DNA of 64,000 bases, from the NCBI GenBank assembly GCA_963780475.1, contig CAWACB010000008.1, positions 617,857 through 681,856 of the forward strand. The letters are read 5' to 3'. This DNA is from an uncultured Solirubrobacterales bacterium (GTDB lineage Bacteria; Actinomycetota; Thermoleophilia; Solirubrobacterales; JBBDJG01). Below the pieces are notes generated by a model. It had not been told where the DNA came from, did no database searches, and saw nothing but the letters and a program-made list of their open reading frames with translations. Shown in pieces: positions 1-64,000 of the stretch. The first letter of the stretch is position 1. The number at the start of each line of letters is the position of its first letter. The position numbers and the translations under genes are program-made.

Positions 1-536
1 AGGAGCGTGCGCGTGACGTCGGCCCAGAAGTTGCCGAGCTCGCGGCCGGTGCGGGCCGCGAAGCCCCGCACGACCGCGATCGCGACCGCGATCCCGACGG
101 CCGCCGAGACGAAGTTCTGCACAGCCAGGCCGGTCATCTGCGAGAAGTACGACAGCGTGGTCTCGCCGCCGTAGAACTGCCAGTTCGTGTTAGTAGTGAA
201 CGAGGACGTCGTGTTGATGGCGACGTCCCACGGCATCGAGTCGAACCCCTCGGGGTTCCACGGGTGAATGCCCTGGGTGCGCAGGATCACGTACAGAACG
301 ACGTAACAGACGGCGCTGAACACGAGCGTCGTGCGGGCGTAGGCCTTCCAGTCCTGACCCCGCGCGGGGTCGACACGCAGCACCCGGTAGGTGAGCCGCT
401 CGAGCGGCCCCAGCACAGGGGTCAGGAACACCCGGTCGCCTCTGTAGACGCGGAACATGTACGCGCCCAGAAGTGGCGTGATCGCCGTCAGGACGGCCAG
501 GTAGATCGCGACCTGGAGGAAGCCCTGGGCGGTCAC
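1..536 (-). CDS. kdpA: potassium-transporting ATPase subunit A (KdpA), N-terminal part, runs off window
   Basis: Manual minus-strand translation from GTG at 536: MTAQGFLQVAIYLAVL...FTTNTNWQFYGGETTLSYFSQMTGLAVQNFVSAAVGIAV. This matches the conserved KdpA N-terminus. It is missing from the ORF track because it is open at the window edge. The GTGA overlaps the kdpF stop. Confidence 0.9.
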   Translation of the reverse strand, partial: MTAQGFLQVAIYLAVLTAITPLLGAYMFRVYRGDRVFLTPVLGPLERLTYRVLRVDPARGQDWKAYARTTLVFSAVCYVVLYVILRTQGIHPWNPEGFDSMPWDVAINTTSSFTTNTNWQFYGGETTLSYFSQMTGLAVQNFVSAAVGIAVAIAVVRGFAARTGRELGNFWADVTRTL

Positions 537-622
537 AGCTTCTCACCGCGCAGCAGCGCGTAGACCAGGTAGGCGAAGACCGCGATCGAGACGATCAGGC
601 CGAACAGCTCCGCGCCGCTCAT
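533..622 (-). CDS. kdpF: KdpF, 29-aa membrane peptide of the Kdp ATPase
   Basis: Manual translation gives MSGAELFGLIVSIAVFAYLVYALLRGEKL. It has the typical KdpF length, a single TM helix and the YLVYALLR-type C-terminus, and lies directly upstream of kdpA. Confidence 0.75.
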   Translation of the reverse strand: MSGAELFGLIVSIAVFAYLVYALLRGEKL

Positions 623-699
623 ATCCAGTCGAGCAGCTCGATGGTCGCGAGCAGCAGCGCGAAACACGCGAGGCCGATGGCGATGGAAATCACATCCAT
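619..699 (-). CDS. hypothetical 26-aa hydrophobic micropeptide upstream of kdpF
   Basis: Manual translation gives MDVISIAIGLACFALLLATIELLDWI. Its stop overlaps the kdpF ATG (ATGA). The GAGG is only 2 nt from the ATG, so translation is uncertain. Confidence 0.35.
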   Translation of the reverse strand: MDVISIAIGLACFALLLATIELLDWI

Positions 700-769
700 G
701 ACCTCAGGGTAGGAAGCAGCCCGTTAAGCCAGGGTGAGTTTGGCGTCCCCTCCTATACAGATTGTGTAA

Positions 770-794
770 AGGCCCGATACCGGCCTTCGGGCCT
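770..794 (-). terminator. hairpin after kdpE, candidate intrinsic terminator
   Basis: Minus strand reads AGGCCCGA-aggccggta-TCGGGCCT (8-bp stem) followed by TTTAC. It starts 4 nt after the kdpE TAG. Confidence 0.45.
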
Positions 795-797
795 GGC

Positions 798-1481
<684 letters not shown>

Positions 1482-1494
1482 GGCAGTAGCGCGG

Positions 1495-2904
1495 TTACTC
1501 GGCCGCCGGGCCGGACGCGGTGGCGGCAGGCTCGGCCGTGTCCGCCGCGAGCGGGAGGTCGAACAGGAAGGTGGTCCCCTGCCCCGGCAGCGAGTCGGCC
1601 CGCAGGCGGCCCCCGTTCAGCTCGACGAAGCCGCGCGCGATCGCAAGACCGAGCCCCGATCCCGGCCCCGTCCTGTCCGGCGCGGTATGGAAGGGCTCGA
1701 ACACCCGCTCGAGCTCCTCTCTCGGAATCCCGCTCCCGGAGTCGCTGACCCGTAGGAGAAGCCTGTTCACCGGCGCGCTCGCCCGGATCGTGACCGGGTT
1801 GTCGCCGGCATGACGGGCGGCGTTCTCGAGCACGTTCGCGAGCGCCCGCTCGAGCTGCGCGGCGTCGGCACGGATCATGGGCAGGCCGTCGTCAAGCGCG
1901 ATGTCGAAGCCCTTGGAAGGCGGGGTCACCGAGGCGACCGCCTCGCGCACCACCTCCTCGATCGAGCACCAGTCGGTGCGCGGCGCGGCCGCGCCCGCCT
2001 GTAGCCGCGACAGGTCGAGGACGTTGTCCACCAGGCGCGCGAGCCGCGCCGCCTCGGTGGATATCACCGCGCTGAGCTCGCGGCGCTCCTCCTCCGTGAT
2101 GGTGTCCGATTGCAGTCCCCCGGCCGCCGCGGAGATTGCGGTCAGCGGAGAGCGTAGGTCGTGCGACACCGAGCGCAGCATGGTGGTCTTGAGCACGTTG
2201 CTGTGGCGCAGCGCCTTGGTCTCGACCACCTGCGCCTCGAGCTCGGAGCGCCGGCGGGCGGCGCCGACCAGGGCCTCGAGCGCCGGCACGATGCGCACCC
2301 GCACCGTCTCCGCGACGTCCTCGGGAGTGTCCCGCGGGATCAGCAGGGTCCCGGCGCGTTCCCCCTGCACCAGCAGCGGAAGCGCCACCATGCGCTGCTC
2401 GCTCGCGACCCAGTCCAGCGAGACGGTCACCGCGGGTAGGTCATAAGCCGCCGCGATCCGCTGGCCTGCTTCGCGCAGCGACTCCTCGAGGCTCTCGCCG
2501 CTCAGCATCACGCGCGCCATCTCCGCCACGAGGTCTGCCTCGCGCCTGCGCAGATCCGCCTCGATCTGCCGGTTGCGCGCGGCGTCTGCGAGGGCGCTCG
2601 CGATCACCGCGATTGCGAAGAAGACGCCGAGCGCGACCCAGTTCTCGCCGTCGGAGATCGTGAACTCGCCGGTCGGCGGCAGGTGGAAGAAGTTGAAGGC
2701 CGCCGCACTGAGGACCGAGGTGGCGAGCCCCATCCAGACGCCCCAGTAGATCGAGACGATCAGCACCGGGAGCAGGTACACGACTCCGGTGGAGACGACC
2801 GGAACCGCCTCGCGTAGTCCGAAGATGATCGCGGTGACCGTGGCGACCAGCGCGGCGGCGACGGCCAATCCGGTCAAAGGCGAGCGCTGCTCGCTCAGCA
2901 CCAT
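1495..2904 (-). CDS. kdpD: KdpD-type sensor histidine kinase, short form (DUF4118 membrane domain + GAF-like + HisKA + HATPase)
   Basis: 469 aa. TM block with FNFFHLPPTGEFTISD, H-box SHDLRSPLTAI, and G-boxes DSGSGIP and GSGLGLAI. It lacks the N-terminal KdpD/Usp sensor half of canonical KdpD. Confidence 0.85.
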   Translation of the reverse strand: MVLSEQRSPLTGLAVAAALVATVTAIIFGLREAVPVVSTGVVYLLPVLIVSIYWGVWMGLATSVLSAAAFNFFHLPPTGEFTISDGENWVALGVFFAIAVIASALADAARNRQIEADLRRREADLVAEMARVMLSGESLEESLREAGQRIAAAYDLPAVTVSLDWVASEQRMVALPLLVQGERAGTLLIPRDTPEDVAETVRVRIVPALEALVGAARRRSELEAQVVETKALRHSNVLKTTMLRSVSHDLRSPLTAISAAAGGLQSDTITEEERRELSAVISTEAARLARLVDNVLDLSRLQAGAAAPRTDWCSIEEVVREAVASVTPPSKGFDIALDDGLPMIRADAAQLERALANVLENAARHAGDNPVTIRASAPVNRLLLRVSDSGSGIPREELERVFEPFHTAPDRTGPGSGLGLAIARGFVELNGGRLRADSLPGQGTTFLFDLPLAADTAEPAATASGPAAE

Positions 2905-2918
2905 GTCCTAATGATGGC

Positions 2919-5049
2919 CTACGCGCGGGCGGGAGCTAGTCGCGCGGGGCGCGGCTGAGGACGAGCGTTTCGCCCGAGCCCTGGTGGCACGCGTGGCCGC
3001 CGCCTGGGCACTCGGGGCAGCTGCAGCGACGGGTCGAGCTTGTTCTCGCCGCGCTTGGCCTTGCCCCGGCGCACCACCTTCTCGCAGCCCTTGACGAAGT
3101 CGATCCGGTCGACGCGCGCGGTGTCGCGGCCGGCGCCGCAGTCCACCATGTCCTCGGTGCCGTTCCGGGCATTCACCGAGTCCTTGCCGGGTCCGCCGCG
3201 GTAGATGTTGCCGCCGGGGCCGCCGACCAGACGGTCGCGGCCGACTCCGCCGTAGAGCGCGTCGTCGCCCGGAGCCGCCTACGAGTCGGTCGTTGCCCCA
3301 GCCGCCGTAGAGCTGGTCGTTGCCGGTCCCGCCGACCAGGGTGTCGTTACCGACGGCGCCGTTCGGCGGTGGCGCGGCGCTGATGCTCGCGATCGACGCG
3401 CCGTCGTTCTCGGGCGGCGATGCGTTGCCGCACATGTCGCCGTAGGCGACGTCGGGACCCGCTTGTGTGCGGATGCTGTCGTCTCCCCCAAGCCCGCAGA
3501 GCTTGTCGTGCGACGTCGTGCCGATCAGCCGGTCAGAGCCGGCCTTGCCGACGCGCAGGCTGAAGTGCGCGCCACCGGCGTGACCGCCGTGCATGTCGCC
3601 GGCCGCGTGGCCCTCGCCGTGCCCGTCGCCGCCGTGCGCGCCGTGATCGCCCGATCCGAGATCAGGCGGCGGCGCCGGGGTGTTCGGGAAGAGGAACTCG
3701 CGCTGGTAGACATGAGCGAGTCCGCCAGGGTTGTCAGTGCCGAGGTTGGTAGCCGTCGAGAGAAAGGCGACCCCCGATGCATCGGCGGAGATCGCCCCGT
3801 CGAGCACCTCTCCATCGGCCGGCAGCACCGGCGGCGCCCGCGCCACGGCTGCCCAGAGTGGTCCTGTCATAGCTCAGGGTGCTGCCTTGAACGAGCACGC
3901 CTGAGCGCAGGAACAGGTCGGCACCTTCGCCGTCCTCGTCACTGAGGTTCGTCGCCGCCGACACGAAGGAGACGACCCGCCCCTCCGCCGACAGCGTTGG
4001 CGCGGAGGCGTTTGCATCGGCCGGCGCGCCAGTCTCGGCCTGGCGCGCGGCTGACCAGGGTCGTGGAGTTCGCCTGGGTGTCGCGCACGTAGGCCTGGGT
4101 GCCGGATACGCCGGCCGTCAGGTTCGTCGCCCGCGACACGAATGCGACGTGTCGCCCGTCCGCGGAGATCGACGGCTGCGACGACGCTCCATCGGCTGGC
4201 TGGCTGATGATCCCGCTGATCGTCGTGCGGCTCAGGTGCGCCAGGAAGTTGAACCGGCGGTCCAGGACGTAGACGTTGGAGAAGGCGTCGATGTCGACGT
4301 TCATCAGGTTGTCGGCATCGGAAGTGAACGCGACCTTCAGGCCGCTCGCCGAGATCGATGGGTCGTAGCTGGGGCCATTGGCCGCGCCAGTGGCCGGCTT
4401 GCTGGCGAGGCTCGTCGCGCCTGCGCTGGTGTCCCAGACGAACACATCCGTGACGGTGTCGTCGTCAACGGCCGAGATGTTGGTCGCCGCCGAGTCGTAG
4501 GCGATCAGCGAGCCGTCAGCCGAGACCGACGGATTGTGCGACGCGCCGTCCGCCGGGCCGGCCGTCGCGCGGCTCACGAGCGTCGTCGTGCCTGCTGTCA
4601 CGTCGCGGACGTAGATGTTCGTCACCGAGTCGTCGTCGTCCGCCGCTCAGGTTGTCGGCGTCGGACTCGAACGCGACGAGGTTCCCGTCCGCGGAGATGG
4701 AGGGACCGCGTGAGTCGCCGCCTGCCGCAGGTGCTCCGTCCATGCCGTCGGCGCGGCTGACAAGCGTCGTCGTTCCCGTGTCGAGGTTCCGCACGTACAC
4801 GCTGCTCACCGGGACGTCCTCCGGCGAGGCGGGCTCCGGCCGCGAGGTGAAGGCAACCAAGCGCCCGTTGCCGGAAGCGGCAACCCCAGGCTCCGCCGCG
4901 AGGGCCCCGCCGTCTGCGCCGTCCGCGCGGCTGACCAGAGTCAGGTCATCGACCGCGCCGCTTGCCAGCGCGGGAACCACCGCCGCCGCCAGCACGGCGA
5001 ACGCGATCGCCAAGCGCAGCCGGGCGTGCGACGCGCGGACAGGGCTCAA
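2919..5049 (-). pseudogene. secreted PD40 (TolB-like) repeat / His-rich / RTX Ca-binding repeat protein, frame broken at least 4 times
   Basis: Signal peptide MSPVRASHARLRLAIAFAVLAAAVVPALASG. Repeats of the form SISADG..VAF.S.A.NL are spread over ORFs 4516-5049, 3939-4625, 3734-3964 and 2908-3870. Then come GDHGAHGGDGHGEGHAAGDMHGGHAGGAH, GGTGNDQLYGGWGNDRLVGG, and a tail MVDCGAGRDTARVDRIDFVKGCEKV (ORF 2919-3176). Frame changes lie near 4640, 4043, 3850 and 3268. Confidence 0.7.
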
Positions 5050-5294
5050 CGCGAGCCGTCCTCCTTGCGCAGTTCGTCCTCGAGCGAGATCGCCCGAATC
5101 GAGTGGTCGTCCGGCAGCTTCTCCAGCACCTGGTGGATGACGCGCGCGACGTCGTGTTCGTCGTGGCCGAAGTCGTCCAGCAGGCTCTTGAGAGCGGTGT
5201 GTGTGATCTTCATCTGAGCCGGAGTCAGCTCGAGGTGATAACGGAAGTCTTCCGCTGCTCCCTCGGCCGCGCCGGCCGCATCAGGCTCTGCCAA
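5046..5294 (-). CDS. small acidic hypothetical protein
   Basis: 82 aa with a protein-like, non-repetitive sequence. GGGAGG lies 4 nt before a TTG start. Its stop overlaps the start of the downstream secreted gene (TTGA). Confidence 0.55.
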   Translation of the reverse strand: MAEPDAAGAAEGAAEDFRYHLELTPAQMKITHTALKSLLDDFGHDEHDVARVIHQVLEKLPDDHSIRAISLEDELRKEDGSR

Positions 5295-5403
5295 TTCGCC
5301 TCCCCGTGGCCCGTTGTTACTTCACCAATGGTAGTGGCGAAGCGCGCCGCCGGTCCCGCCTGATGCAGCGCCCGGCGGCGCGCTTGCCTGACCTCCCAGC
5401 GGC

Positions 5404-5796
5404 TTAGTCCCGCAGGCGCACGCTCCGGGTGACCGAGTTGCGGCCGTTCTTGTTGCGCGCGACGATCGTCACGCGGGCGCTGACCTTCTTCCCGTTGCGG
5501 ATCGCGCGCTTGACGGCCTTCTTGTCGGCGCGGCTGAAACGCAGGTAGACCTGGTTGGTGAGGTGGATCACCACCGACCGGGTCCCCCCTCTCATCCGGC
5601 GGCCCATCGCCTTGCCGCTGACCGCGAGCTTGGCTCCCTTCTGATGCACGGCAGCCAGGATGTAGACGTGGTCCACGTCCTGGGACGCCGGGATCTTGAC
5701 CGTCATACCAGGCGCCTTGGCAGCCGCCGGCACGATGGCAAAGGCGAGCGCCACCAACGCGGTCGCGGACAGGACACAGAAGAAGCGCCTGCTCAC
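5404..5796 (-). CDS. small secreted protein with a basic beta-strand-rich module
   Basis: 130 aa with signal peptide MSRRFFCVLSATALVALAFAIVPAAAKA. The GTG start overlaps the stop of the upstream monooxygenase-like gene (GTGA). Its C-terminal pattern resembles the tails of the 60582 and 63446 proteins. Confidence 0.65.
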   Translation of the reverse strand: MSRRFFCVLSATALVALAFAIVPAAAKAPGMTVKIPASQDVDHVYILAAVHQKGAKLAVSGKAMGRRMRGGTRSVVIHLTNQVYLRFSRADKKAVKRAIRNGKKVSARVTIVARNKNGRNSVTRSVRLRD

Positions 5797-7602
5797 GGAA
5801 TGAAGACCCCCTGGGTCGCGAACAGAGTGTTGGGGCCGGTCGACGCAACGCCGTCGGGACCGCCGTCGAACACCTTCACCTGGGCCAGCTCCCAGTTGGA
5901 GCGCCGCGTCTCGCGCACGCTCCCAGGCTGGACAGCGTCGGCCGTGGTGGACACGGCGCAGGTGCTGCCGATCGTCGTGCTTGCGGTTGTGGCGCAGGGG
6001 ACCGTCACGGGGAAGTCGACGCTCTGCCCCACTCCGACCTCCGCGGGACCGTTGTTGCGGTCCGTGATCTGGAGCGTCGGCCGCAGCTGCAGCTGGCCGC
6101 TGTAATCGGTCAGGTCACTCGCCCGGCGAACGTCGGTGACGTTGACGGTGATGTTCACGTCGGCCTCGTCGGCGACCGTGCCGGCGTTCCCGTTCACCAC
6201 CACGAACTTCGCCGAGCCGATGAAGTTCGCCGCCGCGCCGTTGGCGTCCGGCGAGCCCGTCGTCAGCTGGCCCGACGACCGCACCGGCGGGTTGCACGAG
6301 GAGTAGTTGAGCGGCGCGGCGTGCACACGGTTGGGCGCGCCGCAGTTGTTGTAGGCCGGTACCAGTGAGGCGTAGAACGGCGTGGCCGCCTTGGGCCGGA
6401 CGTAGCCGGGCTCCGTCGGTGACAGGTAGCCGACCATGATCCCCATCGCGTCCGTCTGGTTGAAGCCGGTGTTGTTCTGGTACTCGCTGTGGATCTTGAT
6501 CACCTGGCCGGCGTTGAGCTTGTAGCCGTCATCGTGCGGCCACGCTGCGCTCGGCGGATAGGCCTCGGCCTGCGCTCCGCCAGGCACGGATGTCTGGATG
6601 CCGCACAGGCTCACCGTGTCCAGGTGGCCCCGCCACTGCGTGCCGGCGAATGGAGTTCCGAAGTAGCCCTCCGCGCGGCACATCGTGGCGCCCGGTGATG
6701 TCGGCGGGCGGCGGGTTGTTGGGCGGGTTCGGCCCGTAGTAGTCGGAGGCCGGGCCGCCGACCAGCTCGGCGGAGGTGGCGATGCCGCCGCCCTCGGCGG
6801 CACAGTGGTCGAGGCACGCGCCCTGCCCGGTGATGTCGACGTCGTGCATGTGCCCGGACATGGCGACGAAGCGACCGCTGACGGTCGACGTCCACTGCTG
6901 GTGGGTGTCCGAGTAGCCGCCGGGGATCGTGTACTCCGAGTCGCCGCAGGCAGCGCCCATGCCATCGACGTCCAGCCAGATGGGACGGACCGGATCACCG
7001 GCGGCGATGTGGCGCCAGGTGACCTCGATCCAGACAGTCTTGACCGTGGTATTGCGGTTCACGAGGTGGGTGATCATGGTCCAGCTGCCATTGAGGTTCT
7101 GGTAGCCGAACTTGCCCGGCAGGTGCACGTGCGTGCGCTCGTTGCCGGCCGCGAAGAACCGGTCGCCGAGCTGGCCCTGGCCGGCGCCCGGGCAGGTTGC
7201 ATCCTGCTTGCCGGGGTTCGTGATCGAGAAGTGGTGCATCATCACGCCGCCGTCGAGGTTCGCCGTCGACGTGGCGCCGGGGGTCGACGCATTGGCGCCG
7301 AAGACGAGGCTCGGCACCATGTCGGTGATGTAGCAGTTGCTGCAGGGCGCGGTGATCGAGTCGATCTGGTTGTGGATCTGGCCCAGGGTCGGCCCAGAAG
7401 CCGCGGGAATGTTGAACGGGCCGTAGCGGGCCTGCACGATCGTCCCCGGGCGTGCCGGCAGGTCGGCGCGCGGGTCGCTGAACGACCCAAGTGTCGTGTT
7501 GACCGTGTTGAGCGCCGAGGCGGGCGCGGCGACGGCCAGCGATGCGATCACCGCCATGACGGCGATCAGCCCAGCGTGCATTGCTCTCGAACTGTTCCCC
7601 AT
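5793..7602 (-). CDS. secreted PHM/DBH-like copper monooxygenase-like protein, paralogue A (1-nt frame break near 6692)
   Basis: ORFs 6529-7602 and 5793-6998 join as DYYGPNPPNNPPPADITG | ATMCRAEGYFG by comparison with paralogue B. Has a signal peptide. Motifs: GVMMHHF, ITHLVN, GHMHDVDITG, TDAMGIMVGY. GAGGGGG lies before the ATG at 7602. Confidence 0.75.
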
Positions 7603-7710
7603 TTAGTCCCCCTCGGCTCCGATGCCGGCCTGGATGCGATGGTAACCCACGCGCTCCAGGCTAGCTCCGTTACCAAGCGGCGATTCGGGCACGCGAGCGC
7701 GCCCGTCGCC

Positions 7711-9531
7711 TCACGGGACGAAGACGCCCTGGACCGCGAACAGCGTGTTCGGGGCGGTCGAGGCGAGCCCGTCGGCTCCGCCGTCGAACACCTTCACCTG
7801 AGCCATCTCCCAGTTGGAGCGGCGGGTTTCCCGGACCGCCCCGGGCTGCACGGCGTCCGCCGACGTATTCACCGCGCACGTGCTGCCGACCGTGGTGCTG
7901 ACAGTCGTCGTGCACGGCACCGTCACGGGGAAGTCGACGCTCCCGACGCCGACCTCGGCCGGCCCGTTGTTGCGGTCGGTGATCTGGAGCGTGGGCCGCA
8001 GTTGGAGCTGCCCGCTGTAGTCGGTCAGGTCGCTCGCCTTGCGGACGTCGGTGACGTTCACCGTGATGTTCACGTCGGCCTCGTCCGCCGTCGTGCCCGT
8101 GTTGCCGTTGATTGCCACGAACTTCGCCGAGCCGATGAAGTTCGCCGCCGCGCCGTTGGCGTCGGGCGACCCGGTCGTCAGCTGGCCCGACGACCGCACC
8201 GGCGGGTTGCACGAGGAGTAGTTGAGCGGCGCGGCGTGCACCCGGTTGGGCGCGCCGCAGTTGTTGTAAGCGGGGACCAGCGACGCGTAGAACGGCGTCG
8301 CTGCCCGCGGGCGCGGATAGCCGGGCTCGGTCGGCGAGATGTAGCCGACCATGATCCCCATCGCGTCCGTCTGGCTGGAGCCCGTGTCGTTCTGGTACTC
8401 GCTGTGCACCTTGATCACCTGGCCGGCGTTGATCTTGATGCCGTCCGCCACGGGCCAAGCCCCGCTCGCCGGATAGGCGAGGGCCTGGGCGCCCGGAGGT
8501 ATCGAGGAATTGATCATGCAGAGGCTGACCGTGTCCAGGTGGCTGCGCCACTCGGTCGGGTTGAACGAGCCGAAGTACCCCTCGGACCGGCAGATGGTGG
8601 TGCCGGTCAGGTCGGATGGTGGTGAGGTGGGGGTCCCGTTGTTGGTCGGCGGGTTGGGTCCGTAGTAGTCGGTTGGACCACCCACCAGTTCGGCGGAGAC
8701 GGCGATTCCGTTGCCCTCGTTGGCGCAGTGGTTGGTGCAGGCGCCCGGTCCCGTGATGTCGACGTCGTGCATGTGCCCCGAGATGCCGACCAGCCGGCCG
8801 CTGATGGTCGAAGTCCACTGCTGATGGGTATCGGAGTAGCCCTGCGGGATCGTGTACTCGGAGTCCCCGCATGCCGCTCCCATGCCGTCGATGTCCAGCC
8901 ACATCGGCCGCACCGGGTTGGCCTGCGGCACGTAGCGGAAGATCAGCTCGATGTAGACGCTCCTGGTCGAAGTGTTCCGGTTGACCAGGTGGTAGATCTG
9001 ATTCCAGTTGTCGTTCTCGCCCTGCTGGTAGCCGAAGCCGGTCGGCAGATGCATGTGAGTGCGCTCGTTGCCGGCGGCGAAGACCCGCTCGCCGGTCAGC
9101 CCTGGGCCCGACCCGGGACACGTCAGGTCCTGCTTCCCGGTTCCCGGATTGGAAGCCAGCATGTGGTGCAGCATCACGCCGGAGTCGAGGTTCGCGTTCG
9201 TGCCGGGCGCGCCACCCGCGCCGTTGGCGTACACCAGTCCGGGAATGATGTCCGTGACGTAGCAGTCGCTACACGGGGCGGGCACGCCGAACTGCACTGC
9301 GTTGTGGATCTGGCCGAGGCTCCCTCCCGAGGCCGCCGGAATCGTGTAGGGCCCGTAGTCGACCTTCACCCACGTGCCGGCGCGGCTGGGCAGGTCGTTG
9401 CGCGCATCGCTCGGCGTCGGTATCACCGTCGGCCCGACGTGCGCCGAAACCGGCGCGGCAGCAGCCAGCACCGCGATCGCCGACAGCAACACGGCAAGCG
9501 CGAACACCGTTGTCCCGGACCTTCTCCCCAT
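7711..9531 (-). CDS. secreted PHM/DBH-like copper monooxygenase-like protein, paralogue B (intact)
   Basis: 606 aa from the ATG at 9531 (GGAGGGG RBS), with signal peptide MGRRSGTTVFALAVLLSAIAVLAAAAPVSA. Motifs: GVMLHHM, then 58 aa to IYHLVN, then 72 aa to GHMHDVDITG, later TDAMGIMVGY. A conserved C-terminal domain of about 210 aa follows. Confidence 0.8.
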   Translation of the reverse strand: MGRRSGTTVFALAVLLSAIAVLAAAAPVSAHVGPTVIPTPSDARNDLPSRAGTWVKVDYGPYTIPAASGGSLGQIHNAVQFGVPAPCSDCYVTDIIPGLVYANGAGGAPGTNANLDSGVMLHHMLASNPGTGKQDLTCPGSGPGLTGERVFAAGNERTHMHLPTGFGYQQGENDNWNQIYHLVNRNTSTRSVYIELIFRYVPQANPVRPMWLDIDGMGAACGDSEYTIPQGYSDTHQQWTSTISGRLVGISGHMHDVDITGPGACTNHCANEGNGIAVSAELVGGPTDYYGPNPPTNNGTPTSPPSDLTGTTICRSEGYFGSFNPTEWRSHLDTVSLCMINSSIPPGAQALAYPASGAWPVADGIKINAGQVIKVHSEYQNDTGSSQTDAMGIMVGYISPTEPGYPRPRAATPFYASLVPAYNNCGAPNRVHAAPLNYSSCNPPVRSSGQLTTGSPDANGAAANFIGSAKFVAINGNTGTTADEADVNITVNVTDVRKASDLTDYSGQLQLRPTLQITDRNNGPAEVGVGSVDFPVTVPCTTTVSTTVGSTCAVNTSADAVQPGAVRETRRSNWEMAQVKVFDGGADGLASTAPNTLFAVQGVFVP

Positions 9532-9634
9532 TACCCCTCCTGCTAGGAAACTGCAGCGATGGTAGTGGAGATGGCTAGGCTTTGTGCGGCGAGCGTCACG
9601 CGCTCGCGGACGGGCGGTTGAGCGAGGAGATCCA

Positions 9635-10367
9635 TTGAGGCCTAGCAAGACCCTGCCGTCGATCGCGCTCGCGCTGGGGCTGCTGCTGATCTGCGCGACG
9701 GCCGCGTCGGCGGGTGGGAGAAAAGAGGAGCAGTCGAGCGTCGAGCGGCTACGGCCCGCCGTCGAGGGGATCGACCTCGAGGTCGTCGACGGCGACAAGT
9801 TTCTCGCCCTGACGAACGAGTCCGGCAAGGTCATCCTCGTGAAGGGCTACGACGACGAGCCCTACCTGCGCTTCCTCGCCGGCGGAGTCGTCCAGGAGAA
9901 CCGCCGCTCACCCTCCAAGTTCGTCAACGACGACCGCTTCGGGCTGACGCCGGTACCGGCCGCCGCGAACTCCGACGCCACGCCCGTTTGGCGAACCGTT
10001 TCCCAGAACGGCACGTACAGATGGTTCGACCATCGCACCCACTCGATGGACAAGGGAATCCCGTCCGCAGGTGAAGGACCCCGAGCAGCGCACCAAGATC
10101 TTCGACTGGAACGTGCCGATGGAGGTCGGCGGCGCGCCGGTGGCGGCGCTCGGGACCCTCGAGTGGGTCCCTGCGTCCGAGTCCTCGTCGGACGGCGGCA
10201 TGTCGACCGGCGCGATCATCGCGATCGCAATCGGCGTGCTGCTGCTGCTCGGCGCGTTCGCCTATCTGCTTTCGCGGCGCCGCCGGCGCACGGTGCCCGC
10301 CGCCGCGGCGGGCGGGGTCGCGCCTCCCCCCGAGCCGGATCAGCCCAAGGAGAAGGAAGTCTGGTGA
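9635..10367 (+). CDS. uncharacterised secreted, C-terminally membrane-anchored protein (1-nt frame break near 10068)
   Basis: TTG start 5 nt after GAGGAG, with signal peptide MRPSKTLPSIALALGLLLICATAASA. The sequence ...TYRWFDHRTHSMDKGIPS continues in ORF 10071-10367 as VKDPEQRTKIFDWNVPMEVGG...LEWVP, followed by a TM helix and an RRRRR stop-transfer. Confidence 0.6.
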
Positions 10368-12171
10368 GGCGACGCGCGCTCGTGGTCCTCGCGCTGGCCG
10401 TGACAGTGCTCGCGGTGGCTCCGGCCGTCGCCATGGGCCACGCGGTCGTGGAGGGCACGGCGCCGCTGTCGGGCGAGACGGTCAAGCGCCAGCCGGCACA
10501 GATCGAGTTCCGTTACAGCGAGCCCGTCGAGGGCAACTTCGGCGCGATCCGCGTATTCGACAGCAAGAGCCGGCGCGTCGACAGCGGCGAGTCGTTCCAC
10601 CCCGGCGGCCAGGGATCGCGACTCGCGGTGCGACTCAAGCCGAACGTTCCAAAGGGCACCTACACCGCCACCTACCGCGTCATCTCCGCCGACAGCCATC
10701 CCGTCTCGGGCGGCTTCGTGTTCTCGGTCGGCCGCGCGTCGGCGAGCGGCGCGACGGTCTCGGACCTTCTCAACGACCGCGGCGCCAGCGGTGACGTCAC
10801 CGAGTTCTTCTTCGGCGTCACGCGGACGCTCCAGTACGCGGCGACGGCGATCGCGATCGGCGCCATCTTCTTCCTGCTCGTGATCTGGCTGCCCGCCCTT
10901 GCCTCGGTCGCCGGCGCGGGCGGCGAGTGGTCGCGCGCATCGGAGCGGTTCGCGCAGCGGCTGAGCCTCTTGCTCGCCGTGGCGGTCGTGACCGGCGTGG
11001 TTTCGTCGGCGCTCGGCATCGTGTTCCAGGGCGCGACCGCCGCGGGCGTGTCGTTCTGGAGCGCGCTCGACTGGGACGTCGTGGACCAGGTGCTCGGCAC
11101 GCGATTCGGAACGGTGTGGGGCATCCGGCTGCTCGTATGGCTGGCGCTGGGCGGGCTGCTGGTCGCGGCTTTCTCCGGCGCGCGCCGCCCCGTGCTGCGT
11201 CCGGCGTCCGTCGGGGCGACCGGCCTGGCGCTCGGGCGCCCGGGCCTGCGGAACGTGACGATCGCGGTCCTCCTCCTCCCGCTCGCCTTCCTCGCCATCG
11301 CTCCCGCGCTGGCCGGGCACGCCGGCCTGCAGGACCCGACCGCCGTCCTCTTCCCCGCCAACGTCGTCCACGTCATCGCGATGAGCATCTGGGCGGCCGG
11401 GCTCGTGACGCTGGTGCTCGCCGTCCCGGCCGCGACCCGCCAACTCGAAGGAACGGACCGCAGCCGCCTGCTGGCGGCCAACCTGGTCCGCTTCTCGAAC
11501 ATCGCGGCGGTGTGCGTGGCCGCGCTCCTGATCACGGGCGTCCTCCAGGCCTGGTTCGAGATCGGCGCCTGGAACAAGCTGTGGGACACGAAGTTCGGCG
11601 TGGCGGTGCTGATCAAGGCCGGCCTGCTCCTGATACCGCTCGCGGCGCTGGGCGCCTACAACCGCCGCCGTATCGTCCCGGAGCTGCGTGAGATCGCAGG
11701 CGGGCTCCGGCTACACCTGGTCGCACGGGCCTTCTGTTGAGGCGGTCGCTGCTGGCCGAGATCGCGCTGATCGCCGTGGTGCTGGGAGTGACCTCTGCGC
11801 TCGTCAGCTACCCACCGCCGGAATCGCTCGGGAACACGTCCGGGCCGTTCGCGGAGACGACGTCGTTCGGCCCGGCGGACATGCAGCTGACGGTCGATCC
11901 TGCACGGGTCGGCGCGAACGCGATGCACATCTATCTGACCGACAAGCGCACCGGCACCCAGTGGGACCAGCTGAAGGAGTTGAAGCTGTCGGCATCGCTG
12001 CCCAAGCAGGACATCGGCCCGGTCGCGCTCGACACGCGCAAGGCAGGCCCCGGTCACTTCGTCGTGGGCGGTGCGACCTTCGGCGCGGCGGGTGACTGGC
12101 AGCTGTCCGCCGAGGGCCTGGTCAGCGAGTTCGACGCGTACTACGCAAAGATCGACGTGCCCATCAAATAG
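10364..12171 (+). CDS. CopC-CopD-YtkA-like fusion, copper resistance/uptake membrane protein (frame break near 11703)
   Basis: GTG start overlaps the upstream stop (GTGA). The signal peptide is followed by a mature N-terminal His (AMG|HAVVEGTAP) and a CopC fold pattern (GTYTATYRVISADSHPVSGGFVF). A multi-TM CopD region follows. The last TM and a YtkA-like domain continue in ORF 11737-12171. Confidence 0.8.
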
Positions 12172-12214
12172 CCGAGAGGCCCGGTGTTCGGGCGCTATCG
12201 TTCTCTCCAGTTCG

Positions 12215-13104
12215 ATGACCGGCGTCAAGCGCAGCGAAATTCCGTCGAGCCCCAACGCCGAGATCATCGAGGCCTGGGACGGCCCGCTGTACGAGCGCTT
12301 CGTCCGGTTCCGCCCGATCGTCACTACCGGGCTCGGCAACCACGGTGAGGCAGCGCTCGGGCTCTACCCGCCGCAGCCCGGCCAGCGCGTGCTCGACGTC
12401 GGCTGCGGGTTCGGCGACACGACGCAGCGCATCGCCGGGCTCGTCGGCCCGGACGGCGAGGCAGTAGGGGTGGACGTGTCGCCGCGGTTCATCGAGGACT
12501 GCGTGCGCGAGACCGCGGAGTTCGGGATCACCAACGCGTCGTTCAAGGTCGCGGACGTCCAGACGGACGACCTCGGCGGGCCCTACGACATGGTCTTCTC
12601 GCGGATGGGCGTGATGTTCTTCAACGCACCGGTCCCGGCACTGCGGAACGTGCGCAGCGTGCTCCGCCCAGGTGCGCTGATCGTGGCGGTCGTGTGGCGG
12701 CGCCGGATCGACAACGACTGGATGTACCGCGCGCAGCAGATCGTCGAGGCCATCGTCCCCCGCCCCGAGGAATACGACGAGCCCACCTGCGGTCCGGGCC
12801 CCTTCTCGATGGCGGACGCGGACACGACGACCGAGATCTTCAAGTACGCGGGGTTCCAGGACATCGCGCTGCACCGCTCGGACATTCCGATCCTCGTCGG
12901 CAGGACCATCGACGACGCGATCGACCTGGCGAGGGCGCTGGGGCCGGCCGGTGAGACCCTGCGGCTCGCGGGTGACCGTGCCGCGCACCTGCACGACGAG
13001 GTCGACGCCAAGCTGCGCGAGGGGCTGGCGGAGTTCGAGCGCCCCGACGGCGTCTACGCGCCCGCGCGTCGACGTGGATCGTGGCTGCCCGCAACCCGGG
13101 CTAG
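12215..13104 (+). CDS. class I SAM-dependent methyltransferase (frame break near 13064)
   Basis: Starts MTGVKRSE... and carries motif I VLDVGCGFGDTT. The C-terminus reads ASTWIVAARNPG* in the -1 frame, with TAG at 13102-13104. Confidence 0.75.
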
Positions 13105-13108
13105 CGCT

Positions 13109-14953
13109 TCAGGCTGATCCGAACGGTCTCGGAGCTGCCGCCGCCCTGACCTTGGCGCGCAGCTGAACGCTCTTCGCGCTGCGCGGCACGTAGCAACGGC
13201 CGATCATCAGCCGGCTGCGGCCCTTGCCTGATCGCTTGGCGCGACGCAGGCGCGGACGCGACGAGAAGCGGCCCCGCTCATCCACGCGCAGGTGCGCGGC
13301 GGTGCTCCAGGTGCCGCGTGCGCGGACCTGCAGTGAGACGCTGCGCGACCCGCTCGCCGACGAAACCGCTCCGTACACCCGGCCCTTGACGATCAGGCGG
13401 CCGCCGCGCCAGAGCGAGTCGGTGTGGCTCTTGAGCCGCACCCGAGTGCGCGACTTGGCCTTGGTGCCGGTCGTGCCAGTCTCCGTCGCGGGCGGTCCCG
13501 CCGGTCCCAGGGTGCCAACCGGCCGGTATGGGGTCGGCGGTCCGGAGATCCGGCGGATGGACAGCGGTCCGCCGGGACCCGTCGGCGGTCCGGTCGGGCC
13601 AGTCGTGCCGGTCGGGCCCGACGGTCCAGACGGACCAGTCGGACCAGTGGGCCCTGTCGGACCAGTGGGACCAGTGGGCCCTGTCGGACCAGTGGGACCA
13701 GTCGGACCTGTCGGTCCGGATGGACCGGTGGGACCAGTGGGACCGGTTGACCCGGTCGGGCCGGTCGGGCCGGTCGGGCCGGTCGGGCCGGTCGGGCCGG
13801 ACGGACCAGTCGGACCAGTCGGACCAGTGGGACCAGTGGGACCGGTGGGACCAGTGGGACCGGTCGGGCCGGTCGGTCCGGACGGACCAGTGGGCCCCGT
13901 AGGACCAGTCGGCCCCGTAGGGCCAGTGGGACCTGTCGGCCCGGTCGGACCGGTCGGGCCGGTCGTCCCGCCGGGCTCCACGTTCACGAGGCGCAGGTCA
14001 TCGGGTCGGAGCCGCACGGAGGACTGGCTCAGCCCGGCCTGGTCCCAGAGCTCCGCGTGGGTGGAATCCGCGTCCAGCTCGAAGCTCGCGCCCTGGTCCA
14101 CTATGTAGGCGCCGTAGATCTTGAGCGCCCGCACGACGTTGCGCACGCCGATGCTCGCGTCTGCTGCGGGCTCGTAGTCGGAGCGCAGCACGTAAAGCTG
14201 GCCGTACTTGACTCCGCACCCGCAGTTCCCATCGCTCTTCACGGCCGGCGGATTGATGTACTCGCGCGCTACGCGCGGCACTGTGATCCCAAGGGCGTGG
14301 TCGAAGCCGAGCAGCGCCTCCTCGGCGGTCAGAGTGGTCGTGACGAGCGGCGTTCCCGACCCGCGGGCGGTGGCGTTCTCGCAGCACGTCGCCAGGCCGT
14401 TCCCGTTCAGGTCCCAGACGGCGAGGTTGGCCGCCTCGTAACGCCCGGCGAGGACGTTGGCCTCCGTGCAGGGCGGGCCGCTGTCGCTGCCCATCTTGCA
14501 ACGCCAGAACGTCCATGCGCGCGTCTTGTCCGCCGAGACGATCACCAGGTGCCCATCGGTGCCGGCGGCCGCGTACATACCGGCCGGGACCGGGATGCAC
14601 TCGCCGTGATAGGCGACGTTGCCCTTGGCCCAATCCGGATGACGGACGTTGGCCGTGCGGCACTGATCGAGCGGTGAGGCCCAGAAAGTCGGCTTCGCGT
14701 AGTTGATGTCCGGCGGGATGCCGGAGATGTTCATCGTTCCGTCGTAGCTCGTGAACTCGCTCGCGTACGGATTGCTGGCAGTGACCTCGCCCTTGGCGGC
14801 TGCGGGCACGTTCCAGAGACTGTTGGCCTGAAAGGCCCTGAAGGGTGCCGCGGCCGCGGGCTGGACGCCGGCTGTCAAGAAGATGACCAGAAGCGCGACG
14901 GCTGCGAGAAGCGAGCGCGCCAGCTTCCTCTTGGGAAACGCTGATCCGTGCAT
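13109..14953 (-). CDS. secreted protein: unknown N-terminal globular domain + collagen-like (GPT)n region + basic C-terminal domain
   Basis: ATG at 14953, 3 nt after GGAGGAG. Signal/TM segment [28 protein letters not shown]. About 40 uninterrupted G-X-Y triplets, mostly GPT with occasional GPS, GST and GTT. Confidence 0.8.
13565..13965 (-). repeat. coding 9-nt periodic tandem repeat (GPT collagen-like triplets)
   Basis: Plus strand shows reiterated ggaccagt(c/g)gg(a/g)cc(a/g)gt units. These translate on the minus strand as GPTGPTGPT... Confidence 0.85.
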
Positions 14954-15096
14954 CGGCTCCTCCGCCCAGGTTGAGCCGCCCGTTTGCAAGTCCACAGTGC
15001 GTCACGGGCTCCGCGACGCGGTCGGAAGCTTTGCAGACTTCGGGGACGTGCGTCGGTTCGCGACGCCTTTTCTTTACGACCCGGTAAGAGTTGCGC

Positions 15097-15420
15097 TTAG
15101 AAGCCGAGCGCGAACTTGGCGTCCTCGGACATCTTCTCCGGGGACCACGGCGGGGAAAAGATCATCTTCGGAAACACCTTCTCGACTCCGTCGATCTCGC
15201 CCACGAACTCCTTGATCTGCTCGGTCACCGTGGGGCCGATCGGGCACGCCGGAGTCGTGAGGGTGAAGGTGACGTGCACGTCACGGTCCTCGATCTCGAC
15301 GTCGTAGATCAGCCCGAGCGAGACGAAGTCGAGCCCCAGCTCGGGGTCGATGACGTTCTCGAGCGCTTCCATCACGTCGTCGACCTCGGGGGCCGGAGCA
15401 GCTGTCTGCTGGTCGCTCAC
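15097..15420 (-). CDS. DUF59/SufT-like Fe-S assembly protein
   Basis: 107 aa. Motifs VIDPELGLDFVSLGLIYDV and TTPACP. Confidence 0.85.
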   Translation of the reverse strand: MSDQQTAAPAPEVDDVMEALENVIDPELGLDFVSLGLIYDVEIEDRDVHVTFTLTTPACPIGPTVTEQIKEFVGEIDGVEKVFPKMIFSPPWSPEKMSEDAKFALGF

Positions 15421-15479
15421 CTGCCCGATGTTAGAGCACGGGTGTCAGGCCCCAGGGCACCGGTAAATAGGATGACCTA

Positions 15480-15947
15480 GTGCTTCTTCTCGTCCTGATC
15501 TTCATCGTCGTCCCGATCGTCGAGATCTACGTGATCATCCAGGTCGGGCAGGCGATCGGCGCCCTGTGGACGATCCTGATCCTGGTGGTGGACTCGATCA
15601 TCGGGGCGCGGCTCCTGCGGTGGCAGGGTGGGCGCGCGTGGCTGAACTTCCAGAACGCGATGGCCGCCGGGCGCATTCCCCACCGGGAGATCCTCGACGG
15701 CGTCCTGATCATCGTCGGTGGCGCGTTCCTCCTCACGCCCGGGTTCGTCACCGACATCTTCGGGCTGATCCTGCTCATCCCGCCCAGCCGCGCGGTCGTG
15801 CGCAGGTTCGTTGTCGCCGCGCTGACACGTCGCAGCGGCGCGCGGTTCGCCCGGGTGGTCGTGCGCCGGGTGCCCAGGCGGGAGGACGGTCCCCCACCGC
15901 CGACCGCGACTCCAACCGATTCCGAGCGCCGGCTCCCTCCGGGATGA
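15480..15947 (+). CDS. fxsA: FxsA family membrane protein
   Basis: 155 aa with a GTG start. Pattern VPIVEIYVIIQVGQAIG...LLTPGFVTDIFGLILLIPPSR. Confidence 0.85.
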   Translation: MLLLVLIFIVVPIVEIYVIIQVGQAIGALWTILILVVDSIIGARLLRWQGGRAWLNFQNAMAAGRIPHREILDGVLIIVGGAFLLTPGFVTDIFGLILLIPPSRAVVRRFVVAALTRRSGARFARVVVRRVPRREDGPPPPTATPTDSERRLPPG

Positions 15948-16819
15948 TCGCGCCCGGCGACGAACGCGCGCACAGCGGGCCGCCGGGCTTCCACGACTCG
16001 GTCCTGGTCGAGTTCTGCGACGGCGAGCGCGAGCTGTTCGGGCTGCTGCGGGTCGCGCGCGTGCCCGATGCCGAGCGCACGGAGCTCCTCGCGATCATGT
16101 TCTCGGGCGCGGACCCGGTGCTGAGCTCGGCCGAGTCCGGGCTGCCGCTGGCGCCGGACTGGCAGCGGGTCGAGGCCGGTGGCGCGCGGTTCGAGGTGGT
16201 CGCGCCGCTGGAGCGCTGGCGGGCCTCCTACGCCTCGGCGGCGGCCGCGTTCGATCTGGAGCTGACGGCCGCGTCGGCGCCCGTGGACTTCGACGAGCCC
16301 CCGGCAGCAGAGCTGGCGCGGGCGTCCGGAACGCACGGATACGAGCAGCTGTGCAGCGTGCGGGGAACGGCGCGTGTCGGCGGGCAGGAGACGCAGCTCG
16401 AAGGCGTCGGGCGGCGAGTGCACAGCTGGGGCCGCTCCGAGCCCGGTTCGATAGCGGCCGCCCGCTCCGTGTTCGCGTTCGCGGAGGGCTCGGGCATGAC
16501 CGTCGCCTCGATCAGGCCGGCAGGCACCGCCGACCACGGGCACGAGCTGATCGCCGGTCACCTGCTGAGCGGCGCGACGGAGCCGCTGGCCTTGGAGCAG
16601 GTGCGCCTGTCGACCGTGTACGACCGCAGCGGCCGCCCGCGCGAGGCCGGCCTCGAGCTGCTCGCGCCGGGAGAGGAGATGCCCCGCCGGGTCGCCGGGG
16701 AAGCGACCTGCGGGATCTCGATCGAGAGCGACGAGGCCATCACCTGGCTGGCGTTCTTCCGCTGGTCGTTCGAGGGCATGCCGGGACTGGGCAGCTACCA
16801 ACTGCATCGGCGCAAGTGA
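15944..16819 (+). CDS. hypothetical protein
   Basis: The ATG overlaps the fxsA stop (ATGA). 291 aa, non-repetitive, with no family I recognise. This is the in-frame part of ORF 15566-16819. Confidence 0.55.
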   Translation: MIAPGDERAHSGPPGFHDSVLVEFCDGERELFGLLRVARVPDAERTELLAIMFSGADPVLSSAESGLPLAPDWQRVEAGGARFEVVAPLERWRASYASAAAAFDLELTAASAPVDFDEPPAAELARASGTHGYEQLCSVRGTARVGGQETQLEGVGRRVHSWGRSEPGSIAAARSVFAFAEGSGMTVASIRPAGTADHGHELIAGHLLSGATEPLALEQVRLSTVYDRSGRPREAGLELLAPGEEMPRRVAGEATCGISIESDEAITWLAFFRWSFEGMPGLGSYQLHRRK

Positions 16820-17490
16820 GCGGCCCGGACGGCCAGATCCGGGCGGTGATCAGCGATTTCGGCGGAGTCCTGACGAATCACCTGATCGAGGCCTTCGGCG
16901 CCTTCCAGGACGAGACCGGCATCTCACCCGAGCAGCTGAACAGCGGCATGCACAAGCTCGGGGACCGGGACGGTGAGTACCCGTTGTTCCGGCTCGAGCG
17001 GGGGGAGCTGACAGAGCAGCAGTTCCTCGAGGACCTCTCCTGGGCGCTGGAAGAGGAGCTTGGCCGACGGCCACACCTGCTCCGCTTCCGGGAGATCTAC
17101 TTCTCCGCCCTGCACCCGAACGAGCCGATGCTGGAAGTCATGCGGGCCGCTCGCGACCGCGGCTACCGGATGGCGATCCTCACCAACAACGTGCGTGAGT
17201 GGGAGGAGGTCTGGCGGTCAAAGCTGCCCTTGGACCAGATCTTCGAGCTGGTCGTGGATTCGGCCTGGGTTGGAATGCGCAAGCCGGACCCCGCGATCTA
17301 CCGCCTCACGATCGAGCGCCTGGGCGGCCTGTCTCCCGAGGAGCACCTGTTCGTCGACGACAACGAGCTCAACATCGAGGCCGCCCGGAAGCTAGGGCTC
17401 CATGCGGTGCACTTCCGTTCCAACGAGCAGGCCATACCCGAGATCCGCGCCGCGCTCGGCCTCGACCCTCAGGCTGAGCCCGAGGGTTAG
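16816..17490 (+). CDS. HAD-superfamily hydrolase (subfamily IA-like)
   Basis: The GTG overlaps the upstream stop (GTGA). Motifs VISDFGGVL, ILTNN, KPDPAIY, FVDDN. Confidence 0.8.
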   Translation: MSGPDGQIRAVISDFGGVLTNHLIEAFGAFQDETGISPEQLNSGMHKLGDRDGEYPLFRLERGELTEQQFLEDLSWALEEELGRRPHLLRFREIYFSALHPNEPMLEVMRAARDRGYRMAILTNNVREWEEVWRSKLPLDQIFELVVDSAWVGMRKPDPAIYRLTIERLGGLSPEEHLFVDDNELNIEAARKLGLHAVHFRSNEQAIPEIRAALGLDPQAEPEG

Positions 17491-17511
17491 CCGCTGCCGG
17501 CGCCTGGCTGC

Positions 17512-17979
17512 CTAGTTCTCGCAGCCGATGCGGTCGGCGATGTAGATATCGAGCGCCGTCTGCGTGAGCTTCTCGAGGCGGCTCTCCGACAACCAGGGCA
17601 GCACGATGTCGAGTGCCTCCTCCTCGCCGACGCCGGCGATGAAGGCCTCGTCCCCGCGGAACCGGGCCGCCAGCTTGAGCACCTCGCGGCGGTGCTCGCC
17701 GAGCGACTCGAACGCCCCGACCAGGAACTCGGCGCTCGCCACCGGCGTGCCGACCTCGAGCGTGGCGTGCCATGCCGCCAGCATCGAGAGATCCTCGTGG
17801 TCGAGCTCGCACACCGCGCGCTCGTAGTGCTGTGACAGCTCGGCATCCGGGATGTCGTCGACCCAGGCCTCGATCACTGCCGAGAGCAATGACCGCCGCG
17901 CTTCGCGGCCGACGGACTCCGCCACGACCCGAATTGCCTCCTGTGGCTCTATGAAGCAGATCGCCATGGCAGCCACCAT
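17512..17979 (-). CDS. hypothetical protein
   Basis: 155-aa ORF with a protein-like acidic sequence and no recognisable motif. The start could instead be the ATG at 17967. Confidence 0.5.
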   Translation of the reverse strand: MVAAMAICFIEPQEAIRVVAESVGREARRSLLSAVIEAWVDDIPDAELSQHYERAVCELDHEDLSMLAAWHATLEVGTPVASAEFLVGAFESLGEHRREVLKLAARFRGDEAFIAGVGEEEALDIVLPWLSESRLEKLTQTALDIYIADRIGCEN

Positions 17980-18006
17980 AGGAGCCCGATCCGACAGAAT
18001 CGCGCG

Positions 18007-18543
18007 ATGCTCGCTGACGAATGGTGGTTCTGGGCCGCTGCTGGCATGGTTTTCGCCGGTGCCTTAGCCGCAAATGGCCGATATCGGCGTGGTGCCGCGG
18101 AATTGCGCCGGCGCGCGGTGGCGCGCCGGATCGTCGACCCGGGCGCCGGACAGCGCCTGGAGACGGCCCCGGCCGGGTTCTGGGGCGATCTGGGCTGGCT
18201 TTTGATGGTGGTGGGTGCCTGGGTGGCGCTCTCGCCGTGGATCTGGGGCTACGACGGCGAGCCCGGCGCGATCACAAGCGACGTGCCGACCGGAATCGCC
18301 ATCATCGTGATCTCGGCCGCCGGAATCCTGTTCCCCGGGCTCCTGACCCTCAACGTCGCGATCGGTACCTGGCTGATGATCGCCCCGTGGCTGGTCGGCT
18401 ACGGCGGCGAGGGCGGCCCCGTCGGGTTGAGCGACACGATCGCGGGCCTGGTCGTGATCGTGGCATCGCTGCTGACGCTGTCCGACGCCGCCCGCCGGAC
18501 GCGCCCCGCGCAGCCGGGGGCAGTGGCGCGCATCCGGCGCTGA
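18007..18543 (+). CDS. SPW-repeat membrane protein
   Basis: Two TM pairs ending in ALSPWIWGY and MIAPWLVGY. Confidence 0.7.
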   Translation: MLADEWWFWAAAGMVFAGALAANGRYRRGAAELRRRAVARRIVDPGAGQRLETAPAGFWGDLGWLLMVVGAWVALSPWIWGYDGEPGAITSDVPTGIAIIVISAAGILFPGLLTLNVAIGTWLMIAPWLVGYGGEGGPVGLSDTIAGLVVIVASLLTLSDAARRTRPAQPGAVARIRR

Positions 18544-18564
18544 GCTGGTTTTCGTGTCCCGCGG

Positions 18565-19707
18565 CTACAGACCGCACGGCCCGGTATCGACCGCGCGCCG
18601 CGCGCGCCGGAGCGCATCGCTGACGATCTCCTCGGGAACGGCGTAGCCGCCCGTCGGGCCGCTCGTGGTGGCGGCGAACACGGTCGCAACGACACGACCG
18701 TCCTCGTCGACGACCGGACCGCCGGAGTTGCCGGAGCGGATCCGGCCGCGCAGGGAGGTCATCCGGCGCGATATCGGCCCGCGCCCGTAGGCGTCCTCGC
18801 TGATCACCGTCCGAGTCGGTCCGAGCCGACCGGCGACCGCCGTGTAGGGCCCGTCCTTGGGATAGCCGAGGATCGCCACCGGCTCGCCCGACGGGGCCTC
18901 GTCGCGGTGCCGGAGCACGCGCCCGCCGAGGTCGTCGACCCGCAGGATGGCCACGTCGTTGCGCGAGTCGAACTGGTATGCCTCCGCGCCGTGCGGGGTT
19001 CCGTCGGGCCCCTCGACCGTCGTGTCGTCCTGGCCGGCCACCACGTGCGCGTTGGTCACGACCAGGCCCGGTGCCGCGATCCATCCCGATCCCTGCACGC
19101 CGAGCCCGCACGCGGTGCCGAGCACCTTGACGACGCCGGGCCGCGCATCGTGCACGTCGGGGTCGCGCAGGATTCGCCGCGTCGGGCGCGGAACGTCGGG
19201 CACCGGGCCGGCGATTCGCGGCACGGGGTCGAAGCGCGCCAGTGCATTGAGAATCGGACCGGAGGGTGGAAACAGCTGGTTCAGCTGGGCGAGGATCGCG
19301 GAGCGCTGGATGTCCTTCCGGAACCGGCTCGCGCCGGGTGTCTGCAGCGCGACCGCGCCGGCGACCCACACCAGTGCGATGCCGAGCGCTCCCACGAGCA
19401 CAGCTCCGCCGACGCCGTCCAGCTCGGCGGCGAGCGGGAAGCGCATCCGGCGGCGCAGTCTCACGCCGACCGACTCCAGCAGCACGGCGGCGAGCGAGCC
19501 CAGCATCAGGCCGCCGATCAGGGTGAAGAGCGGCGCGTAAGGAGAGCTCGAACCGCCGGATAGGAACAGCGGCGCGACCCGCGCCCCGACCAGCGCTCCA
19601 ACCGCGAAGCCCGTCAGCGAGAACGCGCTCACCACGAGACCCTGCAGGTATCCCCACAGCGCCATCAGCAGGACGAAGGCGATGATGATCCAGTCGAGGG
19701 TCGTCAT
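18565..19707 (-). CDS. CvpA-domain membrane serine protease (MarP-like)
   Basis: Starts MTTLDWIIIAF at 19707. A CvpA-type 4-TM N-terminus is followed by a trypsin-like triad context (TNAHVVAG, RNDVAILRV, GNSGGPVVD). Confidence 0.85.
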   Translation of the reverse strand: MTTLDWIIIAFVLLMALWGYLQGLVVSAFSLTGFAVGALVGARVAPLFLSGGSSSPYAPLFTLIGGLMLGSLAAVLLESVGVRLRRRMRFPLAAELDGVGGAVLVGALGIALVWVAGAVALQTPGASRFRKDIQRSAILAQLNQLFPPSGPILNALARFDPVPRIAGPVPDVPRPTRRILRDPDVHDARPGVVKVLGTACGLGVQGSGWIAAPGLVVTNAHVVAGQDDTTVEGPDGTPHGAEAYQFDSRNDVAILRVDDLGGRVLRHRDEAPSGEPVAILGYPKDGPYTAVAGRLGPTRTVISEDAYGRGPISRRMTSLRGRIRSGNSGGPVVDEDGRVVATVFAATTSGPTGGYAVPEEIVSDALRRARRAVDTGPCGL

Positions 19708-19737
19708 CTGCGCAATTCGCCGTATAGAGTGGAGCCG

Positions 19738-20095
19738 ATGGAGGAGACGTATCAGGCCGGTCGAGGTCCGGCGGCGTGATCCCAACCTCGTCCGGCTCAC
19801 GCAGGCGGGGCTGCTGATCGCATGCCTCGGCGCCGTGCTGATCATCTTCAACCCGTTCGACCTCGGCATCGTCGGTCTGGTGCTGGCCGCGGCAGGAACG
19901 GTGCTCGCCGCGCGCGGTGGCCTCGGGAAGACCTGGTTCTGGGTCGTCGCCGCGGGCACGATCGTGGCGATCCTGTCACGCCTGCTCGCGGAGAACTCCG
20001 AGGTCCTCGGCGGGTGGCTGGCGGTCATCTCGTGCATCGCGATCCTCTGCGCCGCGACGGTGGGGTATCCCACCAGCGAAGAAGACCTCGGCTAG
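19738..20095 (+). CDS. small membrane protein, N-terminus unresolved
   Basis: TM-rich C-terminal part (LIACLGAVLIIFNPFDLGIVGLVLAAAG..., ORF 19682-20095). The Arg-rich N-terminus of that ORF looks non-coding. An ATG at 19738 with GGAG lies in another frame (MEETYQAGRGPAA), suggesting one more frame break near 19775. Confidence 0.4.
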
Positions 20096-20659
20096 CTAGA
20101 TGTCCAGCTCGATCTGCGAGGGGTTCTTCTGCCCCTGCGCGGGGATCTCGAGCTCCAGCGGCAGGTTGTCGTCAACCGACTCCCGCTTGAGCCGGAACAG
20201 CAGCAGCGCAGCCTTGTCGGGACCCAGCGCCGCCGGCGAGTCTGGCTCCGGGGAGGTCTTGTCCGCCGGTATGGGCCGACCGAAGTCGAGGCCGAAACCG
20301 GCCGACTGCGTCGTGTCCAGCGGCAGGTATTCGTTGTCCTGCGTGTCCTTGATCTTCAGGTCGCGCGGCGGCTGATAGGGGCGGTCTCCATGGTTGTTGA
20401 TCCGGACGAACGCCCCCAGGAAAGCCTCGTTCTTGCCCAGCGGGGCCTGCCCGCGCAGCAGGTCCGAGTCGGGACGTGCCTGCGGGTTCAGGATCCGCGT
20501 GAGCTGGACTTGGTAGTCCGTGTCGCCGACGTCGATGAACTCGCCCTCGTTGCCGACCGTGCGTGACTCCTCGTCTCCGCAGGCGGCAAGTCCGATCACC
20601 GCGAGCGCGACCAGCAGGGCCAGCAGCGGCCGCAGCGACTTCGAATTCAGGGAGCTCAC
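20096..20659 (-). CDS. lipoprotein, function unknown
   Basis: GTG start with signal peptide and lipobox LAVIGLAAC. 187 aa. Confidence 0.75.
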   Translation of the reverse strand: MSSLNSKSLRPLLALLVALAVIGLAACGDEESRTVGNEGEFIDVGDTDYQVQLTRILNPQARPDSDLLRGQAPLGKNEAFLGAFVRINNHGDRPYQPPRDLKIKDTQDNEYLPLDTTQSAGFGLDFGRPIPADKTSPEPDSPAALGPDKAALLLFRLKRESVDDNLPLELEIPAQGQKNPSQIELDI

Positions 20660-20671
20660 CGGCGGGGAAGT

Positions 20672-21163
20672 CTAACCGGCAGCCACCGTGGCAGCGCGGG
20701 TCGACGGACGCCCCTCCTCCAGGTTCCTGGCGAGGCGCTGCAGGCCGCCGCGGCTCTTCGACGCAAGCCACGCGCGAAAGCCGAGCAGGTCCTTCAGCCG
20801 GTCGGCCGACGTGGCGGGCACGGCCTCGAAGCTGTATTCGATGTGCGTCATGTCACGGCCGGTCTGGGTCAGCTCGTAGGCGGCCTCGGTCTTGATCCGG
20901 CCAAGCCGCCCCATCTGTCCCTCCAGCCGGATCAGGTGCGGCTGGTCGAGCTCCGTGATCACGGACTCGCCCCACGTTCGGCCGAGCGGAAATGCGATCC
21001 GGTAGCTCGCCGCGGCCCCGGTGCCGGATGACTGGAGCCGCTCGAGGCGGAAGTCGTGCAGGTAGCCCCCGGTGAACTCGGCGTGGTTCGCGATGTCGCT
21101 CAGGTACTCGAAGACCCGCTCGCGCGGAACGTCCACCACGGTGCTGATCGAGAACGGCCGCAT
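20672..21163 (-). CDS. SRPBCC (START/polyketide cyclase-like) family protein
   Basis: Starts MRPFSISTVVDVPRERVFEYLSDIANHAEF..., the typical SRPBCC N-terminus. 163 aa. Confidence 0.7.
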   Translation of the reverse strand: MRPFSISTVVDVPRERVFEYLSDIANHAEFTGGYLHDFRLERLQSSGTGAAASYRIAFPLGRTWGESVITELDQPHLIRLEGQMGRLGRIKTEAAYELTQTGRDMTHIEYSFEAVPATSADRLKDLLGFRAWLASKSRGGLQRLARNLEEGRPSTRAATVAAG

Positions 21164-21298
21164 CGGGATCGGGATTCTAATTAGCGGGCCGCCTTTTCGA
21201 CCGGGTGTAGAATCGGGTACCCGCCTGATCAGACGCTTTGTCCAAAGCGGCCCCTCCGACCGGCCTTTGCTAGCGGCAATTGCGTTTCCACCGGGCGA

Positions 21299-21325
21299 CG
21301 TGCAATTTGGCCCGCAAATTGCACG
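21299..21325. promoter_or_regulatory. AT-rich perfect inverted repeat (11-bp arms, 5-nt spacer), candidate operator
   Basis: CGTGCAATTTG-gcccg-CAAATTGCACG lies in the centre of the 299-bp divergent intergenic region between the SRPBCC and FHA genes. It is flanked by the direct repeats GTCCAAAGCGG at 21240-21250 and 21333-21343. Confidence 0.45.
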
Positions 21326-21462
21326 AATATCCGTCCAAAGCGGAAGTTTTGCAGGGGTACGTGTAGTAAAAAACATCACAAGCCCGCAGGGGTCCGGATG
21401 CTCCGGGCGGGATTAGGAAGCCGGCAGGGACGCGCTTGCAGGCAACCGAGAGGAGAGGTTTT

Positions 21463-22053
21463 TTGTCGAAGTACTCCACCGGCACCCTGGCCGGGGCGGG
21501 ATCGTTTAGCTGCGCGACCTGCGGCTTCCACGTCGCGCTGCACGCGCTCGACGAGATTCCGGAGTGCCCGAACTGCGGTAAGTCGGAGTTCGGCCGGGCA
21601 TCGATCTTCGACGCAGCCGACAGCGTCGGCTCATCCGGATTGCACGACGACGACCGGCCCGAATGGCTGACCGGCGTGCACGACGACCTCGAGCACGGCC
21701 AGTACCTCGTCCACGAGGCCGACGAAGGCATCGCGCTGCTGCCCCTGACGCGTGAGTGGACGCGGATCGGCCGCAGCCTGGCGGCCGACATCCGTCTCGA
21801 CGACCCGACGATTTCCCGCCGCCACGCCCTGCTGTGCCGGCAGGAGGGCGACACGCGCATACTCGACGACCGCAGCCTCAACGGCATCTTCGTGAACGGC
21901 GAACGCGTGGAGTGGGCCGACCTCTCCGACGGCGACGAGGTGATCGTCGGCCGCTACCGCCTGTTCTTCGTCGACAACGGCGAGCCGGCGGAGGATGCCG
22001 ACGACGAGTCTCCCCGCGCGCGCCCGGCAGACCGGCTCATCTGGGCCGGCTGA
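21463..22053 (+). CDS. zinc-ribbon + FHA domain protein
   Basis: TTG start after GAGGAGAGG. Zinc ribbon CATCG...CPNCG, then an FHA core (TRIGRSLAADIRLDDPTISRRHALL...SLNGIFVNGERV). Confidence 0.8.
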   Translation: MSKYSTGTLAGAGSFSCATCGFHVALHALDEIPECPNCGKSEFGRASIFDAADSVGSSGLHDDDRPEWLTGVHDDLEHGQYLVHEADEGIALLPLTREWTRIGRSLAADIRLDDPTISRRHALLCRQEGDTRILDDRSLNGIFVNGERVEWADLSDGDEVIVGRYRLFFVDNGEPAEDADDESPRARPADRLIWAG

Positions 22054-22142
22054 AGCCTCCCGGTTCCGCGCGCCGCAGCTCCCCTGCACAAGCCCGGTCC
22101 CTCCGCGACCGCACCCCTTCGCGACCACCTTTCAGTCGCTGT

Positions 22143-22177
22143 GGGGAGTTGAGGTCGCATAGCGACCTGAAGTCCCC
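22143..22177. terminator. long imperfect hairpin between convergent genes
   Basis: GGGGAGTTGAGGTCGC-ata-GCGACCTGAAGTCCCC forms a 16-bp stem with two G.G mismatches. It lies between the 3' ends of the FHA gene and gltB. There is no U-tract. Confidence 0.3.
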
Positions 22178-22358
22178 AAAGCGACCGTGACGGGCCTCGT
22201 TTCGCGGGTCCCAGCTGCGTCGAAGTCGCCGCAGACGCCCCGCACAACAGCGCGATTCGTTGCTCTTACATGCTGGTTTTCGTTTCGGGCGGCGCGCGGA
22301 CGGCGGGGCGGCGGCGGGCAGTCGGGGCGGCGCGCGGCCGGCGCGGACGCGGCGGGAG

Positions 22359-27125
<4,767 letters not shown>

Positions 27126-27259
27126 ATTTTCTCCTCCCGGGTACCGCGCCTTCTTCGAGCGGGCGCGCGACGGGTTCCTGTGCGGTGGGCCATTATAGTC
27201 CCGCTCGGGGAGCCCTTACAGGTGCGGTTGCGAAGAAGCGCTTCGTCCCCCGCCCAACT

Positions 27260-28078
27260 ATGCCAACCATCCTGCCGTCGCCCAGCCCCACCATCGCGGT
27301 CCTGTCGCAGAAAGGCGGGACCGGGAAGACGACCATGGTGCGCACACTCACCGATGTGCTGCGCCGCGTGGGGCTCGACGTGCTGCCGGTCGACCTGGAC
27401 CCGCAGGGCAATCTCTCCGACTACTTCGACGTCGATCCGGAGGCGAATCCCACCATCGGCGAGGTGCTCGCCGGTCGTGCGCGCGCGGTAGACGCGATCC
27501 ACAAGAGCATGATCCCCGCGAACCTCGGGCTCGCCGAGGCGGAGCTGGTGCTGGCCGGCAAGATGGGACGCGAGCTGACGCTCAAGCGCGCGCTCAGCGA
27601 GTCGCGCCGCCAGCACGACGTGATCATCATCGACTGCCCGCCGGCACTCGGCCTTCTGACGGTCAACGCGCTCGTCGCCTCCACGCACTCGCTGGTCAGC
27701 ACCGAAGGCGAGTACTTCTCGCTCCAGGGCGTCGAGCAGGTGCTCGAGGTGATGGAGCTGGCGCGCGACAACCTGAACGAGAACCTGAACTGGCTCGGCG
27801 TGGTCATGAACATGGTCGACCTGCGCACGATCCACTCGCGCGAGGCGCTGCAGACCCTGCGCCAGAACTTCGGTGGCAAGGTGTTCCAGACCGTCATCCG
27901 CAAGTCGATCCGCTACCCGGAGTCGGCCGAGCGGGGCGTGTCGATCCTGGACTACCGGCCCGAGCTCGGCACCGACTACATCGCGCTCGCGGACGAGGTG
28001 CTGACCCGGCTCGGCGACGAGGAGACGCGCGAGCGCCTGAGCGCGCTGCGCACCGAGCTGTACGCCGAGGTCGGCTGA
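27260..28078 (+). CDS. ParA/Soj-family ATPase (no adjacent parB)
   Basis: Deviant Walker A SQKGGTGKTT, plus DLDPQGN and IIIDCPPALG. 272 aa. Confidence 0.85.
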   Translation: MPTILPSPSPTIAVLSQKGGTGKTTMVRTLTDVLRRVGLDVLPVDLDPQGNLSDYFDVDPEANPTIGEVLAGRARAVDAIHKSMIPANLGLAEAELVLAGKMGRELTLKRALSESRRQHDVIIIDCPPALGLLTVNALVASTHSLVSTEGEYFSLQGVEQVLEVMELARDNLNENLNWLGVVMNMVDLRTIHSREALQTLRQNFGGKVFQTVIRKSIRYPESAERGVSILDYRPELGTDYIALADEVLTRLGDEETRERLSALRTELYAEVG

Positions 28079-28091
28079 CCGCGGGACGGTA

Positions 28092-28973
28092 ATGGCGCGC
28101 GAGCACTACGACGTGCGAGGCAAGGTCGCCTTCATCACGGGAGCCTCACGTGGGATCGGCGCGGACGCGGCAAAGCGGCTGGTCGATCGCGGGGCGAGCG
28201 TCGCGCTGTTCGACATCGACGCGGCGGAGGTGCAGGCCCGCGCGGAGGAGATCGGCTCTCAGGCGATCGCGTTCGGCGGCGACGTCACCGATTGGGCTTC
28301 GCTCGAGGAAGGCGTGTCCGGAACGGTCGAGCGCTTCGGCGGCATCGACATCGTGATGGCCAATGCCGGGATCGGCCCGGCGGGATCGTTCGGCGCGATC
28401 GACCCGGCCGTCTTCGAGCGCACGATCGAGGTCAACCTCGTGGGCGTGTGGCGCACGATCCGGGTGGCGCTTCCGCACGTCGTGGCGCGACAGGGATACA
28501 TCCTCCCCACCGCCTCCGCGGCGGCCGCCATGCACGCGCCGCTGCTTGGTCACTATGCGGCGACCAAGGCGGGCGTCGAGGCGATGACGAACTCGCTCCG
28601 CCAGGAGGTCTGGCACACCGGAACGCGCTGCGGAGTCGCCTACTTCAGCTTCATCGACACCCGGATGGTGAGCGAGGGGTTCGCACATCCGGCGGCGCAG
28701 ATGATGCGCGACGCCATGCCGGGCATGTTCGGCGCGACCTCGCCGCTGTCCGACGCGGGCGAGGCGATCATGCGCGGCATCGAGCGCCGCGCGCGCGAGG
28801 TCTACGCGCCACGCTGGGTGAAGCCGGTGCTGTGGGCGCGCGGCGTCCTTCAGCCGCTGGCCGAGCGCCGCAACCGCAGGCCCGAGATCGCCGAGGCGGT
28901 GCGGCTCGACGAACAGGTGCGGGTCACCCACCAGGACGAGGACCCGGTCGCGCAGGAGTCAGCGGGAGCCTAG
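28092..28973 (+). CDS. short-chain dehydrogenase/reductase
   Basis: TGASRGIG, NAG, and the YAATKAG catalytic motif. 293 aa. Confidence 0.85.
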   Translation: MAREHYDVRGKVAFITGASRGIGADAAKRLVDRGASVALFDIDAAEVQARAEEIGSQAIAFGGDVTDWASLEEGVSGTVERFGGIDIVMANAGIGPAGSFGAIDPAVFERTIEVNLVGVWRTIRVALPHVVARQGYILPTASAAAAMHAPLLGHYAATKAGVEAMTNSLRQEVWHTGTRCGVAYFSFIDTRMVSEGFAHPAAQMMRDAMPGMFGATSPLSDAGEAIMRGIERRAREVYAPRWVKPVLWARGVLQPLAERRNRRPEIAEAVRLDEQVRVTHQDEDPVAQESAGA

Positions 28974-29009
28974 TCGGGAGACTGCCGGCTGCGGACTGCG
29001 GACTGCGGA

Positions 29010-29873
29010 CTAGAGCTCAGCCACGTCCGCCCCGTGGGCGACGAAGTTGAGCCGCCGCACCTCGGCCCAGCCGTCGGCTTCCATCCGTAGCCGCTCCACC
29101 AGCGCTCCGGTCTGCTCGAAGAACACCCAGAACAGGACGGCCGGCCCGGCGCCTGAGATCGTCGCGCCGAGGGCGCCGAGTTCCTGCGCGCGCTGGACCA
29201 GCTCCATCGAGCGCGGGTAGAGGCCCGCGCGGCGGGGCTGGTGGATCCGGTCCTGCATGCCGCGCGCGATCAGGGCCAGGTCGGCCTGCGCCAGCCCCAG
29301 CGCCAGCAGTGACGCATGCGCCACGTTGAAGGTGGCATCCGAAAGCGGCACCTCGGCCGGCAGCGCCGCCCGCGCCCTGGAGGTCGGCACCGCGTCGTCG
29401 GGGATCAGCGCGACTGCCTCGAGCCCGGAAGGCGGCTCGATGCCGAACGCCCGCCCGTCGGCGCAGATCACGAACCCGCCGTAGAGCGACGCGGCGACGT
29501 TGTCCGGGTGGCCCTCGATCCGGGTGGCCCGCTCGAGGATCTCCTCGCGCGGCAGCGCCAGCTCGAACATGTGGTCCGCGGCGACCAGCGCCGCGACGAT
29601 CGCTGCGCCACTGGATCCGAGCCCTCCCGTGATTGGGATCTCGGAGCGGATGCGAAAGGTGAGGCCGTCCACCGGGTGCACGTCGGCAAACGCGCGCACG
29701 CACAGGTTGCTGCGGTCCGCCGGCAGCGCGGAGTCGCCCGGGTCCACAGAGAACTCGCCCGTCTCCTCGACCTCGAGGGACAGATGCAGCGACAGCGCCG
29801 CCGCCATTGCGTCGAAGCCCGGCCCGAGGTTGGCTGACGACGCGGGCACGGTGACCCGCCGGCGCCTTCCCAT
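29010..29873 (-). CDS. thrB: homoserine kinase
   Basis: Starts [21 protein letters not shown] and carries the GHMP motif ITGGLGSSGAA. The start overlaps the thrC stop. Confidence 0.9.
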   Translation of the reverse strand: MGRRRRVTVPASSANLGPGFDAMAAALSLHLSLEVEETGEFSVDPGDSALPADRSNLCVRAFADVHPVDGLTFRIRSEIPITGGLGSSGAAIVAALVAADHMFELALPREEILERATRIEGHPDNVAASLYGGFVICADGRAFGIEPPSGLEAVALIPDDAVPTSRARAALPAEVPLSDATFNVAHASLLALGLAQADLALIARGMQDRIHQPRRAGLYPRSMELVQRAQELGALGATISGAGPAVLFWVFFEQTGALVERLRMEADGWAEVRRLNFVAHGADVAEL

Positions 29874-30913
29874 CAGTCGCTCAGCACCGCGCGCTCGATG
29901 TCCGCCAGTACCGGGTCGCAGGACACAAGCGGTCCCGCCTGCTCGAGCACGATCTCCGGGTCCTTCAGGCCGTGGCCGGTGAGCACGCAGACGAGCAGGC
30001 CGCCCTCGGGCGGGGTCTTGAGCACACCGGCGACGCTGGCCGCCGAGGCCGGCTCGCAGAAGACTCCCTCCACCGACGCGAGCCACTTCTGCGCGGACAG
30101 GATCTCCTCGTCGCTGACGGCCGCGATCGTGCCGCCCGACTGCTCGAGCGCCTCCTCCGCCTCCTTCCAGCGCGCCGGGTTCCCGATCCGGATCGCCGAG
30201 GCGACCGTCTCCGGTCTCTCGACCGGCCGGCCGATCACGAGTGGCGCGGCGCCCTCGGCCTGGAACCCGTGCAGGCGCGGCAGCCCCTGCCCGTACTCGC
30301 TGAACCCGCGCCACCAGGCGGTCACGTTGCCGGCGTTGCCGACCGGGATCGAAAGGGCGTCGGGCGCCGCTCCGAGCTCGTCGCACACCTCGAATGCGGC
30401 TGTCTTCTGGCCCTCGATGCGGTACGGGTTGATCGAGTTGACCAGCTCGACCGGGTGACGCGCGACCACCTCGCGCACGATCTCGAGCGCCTGGTCGAAG
30501 TTGCCGCGCAGCTCGATCACGCGCGCGCCGTGCATCACCGCCTGGGCGAGCTTGCCCCGCGCGATCTTGCCCTCGGGAACGATCACCGCGCAGCGCATGC
30601 CGGCCCGTGCCGCGTAGGCGGCGGCGCTCGCGGCGGTGTTGCCGGTGGAGGCGCAGATGACCGCCTCCGCTCCCTTGCCCGCGGCCCACGACACGGCGAC
30701 CGTCATCCCGCGGTCCTTGAAGCTGCCGGTCGGGTTCATGCCTTCGAACTTGAGGTGCGTCTCGACGCCGAGCCGCTCCGACAGCCGCGGCGCGTGGATC
30801 AGCGGCGTCGAGCCTTCCATCAGTGAGATCACCGGGTCGTCCGGCGACAGCGGGAGGCGATCGCGGTAGCGCTCGATCAGAGGAAGACGCGCCTGGGCAG
30901 TTGTCCGGCTCAC
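29873..30913 (-). CDS. thrC: threonine synthase
   Basis: GTG start overlaps the hom stop (GTGA). PLP-lysine motif [10 protein letters not shown]. 346 aa. Confidence 0.9.
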
Positions 30914-32143
30914 GACACGAACTCCTCTTCGATCACGCGGATCGACCGCGGCGGCGCGCGCAGCAGGTCGAGCTCGCCGATCTCCGCGACCGCCGCGTTG
31001 AAGCGGCCCTCCGGGACGGCGTGCAGGACCATCACGAGCCGCGCGTTCTCGCCGATCCCCTTTTGCACCACGCTCTTCACGCTCACGCCGTTGTCTCCCA
31101 GGATTTGCGCGATCTGCGCGAGCACTCCGGGCTCGTCGGCGACCTCGAGGTGCAGGTAGAAGGCCGACTCCACCTCCTCGGAGGGAATCAGCTCCACCTG
31201 TTCGGTCGCCTCCAGGTCCATGCCCGGGCTGGACATCACCGACACCACGTCTCCGAGCACCGCCGACGCAGTCTGCGGGCCGCCGGCGCCCGGCCCCGAC
31301 AGCGTCACCTCGGTGATCGCCGGCGACTCGAGCGTCACCGCGTTGAAGGGCCCCACCACCGACGCAAGCGGATGGCCTCCGTACAGGAAGCACGGGAAGA
31401 CCCGCACGCTCACCCGCCCGTCGCGGCGCTCGGCCACGCCGAGCAGCTTGAGCACCAGCCCCAGCTCCTTGGCGTAGTCGATGTCGTCGGCGGTGATCCC
31501 CTCGATGCCCTCGAACGGCACCTGGTCGAGCGTCACTCCGGCCTGGAACGCAAGCCGTGCGAGGATCGCCATCTTCGCCGCCGCGTCCTTGCCGGTCACG
31601 TCCTCGGTCGGGTCCGCCTCCGCGTAGCCCAGCTCCTGCGCACGCGAAAGCGAATCGCCGTAGGAGGCGCCGGTGCGGGCCATCTCGCTGAGGATGTAGT
31701 TGGTGGTGCCGTTCACGATCCCGTGCACCTTCTCGATGTGTGCGCCTGCGAACGACTCCCGCATCACCCTGATCACCGGCACGACTCCAGCGACCGCCGC
31801 CTCATAGCGGAGCTGCGTTCCGGCAGCGCGGGCCGCGGCGAACAACTCGTCGCCGTGCTGGCTGAGCAGCTGCTTGTTGGCGGTCACCACCGGCTTGCCC
31901 GCCTCGAGCGCGCGCAGCGCGTACGTGCGCGCCGGCTCGATGCCCGCCGATCAGCTCGACGACCGCGTCCGCCGACTCCAGGATCTCGTCGAAGGAGCCC
32001 TGCGAGCGGGTCAGCACGCCGCACAGCTCGGGCCGCCGGCCGGTGGCGGCCGCGATCGCCTCAGCGCGCTCGGAGAGCAGCGCGTCGAACGCGCCGCCCA
32101 CCGTCCCGTGTCCGAGCAGCCCGACGCGGAACGGTTCGCTCAT
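30910..32143 (-). CDS. hom: homoserine dehydrogenase (1-nt frame break near 31944)
   Basis: The N-terminus [17 protein letters not shown]...VVELIGG (ORF 31802-32143) continues as [26 protein letters not shown] in ORF 30910-31890. A C-terminal ACT domain is present. Confidence 0.85.
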
Positions 32144-33426
32144 ACGTCGCGCGCAGCCAGGTCGGCGTAGGTCTCGCGCCGCACGACGACACGCGCGTTG
32201 CCGTCCTTGCAGAAGATCACGGGCGGCCTCGGAACACCGTTGTAGTTGTTGGCCATCGCATAGCCGTACGCGCCGGTAGCCGGGGTCACCAGCACATCAC
32301 CGATTCGCGGCTCGGCCAGCTCGACCTGCTGGATCAGGATGTCCCCGGACTCGCAGTGCATGCCGGCGATCGTGGCCTCGTGCGTCGGAGAGGCCTCGGC
32401 TCGATCGGCGATCAGGGCCTCGTAGCGGGCGCCGTAGAGCATCGGACGCAGGTTGTCCGACATGCCGCCGTCGACCGCAACGTAGGTGCGCACGCCCGGA
32501 ATCTCCTTGATGGTGCCGATCCGGTACGCCGTCACCCCCGAGTTGCCCACCAGCGAGCGGCCCGGCTCGACGAGGATCCGCGGCACCGGGTCGAAGGCCT
32601 CCTGCACGGCCCGCACCTTCACGTCGGCGTAGTCCTCGATCGTGCCGGGCTCGTCCTGCGCGGTGTAGGCGATGCCGAGGCCGCCGCCCACGTTCAGCAG
32701 CCGGCATTCGAAGTCGATGAAGTCCGCCAGCAGCTGGATCGTCTTGACGTAGGGCTCGAACTCGAAGATCTGCGAGCCGATGTGGGCGTGGATCCCGACC
32801 AGGCGCAGGTTGCGCGACCCGCGCACCCGGCGCACCGCCTCCGCCGCGAGCCCGTCCTCGAGCCCGAAGCCGAACTTCGAGTCGAGCTGACCGGTCTGTA
32901 TGTATGAGTGGGTCGACGGCTTGATGCCGGGCGTCACGCGGATCAGGACGTCCTGAGGGCGGTCGAGCAGGCGATCGGCGAGCTCGATCTCGGAGAACGA
33001 GTCGAGGACCAGGTGGCCGATGCCGGCGTCAAACGCGAGGCGCAGCTCGTCCTCGGTCTTGTTGTTGCCGTGCATGTAGATGCGGCCCGGCTCGAAGCCG
33101 CCGCGCAGCGCCAGGTACAGCTCCCCGCCCGAAGCGACATCGACTGACAGGCCCTCCTCCGCCATCACCCGGTAGGCGGCCGTCACGGGCAGCGCCTTGG
33201 AGGCGTAGATGACCTCGAAGTCGTCGGTCCGGGCGGCAAAGGCGTCCATGAATGCGCGTGCGCGGGCGCGCATGTCGTCCTCCGAGTAGACGTAGGCGGG
33301 CGTCCCGTGTTCGGCCGCCAGGTCGACGACGTCGCAGCCACCGATCTCGAGATGGCCGCGCTCGTTCACGCGAGTGCCAAGCGGGTATGCGTGGCCGAAG
33401 GCGGTCGTAGCCATAATCGTCGCCAT
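32140..33426 (-). CDS. lysA: diaminopimelate decarboxylase
   Basis: Motifs YASKA, GGGLGI, EPGRSLV, CESGD. ATG at 33426, with an alternative at 33414. The stop overlaps the hom start (ATGA). Confidence 0.9.
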   Translation of the reverse strand: MATIMATTAFGHAYPLGTRVNERGHLEIGGCDVVDLAAEHGTPAYVYSEDDMRARARAFMDAFAARTDDFEVIYASKALPVTAAYRVMAEEGLSVDVASGGELYLALRGGFEPGRIYMHGNNKTEDELRLAFDAGIGHLVLDSFSEIELADRLLDRPQDVLIRVTPGIKPSTHSYIQTGQLDSKFGFGLEDGLAAEAVRRVRGSRNLRLVGIHAHIGSQIFEFEPYVKTIQLLADFIDFECRLLNVGGGLGIAYTAQDEPGTIEDYADVKVRAVQEAFDPVPRILVEPGRSLVGNSGVTAYRIGTIKEIPGVRTYVAVDGGMSDNLRPMLYGARYEALIADRAEASPTHEATIAGMHCESGDILIQQVELAEPRIGDVLVTPATGAYGYAMANNYNGVPRPPVIFCKDGNARVVVRRETYADLAARDV

Positions 33427-33427
33427 T

Positions 33428-34194
33428 ATGGAGTACACGTCTCCCCTGCAACCGGCCCAAACCGGGCGCCTCGACGGGATCGCATGGTGCCTGTGGCTAC
33501 CGAACGAGGCGATCGAACCGCGCAGCGGCGACCCGGTTCCGGCCGTGATCATCCTGCACGGCGCCGGCTCCCGGAAGGAGAATCACGCCGACTTCGCCCG
33601 GGCCGCGACGGCCTACGGCTTCGCCGCGCTGACCTTCGACAACCGCGGCCACGGCGAGACCGAGGGCGACCTCGGGGCGAGCGTGATCGACGACCTGGGC
33701 GCGCTCGCGCGGATGCTCGCGGAACGGGACGAGATCGACGGCGCAGCGGATCGCCGTGCGCGGGTCGAGCATGGGCGGGCTGATGGCGCTGCACCTCGGC
33801 GCCTCCTCGCCGGCAGTCGCGCGCGGTCGTGGCGATCTGCCCGGCGGCCGAGTGGATGCTGGCCGAGGACGTCCAGCGCGTGGCGGACGGCAAATCCCCG
33901 CCCGAGGGAAGCGCGCTCAACGAGATGCGCATCGACGCCGAATCCCTGCTCGAGTGGCTCGACGGGAACGACGTCGAGCGGGCGGTCGAGCAGCTCGGCT
34001 CCAAGCCGCTGATGCTGGTGCACGCGCGCGGCGACGAGGTGGTGCCCCCTTCGAACTCGGAGCGCCTCTACGAAATCGCCGCGGAGCCGAAGCGGCTGCT
34101 GATGCTCGAGGGCGGCGACCACCGCTCGGCCCAGCACGACGCGGAGGTCCAGGGCGAGACCCTCACCTGGCTGATGCGGGCGCTCCGGCGCTAG
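33428..34194 (+). CDS. alpha/beta hydrolase (two frame breaks near 33745 and 33822)
   Basis: Starts MEYTSPLQ. The motifs VIILHGAGS, the nucleophile elbow GSSMGG (frame of ORF 33756), and LMLVHARGDEVV...GGDH (ORF 33829-34194) lie in three frames. Confidence 0.7.
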
Positions 34195-34951
34195 GCGGGG
34201 CCGAGACCAGCAGCCGCTGGCGCGCGCGGGCGATCAGCAGCCACGTCACACCCGCGATCATCAGCACGAGGCTCTGCAGCTGGGGCGCGGTGAGGCCGGC
34301 CACCACCTCGTCGTTGCGGCGGATGAACTCGACCAGGAAGCGCTCGGTCCCGGCCGCAACCAGGTAGATCGCGAACAGGATTCCCGGCTGCACGCGATCA
34401 CGCAGCAGCCAGAGTCCCCATGCGACGAGGCCCATCGCGATCGACTCGTAGATCGGGGTCGGGTGCACCCGGTCGTCGGTCGGGACGGTGCCGTCCGGAT
34501 ATGACATCGCCCACGGCAGGTCGGACGGCTCGCCATAGTCGCCGTCGCCCGATATCTGGCACCCCACCCGGCCGATGGCGTAGCCCAGCGCCAGCGCCGG
34601 CGCGCACACGTCGAGCAGCGTCACCGACAGGAACCCGCGCCAGGCCGCCCAGGCGCAGACAGCGATGGCGCCGCCGATCGCGCCGCCGTACCAGACCAGC
34701 CCGTCCCCGGAGAAGATGCTGCCGAGCAGGTCGTCGGATGCCGTGTCCCAGTGCTGGATCACGAAGTAGGCGCGGGCGCCGACCAGTCCGCCGACCAGCG
34801 CGGCAAGGACGATCTCGTAGGCCCAGTCGACCGGCTTGCCGAGCTCCGCCAACCGCCGCGCGATCACGAGCCCCGAGGCCACGAAGCCCAAGGAGAACAT
34901 GATGCCGAAGGTCTGAAGAGTGAGCGGGCCGAGGTTGAGCTCGGGCTGCAT
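34163..34951 (-). CDS. lgt: prolipoprotein diacylglyceryl transferase
   Basis: 262 aa. Motifs GRVGCQISGDGDYG and HPTPIYES. Confidence 0.9.
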   Translation of the reverse strand: MQPELNLGPLTLQTFGIMFSLGFVASGLVIARRLAELGKPVDWAYEIVLAALVGGLVGARAYFVIQHWDTASDDLLGSIFSGDGLVWYGGAIGGAIAVCAWAAWRGFLSVTLLDVCAPALALGYAIGRVGCQISGDGDYGEPSDLPWAMSYPDGTVPTDDRVHPTPIYESIAMGLVAWGLWLLRDRVQPGILFAIYLVAAGTERFLVEFIRRNDEVVAGLTAPQLQSLVLMIAGVTWLLIARARQRLLVSAPPSAGAPASAR

Positions 34952-34977
34952 CGGCCCTGATTATCGCGAGCGGCCGG

Positions 34978-36228
34978 CTACAGGTAGCCCATTGGATCAA
35001 CCGGCGTGCCGTTGACCCTGACCTCGAAATGCACATGCGGGCCGAAGCAGTGACCGGTGCATCCGACCGTGCCGATCACCTGGCCCTGGCGGACGCTCTG
35101 GCCGACGTGCACCCCGATCGAGGTCTGGTGGCCGTAGCAGGTCGCCACTCCGCCGCCGTGCTGGATGCAGGTGTAGTTCCCGTAGCCACCGACCCAACCG
35201 GCGATCGCGACGCTGCCGCCGGCCGACGCGCGGATCGGCGTGCCGCTCGGTGAAGCGATGTCGACGCCCGCGTGCAGGCGGCCCCAGCGCTGGCCGAAGC
35301 CGGACACGACCGGCCCGCTCACCGGCCAGCCGTAGCTGCCACTTCCCTGCCGCTGCGGGCCCGCGGGCACCGGCGCACCCTGCAGCTGCGCGGTAACCCG
35401 CGCCGAGGCGGCTTCGAGCGCCCGCACGTCGCCCTCGAGGTCGTGGCGGTGGCCACGCGTCTCGTGCAGCGACGAGCGCTTGCGGTCGCGGGTCGACGCC
35501 AGCGCGGCTTCGCGCTCCTGGATGCCGGCGCGCGTCTCCGCCAGCTCGGCGCGCTTGGCCTCGATCGTGGCGACCGCGTTCGCCGCCTGGTCCTTGAGCG
35601 TCAGCAGCAGCGCCCGCTTGCGTGCCGAGCGCTCCTTCAGGTCGCGCACGCGGTCGACGATCGCCGAGTCCTGCTTGCCGATCCGGCTCAGGTAGTCGGC
35701 CCGGACCAGCATGTCCTCGAAACCATCGGACTCGAGCACGACGCTCACGACGTCTGGCGGGTCCGACTTGTAGATCTCGATCAGCCGCTCGGCCAGCACT
35801 CCCTGTGACTGGCGCAGCTCCTTGCGGAGCTTCAGGTAGCGCAGGTGCTCGCGGTCGTAGCGGGCCTGCACCCGCGCCAGCTCGGCACGCTTGACCGCCA
35901 GCGTGCGCTCGGCGCTCGCCTCGCTGCGGCGCAGCGAAGCGATCTCGCTCGAGAGCCCGCGGATCTTGCCGCTCAGCGCGCTGATGTCGGTGGTCAGAAC
36001 GCCCTCGCGCTGTTTGACGTCCTGCAGCTTCGCCCGCTTCTTCTCGAGCTTGGAGTTGATGGAGGAGAGCGAAGCGCCGCTGGAAAGCATCGGCAGCGCC
36101 GCGATCAGCGCAAGGCAGGCCACGGCGAGCACTGCGGCGAGCAGCGCCAAGGCGCGCGCATCGGGGCGCGCAACAGCGCGATTCATTTCGTTGCTCCGGC
36201 GTCGTGCCGGGCGGTGTGGCTCTGACAT
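34978..36228 (-). CDS. M23 family metallopeptidase with coiled-coil N-terminal region
   Basis: Has a TM/signal segment and a long coiled coil. The M23 catalytic core follows (HAGVDIASPSGTPI...GPHVHFEVRVNG). ATG at 36228 directly follows the riboswitch GAGAGAGA. Confidence 0.85.
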   Translation of the reverse strand: MSEPHRPARRRSNEMNRAVARPDARALALLAAVLAVACLALIAALPMLSSGASLSSINSKLEKKRAKLQDVKQREGVLTTDISALSGKIRGLSSEIASLRRSEASAERTLAVKRAELARVQARYDREHLRYLKLRKELRQSQGVLAERLIEIYKSDPPDVVSVVLESDGFEDMLVRADYLSRIGKQDSAIVDRVRDLKERSARKRALLLTLKDQAANAVATIEAKRAELAETRAGIQEREAALASTRDRKRSSLHETRGHRHDLEGDVRALEAASARVTAQLQGAPVPAGPQRQGSGSYGWPVSGPVVSGFGQRWGRLHAGVDIASPSGTPIRASAGGSVAIAGWVGGYGNYTCIQHGGGVATCYGHQTSIGVHVGQSVRQGQVIGTVGCTGHCFGPHVHFEVRVNGTPVDPMGYL

Positions 36229-36234
36229 ATCTCT

Positions 36235-36397
36235 CTCGAAACGCTTACGGGGTTAGCTGTCGGGCTCGCGCGAAGAGAGTCGCGCTACGCCTTGCCATCT
36301 GGGGCGATGGCGGCGATTCGCCCCAATCGAAATCTTGGGTGGTTCCCCCGCTCTTCCCGGGCGCGGGAGGTGCGCTTGCGGGAAGACTCAGCGGCAT
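36235..36397 (-). ncRNA. cyclic-di-AMP riboswitch (ydaO/yuaA class) in the M23 peptidase leader
   Basis: Minus strand reads GCCGCUGAGUC-[UUCCCG...CGGGAAG]-AGCGGGGGAACCACCCA...UUGGGGCGAAUCG...GAGCCCGACAGCUAACCCCGUAAGCGUUUCGAGAGAG. This parallels the B. subtilis ydaO element (CGCUUAAUC...AGCGGGGGACCCA...UGGGGUGAAUC...ACCCGUCAGCUAACCUCGUAAGCGUUCGAAAGGAGAG). Confidence 0.85.
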
Positions 36398-36558
36398 TGC
36401 TCCGTGATCCGTACCTCCTGTCACGTGCTTCTTGCCTGCAAAGAGCGGGAGAAAGCTAGCAGGAAGACGGCGCCGGACGCAGTTTCCCTTCCCGCCGGCG
36501 CCCTGCTGCAGCGCGGATTGCGAGGCCGTCCCGATCGGCGAGCAATATCTTGCGGCCC

Positions 36559-37365
36559 ATGGACTTGGGGCTCGCGGGACGCACGTGCGTCGTTACCGGC
36601 GCAAGCAGCGGTATCGGCGCCGAGACCGCGCGCCAGCTGTGCGCCGAGGGCGCTTCGGTGCTGCTCGTGGCGCGGGACGAGGAGCGCCTGCGGGTGGAGG
36701 TGGAGCGATGCCGCGCAGCGGGCGGCAAGGCCGAGGCGCTGTCGTGCGACGTCACGGAGGCGGATGCCGGCGAGCGGATGGCGAGCGCCGCGGAAGAGCG
36801 AGTTCGGGCCCGTGGACGTGCTGGTCAACAACGCCGGCACCGCTCGGTGGCGTGACCTCGACGACGTGCCCGACGAGGATTGGCAGGCGGCCTGGGATCT
36901 GAACGTGATGGCCTCGCTGCGGGCGATGCGCGCCGTCGTGCCGGGGATGCGCGAGCGTGGCTGGGGCCGGGTGGTGAACGTCGTCCAGCACGGCGGGGAA
37001 GCGGCCCTCGGCGCTGATGCCCGAGTACTCGGTGGCAAAGGCGGCGCAGCTCTCCCTGTCACGCCTGTACGCGGACCGGTGCGCCGCCGACGGCGTGCTG
37101 GTGAACGCGATCTGCCCGGGGCCGACCAAGTCGGAGCTGTGGGTCGGCGAGGGCGGGCTCGCGGAGCAGTCGGCCGCGATGGCGGGCGACGATCCCGCCG
37201 CGGCCCTCGAGCGCGCGGGCGCCGGCCGGCCGATCAAGCGCCTCGCCGAGGTGGAGGAGATCGCGGCCGCGATCGTGTTCCTGTGCTCCGAGCGCGCCTC
37301 CTACGTCGCCGGCGCGGCGTGGAGCGTGGACGGCGGGACCGTGCCGGTGATTATCTCAGCGAGCC
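36559..37365 (+). CDS. short-chain dehydrogenase/reductase (frame breaks near 36800 and 36982; 3' end unresolved)
   Basis: Three fragments lie in three frames: MDLGLAGRTCVVTGASSGIG... (ORF 36550), FGPVDVLVNNAG...RVVNV (ORF 36335 frame), and SSTAGKRPSALMPEYSVAKAA...AAWSVDGG (ORF 37017 frame). No in-frame stop follows soon after VDGG. Confidence 0.65.
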
Positions 37366-38284
37366 GCGGCTCCTCGATCTGGATCAGCGGGCCCTCGGTC
37401 CGCGACCCCTCGACCATCTGCAGCGTCGTGTGGTCGATGCCGAACCGGTCGTGCAGGACGCGCTCGACCCCGTGCCGCGCGCGGTCCCGGTCGGTGCCGG
37501 GAGCGACCGTGACGTGCGCGGAAAGCGCCGGGAAGCCGGAGGTCACCGTCCACACGTGCAGGTCGTGCACCTCGACGACGTCCGGGACCGAGCACATGGC
37601 CTCCCCCACCGTCGTGACGTCCATGCCTGCCGGCGCCGACTCGAGCAGCACGTCGAGCGGCTCCTTCAGCGGCCGCCATGCGCTGGCTGCGATCAGCAGT
37701 GCGATCGCGATGCTGATCAGCGGGTCGATCAGGTCCCAGCCGGTGGTCAGGATCACGGCGCCCGCCGCCACCACGCCGAGAGAGCTGATTGCGTCACCGA
37801 ATGAGTGACGCAGCACCGCCTCGAGGTTCACGTCCTCGCGCTCGCCCCCGGCCAGCACGACCGTCGCGATCGCGTTTCCCGCCAGTCCGACGAGGCCCAG
37901 GATCAGGACGCCCAACCCGGCCACCTCCGGCGGATCCGACAAGCGGCCGATCGCCGCCACCAGGACCAGCACCGCCACGACCACCAGGGTGACGCCGTTG
38001 ACGAACGCCGCCACGATCTCGCTGCGCTGGAGGCCAAAGGTCCGCGAGGGCGTCGGGGCCAGGGACGCCAGGCGGATGGCCAGCAGCGCGATGCCGATCG
38101 ATCCCACGTCCGAGAGCACATGGCCGGCCTCGGCGAGCAGGGCGAGTGAGTCCGTGAGCAGTCCCCCGGCGACCGCCGCGACCAGCATCGCGGCATTGAT
38201 CGCGAGCGCGACCCACATCCGGCGCGCGTTCTCGCGCCGGCGCAAGGTCGGGCTGCCGTGATGTTGGTGATCGTGCCCCAACAC
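37301..38284 (-). CDS. cation diffusion facilitator (CDF) family transporter
   Basis: GTG start at 38284 with a His-rich N-terminus GHDHQHHG. Motifs LLAEAGHVLSDV, HSFGDAISS, and the C-terminal domain HDLHVWTV...GIDHTTLQ. Confidence 0.8.
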   Translation of the reverse strand: MLGHDHQHHGSPTLRRRENARRMWVALAINAAMLVAAVAGGLLTDSLALLAEAGHVLSDVGSIGIALLAIRLASLAPTPSRTFGLQRSEIVAAFVNGVTLVVVAVLVLVAAIGRLSDPPEVAGLGVLILGLVGLAGNAIATVVLAGGEREDVNLEAVLRHSFGDAISSLGVVAAGAVILTTGWDLIDPLISIAIALLIAASAWRPLKEPLDVLLESAPAGMDVTTVGEAMCSVPDVVEVHDLHVWTVTSGFPALSAHVTVAPGTDRDRARHGVERVLHDRFGIDHTTLQMVEGSRTEGPLIQIEEPRLAEIITGTVPPSTLHAAPAT

Positions 38285-38292
38285 CCGCCAGG

Positions 38293-39652
38293 CTAACGCC
38301 GGAGGCCCGAGGGGCCCGATTTTTCTGTTGGTCCGCCTAGACGGCTGCCGGCTCGTGCCTGCTGCGAGGGCTCGGCCGGCGGCGTGCCCGGCGCCTGGGT
38401 GGCCACGGCGCCGTTGCCGTTCGCCTGCGCGACCTGCGACGCGAACTGCAGGCGCTCCGCATATTCGGCGGCCTGCATGCGCGCCACGACCAGCCGCTGG
38501 ATCTGGGCCGTGCCCTCGAAGATCTGGTAGATCTTCGCGTCCCGGAACCACTTCTCGAGCGGGCAATCGGACGACTGGGCAGCCGGCCCGACCAGGTCCA
38601 TCAGCGCGGTGGTCGCCCACATCGCGACGTCTCCGCCCTTCAGCTTCGACATAGAGCCCTGGCCGCCGGTCATCGGCACGCCGTTGCGGCCCATCCAAGC
38701 GGCCCGCCAGACCAGCAGCCGCGCGGCCTCGATCTCTGTCGCGACATCCGCCAGCAGCTGCTGGACGCGCTGCTGCTGGAGCAGCGGCACGCCTTCCTCC
38801 GCCCGCTCGCTGAGGTATTCGAGGGTCCACTCATAGGCGGCCTGCGCGATGCCGAGCGCCGAGGCGCCGACGGTCGGCCGTGTGATCTCGAATGTCGCCA
38901 GTGCGCCTGAGGAGCCCGAGGTCTTGCCGGAGCGCGCGCGCTCGAGCTTGCGCTCCAGCTTCTCGTCGCCGCCGAGCAGCGCTGAGCCGGGGACGCGGCA
39001 GTCCTCGAGCACGATCTCCGCGGTCTGCGACGCGCGGATGCCGAGCTTCGACTCCTTGTGGCCGAGCTTCAGCCCGGGGTTGTCGCCGGTCACGATGAAC
39101 GATGCCTGCCCGCGGTGGGCGAGCTTCGGGTCGATCGTCGCCACCACGACGGTGACGTCCGCGATGCCGCCGTTGGAGATGAATGTCTTGGTCCCGTTCA
39201 GGATCCAGTCGTCGCCGTCGCGCTTGGCCGTGGTGCGAAGTGACTTCACGTCCGAGCCGGCCTGCGGCTCGGTGACTGCGTAGGCGCCGATCTTCGGGAT
39301 TGCCCTTGGTGCCGACCACCTCGGGAATCCACTGCCCGATCTGCTCCGGCGTGCCGCTGGAGGCGATGCCCGCCGCGCAGAGCGTCGAGGCCGAGATGGC
39401 GAGCGCGATGCCCGCGCAGCCCCAGTGCATCTCCTCGGCGTAGATCGCTCCCCGCAGGCCGTCCGGATCCGTCTGCATCCCCTGGATCCACTCGACGCCG
39501 GCGAGGTTCCACTCATAGGCCTCGCGCATCACGTCGTAGGGGACGCTCTCATTGCGGTCGTGCTCGGCAGCGACCGGGCGGATGACCTCGCGGGCGAAGC
39601 GGCGGCAGTACTCCTGCCACTCCCGCGACTCGTCGCTCAGGCGGAAATCCAT
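38293..39652 (-). CDS. acyl-CoA dehydrogenase (1-nt frame break near 39297)
   Basis: The N-terminus MDFRLSDESREWQEYCRRFAREVI...VVGTKGNP (ORF 38831-39652) continues as KIGAYAVTEPQAGSDV...IFEGTAQIQR (ORF 38293-39516). Confidence 0.8.
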
Positions 39653-39707
39653 CTCTAACTCCAGCGCCTAGGCCGCCACGAGGGGCTTGGTGGGACTCGC
39701 GTGCGGC

Positions 39708-39727
39708 GGTTGACTGACGAGTCAACC
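39708..39727. promoter_or_regulatory. palindromic operator candidate GGTTGACTGACGAGTCAACC
   Basis: 8-bp perfect arms GGTTGACT/AGTCAACC with a 4-nt spacer, 56 nt upstream of the acyl-CoA dehydrogenase ATG. A near-identical copy sits at 45001-45020. Confidence 0.6.
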
Positions 39728-39837
39728 AAGTTGGATTGTACCCGCCAGAGCGACGTTTCAGCGACTTCCGTTGGAGTTCGAAGCAACTTGCGGGAACCGA
39801 CGGGGACGCCGACCGCAGCCGCTATCGTGCCCGCGGG

Positions 39838-41290
39838 ATGAGGCCTCCCCCGCCCCTGCTCGCCGCACTGCTCGCGGTGATGGCGCTCGCCGCCGGCTGC
39901 GGGGAGGGCGACGGCAATCCGATCGAGGCGCAGCTCAACGAGGAGACCGCCGCGCGCAGCGTGCTCGGATTCCCCGCGCTGGCGACGAAGAACACGACTC
40001 GAGTGGGCGGCGAGGACGAGATCGCCGACGCCGCTGCGGTCGCCCACGCGGTCTACCCCGGTGAGGGCACGCCCCGCCCGGACCTTCTGACGCTGGTCGA
40101 CGCGGGCGACTGGCAGGCCGGGATCGCAGCCGCGGCCCTGATGGCGCCGCCGCTGCGCGCACCCGTCCTGCTGACCGACGGGCCCCGACGTACCGGATGC
40201 GACCTCCGAGGCGGTGAAGACGCTCGCGCCGACGGGCTCCAAGGAGGCCGGCGGCGCCCAGGTGCTGCGGATCGGCACCGCGGGGGCACCCAAGGGCGTG
40301 CGCGCAACCTCGATCAACGCGGGCAGCCCGGCCGAGGAGGCCGCCGCGATCGACGCGTTCAATACCAAGGCGGCGGGCCAGCCCTCCGAGAACGTGATGA
40401 TCGTCTCGGCCGCGGATCCGCAGTACGCGATGCCGGCCGCCGCCTGGGCGGCGAAGTCGGGCGACGCGGTGCTCTACGTCGACCGGGACACCATCCCGGC
40501 CGCCACCCAAAAGGCGATCCGCGAGCACCAGCAGCCGGGCATCTACGTGCTCGGCCCAGAGCAGGTCATCTCCAAGAAGGTGGAGCGGGCATTGCAGAAG
40601 TTCGGCGGGGTGAAGCGGATCAAGGCGCAGACACCGGTCGAGTTCGCGATCGCGTTCGCGCGCTACACGGACGGCTCGTTCGGCTGGGGCGTGACCGACC
40701 CTGGCCACGGAATCGTGTTCGCCAACGCCGGCCGGACACAGGACGCGACCGCGGGCGCGCCGCTGTCGGGGTCCGGGAAATACGGGCCGCTCCTGCTGCT
40801 CGAGTCTCCGGTCGGCATCCCGCCGCCGGTCGACGAGTACCTGCTCGACATCCAGCCCGGCTACAGATTCGACCCCGTGCGCGGCGTTTACAATCACGCC
40901 TGGCTCATGGGCGACGAATCGGCGATCAGCCTCGCGACTCAGGCCAAGATCGACTCACTCCTGGAAATCGTGCCGCGTCCGCCGCCAGGGCAAGTCCTCT
41001 TGAGCGGAGCCGAGTCTCCCGAGCGGCTCGACCCGTCGCACCGCGTCACGGTCGAGGACATCCGCGCGCTGGTCGGCCCGGCGACGCCGCACTTCGCGCT
41101 GCAGGTACGCGACCGCGTGCGGCGGCTGATCGACGGCCTGCCCGAGGACGACCCGGTCCGCATCGAGGGCGAGCGCGCGATCGCCCGCCTCGAGGAGATG
41201 GCCCGCGAGGGCCAGGGCTCGGGGCCGGTGCAGGACCACGAGCAGCCGTTGCCGAGCTTAAAACTTCATCCCCGGCGGGAAGCGGATTAG
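39838..41290 (+). CDS. lipoprotein with cell-wall-binding-repeat-2-like modules (1-nt frame break near 40185)
   Basis: Lipobox LAAGC. RVGGEDEIADAAAVAHAVYPG...APVLLTDGP continues as DVPDATSEAVKTLAP in ORF 40214-41290. Three similar repeats are present. The last 95 aa or so look like a different module. Confidence 0.65.
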
Positions 41291-41327
41291 CGGCTCAGTC
41301 AGGCCGGCGGCTCGCGACTTGCCCGGT

Positions 41328-41434
41328 GAGCGGCCCTTGTCGAAGATGCGGGCCGGCCGCGTGCGAGTCGGCGCCGGAAGGGCGTGGCCAGCGGCCCGTG
41401 TCGAAGACGCGGGCCGAGCCGGGCAATGTGCGAG
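41328..41434. repeat. two copies of a ~45-nt hairpin-containing element between convergent genes
   Basis: AGCGGCCCtTGTCGAAGAtGCGGGCCG...GTGCGAG at 41329 is repeated as AGCGGCCCgTGTCGAAGAcGCGGGCCG...GTGCGAG at 41390. Each copy can form a CGGCCC/GGGCCG stem. Confidence 0.5.
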
Positions 41435-41455
41435 ACGGCGGCCGTCGGACGCGGC

Positions 41456-42553
41456 TTACAGCCCGGAGAGGTCCGCGACCCGCTCGCGGTGCCAGCCGGC
41501 ATCGCCGAGGAACGCCGCGTCGCAGCTGGCTCGCTTGAGCCACAGGTGCAGGTCGTGCTCCCAGGTGAAGCCGATGCCGCCGTGCACCTGCAGTGAGGCG
41601 CCGGTGACCCGCTCACCCGCGTCCGAGCAGTAGGCCTTCGCCATCGACGACGCGATCGGAGCGGTCTGCGGCTCGTTGTCCGCAGCCCAGCCGGCGAAGT
41701 AGGCAGCCGAGCGGGCGCCCTCGGTCTCGAGCAGCATCTGGGCGCACCGGTGCGACACGGCCTGGTAGGAGCCGATCGGCCGCCCGAACTGCTTGCGCTC
41801 CTTCGCGTACTCCACGGCCATTTCCAGTGCGCGCTGCGCGACCCCGACGAGCTCCGCCGCGAGTGCCGTGTAGGCGCGGGCATGGGCCAGGTCCAGCTCG
41901 CCGTCGCCTCCGAAGGCGGCGTCGTCTGAGACCTTCACGCCGTCGAGCTTGACCGCGTATTGCTTGCGGGTGCCGTCGATGGTCGGAGTCGGGACGATCG
42001 AGACGCCGGCGGCGTCGCGCTCCACGATGAACCGCCGCCCGTTGGTCGCACCGACGATCAGGAAGTCGGCCCGCGCGGCGTCGAGCACGAACAGCTTCTC
42101 GCCGTTCAGCGTGTAGCCGCCGTTCGATTTCTCCGGCTCGAGGGAGATGTCGTCCGGCGTCCAGCCCGCGCCCGTGTCCCAGATCGCGAGCGTGCCGCGC
42201 TGCTCGCCGGTCGCCAGCGGCGCCAGATAGCGCTCACGCTGTGCGTCGGTCGCGCCGCCTTCCAGCTCGAGCGCTGCCAGGGTGGTCGAGAAGATCGGGC
42301 CCGGCGCCAGCGCGTAGCCGAGCTGCTCGAAGAGCACCACCAGGTCCACCGTTCCGAGCCCCTGTCCACCGTTGTCCTCGGAGACGAGCAACCCGGGCCA
42401 GTTGAGCTCGGACATCTCGCTCCAGAGGCGCTCGTCGAAGGCGTCGTCTGATGCGGTTGCCTCGCGCAGCTGGTCGGACTTGAGCCGCGACGCGAGGAAC
42501 TCGCGCGCCGCGCCTTGGAGCATCTGCTGCTCGTCGGTGAGGTCGAAGTTCAT
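41456..42553 (-). CDS. acyl-CoA dehydrogenase family protein (no YEGT-type catalytic motif seen)
   Basis: 365 aa with an ACAD fold pattern and C-terminal HGGIGFTWEHDLHLWLKR. Confidence 0.8.
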   Translation of the reverse strand: MNFDLTDEQQMLQGAAREFLASRLKSDQLREATASDDAFDERLWSEMSELNWPGLLVSEDNGGQGLGTVDLVVLFEQLGYALAPGPIFSTTLAALELEGGATDAQRERYLAPLATGEQRGTLAIWDTGAGWTPDDISLEPEKSNGGYTLNGEKLFVLDAARADFLIVGATNGRRFIVERDAAGVSIVPTPTIDGTRKQYAVKLDGVKVSDDAAFGGDGELDLAHARAYTALAAELVGVAQRALEMAVEYAKERKQFGRPIGSYQAVSHRCAQMLLETEGARSAAYFAGWAADNEPQTAPIASSMAKAYCSDAGERVTGASLQVHGGIGFTWEHDLHLWLKRASCDAAFLGDAGWHRERVADLSGL

Positions 42554-42557
42554 CCGG

Positions 42558-43736
42558 CTACCTCAGCTTCGGCAGCCCGAGCACGCGCTCGGCCACGATG
42601 TTCTTGAGGATCTCCGTGGTCCCGCCCTCGATCGAGTTCGCGCGCGAGCGCAGGAACGCGTACTGCCAATCGCCGTCGGCGATCGCGTACTCGGAGTCGC
42701 CGGTCAGCTGGCTGTAGGGGCCCTCGAGGTCCATCGCCAGCTCCATCAGCGCCTGGTTCAGGTCCGCCCACTGCCACTTGCCGAGCGATCCCTCCGGGCC
42801 CGGGACGCCGGTCTTCATGATCTTCGTCAGGCCTCGGTAGTTGGTCAGGCGGAAGATCTCCGACTCGATCATCAGCTGGGCGAGCTTGTCGCGGACCACC
42901 GGGTCCTTGGCGAACGACTTGCCGTTGCGGCCGTTGGAGCCAGCCAGCTCGATCACCTTGCGCAGCGCGATCTGAATCGCCGCCTGAGCCGCGAACGCCA
43001 GGCCGGCCCGCTCGTTCATGAGCGTCGTGATCGCAACGGACCATCCGTTGCCGACGCCGCCGACGACGTTCTCCTCCGGGATCCGGACCTCCTCCATGAA
43101 GATCTCGTTGAACTCCGCCTCGCCCGTGATCTGGCGCAGCGGCTTGACCTCGATGCCGTCCTGCTCCATGTCCATCAGGAAGTACGTCAGGCCCTGATGC
43201 TTCGGAGCGTCGGGGTCGGTGCGGGCGACCAGCATGCACCACTTGGACACGTGGGCGAGCGTGGTCCACACCTTCTGCCCGGTCACGCGCCACTCGCCAT
43301 TCGACTTCACGGCGCGCGTCTTGAGCGAGGCCAGGTCCGAGCCCGCCTCGGGCTCCGAGAAGCCCTGACACCAGATCTCCTCGGCGGACAGGATCGGCTC
43401 GAGGTAGCGCTGCTTCTGCTCCTCGGTGCCGTGGGTGATCACCACGGGCCCGCCCATCGCGAGGCCGATCACGTTGGCCGTCCGAGGGGCATCGGCGCGC
43501 ACCATCTCCTCGTAGAAGATGGCCTGCTCGATCAGCGTCGCGCCGCGGCCGCCGTACTCCTTCGGCCACGATACTCCGGCCCATCCGCTGTCGTGCAGCT
43601 TGCGCTGCCAGTTGCGCGCGAACTCGAAGCTTTCCTCTTCCTCGCCGCTCGGCGGCTTGCCGGGGTGGTTCTGCTCGAGCCACCCCCGCAGCTCGTCACG
43701 AAAGGCGGTCTCGTTGGGGCTCAGTGTGAGATCCAC
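42558..43736 (-). CDS. acyl-CoA dehydrogenase
   Basis: GTG start at 43736 after GGAGGGGAGG. Motifs WCQGFSEPEAGSDL and IEGGTTEI (catalytic Glu context). 392 aa. Confidence 0.85.
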   Translation of the reverse strand: MDLTLSPNETAFRDELRGWLEQNHPGKPPSGEEEESFEFARNWQRKLHDSGWAGVSWPKEYGGRGATLIEQAIFYEEMVRADAPRTANVIGLAMGGPVVITHGTEEQKQRYLEPILSAEEIWCQGFSEPEAGSDLASLKTRAVKSNGEWRVTGQKVWTTLAHVSKWCMLVARTDPDAPKHQGLTYFLMDMEQDGIEVKPLRQITGEAEFNEIFMEEVRIPEENVVGGVGNGWSVAITTLMNERAGLAFAAQAAIQIALRKVIELAGSNGRNGKSFAKDPVVRDKLAQLMIESEIFRLTNYRGLTKIMKTGVPGPEGSLGKWQWADLNQALMELAMDLEGPYSQLTGDSEYAIADGDWQYAFLRSRANSIEGGTTEILKNIVAERVLGLPKLR

Positions 43737-43771
43737 TTCGCCTCCCCTCCCCGGCCGTCTGGCCCTCGGTC

Positions 43772-44956
43772 CTAAATCCGCTGGATCAGCGTGCCCGTCC
43801 CCAGGCCACCGCCGCAGCACATGGTCACCAGCCCGACCTCCTTGTCGGAGCGCTCCAGCTCGTGCAGCAGAGTCGTGACCAGGCGCGCGCCGCTCGAGCC
43901 GAGCGGGTGGCCGAGCGCGATCGCGCCGCCGTTGACGTTGACCCGATCCATGTCCGGCTCCAGCTCGCGGCGCCAGGCGGCGACCACGGACGCGAACGCC
44001 TCGTTGATCTCGACCAGGTCGATGTCGTTCATGGTCATGCCGCTGCGCTCGAGCAGCCGCTTGGTCGCGGGGATCGGGCCGGTCAGCATGATCACGGGGT
44101 CGACCCCGACCGTCGTCTGGTCGAGGATCCGGGCCCGCGGCTTGAGGCCGTATTGGTCGGCCTTCTCGCGCGTCATCAGCAGGACCGCGGCGGCGCCATC
44201 GGAGATCTGGCTCGAGTTGCCGGCGGTCACCTTGCCGTCCGGCTTGAACGCCGGCTTCAGGTTGGCGAGCGCCTCGAGGCTCGTGTCGGGACGGATGCCC
44301 TGGTCGGTGACGACCGTCTCCTCGGAGCCGTTCATCTTGACCTGCATCGGGACGATCTCACGCTCGAAGCGGCCTTCCTCGGTCGCCTTGTGCGCGAGCT
44401 GGTGGGAGCGCAGCCCGAGCTCGTCGAGCTCCGAGCGCGGGATCTCCCACTTGTCGGCGATCATCTCGGCGGAGATGCCCTGCGGCACGAGGTTGTAGCG
44501 GGCCATCAGCTCGTCCGGCCACGGCGTGCCGAACTGGTCGATGTAGTTGAAGGTGATGCCCATGGGAATGTGCCCCATGTGCTCGACACCGGAGCCGATC
44601 ACGACGTCGTGGACGCCGGAGCCGACCAGCGCGGCGCCGAAGTTGACGGCCTGCTGGGCCGAGCCGCACTGGCGGTCGACCGTCGTGGCCGGAGTCGTGT
44701 CGGGAAGGCCGGCCTGGAGCCACGCGTTGCGGCCGATGTTGAAGGACTGCTCGCCGATCTGCTGGACGCAGCCGGTGACGACGTCCTCGACGTCCTCCGC
44801 GGGGATGCCGGTGCGGTCGATGACCTCGTTGAAGCACTTGGCCAGCAGCGCGTTCGGATGCTGGTTCTTGTAGTAACCCTTCTCAGGGTGCCCGCGCCCG
44901 ATTGGCGTGCGGACCGCCTCGACGATTACAACTTCACGGCCGGTCCCGTTCTGCAT
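43772..44956 (-). CDS. acetyl-CoA C-acyltransferase (thiolase)
   Basis: ATG at 44956 after GGAGGAAGGG. Motifs VDRQCGSAQQA, NVNGGAIALGHPLG, CCGGGLG. Confidence 0.9.
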   Translation of the reverse strand: MQNGTGREVVIVEAVRTPIGRGHPEKGYYKNQHPNALLAKCFNEVIDRTGIPAEDVEDVVTGCVQQIGEQSFNIGRNAWLQAGLPDTTPATTVDRQCGSAQQAVNFGAALVGSGVHDVVIGSGVEHMGHIPMGITFNYIDQFGTPWPDELMARYNLVPQGISAEMIADKWEIPRSELDELGLRSHQLAHKATEEGRFEREIVPMQVKMNGSEETVVTDQGIRPDTSLEALANLKPAFKPDGKVTAGNSSQISDGAAAVLLMTREKADQYGLKPRARILDQTTVGVDPVIMLTGPIPATKRLLERSGMTMNDIDLVEINEAFASVVAAWRRELEPDMDRVNVNGGAIALGHPLGSSGARLVTTLLHELERSDKEVGLVTMCCGGGLGTGTLIQRI

Positions 44957-45000
44957 CCCTTCCTCCAAATCCTCGCGCGGTAGAGCCATTTATGTTATCC

Positions 45001-45020
45001 GATTGACTGATGAGTCAACC
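45001..45020. promoter_or_regulatory. palindromic operator candidate GATTGACTGATGAGTCAACC
   Basis: Second copy of the TTGACTGA(Y)GAGTCAACCAA motif, in the 53-bp divergent region between the thiolase and hydroxyacyl-CoA dehydrogenase genes. Confidence 0.6.
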
Positions 45021-45855
45021 AAATGCAACTGACTCCGCCGAGCGAGTCGGCGTAGCCGGATCGGGCGCCGTCGCGCTGTGGCGTGGCGGCGGCCGCAGCG
45101 CTGCGCGGCATGGACGTGAAGCTCTGGGCTCGCAGCGCGGCATCGGCCGAGCGGGCCGAGCAGCAGCTCGACGACGAGTGGTCGCGGGCCGGCGACTCGG
45201 CCGCCGCCGCGCGCGTCGCGGTGGTCGGAGACCTGGGCGACCTGCGGGACGCGACCGTGGTCGTCGAGGCCGTGCGCGAGGACGAGTTCGTCAAGCGCGA
45301 GGTCTTCAGCGGCTCTGGCCGCGAGCCGCCGGGCCGGAGACTCTCTTCGCCACCACGACTTCGTCCCTGAGCATCGAGACGCTCTCCGCCGCTGCGGACC
45401 CGGCGCGATTCTTCGGACTGCACGTCTTCACGCCGGTCACGAAGATGGAGCTGGTCGAGCTGTGCTTCACCTCGGAGGCGAACGGCGCGACGCGGGCCCG
45501 CGCCCTTGCGCTCTGTGAGGCGCTCGGCAAGACCGCGGTCGAGGTGCCCGACGAGCCGGGCTTCGTGGTCAACCGCCTGCTGTTCCCCTACCTGTTCGAC
45601 GCGGTCCGGCTGCTCGAGCGGACCGGCATGGAGCCGGCGGCCGTCGACGACTGCATGAAGCTCGGCGCCGCCTACCGGATGGGCCCGCTCGAGCTGCTCG
45701 ACTTCGTCGGCCTCGACGTGGCCGACGCGATCGGCGAAGCGATCCACGCGGACACGGGCGACCCCGCCCACCGCCCGCCCGGCCGCATCAAGCAGCTGGT
45801 CGGCGAGGGAAGGCTGGGCCGGAAGTCGGGTGCCGGGTTCTACGAGTACCGCTGA
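45010..45855 (+). CDS. 3-hydroxyacyl-CoA dehydrogenase (two compensating frame breaks near 45078 and 45312)
   Basis: RVGVAGSGAVA is in frame 1. AAAAALRGMDVKLWARS...VVVEAVREDEFVKREVF is in the frame of ORF 45083. TLFATTTSSLSIETL...FFGLHVFTPV...GRKSGAGFYEY returns to frame 1. Confidence 0.75.
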   Translation: MSQPNATDSAERVGVAGSGAVALWRGGGRSAARHGREALGSQRGIGRAGRAAARRRVVAGRRLGRRRARRGGRRPGRPAGRDRGRRGRARGRVRQARGLQRLWPRAAGPETLFATTTSSLSIETLSAAADPARFFGLHVFTPVTKMELVELCFTSEANGATRARALALCEALGKTAVEVPDEPGFVVNRLLFPYLFDAVRLLERTGMEPAAVDDCMKLGAAYRMGPLELLDFVGLDVADAIGEAIHADTGDPAHRPPGRIKQLVGEGRLGRKSGAGFYEYR

Positions 45856-45858
45856 GCG

Positions 45859-46164
45859 CTACTCGCCGAAGCCCTCGAGCATGTCGCTGAGGAAGCCCCG
45901 CTTCTTCTTGCGCGGCTTCTCCTCGCGGCCCCGGTCCCGCACACGGTCCCGATCATCGCGGTCATCGCGCTCGTCCGTTCCGCGGTCGTCGCCCGTATCG
46001 CCGTAATGCGCGCCCTCGGCATCGATCAGCCGCTCCAGCTCGCCCCGGTCGAGGAAGATCCCGCGGCACTCGGTGCACTGGTCGACCGTGACGCCGTTGC
46101 GCTCATAGCTGCGCATCGCGCCCTGGCACTTGGGACAGGTCATGGCGGTTGTCTCTTCGCTCAT
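45859..46164 (-). CDS. TFIIB-type zinc-ribbon protein
   Basis: CPKCQGAM...DQCTECRGIFLDRGELERL, followed by an acidic/basic low-complexity tail. 101 aa. Confidence 0.75.
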   Translation of the reverse strand: MSEETTAMTCPKCQGAMRSYERNGVTVDQCTECRGIFLDRGELERLIDAEGAHYGDTGDDRGTDERDDRDDRDRVRDRGREEKPRKKKRGFLSDMLEGFGE

Positions 46165-46200
46165 CCGCCCGAACGGTAGCGACCGCTCGGACGCCGTGAG

Positions 46201-46512
46201 TCAGGTCGCCGAGCGGCGGCCGCCCTTGGCGGCCTTGCGGGGCGTCTTGCGGGCCGACACTTTCACCGGCTGCGCCTTCTCCTCCTTGCGCCTGCCGGCC
46301 AGGTCCCAGACCACGTCCGCCTCGCTGATGCCCTGTTCCTCGGCCCGCCTGGCAACGGTGGCCCAGGGCAGCTGCGCGTCGGGCAGGTCATCCCAGCGCG
46401 CGAGCTCCATTGCTTCGAGCGCGCCTTCGAGATCCTCGCCGACATCTCCCTGGATGCGGATGAGGGCCTTCAGCGTCTCGATCTGGCTGTCCGTGAATCG
46501 TGCGGACCACAC
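46201..46512 (-). CDS. hypothetical protein with basic tail
   Basis: 103-aa ORF. The N-terminal part is protein-like and the C-terminus is Lys/Arg-rich. No family recognised. Confidence 0.45.
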   Translation of the reverse strand: MWSARFTDSQIETLKALIRIQGDVGEDLEGALEAMELARWDDLPDAQLPWATVARRAEEQGISEADVVWDLAGRRKEEKAQPVKVSARKTPRKAAKGGRRSAT

Positions 46513-46586
46513 AGGGCGAACCCCCTTGGCCGGGTACGGGCGGCTTCCAAGCTAGGGGTCCTCGCGGACGGAAGATTTACTCGTTG

Positions 46587-47907
46587 TCAGCCGGCCGCCG
46601 CAGCAGCTTCCTGCTCCGGCTCGGGATGTATGCGAACCGCCTCGACGCGGTTCTCCCGCACCGACTCGACGCGGATCGAGACGCCGTTCTTGCGGATCAG
46701 GTCCCCGCGCTTGGGCAGCCGGCCGAGCTCGTCGAACACGAATCCGCCCACGGTGGTGTACGCCTCGGAGTCGACATGCAGGTCGAGCCCCGCATCGGCG
46801 AGGTCGTCGAGCGAGACGTGTCCGCGCACGAACCAGTCGCCGTTCACGAGCTTTCGGATCGATGACAGCACCGGGTCGGTCTCGTCGGTGATCTCACCGA
46901 CGACCTCCTCGATGATGTCCTCGATCGTGACGATGCCGACCGTCCGGCCGAACTCGTCCACGATCACGGCCAGCGAGGAGCGCTGGCGGCGCATGTCGGT
47001 CAGCAGGTCGTCCAGCGGCTTTGTCTCGGGCATGATCAGCGCCTCGCGCACGAGCGGCGCCAGGGGCGCGTCGGGGCCCTCGCTCATCAGCGCCTGCGCG
47101 AGCCGGTTCGCGTGCACGATGCCCTTCACCCGGTCGGGGTTGCCGTCCTCGATCACGACGAGGCGCGTGTGTCCCGGAGCCGATGCACCGGCTGAGGCCG
47201 GTCTCGACGGTGTCGTCGCTGTCGACGGTCACCAGCGCCGGCGTGGGCGTCATCACCTGGCGTGCCTGCTGCTCGTGCAGGTTGAAGACGCCCTTCAGCA
47301 TCCCCACCTCGCCCGGGTCGAGGTTCGCACCGACCTGCCCGTGCTCGACCATCATCCGCAGCTCCGCAGTCGACTGGTCGTCCCCGAGGGCATCGACGTC
47401 CACGCGCAGGATCCGGCGTAGGACGAAGTTCGCGCCGCTGTTCAGGGCCCAGATCAGCGGATAGAAGCCGACGCGGAACCACTCCAGCGGCCGCGAGACC
47501 CACTTGGCGACCGTCTCAGGATGGGTGATCGCCATGATCTTGGGCGCCTGCTCGCCGACGATCACGTGTGCCGCGGTCACGAACAGGTAGGCGATCCCGA
47601 CCGAGATCGCCACCGACACGCCGTGGCTGACGGTATCCCCGAACAAGGGCTCGAGCAGGCTCGCGATGGCGGGCTCGCCGAGGAAACCGAGGCCGATCGA
47701 GGCCATGGTGATGCCCACCTGCGCCGCGGACAGGTACTCGTCGATCTGGTCGATCTCCTTCAGAGCGAGCGTAGCTCCCGTCGAGCCCTCCTTGGAGAGC
47801 TTCTCCAGGTGCCCGGCCCGCGAGCGCACGAGCGCGAATTCGGCCGCCACGAAAAACCCGTTGATGACGATCAACAGGACCAGCAGGAAGAGGAAAAAGG
47901 CGGTCAC
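46587..47907 (-). CDS. CNNM/CorC-type transporter (DUF21 + CBS pair + CorC_HlyC) (1-nt frame break near 47174)
   Basis: The DUF21 TM region INGFFVAAEFALVRSR... (ORF 46894-47907) continues as GHTRLVVIEDGN...VDEFGRTVGIVTIEDIIEEVVGEI (ORF 46587-47156). Confidence 0.8.
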
Positions 47908-48048
47908 GCGAAGAGGCGCCTAGTGGCGCGCGCGCGGCTCAGGCCGCGAGAGCCGGTCGATCGCGTGGTCCGCGTCGTGCGGAGCGCCGGATGTCGGCCG
48001 GGACTTCGAGGAAGGTCGTCGCTCATCGTCGACCGGGCGAGCGTAGCA

Positions 48049-48444
48049 TCAGCCGCGGCGCTCGGGAAGGCGCGAGCGAGTGGCTGACACCGCACCGAGG
48101 ATGGAGCGGGTCCCCTGCTCGGCGATGCCGCGCAGGCCGGGAGCCTTGCGGCGCCGGGACCGGCGCAGCTGGAGCACGACCAGCGCAGCGCCTGCCGCGG
48201 TGCCGGCTGTCAGCGCGACCGCCGGGCGGACCCAGTTGCGCGGGTCACGGATCGCCTCGATCTCCCAGTCGGAAAGCTCCTCGAGCGTCTCGATCGCCGC
48301 CGCGCTGACGCTCGCGAGGCGGGCCTCCAGCTCGTCGACGAGCGTCGCCGGTGGCTCGACGGGAGCAAACGCGGACTCGAGCAGCCGCATGATCTCCGCC
48401 CCCGCCCCGTCGGGCCCGGGGAGCCTTGCCTGCTCCGCGCTCAT
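48049..48444 (-). CDS. putative anti-sigma factor (single TM), hypothetical
   Basis: 131 aa. The ATG overlaps the sigma gene stop, and there is one TM helix (VALTAGTAAGAALVVLQL). No zinc-finger anti-sigma motif is present, so the call rests on position only. Confidence 0.45.
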   Translation of the reverse strand: MSAEQARLPGPDGAGAEIMRLLESAFAPVEPPATLVDELEARLASVSAAAIETLEELSDWEIEAIRDPRNWVRPAVALTAGTAAGAALVVLQLRRSRRRKAPGLRGIAEQGTRSILGAVSATRSRLPERRG

Positions 48445-48977
48445 TCTTCCTCTCCCCTGCCCATCTGTTCCTCGAGCTGCTTGATGGCCCGGTGGATCAG
48501 CACCTTGGTGGCGCCCTCGGAGCGGCCCAAAGCCCGTGCTATCTCGCGATTGTCCATGCCCAGCGCGAACCTCATGATCAAGGCCTCTCGCCGATCATCG
48601 GGCAGGGAGCGCACTCCTTCAAGGACCGCAACAGCTTCTTCACGTCCAATCACCAGCTTTTCGGTTTCGTGCGGTGTGTCCGGGACGTCGATGCCCTCCA
48701 GCGTGGAGACCGGCCGGCGGGAGCGGTCCCGGTGATAGTTGGCGGCGAGGTTGTGCGCGATCCGGATCAGCCAGGGCCGCAGCGGGCGGCCGTTGGACTC
48801 GCGCTGTGCGCGCTCGAAGTGCCGGTAGGACTGGAGGAACGTCTGCGTCGTGAGGTCCTCGGCATCGTGGTAATTGCCGGTCCGGTAGTACGTGTAGTTG
48901 AACACGTCCCGCAGATGCTCGCGGTAGAACTGCGAGAACTCGCGGTCGAGCTTGGCCTTGTCGCGGGGCGGCTCCAC
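48441..48977 (-). CDS. ECF-type RNA polymerase sigma-70 factor
   Basis: Region 2 (YHDAEDLTTQTFLQSY, PWLIRIAHNLAANY) and region 4 (REALIMRFALGMDNREIARALGRSEGATKVLIHRA). Confidence 0.85.
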   Translation of the reverse strand: MEPPRDKAKLDREFSQFYREHLRDVFNYTYYRTGNYHDAEDLTTQTFLQSYRHFERAQRESNGRPLRPWLIRIAHNLAANYHRDRSRRPVSTLEGIDVPDTPHETEKLVIGREEAVAVLEGVRSLPDDRREALIMRFALGMDNREIARALGRSEGATKVLIHRAIKQLEEQMGRGEEE

Positions 48978-49021
48978 CGGCCAGAGAGTACCTTCGCCCC
49001 GTCATCGGCCTGCCGGGCCGC

Positions 49022-50678
49022 TCAGGCGGCCTGCGCCCGTCGCCGCGTTCGGCCTGAACGCTCGATCCAGCGCTCGGCAGGCATGCGGCCCTCGATCACG
49101 GCCGCCAGGTCGCGCGTCGCGGGGGCGCGCACGCCCTCGCTGTCCATCGCCCTGGCGAGCGCCGGGACCAGCCCGAGGCCCTCGGGAACCTGGCCCAGCC
49201 GCTCCCGGATCTCGTCCGGATGAACCCCGCCCGCAAGCATCTCGCCCGCCCGGCGGTTGCGGCTGGTCGCGGCCAGCACGGTCGCGACGAGGTCGCCGGT
49301 GCCGGCCGGGCCGCTGAAGGTCTCGTCGCGCGCCCCGTAGGAGTGGGCCAGCGCGTGGCACTCGGCGTAGATGCGCCCGGCCGCGGCTCCCGCTGCGTTC
49401 GCGCCACCGGGGAGTGCGGCGGCCGCGGCGAGCGCGGCGGCGTTCTTGGCGACGCCCGCGAGCTCCACACCGACCTGGTCGGAGCTCGTGTCGCACTCAA
49501 TGCCACCGCGGCGAAACGCCGTGGCGACCAGGGCGGAGAAGTGGCTGTCCTGCGTCCCGACGACCAGCGTCGCGCCAACCTGTACGGCCTCGAGCGCGTG
49601 CCCCGGCCCTCCGAGGCAGGCGACCGGCCTCGAACCCGAGATGCGCTGCACGAAGCGACTCGGCAGCTCGCCCTCGGGTCCGATCAGGCCTTTGGTCAGC
49701 ACCAGGACACCTAGGTCCGGGGGCAGTCGATCGCCTACCCCCGCAAGCGCCGTCGGCAGCTCGCGGGCGGGCACGGCAAGGCAGAGAAGCTCGGTGCGGG
49801 ACAGATCGGCCTCGGCGACGGTCATCGGCGTAACCGTCTCCGGGAGCTCGACGCCCGGCAGGTAGCGGGGGTTGGTTCTGCTGGCGCGCAGCTCGGCAGC
49901 CTGCTCGGGCGTCCGGCACGCGAGCTGAACGTGCGCACCGCTACGCGCAAGGAGCGTCGCGACCGCGGTTCCCCAGCTGCCGGCGCCGACGACGACGGCG
50001 CGGCGCAGCGGCGACGTGCCGCCGAGCCACTCCCACTGGAGCGAGATGCACGACCAGACGCGACGCGTGACCTCGCTGGCGAGCTCTTCGCTGGGGTTGG
50101 CGTCGACGGGCCGGGGGAACGTCATCGCGCTGCCGCAGCGGACGGTCACTCGGTGCGGGCGGACCAGCCATCCGGTGCGGATGTCCTCCGTGCCGGTGAT
50201 CGCAGCCGGGACCACGGGCGCGCCGGTCTCGAGCGCCAGGCGCCCGACGCCGCTGCGCGGCTCGCCGAGCGGGCCCGGGCCGCACCCGGGTGCCCTCCGG
50301 AAAGATTCCGACAGCGCCGCCACGCTCCAGGATCACGCGCGCAGTCTCCATCGCGTCCTCGTCCGACTCGCCGCGGCGAATGGGAAACGCGCCGAGCGCG
50401 AGCAGGATCCAGGCCTTCCAGCGCTTGTCGAACAATTCGACCTTGGCGACGAAGTGCAGCGGCCGGCGGAGGCAGGTCCCGATCAGGAAAGGGTCGGAGA
50501 AGCTGCGGTGGTTGGCCGCGATCAGGACCGGGCCGTCGGCGGGGATGTGACCGAGGCCGTGACGGCCCAGGCGGAAGTAGAGGTGGAAGAAGGGCTGCAG
50601 GATCGCCCGGACGATCCAGTAGACGACCGGAATCGGGCCTCGCTCGCGGGCGATCTCGTGTGCGCGCTTGGGATCCAT
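49022..50678 (-). CDS. 1-acyl-sn-glycerol-3-phosphate acyltransferase fused in frame to NAD(P)H glycerol-3-phosphate dehydrogenase (frame break near 50275)
   Basis: PlsC motifs NHRSFSDP and FPEGTR (ORF 49941-50678). The frame shifts inside CCCGGGCC to PGPLGEPRSGVGRLALETGAPVVP (ORF 49022-50323). That ORF runs with no stop and no ATG/GTG/TTG into GpsA (VVVGAGSWGTAVA...KNAAALAAA). Confidence 0.75.
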
Positions 50679-50752
50679 TCGCGTGCGTAGAACAACCCTC
50701 CCTTCACAGGTGGGTTACATCCGAGGTTCGCCGGTGACGCTGGCCTATCCTT

Positions 50753-50778
50753 GGCGCGACGGATTTATCCGTCGCGCC
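50753..50778. other. perfect 11-bp-stem hairpin abutting the tRNA 5' end
   Basis: GGCGCGACGGA-ttta-TCCGTCGCGCC. The last 3 nt are the first 3 nt of tRNA-Thr. It also lies 75 nt upstream of the plsC start on the other strand. Confidence 0.5.
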
Positions 50779-50848
50779 GGAGTAGCTCAGCTGGTAGAGC
50801 ACCGCTCTTGTAAAGCGGATGTCAGGGGTTCGAGTCCCCTCTCCGGCT
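50776..50848 (+). tRNA. tRNA-Thr (anticodon UGU)
   Basis: Manual cloverleaf: acceptor GCCGGAG/CTCCGGC, D stem GCTC/GAGC, anticodon stem CCGCT/AGCGG with loop CTTGTAA, T stem AGGGG/CCCCT with TTCGAGT. No encoded CCA. Confidence 0.9.
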
Positions 50849-50875
50849 CTCGACAGTCGGGAGTTTGGCGGTCCG

Positions 50876-51931
50876 CTACTTACTGGCAGCGACGCAGGCG
50901 CCGTGGCTCGAGTACCGCTCCTCGAACGACGCATCGCCGAGAAACACGCGCAAGGCCTTGCAGTAGTGCGAGGCGTTCTTGTAGTCGCCGGGCTGCGGCT
51001 CGAGAGGCGGAGTCGTTCCCGGCTTCGGCCCCCAGCTCGGTCCGGAGTCCAAGCGGCTCGTCCACGGTACGGGCGTAAATTCCGGTGAGGACGGCGGCGG
51101 CAGGTCACATATGCCGCCGTCGCAATCGAAGATCAGCCGGCTCCCGTCCGGCGAGTAAGCCGGCTCGGCGAGTCCCTGCCCGAAGCCATGGTGCTCGACG
51201 GCGCCGGTCCCGTCGGCGTTCATGACGACGATCGACCAGGCGAAGAACGTCCCGCCGCCCCAGACGAGGTCGTAGGCGATCTTGGACCCGTCCGGCGAGA
51301 AGTCGGGGTTGCCCGGTTCGCGGTGGGAATCGCGCGACGGGACCGGGTAGCTGGTCAGCCTTAACCGCCCGCTCCCGTCGGGGTTCATCGAGAAGACGTT
51401 GTTGCCCGAGATGAAGGCGATTTTCCGCCCGTCGGGAGACCACACCGGCTCGGAGCCGCCCTGACCAGCGGTGAGGTTCGTCAGCCCGGTCCCGTCCGGA
51501 TTGACCACGTACACGTCATAGATGCCGTTGTCGAAGCGCTCGAAGGCGATCTTCCGGTCGTCCGGCGACCACGTCGGGTTGTAGTCATTGCCCGGGAAGC
51601 TCGTCAGCCGTGCCTGGTCGGTGCCGTCGGCGTCCATGAGGTAGACCTCGGGATTGCCGTCGCGGGCGCTGGTAAAGGCGAGGCTCTCGCCGTCCGCCGA
51701 CCAGCGGGGCTGAAAGTCGCTTCGGGTAGTCGTAAGCCGTTGCAGACCGGTTCCATCCGGGTCGGCGGACCAGATGTCGTACCCGGAAAAGGAGACGTCG
51801 GAGCGAACGAAAGCGATCTTCCCGTTCTCGCCCGGGAAGGCCGCTTCGGCGGGTCCGGCGCTCGCAAGCGCGGCCGCCGCAAAGACGGCTGCGGCGAAGC
51901 CCCTTGCTCCTCTACCAAAAACGGACGTCAT
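50876..51931 (-). CDS. secreted PD40/TolB-like beta-propeller repeat protein
   Basis: Has a signal peptide. Repeats of the form P.WSPDG..IAF (QPRWSADGESLAF, NPTWSPDDRKIAF, EPVWSPDGRKIAF, NPDFSPDGSKIAY, EPAYSPDGSRLIF). Confidence 0.85.
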   Translation of the reverse strand: MTSVFGRGARGFAAAVFAAAALASAGPAEAAFPGENGKIAFVRSDVSFSGYDIWSADPDGTGLQRLTTTRSDFQPRWSADGESLAFTSARDGNPEVYLMDADGTDQARLTSFPGNDYNPTWSPDDRKIAFERFDNGIYDVYVVNPDGTGLTNLTAGQGGSEPVWSPDGRKIAFISGNNVFSMNPDGSGRLRLTSYPVPSRDSHREPGNPDFSPDGSKIAYDLVWGGGTFFAWSIVVMNADGTGAVEHHGFGQGLAEPAYSPDGSRLIFDCDGGICDLPPPSSPEFTPVPWTSRLDSGPSWGPKPGTTPPLEPQPGDYKNASHYCKALRVFLGDASFEERYSSHGACVAASK

Positions 51932-52089
51932 GCCTGGAACCCCAATCCGGCTGTGCGCGCCGCTTCCAGTCTAGGGCGTCATTCGCGACGTGTGGGGCCT
52001 ATTCACTCCGGACCAAACGCTGCAACCCGCCCGTCGAACGGCCTCCGACCCGCTAAAGGTTTGGCCGACTGCGGCCCGATTTACTGCCT

Positions 52090-52341
52090 ATGCCAGTCGA
52101 CGTTGCGATCGACCTGATGAACCCCATGTCCCTCTTCGTGATCGGCTGTATCGGTGCGCTGTGGCTGGGAGCCGGGATCACGACCGTGATGAAAGGCAAG
52201 TGGTTCTGCTTCATGGCGGGGCTCTTCGTATGGATCGTCTGGGTCTTCTCCGCTTGTCGGCTGGCCAAGCCTGACTCGTTCTGGGCACGAGAGTTTTACT
52301 CCGACGAAGGGCGTGACCTTGCAGCGAGCCGGGTCCGGTAG
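52090..52341 (+). CDS. small hypothetical membrane protein
   Basis: 83 aa with two predicted TM helices. It lies in a locally lower-GC patch. Confidence 0.45.
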   Translation: MPVDVAIDLMNPMSLFVIGCIGALWLGAGITTVMKGKWFCFMAGLFVWIVWVFSACRLAKPDSFWAREFYSDEGRDLAASRVR

Positions 52342-52407
52342 CCCTTCGGCGGGGACTCCATCACCCCCCCTGACGCGGGCGATGCTGACGGCAGTCGAGA
52401 GCGCGGT

Positions 52408-53289
52408 CTAGACGCGGCGGATCCACAGCGAGGAGCCGCGATCGCGGTGCTCGTCGGTGAGGTCCGGGAACACCGCCCGCAGGCGGTCCCAGTGGTTGGT
52501 GCGCAGCCAGTACGTGCCGAGCAGGACCTCGAAGGCCGTGTTGAAGGCCAGGAACGCCTGCAGCAGGTACTGCTCGTTCCACGCGCGGCCCTCGAGCACC
52601 CAGTTCTCCGGGTAGTCGCCCGGCATGAAGATGTCGTGGATGTGGACGACCACGCCCGGTCGCAGCCGCGGCAGGATCTGGTTGTAGATCCAGGGCACGT
52701 CGCCGCCGGTCTTGGCGACATGTGACGTGTCGATGAACAGCAGGTCGTTATCGCCGAGCGACTCGAACACCTCGAGCGGCGTGTCCTGCACCTCCTCGGT
52801 GCGCAACTCGGTCATGCCGTCCACCCCGGCCTTCAGCGCGTCCGGCGGGAACGGGTCGATCGTCGTGAAGTGGATCCGGCCGCCGAGCAGCTCCCGGTTG
52901 ACACGCGCGGTGACGAGCGACGAGTGGCCCGCGCCGACGTCGACCACTCGCGCCGGCTCGAGCTGCCGGACGAAGGCCTGCAACACCCAGGCGTCGAGCG
53001 CCGGGTACATGCGGCTGCGGCTCCAGTAATGGGTGATCGGGTCGGGCCGGTCGGACGGGAACTCGAGCGGCGTCTGCTCGCCGAACCGCTCCAGCAGCTC
53101 GAGTTGGGCGTCCGGGCGCCACTCGATCCCGGGCATCTCGAGCGGGCGGTCGCGAAAGACCCGGTCCCGCCACGCGGGGTCGTCGAAGCGCTTGGTGTCC
53201 GGCAGCGGCGAGTAGTAGTGCCCGGGCTTGCAGAAGAGCTTCACCGGGTGCTCGTCGCCGCGGCGGTCGATCAGGATCAGGTCGGCCAT
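52408..53289 (-). CDS. class I SAM-dependent methyltransferase-like protein
   Basis: 293 aa. Motif I VVDVGAGHSS and the acidic loop LLFIDTSH. Confidence 0.7.
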   Translation of the reverse strand: MADLILIDRRGDEHPVKLFCKPGHYYSPLPDTKRFDDPAWRDRVFRDRPLEMPGIEWRPDAQLELLERFGEQTPLEFPSDRPDPITHYWSRSRMYPALDAWVLQAFVRQLEPARVVDVGAGHSSLVTARVNRELLGGRIHFTTIDPFPPDALKAGVDGMTELRTEEVQDTPLEVFESLGDNDLLFIDTSHVAKTGGDVPWIYNQILPRLRPGVVVHIHDIFMPGDYPENWVLEGRAWNEQYLLQAFLAFNTAFEVLLGTYWLRTNHWDRLRAVFPDLTDEHRDRGSSLWIRRV

Positions 53290-53353
53290 GGCGCCGGAGT
53301 ATCCCAGCAGGGCACGGGGGATCTGGAGTCACCCGACCGCCGAACTCGCGATA

Positions 53354-54064
53354 ATGCCGGTCCCCGTGCGGTCCCGTGCGCTCAAAAACGCCCGTCTCTG
53401 GCTCGCCGTGGCGCTCGCCACGGCCCTTCCCGTGATGACCGCGTGCAACGAGAGCGGCGGCGACGAGACCGCCGGGAAGGAGCTCTTCACCCAGCGCTGC
53501 GGCGCGTGCCACGTGCTCAACGACGCGGGAACGAAGGGCGTCCAGGGCCCCAACCTCGACTACGCGTTCCAGCAGTCGATCAAGGACGGCCTCGGCCGGA
53601 GCACGATCGAGGCCGTGGTCCGCGAGCAGATCGACATGCCGATGGGCAAGGAGATGCCGGCGGACCTGGTGAAGGGCAAGGAAGCAGACTCGGTCGCGGC
53701 CTACGTCGCGAGCGCCGTCGGGAAGCCCCCGGCGGCCGGCGGGGGCGCAGCCGGCGGGGCCGCCTCCGGGACCGCCGAGGCGAACGCGCAGAACGTGGTC
53801 GACATACCGGCCGACCCGAACGGGCAGCTCGCCTACAAGTACAAGAGCGCCACGGCCAAGGCCGGCAAGATCACGCTCGAGTCCACCAACGACTCGACCG
53901 TCCCCCACGACATCGGACTGAAGGGCGGCCCCGTAGGCAAGGAGGTCTCGGGTGGCGCGACCTCGAAGATCGAGGTCGACCTAAAGCCGGGGAGCTACAC
54001 CTTCTACTGCAGCGTGCCGGGCCACGAGCAGGCCGGGATGAAGGGCAGCCTCTCCATCAAGTAA
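53354..54064 (+). CDS. lipoprotein: class I c-type cytochrome domain fused to a type-1 copper cupredoxin domain
   Basis: ATG at 53354 with lipobox VMTAC. Heme motif CGACH plus DMPMG. A Gly/Ala linker follows. Cupredoxin ligands are VPHDI and YCSVPGHEQAGM. Confidence 0.8.
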   Translation: MPVPVRSRALKNARLWLAVALATALPVMTACNESGGDETAGKELFTQRCGACHVLNDAGTKGVQGPNLDYAFQQSIKDGLGRSTIEAVVREQIDMPMGKEMPADLVKGKEADSVAAYVASAVGKPPAAGGGAAGGAASGTAEANAQNVVDIPADPNGQLAYKYKSATAKAGKITLESTNDSTVPHDIGLKGGPVGKEVSGGATSKIEVDLKPGSYTFYCSVPGHEQAGMKGSLSIK

Positions 54065-54716
54065 TTCCGCGGCCGGCCTCGCGCTCGAGGTCGACGACGA
54101 CGTGGGTGACGGGGATCTCGAAGCGCTCTCGCGCGCGCTCGACGACGCCCCGCTCGAGCCAGTTGGAGCGGCCCAGCGGGTGCGTCGAGATGATCACCTC
54201 GTCGGCCGGGAACTTCCGCAGCTCGTCCTCCATCGCCTGGACGGGGTCGCCGTCGCCGATGTCGCCCTCTGCTGCCAGCCCGTCGCGCTCGAGCGTCGAG
54301 AGGATGCTCTGCAGCCGCTCGGCGGCCGCGGAGCGTGCGCCGTCCTCGTCGGATGCCCATGTCTTGAGCCGCGTGTTGAGCGCCGGGGTGACGACGCGAA
54401 TCTCGGCGTCCTTGCCCTGGCATCGGTGCTCGATCTCGTGCCGCAGGGCGGCGCCGGTGAGTGTCTCGTTGGCCACCACGAGGATGCGCACCGTTCCGTC
54501 GCCGTCGCCGCGGCGCCTCAGGTCCACGCGCTCTGGCTTGCGGTCCTCACGCCGCATCAGAAAGGCGGCCACGAGCCCGATCGTCAGGCCGCCGGCCACG
54601 CCGATCGCGACCTCGGAGTCCCAGATGACTGCCGCCAGCACGATGGGCGCGACCAGTACCGCGACGATCAGGGTGAAGCGGAAGGCCTCCTGCTCGGATC
54701 TGAGTGGATTGATCAC
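54057..54716 (-). CDS. membrane-anchored USP/HUP-like domain protein (third copy of the CtaD-appended domain)
   Basis: GTG start after GGAAGGAGG, 24 nt downstream of ctaE. Two TM helices are followed by RILVVANETLTG...DEVIISTHPLGRSNWLERGVVERARERFEIPVTHVV. Confidence 0.75.
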   Translation of the reverse strand: MINPLRSEQEAFRFTLIVAVLVAPIVLAAVIWDSEVAIGVAGGLTIGLVAAFLMRREDRKPERVDLRRRGDGDGTVRILVVANETLTGAALRHEIEHRCQGKDAEIRVVTPALNTRLKTWASDEDGARSAAAERLQSILSTLERDGLAAEGDIGDGDPVQAMEDELRKFPADEVIISTHPLGRSNWLERGVVERARERFEIPVTHVVVDLEREAGRGIT

Positions 54717-54740
54717 CGAGGCCTCCTTCCGTATCGGTGC

Positions 54741-55370
54741 CTAGAGGATGTAGACGGTCAGGAACACGATGATCCACATAACGTCGACGAAGTGCCAGTA
54801 GATGCCTGCCATCTCGACGCCCATATGGTCCTCGGTCTTCGGGCCGAAGTGCCCGCGGAGCGCTCGCGTGGCCATGATCGCCAGCAGAGTCAGCCCGACG
54901 AAGACGTGCAGGCCATGGAGCCCGGTGAGCCCATAGAAAGCCGACGCCCAGGCGCCGTCATGGATCGCGAACCCGGCCTTGAAGTACTCGTTGATCTGCG
55001 TGCAGAGGAAGGTCACCCCGAGGAAGAAGGTCGCCACCAGGCCGAGCTGCAGGCCGAACCGGTTGTTCTGCCGGATCGAGTGGAGCGCGTAGTGCATCGT
55101 GAAGCTCGAGGACACCAGCACAGCAGTGTTCATCGACGCGACGGGGACCGGGAACTCGAACGGCTCCGGTGGGAACGGCGTGTTCGCCACGACGCGGATG
55201 AAGAACATCGCCGTGAAGAACGACCCGAACAGCATCGCCTCGGAGACGATGAAGAGCAGCACCCCCAGCACCTGGGGGTGCACGCGGGAGCTGCGGTTGG
55301 CCGTCGGCGGGCCGTGATGGTGATCCTCGTGAGCGAGTCCGTGCGGGTGGGCGACGCTGGCGGATTCCAC
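54741..55370 (-). CDS. ctaE: cytochrome c oxidase subunit III
   Basis: 209 aa. Motifs LFIVSEAMLFGSFF, GLHGLHVFVG, YWHFVDVMWI. Confidence 0.9.
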   Translation of the reverse strand: MESASVAHPHGLAHEDHHHGPPTANRSSRVHPQVLGVLLFIVSEAMLFGSFFTAMFFIRVVANTPFPPEPFEFPVPVASMNTAVLVSSSFTMHYALHSIRQNNRFGLQLGLVATFFLGVTFLCTQINEYFKAGFAIHDGAWASAFYGLTGLHGLHVFVGLTLLAIMATRALRGHFGPKTEDHMGVEMAGIYWHFVDVMWIIVFLTVYIL

Positions 55371-55383
55371 TAGTCCACTGCTC

Positions 55384-58269
55384 CTACGCGGTCAGCTCGA
55401 CGGGGGTGGGAACGTCGCTTGTCACGTGCTCGACCGGCAGGCCGGTAGCCCGGCGGGCCCGGTTCGGAAGGTCGCCCCGCAGCCAGTTCGAGCGGTAGCT
55501 CGGCAGCGTAGAGATCACGATCTCGTCGACGTGGTCGTACTGGTGCGCGTTGACGATCGCCGTCAGCGGGTCGGGGTGGGTGACGTAGCCGGTCACGTCG
55601 AGCCCGGCCCGCCGGAGCTCCCGCAGGGTCTGGTCGAGCCGCTCCTGCGCGGCCTCGGTGGCCTGCCCGTCGGCGCCGTCCTGGGGCGCGATCACGGTGA
55701 ACCGGTGCGGAGCCTCGGTCGAGCGCCGCTCCAGCGTCTCGATCAGGGGCCGGCCCCCGATCGTCTGGTTTGCGACGACGAGCGTGTGCTTGAACGGCTC
55801 CTCGGTGAGGTTCACCTCGACGTGCTCGACCGGGATCTTCGCGAACGTCCGGATCCGCCCGATCAGGTCCCTGCGCAGGAACCCCGAACGCGGGTAGGGC
55901 AGCGTGGAGATGATGATCTCGTCTGCGCCCCACAGCCGCAGCGCGTCCTGGGTAGCCAGGAACGGGTCGGGATCCATCACCTCGCCCCGCGCCTCGATGC
56001 CGAGCTCCTTCATCCGGTCCAGCAGCTGCTCGAGCCGGATACCGGCGGCCGACTTCACCGTGTGGTCGTAGATCACGAAGCCGCGCTGCGGCTCGTTCTG
56101 GGGCGTCGCGATGGTGACGCGGATCGGCCCCTGGGCGGCGCGGCGCTCGATCGCTTCCAGGAGCCGCCGGCCGGCGACGGTCTCGTTGGGGACGACCAGG
56201 ACGTGGGCTGGCCGGCCGGTAGGGGTGTTGGAGAAGCAGCCTCCATCACTCTCGCCTGGGCCCGCCCGGCTCATCCGGCTCGTCCGGCTCGCTGCCGGCG
56301 CCGTGCCCGCCGGCATGGCCGTTGCCATCCCCGTCGCCATGCCTGCGCCGCTGGTGGCGACCTCCGATCCCGCCGGCACCGTCACCTTGGCGCGCTCACC
56401 GTCGAGGACTGCGTGCACGGCGCCGGGCACGCCGTATTCGTAGGGCCCGCCCACGACCTGCGGGATCTCGTCGAAGTTGAAGATCGGCGGCGGCGAGGAC
56501 ACCTGCCACTCGAGCGTGCGGGCGCGCCAGGGGTTGGCCGGCGCCGGCGGCCCGAAGGCCCAGCTGACGATCATGTTGTAGAAGAAGACCAGCGTCGACA
56601 GGCCGAGGATGAACGCGCCGATCGTGACCACGAAGTTCCAGGCGGCGAACTGATCCGCGTAGTCGGCCACGCGGCGCGGCATTCCCTCGAGGCCGAGCCA
56701 GTGCATCGGCCCGAACGTCAGGTTGAACGCGATGAACGTCATCCAGAAGTGGATCTTGCCGAGCCGCTCGTCGAACATCTTGCCGGTCATCTTCGGGAAC
56801 CAGTAGTAGATCCCGGCAAAGATCGTGAACATGCTGCCTCCGAACAGCACGTAGTGGAGGTGCGCCACGACGAAGTACGTGTCGGACGTGTGGATGTCCA
56901 CCGGGATCGCGGCGAGCATGATGCCGCTGATGCCCCCGAGCGTGAAGGTCACGATGAACCCGAGCGCGAACAGCATCGGCGTCGACATCTCCAGCACCCC
57001 TTGCCACAGCGTCGCCAGCCAGCTGAAGATCTTCACCCCCGTCGGCACGGCGATCAGCATCGTCGTGATCATCATCGGGACGCGCAGCCAGTCCTGCATC
57101 CCCGAGACGAACATGTGGTGCGCCCACACCGTGAAGCCGAGGAACAGGATCGCCACGAGCGACATGGCCATCAGGCGATAGCCGAAGATCGGCTTGCGCG
57201 ACTTGGCGGAGATGACCTCGGAGATGATCCCGAAGCCCGGCAGGACCATGATGTAGACGGCCGGGTGCGAGTAGAACCAGAAGATGTGCTGATACGAGAG
57301 CACGTCGCCGCCGAAGGCCGGGTCGAAGAAGTGAGCGTTCAGCGCACGGTCGAGCAGGACCAGGAACTGCGAGCCGGCGACGAAGGGGGTCGCGATCACA
57401 ACCAGCAGCGATGTCGTGAAGTTCGCCCAGACCAGCAGCGGCAGGCGCCAGAAAGTCATCCCGGGCGCACGCATAGTGATGATCGTGACCAGGAAGTTCA
57501 GCGCGGTCATGATCGACGAGGTGCCCGCGAACTGGACCCCGATCGTGAAGAACTGTTGCCCCAACGGGGCATCGGTGGACAAGGGCGCATAGGCGGTCCA
57601 GCCCGTGTTGAAGGCCCCTCCGTCCGGCACCAGGAAGCTCGCCACCATCATGAACCCGGCGACCGGCAGGAGCCAGTAGCTGAGCGCGTTCAGGCGCGGG
57701 AACGCCATGTCCGGCGCGCCGATCATGAGCGGGAGCACGTAGTTCGCGAGTCCCGCGAAGATCGGGATGACGACCAGGAAGATCATCAGCGCCGCGTGGA
57801 CCGAGAAGAGGCCGTTGTAGGTGTTCGAGTCCACCACCTGCTGGCCCGGCTGGGCCAGCTCGGCCCGGATCACCTCGGCCAGCAGCCCGCCGACCGCCAG
57901 GAAGAACAGCGCGGTGACCGTGTACTGGATGCCGATCACCTTGTGGTCGGTGTTGACCTTGAAGTAGTCCTTCCAGCTGCGCGCGCCGTGGTCGGCGTGG
58001 TCGTCCGGCCTGGTCGGAGAGCCGATCATGTAGCGGCCCCAGTAGTCGAAGCCGCCGATCCCGACCAGGAAGCCGAGCGGCGCCGCGAGCAGGATCACGG
58101 TCACGATCGGCTCGTCCACCCACAGGTCCTGGCCGTAGAGCGCCCGTACCGCGACTACGAGCCCCGTGACCAATGCAGCAGCCGCGACCGTCATCCAGGC
58201 CGCCCGCAGGAAGCCCGGCCGCATCAGCCGGGGCGCGGTGTGAGGCACAGCAGCCACCCCTGCGCTCAT
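55384..58269 (-). CDS. ctaD: cytochrome c oxidase subunit I with a 2-TM N-terminal extension and two C-terminal USP/HUP-like domains (as assembled)
   Basis: The ATG at 58269 overlaps the ctaC stop (ATGA). 961 aa. HCO core from KDYFKVNTDHKVIGIQY to TLEWQVSSPPP. A ~70-aa low-complexity linker follows. Domains at about 56205-55800 (HVLVVPNETVAG...DEIIISTLPYPRSGFLRRDL) and about 55791-55387 (HTLVVANQTIGG...DEIVISTLPSYRSNWLRGDL). Confidence 0.8.
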   Translation of the reverse strand: MSAGVAAVPHTAPRLMRPGFLRAAWMTVAAAALVTGLVVAVRALYGQDLWVDEPIVTVILLAAPLGFLVGIGGFDYWGRYMIGSPTRPDDHADHGARSWKDYFKVNTDHKVIGIQYTVTALFFLAVGGLLAEVIRAELAQPGQQVVDSNTYNGLFSVHAALMIFLVVIPIFAGLANYVLPLMIGAPDMAFPRLNALSYWLLPVAGFMMVASFLVPDGGAFNTGWTAYAPLSTDAPLGQQFFTIGVQFAGTSSIMTALNFLVTIITMRAPGMTFWRLPLLVWANFTTSLLVVIATPFVAGSQFLVLLDRALNAHFFDPAFGGDVLSYQHIFWFYSHPAVYIMVLPGFGIISEVISAKSRKPIFGYRLMAMSLVAILFLGFTVWAHHMFVSGMQDWLRVPMMITTMLIAVPTGVKIFSWLATLWQGVLEMSTPMLFALGFIVTFTLGGISGIMLAAIPVDIHTSDTYFVVAHLHYVLFGGSMFTIFAGIYYWFPKMTGKMFDERLGKIHFWMTFIAFNLTFGPMHWLGLEGMPRRVADYADQFAAWNFVVTIGAFILGLSTLVFFYNMIVSWAFGPPAPANPWRARTLEWQVSSPPPIFNFDEIPQVVGGPYEYGVPGAVHAVLDGERAKVTVPAGSEVATSGAGMATGMATAMPAGTAPAASRTSRMSRAGPGESDGGCFSNTPTGRPAHVLVVPNETVAGRRLLEAIERRAAQGPIRVTIATPQNEPQRGFVIYDHTVKSAAGIRLEQLLDRMKELGIEARGEVMDPDPFLATQDALRLWGADEIIISTLPYPRSGFLRRDLIGRIRTFAKIPVEHVEVNLTEEPFKHTLVVANQTIGGRPLIETLERRSTEAPHRFTVIAPQDGADGQATEAAQERLDQTLRELRRAGLDVTGYVTHPDPLTAIVNAHQYDHVDEIVISTLPSYRSNWLRGDLPNRARRATGLPVEHVTSDVPTPVELTA

Positions 58270-58997
58270 TCTACGAGGCCTCCCACCAGGTTCTGCTCGC
58301 GGCGCTGCTTGGCCGCCCAGCGGTCGAAGCTGGCCTGGGTCTCGACGACGACCCGGGCCCGCATGGTCGAATGGCCGAGGCCGCACAGCTCGGTGCAGGC
58401 GAGCGCGTAGCGCCCCGGCCGGTCCGGCGTCACGCGGACCTTCGTGGTGAGCCCGGGCACCAGGTCCCGCTTCATCCGGAACTCCGGCACCCAGAACGAG
58501 TGCAGGACGTCCTTGGCGTTCATCTCGAACTGGTACGGCGTGCCCGCGACCAGATGCAACTCGGCCGACTTCAGCTTCGGCTGCTGGTACTCGAAGGCCC
58601 ACGCAAACTGCTGCGCCACGACGTGGATCTCCTTCGTACCGGCCTTGCTCTCCTCGATGTCGCGCAGCACGAGGCCCGAGTAGACCGCCGCACCGACCAT
58701 CAGGACAGCCGGGATCGCGGTCCAGATCACCTCGAGGCGCGAATTGCCGTGGATCGGCTGGCCGTCGCGCGGGTCGTTGTATCGGCGCCGGAAATGCACC
58801 ACCGCTACCAACAGGATCGAGACCACGAGCGCGAAGATGTAGGCCGAGAGGACCGCGAGCACGTCGTAGAGCGTGTCGATCGGGCCCGCCTGGGTCGAGC
58901 TCTCCTCCGGCAGCCAGGGAACGGTGAGCACGAGCGCCGACATGGCGGTGCCCAGGGCGAGCGTCCAGAGGAGCACCTGTACGAACGGATTCCGCAT
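58266..58997 (-). CDS. ctaC: cytochrome c oxidase subunit II
   Basis: Starts MRNPFVQVLLW at 58997, overlapping the upstream stop (TGATG). CuA motif HSFWVPEF...CTELCGLGHSTM. Confidence 0.9.
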   Translation of the reverse strand: MRNPFVQVLLWTLALGTAMSALVLTVPWLPEESSTQAGPIDTLYDVLAVLSAYIFALVVSILLVAVVHFRRRYNDPRDGQPIHGNSRLEVIWTAIPAVLMVGAAVYSGLVLRDIEESKAGTKEIHVVAQQFAWAFEYQQPKLKSAELHLVAGTPYQFEMNAKDVLHSFWVPEFRMKRDLVPGLTTKVRVTPDRPGRYALACTELCGLGHSTMRARVVVETQASFDRWAAKQRREQNLVGGLVE

Positions 58998-59608
58998 CAC
59001 TCGACCGTCACATCCTGCTCCATTCCCGACTGGGCATGCCCCGGAACGGTGCACCAGAAGCGGTATTTGCCGGGCTTCAGGTCCACCTTCAGGTCTGCTT
59101 TTCCGCTGGCCTTGATCAACGGCGTCTTCTTCTCGGTGCCGTTTTCGATCGCGAGGTCGTGCTCGATCTTGCCGTCGTTCGCGACCTGGAAGTCGTAGGC
59201 CCCGGCCTTCAGGTCATTGCCGCCCTCGATCTCGATCGAGAACTCCTTCTCCTTGACCGGGACCACCTTGGCCTTGGCGGCCGCTCCCTCGCCTTCAGGC
59301 ACGGAGTTGCTGCCGCCGCCCTCGGATTCCTCTTTCGCGGCGCGCTCCTCGCCGGGTTCCTTGGCCTCCTGGTTCGCCTCGGCGTCCTTTTCGAGCTGCT
59401 CCTCCGCGGCGGCCTCCTCGAGCGGGTGCTCGACGTGGGTGACCGACACCAGCACGACCACGGTTACCAGCGTCAGGGCGATCGCGAAGCCCATCAGGGC
59501 CCGCGCCATAGAGCCGGTCGGCGGGAAATTCTTCTGAGTAAGCCCGACCGCCGCGAGCCCGAGCGCCCACGCGACCGAGATACCCGCCAGGACGTAGTAC
59601 CCCGTCAT
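58997..59608 (-). CDS. membrane-anchored type-1 copper cupredoxin (plastocyanin/halocyanin-like)
   Basis: 203 aa with two N-terminal TM helices and an acidic Glu/Ala/Lys linker. Cupredoxin ligands are IEHDL and FWCTVPGHAQSGM. It is the first gene of the cta operon. Confidence 0.8.
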   Translation of the reverse strand: MTGYYVLAGISVAWALGLAAVGLTQKNFPPTGSMARALMGFAIALTLVTVVVLVSVTHVEHPLEEAAAEEQLEKDAEANQEAKEPGEERAAKEESEGGGSNSVPEGEGAAAKAKVVPVKEKEFSIEIEGGNDLKAGAYDFQVANDGKIEHDLAIENGTEKKTPLIKASGKADLKVDLKPGKYRFWCTVPGHAQSGMEQDVTVE

Positions 59609-59704
59609 GCGGGCGCGAGTCTAGACGATCGATCCCCCCTTCCCGCAGCCCAAGCGAGGTAGGCTTGAAGGTTCCGGCCCGACTACTGGGGCATTGGACT
59701 TCAC

Positions 59705-60575
59705 ATGGAGATCGGAATCGGCCTCCCCAACGCGATTCCCGACACCGACGGCCCGACCCTGCTGGAATTCGCCCGGTCGCGCCGACCGGGCCGGGTTCTC
59801 GAGCCTCGGGACGGTCGACCGCCTCGTGTACCCGAACCACGAGCCGCTCGTGGCCCTGGGCGCCGCTGCGGCCGTGACGGAGCGCATCCGCATCGCTCCC
59901 ACCGTGCTGCTTGCGCCCTACCGGATGAACACTCCTTTGCTCGCGAAGCAGCTCGCGACCGTGGATGTCCTTTCGGGCGGCAGGCTCTGGGTCGGAATCG
60001 GACTCGGCGCGCGCGAAGACGACTACCGGGCGAGTGGAGCGTCCTGGAAGACCCGCGGCCGGACCCTCGACGAGCAGCTCCGGGGCCTCAAGAGCATCTG
60101 GGCCGGCGAGCCCTACGCGGGCACCGGCCCGATCGGGCCCCGACCCGCCCAGGACGGCGGTCCTCCGGTGATCGTCGGCGGCGGCGCGGACGCGGCGTTC
60201 GAGCGCGCCGCCCGTTACGGCGACGGCTGGATCATGGGCGCGAGCACGCCCGGACAGTACGCCGAGCGAGCGGGCGCCTTCGAGGCGGTGTGGGAGAAGT
60301 CGGGCCGCAGCGAACGGCCGGTGAAGAAGTCACTGGCCTACTTCTGGCTTGGCCCGCAAGCCGAGGAGAGTGCCCAAGCGAACCTGGGCCACTACTACGA
60401 GTGGCTCGGAGAGGAGCTGGTGGGCATGATCGTCGGCAGCGCCGCCACGACCCCCGAGATGGCGAAGCAGTACGCGGACGGATTCGCCGAGGCCGGCTGC
60501 GACGAGTTGATCTTCTTCCCCGGCTCCAACGAGCCTGAGCAGGTGGAGATGCTTGCCGAGGCCGTGCTGCGGTAG
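59705..60575 (+). CDS. luciferase-like (LLM class) flavin/F420-dependent oxidoreductase (frame break near 59782)
   Basis: MEIGIGLPNAIPDTDGPTLLEFAR (ORF 59705) continues as DRAGFSSLGTVDRLVYPNHEPL...GRLWVGIGLG (ORF 59694-60575). Confidence 0.75.
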
Positions 60576-60581
60576 TTCCCC

Positions 60582-63419
60582 TCAGCGAACCTTGACCACC
60601 ACACTGCCGAGCCGGGTGGAGGGGCTCCCCGCCCGGTGCCTCGTCCTGACGGTCACGTTGACGCGCACGCGCTTTCCCGCGCGCCGCAGCTTCCGCTGAG
60701 CTGCCCGGGCGACGCGCACTTTGACGGTCGCCGACCGGCGCTGGCCGAGGAAAAAGGAGCGGTTGCCCAGCCTCAGCGTGCGCTTGCGCCCCCCGGGCTT
60801 GGAGGGGACGCGTGCACTGACCGCGACGGAGCCCCGGTTTGCCTGCTTGCACGTCAACCGCAGAGGCACAACGCCGCTTCTGGTGAGCTGAGCCGTTCGC
60901 CCGGTGACGCTGCAGCGGCCTTTGACACTGAGACCGTTCAGATCCTCGCAATCTCGTCCGACCCGGTCTCCGGCGTCAGCCCGCACGGCATCCTCCTCGG
61001 CGCCGCAGGCGACACTTCCCCGGGCACCGTCCACGGTGTTGATCAGGTCCTTGCCGGAGCCGGTACGGACGCTGCGGATGTCGGAGCCGACCCGGTCGCC
61101 CTCGCCCCGTTCGCCGTCGTTTGCCTGGCCGTCGAAGCTCACGCGTACGCGGCCGGTGCGCAGGGAGTAGTCCACGGTGTCGTTGCCGCCGCCGCCGCCG
61201 ATTGCATCGCCGCCGCCCCCGCTGTCCAGGACGTCGTCGCCGGGCCCGCCGGCGAGGGAGTCGCGGCCGTTGCCGGCGCGGATGAGATCGGCACCGGTCG
61301 AGCCGTCCAGCCGGTCGTCGCCGTCGGCGCCGTAGATGACGTCGTTGTTCGCGCCACCGGCAACCAGGTCGCCGCCCCCGCGCGCGTCCAGTACGTCGTC
61401 TCCCGAGCCGCCGTCCAGGGTGTCGGCGCCCTCGCTGCCGGTCAGCCGGTCATTGCCCGCGCCGCCTACCGCGCCCTCGACCTCGGAGAGGGCGTCGTTC
61501 TCGCCGGGCTCGCCGGCCGAGCCGGGCGCCGCCAGGTCGACTGTCACCGGCGCCTGCCGTCGCGCGTAGCTGACGTTGTCCGAGCCGGGGCCGCCCACGA
61601 GCGCGTCCGCGCCGGTGCCACCGTCGAGCGAGTCGTCGCCCGGTCCTCCGAGCAGCCGGTTCCCGCTCCCGTCGCCCACGAGCACGTCTGGCCCGCTTCC
61701 GCCAAGCACGGTGGCAATGTCGCCGGCGACGTTGTCCCCCTCGCCCGGGGCCCCGTCGTTGGCGATTCCGTCCAAGCTGACGCTGAGGGCGTCCGCACGG
61801 GCGGAGTAGTCGGCCGTATTCTCGCCCGGCCCGCCCGTCATCTCGTCCGGCCCGGCGCCGCCCGCGAGGACGTCGTGGCCTCCCTCGCCGGATAGCGCGT
61901 TCGCGCCGGAGTCGCCGGTCAACGTGTCGTTGTTGTCCGACCCGACCACGTTCTCGCCGCCGGAGAGGGCATCGGTACCGGCGCCGACTGTCTCCTGAAA
62001 GCCGGCGACACCGAGGTCGACCGTCACAGGCCCCGTCGAGGACGCATACGAGAAGGTGTCCACGCCCGTGCCTCCGTCGAGGGAATCGTTGCCGAGATTG
62101 CCCTCGAGAATGTCATTGTCGGGGCCGCCGTCGAGCACGTCCGGTCCGGCTCCGCCCACGAGCGCGTCGTTGCCTCCTTCGCCCGAGAGCACGTTGGCGC
62201 CGGCGTCCCCGAACAACGCGTCGTTGCCGCCGGAACCGCGCAGGTTCTCGCCGTCGGAGAGGGCATCGGTCCCAGCGCCGGCCGTGTCCTGATCGCCGGC
62301 AACGCCGAGGTCCACCCTCACGGGCCCCGTCGCGGACGCATAAGAGAAGGTGTCGACGCCTTCATCGCCGTCGAGAGCGTCGGTGCCCGACCCGCCCTCG
62401 AGGGTGTCATCGTCAGGGCCGCCATTCAGGCTGTCGGCGCCGTCTGACCCCTCGACCTGGTCGTCACCGGTGCCGCCGTCGAGCACGTCCGCATCGGCAC
62501 CTCCGTCGAGCGAATCGGAGCCGTCGCCGCCGGTCAGGGTGTCGTCGCCGGTGCCGCCACTCAGAGTGTCGGCGCCGTCTGATCCCTCGACCTGGTCGTC
62601 ACCGGTGCCGCCGTCGAGCACGTCCGCATCGGCACCTCCGTCGAGCGAATCGGAGCCGTCGCCGCCGGTCAGGTTGTCGTCGCCTGTATCGCCGATCAAT
62701 TCATCGGTTCCCGAAGCACCGGTCAGCTGGTCGTTTCCCGGTCCTCCGTTGAGCGAGTCCATGTCGGCGCCGCCGTCCAGCGAATCGGAGCCGTCACCGC
62801 CGGTCAGCTGATCGTTATCCGCCCCGCCGTCGAGGGTGTCCGTGTCCGTACCTCCGTCGAGCGAATCGGCGCCGTCGCCACCAGTCAGCGTGTCGTCGCC
62901 GGCGCCGCCCGTCAGCTGGTCGTCGCCCGTGCCGCCGTCGAGCGAGTCCGTGTCGGCGCCGCCGTCGAGCGAATCGGAGCCATCGCCACCGGTCAGGGTG
63001 TCGTCGCCCGTGCCGCCGATCAATTCATCGGCCCCCAGGGCGCCGGTCAGCTGATCGTTTCCGGATCCTCCGTCGAGCGAGAGTGGCAGCGCCAGCGCCG
63101 GGTCCGGCACGAAGGAGTCGTCCCCGTCGTCGAGTTGGACCACGATCGACGCGGCGGTCGCGCTGGGACAGGTGGCGATGTTGGGAGTTCCGGGGTCAAC
63201 GCTGCACCCATCGACGCCATCTGCGTCCAACACCTCGACACCGCCGGTGGCTGTGGTGCCGGCATCGGTGAACGTCAACGACCCGGCGGAGTCCGCAATC
63301 GCAAGCGCATTCGCCTCGCCGGACGCGGCGGCATACGTGACCGTCTGCGACCCCGCGTCGAAGCCTACGGTTGCAGCATGCGCAGCGGGGGCCCCCGCCG
63401 AAGCGAGGAGCCCCCCCAA
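60582..63419 (-). CDS. large secreted RTX-type calcium-binding repeat protein with a basic C-terminal module
   Basis: 945 aa from a TTG start, with dozens of GGxGxDxL nonapeptides. The signal-like N-terminus probably begins 9-10 codons upstream (IKRKILVVLLGGLLASAGAPAAHA) at a non-canonical codon. Confidence 0.85.
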   Translation of the reverse strand: MGGLLASAGAPAAHAATVGFDAGSQTVTYAAASGEANALAIADSAGSLTFTDAGTTATGGVEVLDADGVDGCSVDPGTPNIATCPSATAASIVVQLDDGDDSFVPDPALALPLSLDGGSGNDQLTGALGADELIGGTGDDTLTGGDGSDSLDGGADTDSLDGGTGDDQLTGGAGDDTLTGGDGADSLDGGTDTDTLDGGADNDQLTGGDGSDSLDGGADMDSLNGGPGNDQLTGASGTDELIGDTGDDNLTGGDGSDSLDGGADADVLDGGTGDDQVEGSDGADTLSGGTGDDTLTGGDGSDSLDGGADADVLDGGTGDDQVEGSDGADSLNGGPDDDTLEGGSGTDALDGDEGVDTFSYASATGPVRVDLGVAGDQDTAGAGTDALSDGENLRGSGGNDALFGDAGANVLSGEGGNDALVGGAGPDVLDGGPDNDILEGNLGNDSLDGGTGVDTFSYASSTGPVTVDLGVAGFQETVGAGTDALSGGENVVGSDNNDTLTGDSGANALSGEGGHDVLAGGAGPDEMTGGPGENTADYSARADALSVSLDGIANDGAPGEGDNVAGDIATVLGGSGPDVLVGDGSGNRLLGGPGDDSLDGGTGADALVGGPGSDNVSYARRQAPVTVDLAAPGSAGEPGENDALSEVEGAVGGAGNDRLTGSEGADTLDGGSGDDVLDARGGGDLVAGGANNDVIYGADGDDRLDGSTGADLIRAGNGRDSLAGGPGDDVLDSGGGGDAIGGGGGNDTVDYSLRTGRVRVSFDGQANDGERGEGDRVGSDIRSVRTGSGKDLINTVDGARGSVACGAEEDAVRADAGDRVGRDCEDLNGLSVKGRCSVTGRTAQLTRSGVVPLRLTCKQANRGSVAVSARVPSKPGGRKRTLRLGNRSFFLGQRRSATVKVRVARAAQRKLRRAGKRVRVNVTVRTRHRAGSPSTRLGSVVVKVR
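62432..62701 (-). repeat. 135-nt in-frame tandem duplication inside the RTX gene
   Basis: Units 62432-62566 and 62567-62701 are identical over about the first 107 nt apart from 2 substitutions. Each unit encodes 45 aa, i.e. five nonapeptides (LTGGDGSDSLDGGADADVLDGGTGDDQVEGSDGAD twice). Confidence 0.8.
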
Positions 63420-63445
63420 CAGAACAACAAGGATTTTGCGTTTGA

Positions 63446-64000
63446 TCAGCGGATCTGAATGGTCAGGGCGTCTTTGTACGTCTTTGCGCGCTTCCGTGCC
63501 TTGCCCGTGCCTCGGTAGGCGCGAGCCCGTACGCCGGCGGTGACCGTCCGAGCACTCTGGACCATCTGCCGGCCGCGGCGCGACAGTGTGACTCTGATCT
63601 TCGCAGCGTCACCTGCGCTGCGCACCTTGAACCTGGCATGGCCGGCCTTCTTCCCGCCGACCTGGACTGCCACCGTTCCGCGCGCGGCGAACGGGCAGAA
63701 GAGCTTGAACGAGACGCGGCCGGTGGCACTCATCGTGCTCGGCTTCTGCACGACTCGGCACCGCCGCTCGACGACAAGCCCCTGGCTGAGGAGCACCGAG
63801 ACGTTGTCGCTGTCGATGTTCGTAACTGCCGCGTCGATTCGGCCGTCCTTGTTGAAGTCACCGGCGGCGACCCCGGACGGGTGCAAGCCCCCCGTGTTGA
63901 TGGGCGATCCCACCGCTGCGTTCAGACGCCCGCGGCCGTCGCCGAGCATCGTCGCGAGCCCGCCGTCATAGCTGGCGACAAGCACGTCGGGGGTGTTGCC
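63446..64000 (-). CDS. FG-GAP/VCBS repeat protein with a basic C-terminal module, C-terminal part (open at window end)
   Basis: GDFNKDGRIDAAVTNIDSDNVSVLL FG-GAP motif. The frame stays open to position 64000. The tail RVSFKLFCPFAARGTVAVQV...IRVTLSRRGRQMV resembles the 60582 and 5404 tails. Confidence 0.7.
   Translation of the reverse strand, partial: GNTPDVLVASYDGGLATMLGDGRGRLNAAVGSPINTGGLHPSGVAAGDFNKDGRIDAAVTNIDSDNVSVLLSQGLVVERRCRVVQKPSTMSATGRVSFKLFCPFAARGTVAVQVGGKKAGHARFKVRSAGDAAKIRVTLSRRGRQMVQSARTVTAGVRARAYRGTGKARKRAKTYKDALTIQIR

Follow-up and report, generated by a model that had tools for sequence, protein, structure and literature searches.

Organization of the locus

The window analysed here, a stretch of 64,000 nt, comes from an uncultured Solirubrobacterales bacterium (GCA_963780475.1, contig CAWACB010000008.1, positions 617,857-681,856 of the forward strand). 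It contains two tandem, co-oriented genes, A and B, both on the minus strand and each encoding a protein with an N-terminal signal peptide, so that their initial description as a pair of secreted paralogues is correct. Their host is a soil actinobacterium of the order Solirubrobacterales. The features of the locus, in window coordinates, are the following.

2908..5049, minus: secreted protein with a PD40 beta-propeller and RTX calcium repeats, spread over three frames in this window
5046..5294, minus: conserved ORF for an acidic, His-rich (HDEHD) protein of 82 aa with no signal peptide
5404..5796, minus: small secreted protein of 130 aa, whose GTG start overlaps the TGA stop of A (GTGA)
5793-7602, minus: paralogue A as a whole, split by a one-base frameshift
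5793..6689, minus: C-terminal part of A in the second frame (rest of domain 2 with the Met motif, C-terminal module, stop codon)
6687..6694, minus: an additional base in the run ACCGGGCGCC shifts the frame of A, giving two overlapping ORFs
6691..7602, minus: N-terminal part of A in the first frame (signal peptide, domain 1 and the start of domain 2, with HH, H and HxH)
7711..9531, minus: paralogue B, 606 aa, intact (ORF, AF2 model, PHM as top Foldseek match)
7714..8325, minus: C-terminal module of B, aa ~403-606 (profile search), a beta-sandwich with 4 invariant Cys
8326..8919, minus: PHM-like domain 2 of B (CuM-like), aa ~205-402 (conservation, hhalign, shuffles)
8359-8361, minus: codon of M391 of B (TDAMGIMVGY, domain 2)
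8767-8769, minus: codon of H255 of B (GHMHDVD, domain 2)
8773-8775, minus: codon of H253 of B (GHMHDVD, domain 2)
8920..9441, minus: PHM-like domain 1 of B (CuH-like), aa ~31-204 (conservation, hhalign, shuffles)
8989-8991, minus: codon of H181 of B (IYHLVN, domain 1)
9163-9168, minus: codons of H122 and H123 of B (GVMLHHM, domain 1)
aa 1-30 of B, minus: signal peptide, cleaved between ...AAAPVSA and HV
about 9635..10367, plus: gene X, 240 aa, divergent from B, frameshifted near 10060-10070
10364..11740, plus: CopC-CopD fusion (PF04234, E 3.9e-19; PF05425, E 1.7e-16; both above cut-offs)
11737..12171, plus: small YtkA-like protein whose ORF overlaps the stop codon of copCD (weak PF13115, E 0.05)

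Paralogue B starts at the ATG at 9531, which is preceded by GGAGG, and the alignment with its homologues begins at residue 1. Paralogue A, whose signal peptide is cleaved between ...AAPASA and LN, had been read as a single frame, but its N-terminal and C-terminal halves lie in different frames (within the ORFs 6529-7602 and 5793-6998, respectively), and the frame switches between ...ADITG and ATMCRAEG..., at about 6687-6694. When one base is skipped, the conceptual translation of A retains 91 of the 92 family-invariant residues, including all six ligand residues in the same motifs as in B. As two other genes of the locus, X and the PD40-RTX gene, are also frameshifted when compared with their orthologues, this degree of conservation makes an assembly error the probable explanation, rather than a pseudogene.

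Putative copper ligands and their conservation

Domain 1 contains a CuH-type pattern, formed by an HH pair and a third His ~60 residues downstream, and domain 2 a CuM-type pattern, an HxH followed by a downstream Met. The motifs that had been pointed out in both paralogues are present, as are the spacings of 58 (HH to H) and 72 (H to HxH) residues in B; in A, however, the first of these distances is 55 and not 58. Conservation also supports the assignment, as H122, H123, H253, H255 and M391 do not vary among 58 sequences of the family or among 16 diverse members reaching down to ~38% identity. At least 90% of the 58 sequences have H181, as do 14 of the 16 diverse members, the other two having an Asp.

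The distance between the HxH and the Met is 136 residues in B, compared with 70 in PHM. It was originally ascribed to a Cys-rich insert of ~135 aa; instead, the surplus is only ~66 residues, with 4 Cys, distributed over the loops of domain 2. These loops carry a C-x2-HC motif beside the HxH. Further invariant residues of domain 1 are C87-x-x-C90, C138 and H161, and C265, H268, C269, C314, H331, C338 and H376 are also conserved in domain 2. Among them, H161, H268, H331 and H376 are four extra invariant His, which might, together with the C-x2-HC motif, bind metal at another site, in place of or besides the PHM-like ones. As the catalytic region of the family has 8 conserved Cys and both paralogues have a signal peptide, we infer that A and B are disulfide-containing, Sec-exported proteins.

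Relationship to PHM at the sequence level

The family databases searched do not recognize these proteins. At E<=1, no Pfam family was found for B or for either part of A, including PF01082 and PF03712, the two PHM families against which a search had been suggested, and NCBIfam gave no match for the paralogues. Likewise, no PDB sequence, including those of PHM and DBH, was matched by phmmer with the single protein or by hmmsearch with the family profile. The family comprises ~440 homologue clusters, every one of them annotated as “hypothetical protein”, and the Pfam domains precomputed for these clusters are limited to RTX repeats on two of them.

A profile comparison was made with hhalign, aligning the family profile with 36 sequences of the PHM family and using column-shuffled PHM profiles (n=150) as a control. 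Domain 1 aligned with a probability of 30% and an E of 5.4e-4, placing the ligands on H107/H108/H172, and in domain 2 M391 fell on M314 (E 3.4e-3). The best alignments use the motif register that had been proposed from the sequence, in which the HH pair corresponds to H107-H108, H181 to H172, LPxGFGY to LPKGVGF, YTIPQG to VIPPG and DAMGIM to DEMCNL. H253/H255 fell on H242/H244 not in the best alignment but in a further, weak one (probability 0.2%). The alignments are sub-threshold, with low probabilities (4-30%), and none of the 150 shuffled profiles attained their scores.

Predicted fold

The AF2 model of B (pLDDT 82.9, pTM 0.70) consists of two consecutive jelly-roll domains with the topology of PHM, followed by the C-terminal module, and its predicted strands at 119-128, 175-184, 245-254 and 387-399 contain or adjoin the putative ligands. 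When this model was compared with the PDB using Foldseek, ranks 1-17 were all occupied by rat PHM (E 2.1e-7 to 5.5e-5, probability 1.00), which bears out the fold anticipated in the initial annotation. These matches extend over ~400 columns, with a TM of 0.36-0.51 when normalised to PHM and of 0.22-0.28 when normalised to the query, and an RMSD of about 9 A. The next matches were PNGases and double jelly-roll capsid proteins, as expected for members of Pfam clan CL0612, where PHM represents the eukaryotic and PNGase F the bacterial branch of the double jelly-roll proteins (PMC8812541).

PHM (peptidylglycine alpha-hydroxylating monooxygenase, EC 1.14.17.3), the hormone-amidating enzyme of animals and catalytic core of PAM (1PHM/1OPM/3MLJ; PF01082 and PF03712), is one of the copper type II ascorbate-dependent monooxygenases. 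It shares with A and B a two-domain beta-sandwich fold and six ligands of the same types, in the same order and in equivalent motifs, and both are secreted and disulfide-rich. By contrast, identity is only about 12%, under the Pfam thresholds, the loops of domain 2 are longer, there is no PAL partner domain, and A and B belong to a bacterial host and carry an appended bacterial C-terminal module. Dopamine beta-monooxygenase (DBH), tyramine beta-monooxygenase (TBM) and MOXD1 (4ZEL) share their catalytic core family with PHM. A and B have no DOMON domain and no detectable sequence similarity to these enzymes, and DBH did not appear in the top 50 of the Foldseek matches. Because both the predicted fold and the six conserved putative copper ligands match those of PHM, A and B are probably an unannotated bacterial branch of this type of copper monooxygenase. 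On the whole, the original observation was partly confirmed, with the corrections given above and below, and its PHM-type interpretation is supported.

Residues for substrate binding

The residues that we take, from the PHM-substrate crystal structure, to bind the carboxylate and backbone of the peptidylglycine (R240, N316 and Y318) have no equivalents in the family. At positions located by a fixed offset from the ligands, the R240 position (H253-2) varies among S, G, Y, A and N, with no R, the N316 position (M391+2) holds an invariant Ile, and the Y318 position (M391+4) is variable. This absence suggests that the substrate of A and B differs from that of PHM. The PHM scaffold is able to accept non-peptide substrates, as observed in DBH, TBM and MOXD1.

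The C-terminal module

The last 205-210 aa, approximately, of these proteins (GYPRPxxATP...QGVFVP) had been considered an unassigned domain of ~210 aa. It is a generic module: its profile matches 4195 representative proteins and, in nearly all of the 150 matches listed, only this module is shared, at the extreme C-terminus. The N-terminal parts of the proteins bearing it include PD40, FG-GAP, HtaA, S8 and NHL domains. Neither Pfam nor NCBIfam gave a match for the module, and no significant fold match was found in the PDB. The module is lineage-specific and terminates thousands of secreted proteins that are otherwise unrelated.

Gene neighbourhood

A conserved cluster surrounds the family gene in 11-14 of 28 Solirubrobacterales loci, from different MAGs, with X, CopC-CopD and the YtkA-like protein on one side and the 130-aa, 82-aa and PD40-RTX proteins on the other. 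The gene for the 130-aa secreted protein, whose GTGA overlap with the stop codon of A is real, follows a B-family gene in 13/28 loci; its product has a mean column identity of 74% among 7 orthologues. The 82-aa protein was found in 11/28 loci (60-82% identity), and the PD40-RTX protein has, in locus L003, an orthologue encoded by a single 713-aa ORF with PF07676 and PF00353.

On the other side, the tandem pair had been placed back to back with a CopC-CopD gene. The Pfam domains of CopC and CopD were confirmed, but gene X lies between B and copCD. The product of X is membrane-anchored: its signal peptide is followed by a ~150-aa domain, in which the motif WFDHRTHSM occurs, and by a membrane helix at the C-terminus. 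X is present in 14/28 loci. The co-occurrence with copC/copD that had been anticipated holds in 11/28 loci, and the same arrangement is also seen in L029; in 11 loci, YtkA-like orthologues (51-59% identical) are found at the equivalent place. Around half of the loci of the family, copper genes are absent from the neighbourhood. No match was found in Pfam or NCBIfam for the 130-aa and 82-aa proteins, or in Pfam, NCBIfam or the PDB for X.

This organization recalls the cop and ycnKJI-type clusters (CopC-CopD, YcnJ), where a CopC-CopD fusion is also accompanied by small extracytoplasmic partners. In contrast to them, the locus of A and B has no YcnI/DUF1775 protein, multicopper oxidase or recognisable regulator, and no family has been described for its partners (X and the 130-aa and 82-aa proteins).

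Proposed function and alternatives

With a probability of about 60%, we consider that A and B are cell-surface two-copper monooxygenases with the PHM fold and a substrate that is not a peptidylglycine. In this proposal, which rests on the predicted fold, the conservation and alignment register of the ligands, the synteny and the signal peptides, they would represent an unannotated family confined to Solirubrobacterales. The first ~370 residues of the mature protein would adopt the double jelly-roll (two-beta-sandwich) fold of PHM. In domain 1, H122, H123 and H181 would make up a CuH-like site for electron transfer, and in domain 2, H253, H255 and M391 would make up a CuM-like site where O2 is activated. 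The enzyme would act as a non-coupled binuclear copper monooxygenase, and its extracellular substrate, other than a glycine-extended peptide, would be hydroxylated at a C-H bond. The C-terminal ~205 aa would probably serve for surface retention or sorting and not for catalysis, copper handling would be supplied or co-regulated by the divergent X, CopC-CopD and YtkA-like genes, and the small secreted protein of 130 aa, whose gene is coupled to that of the enzyme, would be a candidate partner or substrate. Several observations weigh against the proposal, namely the lack of Pfam and PDB sequence matches, the low hhalign probabilities, the high RMSD and low query-normalised TM in Foldseek, the Asp in place of H181 in two members, the absence of the substrate-binding residues of PHM, the extra invariant His and C-x2-HC motif, and the loci with no copper genes; the family may also lack an ascorbate-like donor.

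The same conserved residues and neighbours may be read differently. Copper might be handled without oxygenation if A and B were a surface store, buffer, chaperone or cuprous oxidase in the role of the CopA/PcoA of classical cop clusters; their PHM-like sites would then only hold or oxidise the metal. The adjoining genes for CopC-CopD and other small extracytoplasmic proteins, the abundance of further conserved His, Cys and Met and the absence of the substrate-binding residues of PHM are all compatible with such a role. We nevertheless regard it as unlikely, since the exact set of 3 His plus 2 His/1 Met is kept in the register of PHM, copper genes are missing from half of the family loci, and a genome may carry several paralogues that diverge in domain 1, which fits substrate diversification better. 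Activating O2 and transferring electrons over a long range are what this ligand set is specialised for.

Less plausible still is a metalloenzyme with other chemistry (e.g., a Zn/Fe hydrolase or oxidase) that would use the invariant GHxHDxD motif, H268, H331 and H376, the PHM-like pattern being partly a coincidence on a shared fold. HxHD, D258, H268, H331 and H376 are indeed invariant or nearly so, with no counterpart in PHM, but this alternative leaves unexplained both the invariant HH, H181 and Met that fall on PHM ligands and the copper gene neighbourhood.

The double jelly-roll PNGase F family is, like A and B, bacterial and secreted, but it lacks this metal-ligand set and gave weaker Foldseek matches than PHM. 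Membership of A and B in this family was rejected, as its best matches, PNGase Bb (E 6.9e-5) and PNGase F (E 3.9e-3), rank below all PHM entries and there is no Pfam match. A PNGase F-like or other glycan- or carbohydrate-acting role, with the His being structural or binding another metal, is the least probable reading: PNGases and other double jelly-rolls do appear among the Foldseek matches and the clan has PNGase F as its bacterial branch (PMC8812541), but the 17 PHM entries are about 1 to 2.5 orders of magnitude above the best PNGase, the profile signal is that of the PHM family in ligand register, and the Pfam N-glycanase models were unmatched.

Implications

In a review of metalloproteomes, PHM and DBH have been counted among the cuproproteins found only in eukaryotes (PMC7435645). 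A broader proposal, to which we give slightly less than even odds, is that A and B represent a lineage of non-coupled binuclear copper monooxygenases that would be the first from prokaryotes. It would be a PHM-type enzyme, either ancient or horizontally acquired, which has expanded in Solirubrobacterales to several paralogues per genome, with the C-terminal module as an anchor, its own copper-supply cluster, a new class of extracellular substrate and a reductant other than ascorbate. Its extra invariant His and Cys might constitute a third metal or redox site.

The analysis also draws attention to several unannotated components, namely the catalytic family of ~440 clusters, the C-terminal module and three conserved partner proteins of the CopCD cluster. 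If the bacterial family is real, it would provide a bacterial model for the long-debated crossing of electrons over the ~11 A from CuH to CuM, as well as a handle on the evolutionary origin of the peptide-amidation and catecholamine enzymes, and it would mean that soil Actinomycetota possess a new copper-dependent chemistry for C-H hydroxylation.

Paralogous genes and frameshifts

Paralogue B is a single ORF, and its start codon is backed by homologues and preceded by GGAGG. By contrast, A proved to be divided between two reading frames.

Features of the window: the paralogues and their neighbours
7711-9531, minus strand: paralogue B, 606 aa; ATG at 9531, stop codon at 7711-7713
5793-7602, minus strand: paralogue A, as ORF 6529-7602 and ORF 5793-6998
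7714-8325 (B) and 5796-6410 (A), minus strand: C-terminal module, ~205 aa, GYPRPKGATP...QGxFVP, four invariant Cys
5404-5796, minus strand: 130-aa secreted protein
5046-5294, minus strand: 82-aa protein, acidic, no signal peptide, HDEHD stretch
2908-5049, minus strand: PD40-RTX gene
9635-10367, plus strand: gene X, 240 aa

The first 304 residues of A follow the frame of ORF 6529-7602 and the remainder that of ORF 5793-6998, the switch (PPPADITG/ATMCRAEGYFG) being located in the run ACCGGGCGCC, at ~6687-6694. When one base is skipped, a conceptual product of 602 aa is obtained, in which 91 of the 92 residues invariant in 58 homologues are kept, including those beyond the shift. Gene X (near 10060-10070) is also shifted and the PD40-RTX gene is spread over three frames, each being a single ORF in orthologous loci. 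As the invariant residues are kept and these two genes are shifted as well, the frameshift in A is probably an assembly error and not gene decay. In total, comparison with intact orthologues shows four or more single-base frameshifts within ~8 kb (in A, in X, and two or more in the PD40-RTX gene), and this clustering suggests an error-prone (long-read) assembly instead of pseudogenes. The G+C content of the region around A and B is ~69%.

The GTGA overlap between A and the gene of the 130-aa protein is real. The identity between A and B rises from 54% in domain 1 to 78% in domain 2 and 91% in the C-terminal module; since third-codon-position identity is alike in domain 1 (0.61) and the module (0.68), this gradient reflects constraint, and recent gene conversion was rejected. 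Tat export of B, which starts with MGRR, was also discarded, because the twin Arg is conserved neither in A nor in the family consensus.

Predicted fold and copper ligands

The AlphaFold2 model of B, obtained with a 58-sequence input, is nearly all beta (mean pLDDT 82.9, pTM 0.70). When it was compared with the PDB by Foldseek, as had been proposed, the 17 best ranks were all occupied by rat peptidylglycine alpha-hydroxylating monooxygenase (PHM; E 2.1e-7 to 5.5e-5, probability 1.00), in alignments of ~400 columns with ~12% identity and TM scores normalised to PHM of 0.36-0.51. The global superposition is loose, with a high RMSD (~9 Å) that fits a hinge between the two domains together with long loop insertions.

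The ligand motifs are present as originally described, with H122/H123 and H181 in domain 1 of B and H253/H255 and M391 in domain 2. Regarding their spacing, the proposed 58 and 72 residues are found in B, followed by 136, and in A the 72 is retained, with 55 in place of 58 and a last interval of 133. The ligands were also found to be conserved: none of 58 sequences departs from H122, H123, H253, H255 and M391, and H181 is kept in at least 90% of them. In 16 catalytic domains picked with mutual identity below 62%, these five are again invariant, and position 181 is occupied by His in 14 and by Asp in two. All six are kept in members that are 38-40% identical to B. One 720-aa member (P0122) carries, directly after the HxH motif, an insertion of ~50 aa with two copies of a D-x-D-G-x-V-N-D-G-C-P motif, calcium-binding in appearance.

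The expected matches to the Pfam models of PHM, PF01082 and PF03712, were not obtained for B or either part of A at E<=1. At this threshold, no Pfam model matched B, either part of A, the 130-aa and 82-aa proteins or X, NCBIfam gave no match for A, B or these three proteins, and neither phmmer nor the 58-sequence profile found any PDB chain at E<=10. Profiles were then aligned with hhalign, using the rat PHM sequence (identical to PDB 4E4Z_A, residue i being PAM residue i+44) and a PHM-family alignment of 36 sequences, with PF01082 on the matches listed and PF03712 on most of them. Only a spurious 36-column match was produced against the one PHM sequence, and the global mode gave a meaningless alignment. 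Against the 36-sequence profile, a sub-threshold match (probability 4.3%, E 0.0094, 105 columns) pairs MLHHM with TVHHM, NERTHMHLPTGFGY with RNAPPTRLPKGVGF, IYHLVN with LQVHYG (H172) and YTIPQG with TVIPPG. Domain 1 alone aligns in an unchanged register (probability 30%, E 5.4e-4); for domain 2, the best alignment sets DAMGIM on DEMCNL, so that M391 corresponds to M314 (E 3.4e-3), and a second, weak one (probability 0.2%) sets GHMH on VHTH. As a control, the PHM profile columns were shuffled 150 times, and the observed scores (29.1, 25.1 and 25.5 vs 13.7±2.6, 13.4±2.5 and 15.8±2.5) were reached by none of the shuffles. Given these scores and a register that matches the ligands, we consider the sequence signal to PHM weak but real, and located in precisely the register that superposes the ligands. 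Altogether, we assign the PHM fold to the family with a probability of about 0.9.

Relatives and the C-terminal module

Among 5.8 billion protein clusters, 318 relatives were retrieved with the protein query and 441 with the profile; all those with names are called "hypothetical protein", and their precomputed Pfam domains are limited to RTX repeats on two of them. A search restricted to one genome per species yielded 28 loci. They lie in Solirubrobacterales or Thermoleophilaceae MAGs, except for one labelled Actinomycetota bacterium only, and a genome often carries two or three copies. The exhaustive full-length profile search (4195 representatives) is dominated by the C-terminal module, which masks distant relatives of the catalytic part, and a profile of the catalytic domains only retrieved the same tight family and nothing beyond it. 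The most distant PF01082 matches of a rat PHM search were rejected as bacterial members, as they come from eukaryotic picoplankton or algae.

Nearly all of the 150 matches listed in the exhaustive search cover profile positions ~385-592 only, and this stretch invariably forms the very C-terminal end of its protein (220-1634 aa long). The N-terminal parts of 90 module proteins include PD40 propellers (38), DPPIV_N, FG-GAP, NHL, HtaA, subtilases, DUF11 and others, and P0137-P0268 are among the otherwise unrelated secreted proteins, thousands in number, that end in the module. As it terminates so many unrelated proteins, the module is a generic appendage of secreted proteins, specific to the lineage, and a candidate anchoring or sorting domain that may act in surface retention or sorting. 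RTX repeats replace it in two family members. No Pfam or NCBIfam model covers the module, and Foldseek of a separate model (pLDDT 75.9) against the PDB gave nothing significant (none below E 5.6e-3). Additional copies, stand-alone or differently fused, are found a few kb away from the copper cluster, namely in loci L002 (5661-6302), L006 (1840-2529), L008 (3838-4488), L016 (4385-4981), L022 (4501-5121) and L004 (1827-2426).

Gene neighbourhood

The enzyme gene and X are divergently oriented in 14 of the 28 loci, and in 11 of these 14 X is followed by CopC-CopD and a YtkA-like gene. Downstream of the enzyme gene, the 130-aa protein is found in 13/28 loci, the 82-aa protein in 11/28 and a PD40 protein in 14/28 (in eight also with RTX repeats); L003 and L006, too, have the enzyme gene in tandem copies. 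The 130-aa partner (74% mean column identity; M31, H51 and H78 invariant) is more conserved than the enzyme, as is the 82-aa protein, 60-82% identical in its 11 loci. Gene X (in L003, 9117-9839, minus strand) is invariably located upstream of copCD. Its conserved product starts with a signal peptide, contains a WFDHR(T/I)HSM motif and ends in a membrane helix; it has no relative in the PDB and may be a new kind of copper-handling protein. Between B and X, seven loci were compared, and they share no conserved palindrome or operator.

In a second, unrelated context, comprising 11 further loci (L007, L009/L030, L011, L012, L017-L019, L024, L025, L027 and L028), an enzyme paralogue is found immediately downstream of an ImuB/DnaE2 cassette for error-prone polymerase, and the vicinity contains no copper genes. 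The 126-aa gene that follows it was rejected as a counterpart of the 130-aa partner, to which it is unrelated. The suggested co-occurrence with CopC/CopD holds for 11 of the 28 loci and fails in the 11 of the second context, and part of the family is linked to an extracytoplasmic copper-handling cluster.

Other features of the window
798-2904, minus strand: DUF4118-HisKA-HATPase sensor kinase and OmpR-type response regulator, flanking the cluster and absent from orthologous loci
13109-14995, minus strand: secreted protein with ~42 tandem 9-bp units (array 13586-13965) encoding (GPT)n collagen-like triplets
36226-36403, minus strand: c-di-AMP riboswitch (RF00379, 81 bits)
61844-63080: extended array of 27/81/108/135/294-bp repeats that probably encodes a large RTX-like protein with calcium-binding repeats

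Interpretation and differences from PHM

The best-supported reading is that A and B would be exported, disulfide-stabilised, two-copper monooxygenases on a PHM scaffold. Within it, two PHM-like copper sites are likely, and the predicted monooxygenase chemistry is slightly favoured. A less likely rival reading, a copper-handling protein without catalysis, would suit the loci with CopC-CopD, and the loci of the second context contain the enzyme paralogue with no such genes around it. A PNGase-like double jelly-roll protein is improbable: PNGase Bb (6.9e-5), double jelly-roll capsid proteins and PNGase F (3.9e-3) appear in Foldseek after PHM, a neighbourhood expected for Pfam clan CL0612 (PMC8812541).

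The interval from HxH to Met is 136 residues in B vs 70 in PHM, and the surplus of ~66 residues is located in loops that carry C265-x2-H268-C269, C314, H331 and C338; H161 and H376 are likewise invariant in the family. These Cys and His may take part in disulfides or in an additional metal or redox site. An enzyme of another metal, using HxHD and the extra His, is a rival reading of low probability, and it would leave the invariant HH pair, H181 and the Met, which align with PHM ligands, to be accounted for. In the PHM-substrate structure, the peptidylglycine carboxylate and backbone are bound by R240, N316 and Y318. At the corresponding positions, as set by the ligands, the first residue in the family is small and variable, the second is always Ile and the third varies; with the PHM residues missing, a glycine-extended peptide is an unlikely substrate.

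A few bacterial PF01082 entries are listed by Pfam. Our literature search for bacterial PHM-fold copper enzymes found no paper, and PHM and DBH are tabulated as cuproproteins of eukaryotes only in a metalloproteome review (PMC7435645). As the Pfam models failed but the predicted fold and the ligands agree with PHM, the family would be a variant within the known PHM kind.

Follow-up and report, generated by a model that had tools for sequence, protein, structure and literature searches.

Universal-stress-protein-like genes in the aa3 oxidase operon of Thermoleophilia and a probable artefactual fusion to subunit I

Several proteins of the universal stress protein (USP) fold have been described that resemble those of the locus analysed here. 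TeaD (PDB 3HGM), an ATP-binding USP with a single domain, acts as the regulator of a transporter in Halomonas elongata, and its gene lies in the operon of the membrane machine on which the protein acts (the teaABCD TRAP-transporter operon). The USP domain of KdpD (7JI4) and the C-terminal domains of cation-chloride cotransporters (7TTH and 8VPN) are modules of the same fold that face the cytoplasm on a membrane partner, a sensor kinase or an ion transporter, and bind regulators or ligands. The tandem USPs UspE (5CB0), Rv2623 (3CIS), TTHA0350 (3AB8), and 3LOQ have two USP domains in a chain of ∼280–300 aa, and Rv2623 and TTHA0350 bind ATP through a glycine loop; to our knowledge, none of these four is encoded inside an oxidase operon. 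Finally, TT0030 of Thermus thermophilus (PDB 2IEL), a clear homologue of the proteins described below, is an uncharacterised single domain of 138 aa that lacks a membrane anchor, and a literature search for TT0030/2IEL returned no paper, function, or ligand. A heme-copper oxidase with a USP-type accessory subunit, or a USP-ctaD fusion, was likewise not found in the literature searched, which included that on Thermoleophilia.

To this background, a 64-kb stretch of DNA from an uncultured Solirubrobacterales bacterium (the window) adds an aa3-type oxidase operon containing three copies of a USP-like domain. Open reading frame and profile calls placed a cupredoxin gene, ctaC, the ctaD ORF, ctaE, and a gene for two transmembrane (TM) helices plus the domain in that order on the minus strand (Table 1), in agreement with the gene order and coordinates of a first-pass annotation made from the sequence alone. 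The stop of the cupredoxin gene overlaps the start of ctaC, which was set at MRNPFVQ to give a product of 243 aa, the same length as the ctaC product of the related locus L001. The 961-codon ctaD ORF matches COX1 at residues 112–554 and belongs to the A-family heme-copper oxidase subunits I by TIGR02891 (695.4 bits, cut-off 670.75, model positions 4–504 of 504), and scored below the cut-off of the actinobacterial exception model NF050116 (610 vs 880). Hydrophobic segments at residues 23–41 and 55–73 lie N-terminal of the COX1 core and form the extra 2-TM extension already noticed in the first reading. The convergent gene for a cytochrome c and cupredoxin fusion protein, a likely electron donor, was also located downstream of ctaE by tblastn in most of the 81 loci.

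Table 1. Features of the oxidase operon and of the ctaD/tandem-gene junction in the window.
Feature	Position	Strand	Evidence or remark
Membrane-anchored cupredoxin, operon gene 1	58997..59608	-	Pfam Copper-bind and SoxE; precedes ctaC in L001 too
ctaC, oxidase subunit II	58266..58997	-	COX2_TM and COX2; TIGR02866 159.7 vs cut-off 147.7
961-codon ORF as assembled (CtaD, linker, and two USP-like domains)	55384..58269	-	Judged a pseudo-fusion
ctaD proper, 674 aa with one base restored near 56340	56246..58269	-	TIGR02891 over residues 106–605
Tandem USP-like gene, 287 aa with one base restored, start MEAASPNTPTGRPAHVLVV	55384..56246	-	Stand-alone homologues, AF2, Foldseek
ctaE, oxidase subunit III	54741..55370	-	Pfam COX3, E = 6e-40
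Membrane-anchored USP-like protein, 219 aa	54057..54716	-	Two TM helices and USP-like domain
Cytochrome c + cupredoxin fusion protein gene, convergent	53228..54064	+	Pfam Cytochrom_C and Copper-bind
Frameshift site 1: GGC-A-TGGC in the window vs GGC-AA-TGGC in relatives	56339..56341	-	Alignment with L001, L082, L083
Frameshift site 2: TCT-CC-AAC in the window vs TCT-CCC-AAC in L082	56230..56231	-	Same alignment
Retained TGATG: ctaD stop 56248-56246 overlapping tandem-gene ATG 56246-56244	56244..56248	-	Alignment

The first-pass annotation had taken the 961 codons as a single ctaD to which a low-complexity linker and two homologous domains were appended. The frame is indeed open throughout; however, its status as a real gene depends on two 1-nt deletions and was not borne out. 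In an alignment of the junction, the window lacks one A (∼56340), within the repetitive ctaD tail, and one C (∼56230), five codons inside the tandem gene, relative to L001, L082, and L083. In these three relatives, ctaD ends in PRRE-TGA and overlaps the ATG-GAG of a separate gene (product MEA..., 287–291 aa), and the GAGTGATGGAG junction is spelled by the same letters in the window and in all three; the TGA/ATG overlap (TGATG) implies translational coupling. Putting both bases back restores a stop and gives genes of 674 and 287 aa, against 673 aa (as in L001) and 287 aa in the relatives, with a ctaD tail that is rich in G, N, H, D, and E and also ends in PRRE-TGA, and the fusion as first proposed is contradicted for this genome by junction indels of the kind that the first-pass annotation had itself listed as counting against it. 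The supposed linker turned out to be the normal CtaD tail read out of frame, followed by the first codons of the tandem gene, and its fused-frame sequence (MATGMATAMPAG...) is matched in no relative. Comparisons at the protein level agree: CtaD is 637–682 aa long in its 30 closest homologues (80–87% identity), the closest homologues of the tandem protein are stand-alone proteins of 287–291 aa (88–90% identity), and, among the 120 matches listed for the C-terminal 275 aa, all homologues (≤90% identity) are stand-alone and 272–311 aa long, except for one 417-aa frameshifted read-through. From the sequence comparison, the 961-aa CtaD very probably arose artefactually, when two one-base errors in the assembly joined two neighbouring genes.

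Frameshifts also break at least five further conserved genes of the window, namely those for an alpha/beta hydrolase (∼33.8 kb), an SDR (∼36.5–37.4 kb, spread over three frames), an acyl-CoA dehydrogenase (∼39.3 kb), a 3-hydroxyacyl-CoA dehydrogenase (∼45.35 kb), and a CNNM-CBS-CorC protein (∼47.2 kb), and their presence in the same 64 kb is indicative of sequence error. The two deletions at the junction are most likely consensus errors of long-read assembly, and the 1.18-Mb contig on which the window protein lies suggests an assembly of that kind. None of the public sequencing runs contains the window (best word share 0.18), and, in Logan contigs from four soil runs, depth was zero or close to it across most of 56224–56410 and nil at site 2. 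A fusion that is genuine in this strain, produced by two true and recent 1-nt deletions and yielding a CtaD of ∼105 kDa that bears two USP-like domains in the cytoplasm, was judged improbable. It accounts for a frame that stays open through 961 codons and for the fairly high GC3 of that frame over the linker (0.70–0.95); however, the ancestral tail frame is GC3-rich as well, so codon statistics cannot tell the frames apart. It also calls for two independent frameshifts within 110 nt, of which site 1 alone would scramble the CtaD tail and site 2 alone would kill the tandem gene, and it sits poorly with a TGATG and an ancestral tail frame that are still intact, with a linker that has no counterpart, and with the other frameshifted genes nearby. 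Programmed frameshifting was considered and dropped, as sequence error better fits a pair of same-sign shifts flanking an undamaged TGATG, together with unrelated broken genes elsewhere in the window.

The same type of pseudo-fusion arose independently in another public metagenome-assembled genome, the long-read L051, which is the sole fused case among the 81 loci and is a further point against a genuine fusion in the window. L051 was rejected as a natural fusion, its true CtaD tail (PGARHAILDG...GAH-stop) having been found in another frame. Scrambled versions of conserved CtaD or CtaE motifs marked five long "fused" ENA proteins (P0052, P0151, P0152, P0158, and P0161) as frameshifted read-throughs, and these were set aside.

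Clean in-frame CtaD::USP-like fusions were nevertheless recovered from Gaiellales and Miltoncostaeaceae-type lineages, at the same operon position, so that the idea of a USP-like module fused to subunit I, although not supported for the window, holds true in these lineages. The Gaiellales fusions form clusters P0207 (159 members) and P0208 (41 members), e.g., HEX5195854.1, HZI34791.1, and HEY0387119.1, and the Miltoncostaeaceae-type fusions form P0174 (four full-length, 926 aa); P0153 is a further case of this kind. Their public records carry only the label "cytochrome c oxidase subunit I." Like the window, the natural fusions have a 2-TM N-terminal extension and carry the same domain family at the same operon site, after the COX1 core and before ctaE; however, they keep the conserved GVPGARHA tail in frame, contain no vestigial stop or start, and have stop-filled alternative frames, whereas the window ORF needs two frameshifts. 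Loci L084, L085, and L086 run from the CtaD tail in frame into a USP-like domain with no leftover stop or start, and the window ORF does not. That natural fusions recur elsewhere means that a fused form is viable, which is a point in favour of a genuine fusion in this strain, and such fusions are strong hints of a physical partnership between the USP-like proteins and the oxidase.

The tie of the USP-like genes to the aa3 oxidase operon is real and conserved in this bacterial group. The order ctaC, ctaD, tandem USP-like gene, ctaE was invariant by tblastn in 80 of 80 species-level Thermoleophilia genomes, so that in every one of them the tandem gene has ctaD before it and ctaE after it and shares the operon of its candidate partner, as TeaD-like USP regulators do. 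The survey of related genomes thus upheld the link between the domains and cta operons, and domain copies were found reciprocally in these 80 other genomes. In most of them, the tandem-gene start overlaps the ctaD stop or is only a few bases away from it.

The three domain copies (∼135 aa each) share 38–42% pairwise identity and 35 invariant columns, confirming their proposed homology; the proposed attachment of two of them to CtaD is not supported for this genome. Domain 1 of the tandem gene spans ∼55801–56214 and domain 2 spans ∼55387–55794. Predicted structures had been expected to show a USP/HUP-like layout, and they do. The AF2 model of the tandem protein (pLDDT 83) has two five-stranded alpha/beta domains, the model of the TM-anchored copy (pLDDT 75) has a beta-alpha-beta order, and the PDB matches of both in Foldseek at probability 1.00 are almost all universal stress proteins. 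The best single-domain match is TT0030 (2IEL; TM 0.77–0.78), which also shares ∼30% identity and the STLPxxxSxWLR motif with the family and is recovered by phmmer (E = 3.7e-4) and by profile (E = 5.8e-12 over residues 2–136 of 138); unlike TT0030, the window copies occur in tandem or behind a membrane anchor. TeaD was matched at TM 0.64–0.71, and the KdpD and cotransporter domains were matched as well; the latter are analogous to the natural CtaD::USP-like fusions, but their membrane partners differ. The top matches of the tandem model were UspE, Rv2623, TTHA0350, and 3LOQ, yet identity to the window protein is 12–16%, and the domain arrangement differs, with an rmsd of 18–20 Å when both domains are superposed.

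Sequence profiles recognised the family less readily. Against the gathering score of 24 bits for Pfam Usp (PF00582), the TM-anchored copy reached only 15.8 bits (E = 0.022), the copies in the CtaD ORF had no Pfam Usp match, and 3 of 11 family members matched at sub-threshold levels (E ≥ 0.0013); Pfam and NCBIfam gave no other family for the domains. Members that stand alone or are anchored in other ways are numerous, with 5247 clusters at 50% identity, many of 140–170 aa. The classical ATP loop, G-x2-G-x9-G(S/T), was not evident on first reading and was found in none of the three copies, in contrast to TeaD, Rv2623, and TTHA0350; in the profile alignment to MJ0577 (1MJH), STxPxxRSxWL stands opposite GSHGKTNLKEILLGSV. 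The conserved loops (V)VANET, PQN, DPDP, and STxPxxRSxWL are located at the C-terminal edge of the sheet, where USPs bind nucleotides. This placement, the USP fold, and the weak profile match to the ATP-binding USP MJ0577 (E = 0.0028) would suit classical ATP-binding USPs through which the oxidase responds directly to ATP, by analogy with the mitochondrial oxidase, which shows allosteric ATP inhibition. We regard such an ATP response as very unlikely, given that STxPxxRSxWL takes the place of the ATP loop in TT0030 as well as in each of the three copies and that the Pfam Usp scores fall below threshold.

The third copy follows ctaE behind two TM helices, where the first reading had placed it. 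Its 219-aa protein has a conserved N-terminal MINPLRSEQEAFRF, TM helices at residues 14–32 and 36–54, and a USP-like domain at ∼54087–54494. In 59 of 79 loci, ctaE is followed by a gene whose product starts with the conserved NPLRSExEAFRF helix; this gene encodes a micropeptide of ∼36 aa, which shares the N-terminal motif of the 219-aa protein, in 42 genomes and has the third USP-like domain attached in 17. If confirmed, the ∼36-aa NPLRSExEAFRF micropeptide would be a candidate for a new small oxidase subunit.

Taken as a whole, the locus is best explained by a separate ctaD and tandem gene that were joined artefactually, with USP-like proteins that would serve as accessory or regulatory subunits of the oxidase, a reading to which we assign a probability of about 0.8. 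The organism would accordingly have a ctaD for ∼674 aa whose TGA overlaps the ATG of the next gene, which in turn would encode a 287-aa protein of two USP-like domains forming an internal pseudo-dimer. Subunit I has its C-terminus in the cytoplasm, which would place the USP-like proteins, as accessory subunits, on that face of the aa3 oxidase, and the micropeptide helix would keep the anchored copy at the complex. As a best guess, the module would bind a ligand other than ATP or a partner and would then tune or stabilise the oxidase, for example on the cytoplasmic proton-uptake side, under energy or stress conditions. Gene order, the fusions, and the fold lead us to infer that the USP-like proteins are cytoplasmic accessory or regulatory subunits, and the same three lines underlie the putative oxidase association, ligand binding, and regulatory effect. 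The system would differ from TeaD in having a terminal oxidase as candidate partner, three domain copies, and no ATP loop.

It is also conceivable, albeit unlikely, that the USP-like genes are real and separate but encode non-subunits, either an assembly or maturation factor or a general stress protein that is merely co-transcribed with cta. USPs are often generic stress proteins, the many family members that stand alone or have other anchors are in keeping with such a role, and literature searches found no biochemistry on the family. However, the ctaD-ctaE slot is invariant, with its stop/start overlap, over the whole class, covalent fusion to the CtaD C-terminus has happened repeatedly, and one copy is anchored by an operon-specific micropeptide helix, a combination that is expected of stoichiometric partners rather than of a transient factor. 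Within the subunit reading, a bolder proposal is offered tentatively, as less likely than not: a dedicated cytoplasmic USP-like sensor module (tandem, CtaD-fused in some lineages, and accompanied by the micropeptide-helix-anchored copy) may bind a non-ATP small molecule and thereby exert direct gating or stabilisation on the aa3 oxidases of Thermoleophilia. If true, this module would parallel, in bacteria, the allosteric control by nucleotides that is known for mitochondrial cytochrome c oxidase.

The junction carries a practical warning for high-GC long-read assemblies, in which single-base errors at overlapping stop/start junctions can create domain fusions that are false but convincing because off-frame stops are rare. 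As for the organisms themselves, USP-like proteins are encoded within the core oxidase operon across a whole class of abundant soil Actinomycetota and are fused to subunit I in several lineages; if their role is confirmed, they would represent a new way to couple respiration to the energy or stress state of the cell.

The gene order and ORFs of the cta operon on the minus strand, recovered by ORF calling and by Pfam and TIGR02891 matches, agreed with the first-pass annotation; as ORFs, family matches, transmembrane (TM) segments and domain homology were all recovered, the operon anatomy is real as assembled. In the 961-codon ORF, residues 112-554 matched Pfam COX1 and residues 106-605 matched TIGR02891 (695 bits against a cut-off of 670.75), and the proposed two-helix N-terminal extension of CtaD was seen as hydrophobic segments at 23-41 and 55-73 ahead of the COX1 core. 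This extension (window 58060-58269, residues 1 to ~100) is a clade feature and not specific to the window, being present in all the closest CtaD homologs (630-680 aa); some Gaiellales forms have an additional His-rich N-terminus (MAVAHAGDMAGHGHSHG...). The 219-aa TM-USP protein, encoded after ctaE, has TM segments at 14-32 and 36-54. The three ~135-aa domains are, as proposed, copies of one homologous domain, with 38-42% identity when aligned, 35 invariant columns, and mutual recovery by tblastn in all related loci. On the plus strand, a convergent gene (53228-54064) shares 8 nt with the end of the TM-USP gene and keeps its synteny with the cta operon in most relatives. It encodes a fusion of a cytochrome c domain and a cupredoxin, and the N-terminus is lipoprotein-like (...LPVMTAC); together with the cupredoxin upstream of ctaC, its product suggests a copper-protein electron route to the oxidase.

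Features of the cta operon as assembled and genes split across frames in the window
Feature	Position	Strand	Basis or remarks
Membrane-anchored cupredoxin gene	58997-59608	minus	ORF and family match
ctaC	58266-58997, if start is MRNPFVQ	minus	243 aa, equal to related locus L001
961-codon open ORF	55384-58269	minus	ORF call
ctaE	54741-55370	minus	ORF and family match
TM-USP gene, 219 aa	54057-54716	minus	ORF call
Short-chain dehydrogenase (SDR)	36547-37367	plus	adh_short profile 2-75, 72-139 and 135-187 in three frames (two shifts)
Acyl-CoA dehydrogenase	~39290 (~39.3 kb)	minus	N-terminal domain out of frame with the middle and C-terminal domains
3-Hydroxyacyl-CoA dehydrogenase	~45345 (~45.35 kb)	plus	Pfam match split across frames
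CNNM-CBS-CorC protein	~47170 (~47.2 kb)	minus	Pfam match split across frames
Alpha/beta hydrolase	~33780 (~33.8 kb)	plus	Pfam match split across frames
Homoserine dehydrogenase (probable split)	~31930	minus	First half of NAD-binding domain missing in frame

The link between the USP-like genes and the oxidase operon is real and wide. All 80 species-representative genomes recovered with the family profile, spanning Solirubrobacterales, Thermoleophilaceae, Conexibacter (including isolate CPCC 205762) and Gaiellales, kept the order ctaC-ctaD-tandem-ctaE, the tandem gene encoding two USP-like domains, and in most of them its start and the ctaD stop overlap or are only a few bases apart.

The appended domains of the 961-aa CtaD were not borne out. 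The 30 closest CtaDs to the full product, surveyed for length as proposed, are 637-682 aa (80-87% identity) and end before the domains, and the best of 4299 significant matches to the C-terminal 275 aa are stand-alone proteins of 272-311 aa (63-90% identity) starting MEA(A/G)S..., the sole exception being P0052, a 417-aa frameshifted read-through. At L001 (88% identity), ctaD encodes 673 aa and its final base is the first base of a 287-aa gene. Junction DNA was aligned with L001 and two JGI contigs (L082 and L083), all three of which read ...P(R)RE-TGA overlapping ATG-GAG; the relatives' GAGTGATGGAGGC, and with it the TGA/ATG overlap, is present unchanged in the window. Upstream of it, the window has GGC-A-TGGC versus GGC-AA-TGGC in the relatives, and downstream TCT-CC-AAC versus TCT-CCC-AAC in L082, both one-base contractions of short runs. 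With an A put back near 56340 and a C near 56230, the ORF resolves into two genes of the lengths found in the closest relatives, a 674-aa CtaD ending ...GNGDGDGNGHAGGHGAGSEPDEPDEPGGPRRE and a 287-aa tandem protein starting MEAASPNTPTGRPAHVLVV. Because of these contractions, the supposed low-complexity linker (MATGMATAMPAGTAPAASRTSRMSRAGPGESDGGCFS) is an off-frame reading of the normal G/N/H/D/E-rich CtaD tail and of the codons that open the next gene. The 961-aa CtaD is thus probably an assembly artefact (probability about 0.8-0.85); a real double mutation in the strain would leave the same open frame and make the fusion genuine, which we consider improbable. The tail itself (window 56249-56345; L001 7900-8001; L082; L083) is variable, with GGC-AAT/CAT-type hexamer repeats; close relatives differ in its length by multiples of 6 nt, and an additional 18-nt duplication of the GAGCCGGAC type is present in the window.

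At least six frameshifts occur in the 64 kb outside the cta operon, in genes otherwise without signs of decay and with catalytic motifs intact, including TGxxxGIG, NNAG and YxxxK in the three-frame SDR. With an indel density of about one per 8-10 kb, the window calls for a check on every fusion or truncation that looks unusual. The window's TM-USP protein is on record within a 1.18-Mb contig, which suggests a long-read assembly; such assemblies are known to retain some homopolymer indels (PMC9262707). Of 81 related loci, L051 alone shows a fused form, and it is a long-read MAG; its CtaD-tandem fusion (5860-6060) is the same kind of artefact, since the true tail (PGARHAILDG...GAH-stop) lies in another frame, and read-through artefacts of a comparable kind include ENA proteins P0052, P0151, P0152, P0158 and P0161. 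In several public long-read MAGs from the clade, ctaD (L002, L015, L022, L028, L077) or ctaE (L001 8876-9500) is broken between frames. Elsewhere in the window, a CopC-CopD fusion ORF (9566-11740, plus) has a ~290-aa N-terminal region without a family match, and at 10044-10325 its codon-position GC signal favors another frame, which may reflect a compensated indel pair. A 945-aa protein with many GGxGxD RTX-type repeats (60582-63419, minus), a second RTX-repeat gene, possibly frameshifted, and an ORF with collagen-like triple-helix repeats (2908-3873 and 13109-15001, both minus) probably represent large proteins that are secreted or surface-located and have no link with the oxidase.

True in-frame fusions of CtaD to these domains do occur. 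One-domain forms of 792-822 aa occur in Gaiellales clusters P0207 (159 members) and P0208 (41 members), drawn from NCBI MAGs and numerous JGI samples; cluster P0174, whose single NCBI member bears the label Miltoncostaeaceae, has two domains (926 aa in its four full-length members), and another case is P0153 (947 aa). In these natural fusions, recorded publicly simply as subunit I, the conserved GVPGARHA tail runs on in frame with ctaE immediately behind the fused gene, and stops interrupt the two other frames.

Modelled with AlphaFold2, the tandem region (pLDDT 83, pTM 0.78) has two five-stranded beta-alpha-beta domains and matched tandem universal stress proteins by Foldseek against the PDB (3LOQ, 7MQ5, 3MT0, UspE, Rv2623, TTHA0350), the best single-domain match being Thermus TT0030 (2IEL; TM 0.77, 31% identity). 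In the 219-aa model (pLDDT 75), the same fold comes after two long helices; its matches were 2IEL and, after it, USPs alone, among them cAMP-binding MSMEG_3811, TeaD and the USP domain of KdpD. The family profile matched 2IEL at E = 5.8e-12 and ATP-binding MJ0577 at E = 0.0028, with the G-x2-G-x9-GS ATP loop of the latter facing STxPxxRSxWL; Pfam Usp matches to the domains were below threshold. On these models, structural matches and profile alignments, the first-pass description, a USP/HUP-like fold lacking the classical ATP motif, was correct, and within the USP superfamily the domains belong to a TT0030-like branch. Searching 1.84 billion cluster representatives with the profile gave 5247 members in three length groups, ~280-290 aa (tandem), ~210-225 aa (anchored) and ~140-170 aa (single).

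A conserved M(L/I)NPLRSExEAFRF helix opens the gene after ctaE in 59 of 79 Thermoleophilia loci; in 42 the gene encodes only a ~36-aa single-helix micropeptide, and in 17 it extends into a second helix and a USP-like domain, the form seen in the window. The micropeptide (MLNPLRSEQEAFRFLLYVAV...RAL) directly follows ctaE in loci from L004 to L079 (e.g., L004 7477-7581), its window counterpart being 54612-54716. This peptide, probably overlooked by gene callers owing to its size, is a candidate for a small subunit of the oxidase.

The closest relative of the domains, TT0030, is uncharacterized, and the nearest functional parallels are TeaD, encoded in a TRAP-transporter operon, and the cytoplasmic USP-like domains found in KdpD and in cation-chloride cotransporters. 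No USP-type partner of a heme-copper oxidase was found described in the literature searched; the operon-embedded USP-like genes are real, conserved class-wide and apparently undescribed so far. The C-terminus of the 12-helix subunit I of A-family oxidases is cytoplasmic, and two extra N-terminal helices leave this unchanged, so all three USP-like domains probably lie on the cytoplasmic side. Given the observed gene order, stop/start coupling, recurrent CtaD C-terminal fusions, common micropeptide helix and USP fold, the most economical reading is that the USP-like proteins would be accessory subunits docked to the oxidase at its cytoplasmic face, with the tandem protein as a pseudo-dimer and the third copy tethered through a helix that would itself be a small oxidase subunit; the main functional alternative is a role as assembly factors. 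The conserved loops appear to cluster at the USP nucleotide-binding place and the ATP glycine loop is missing, which favors a different ligand or a protein partner; such binding may tune or stabilize the oxidase, possibly at its proton-uptake side, under energy or stress conditions.
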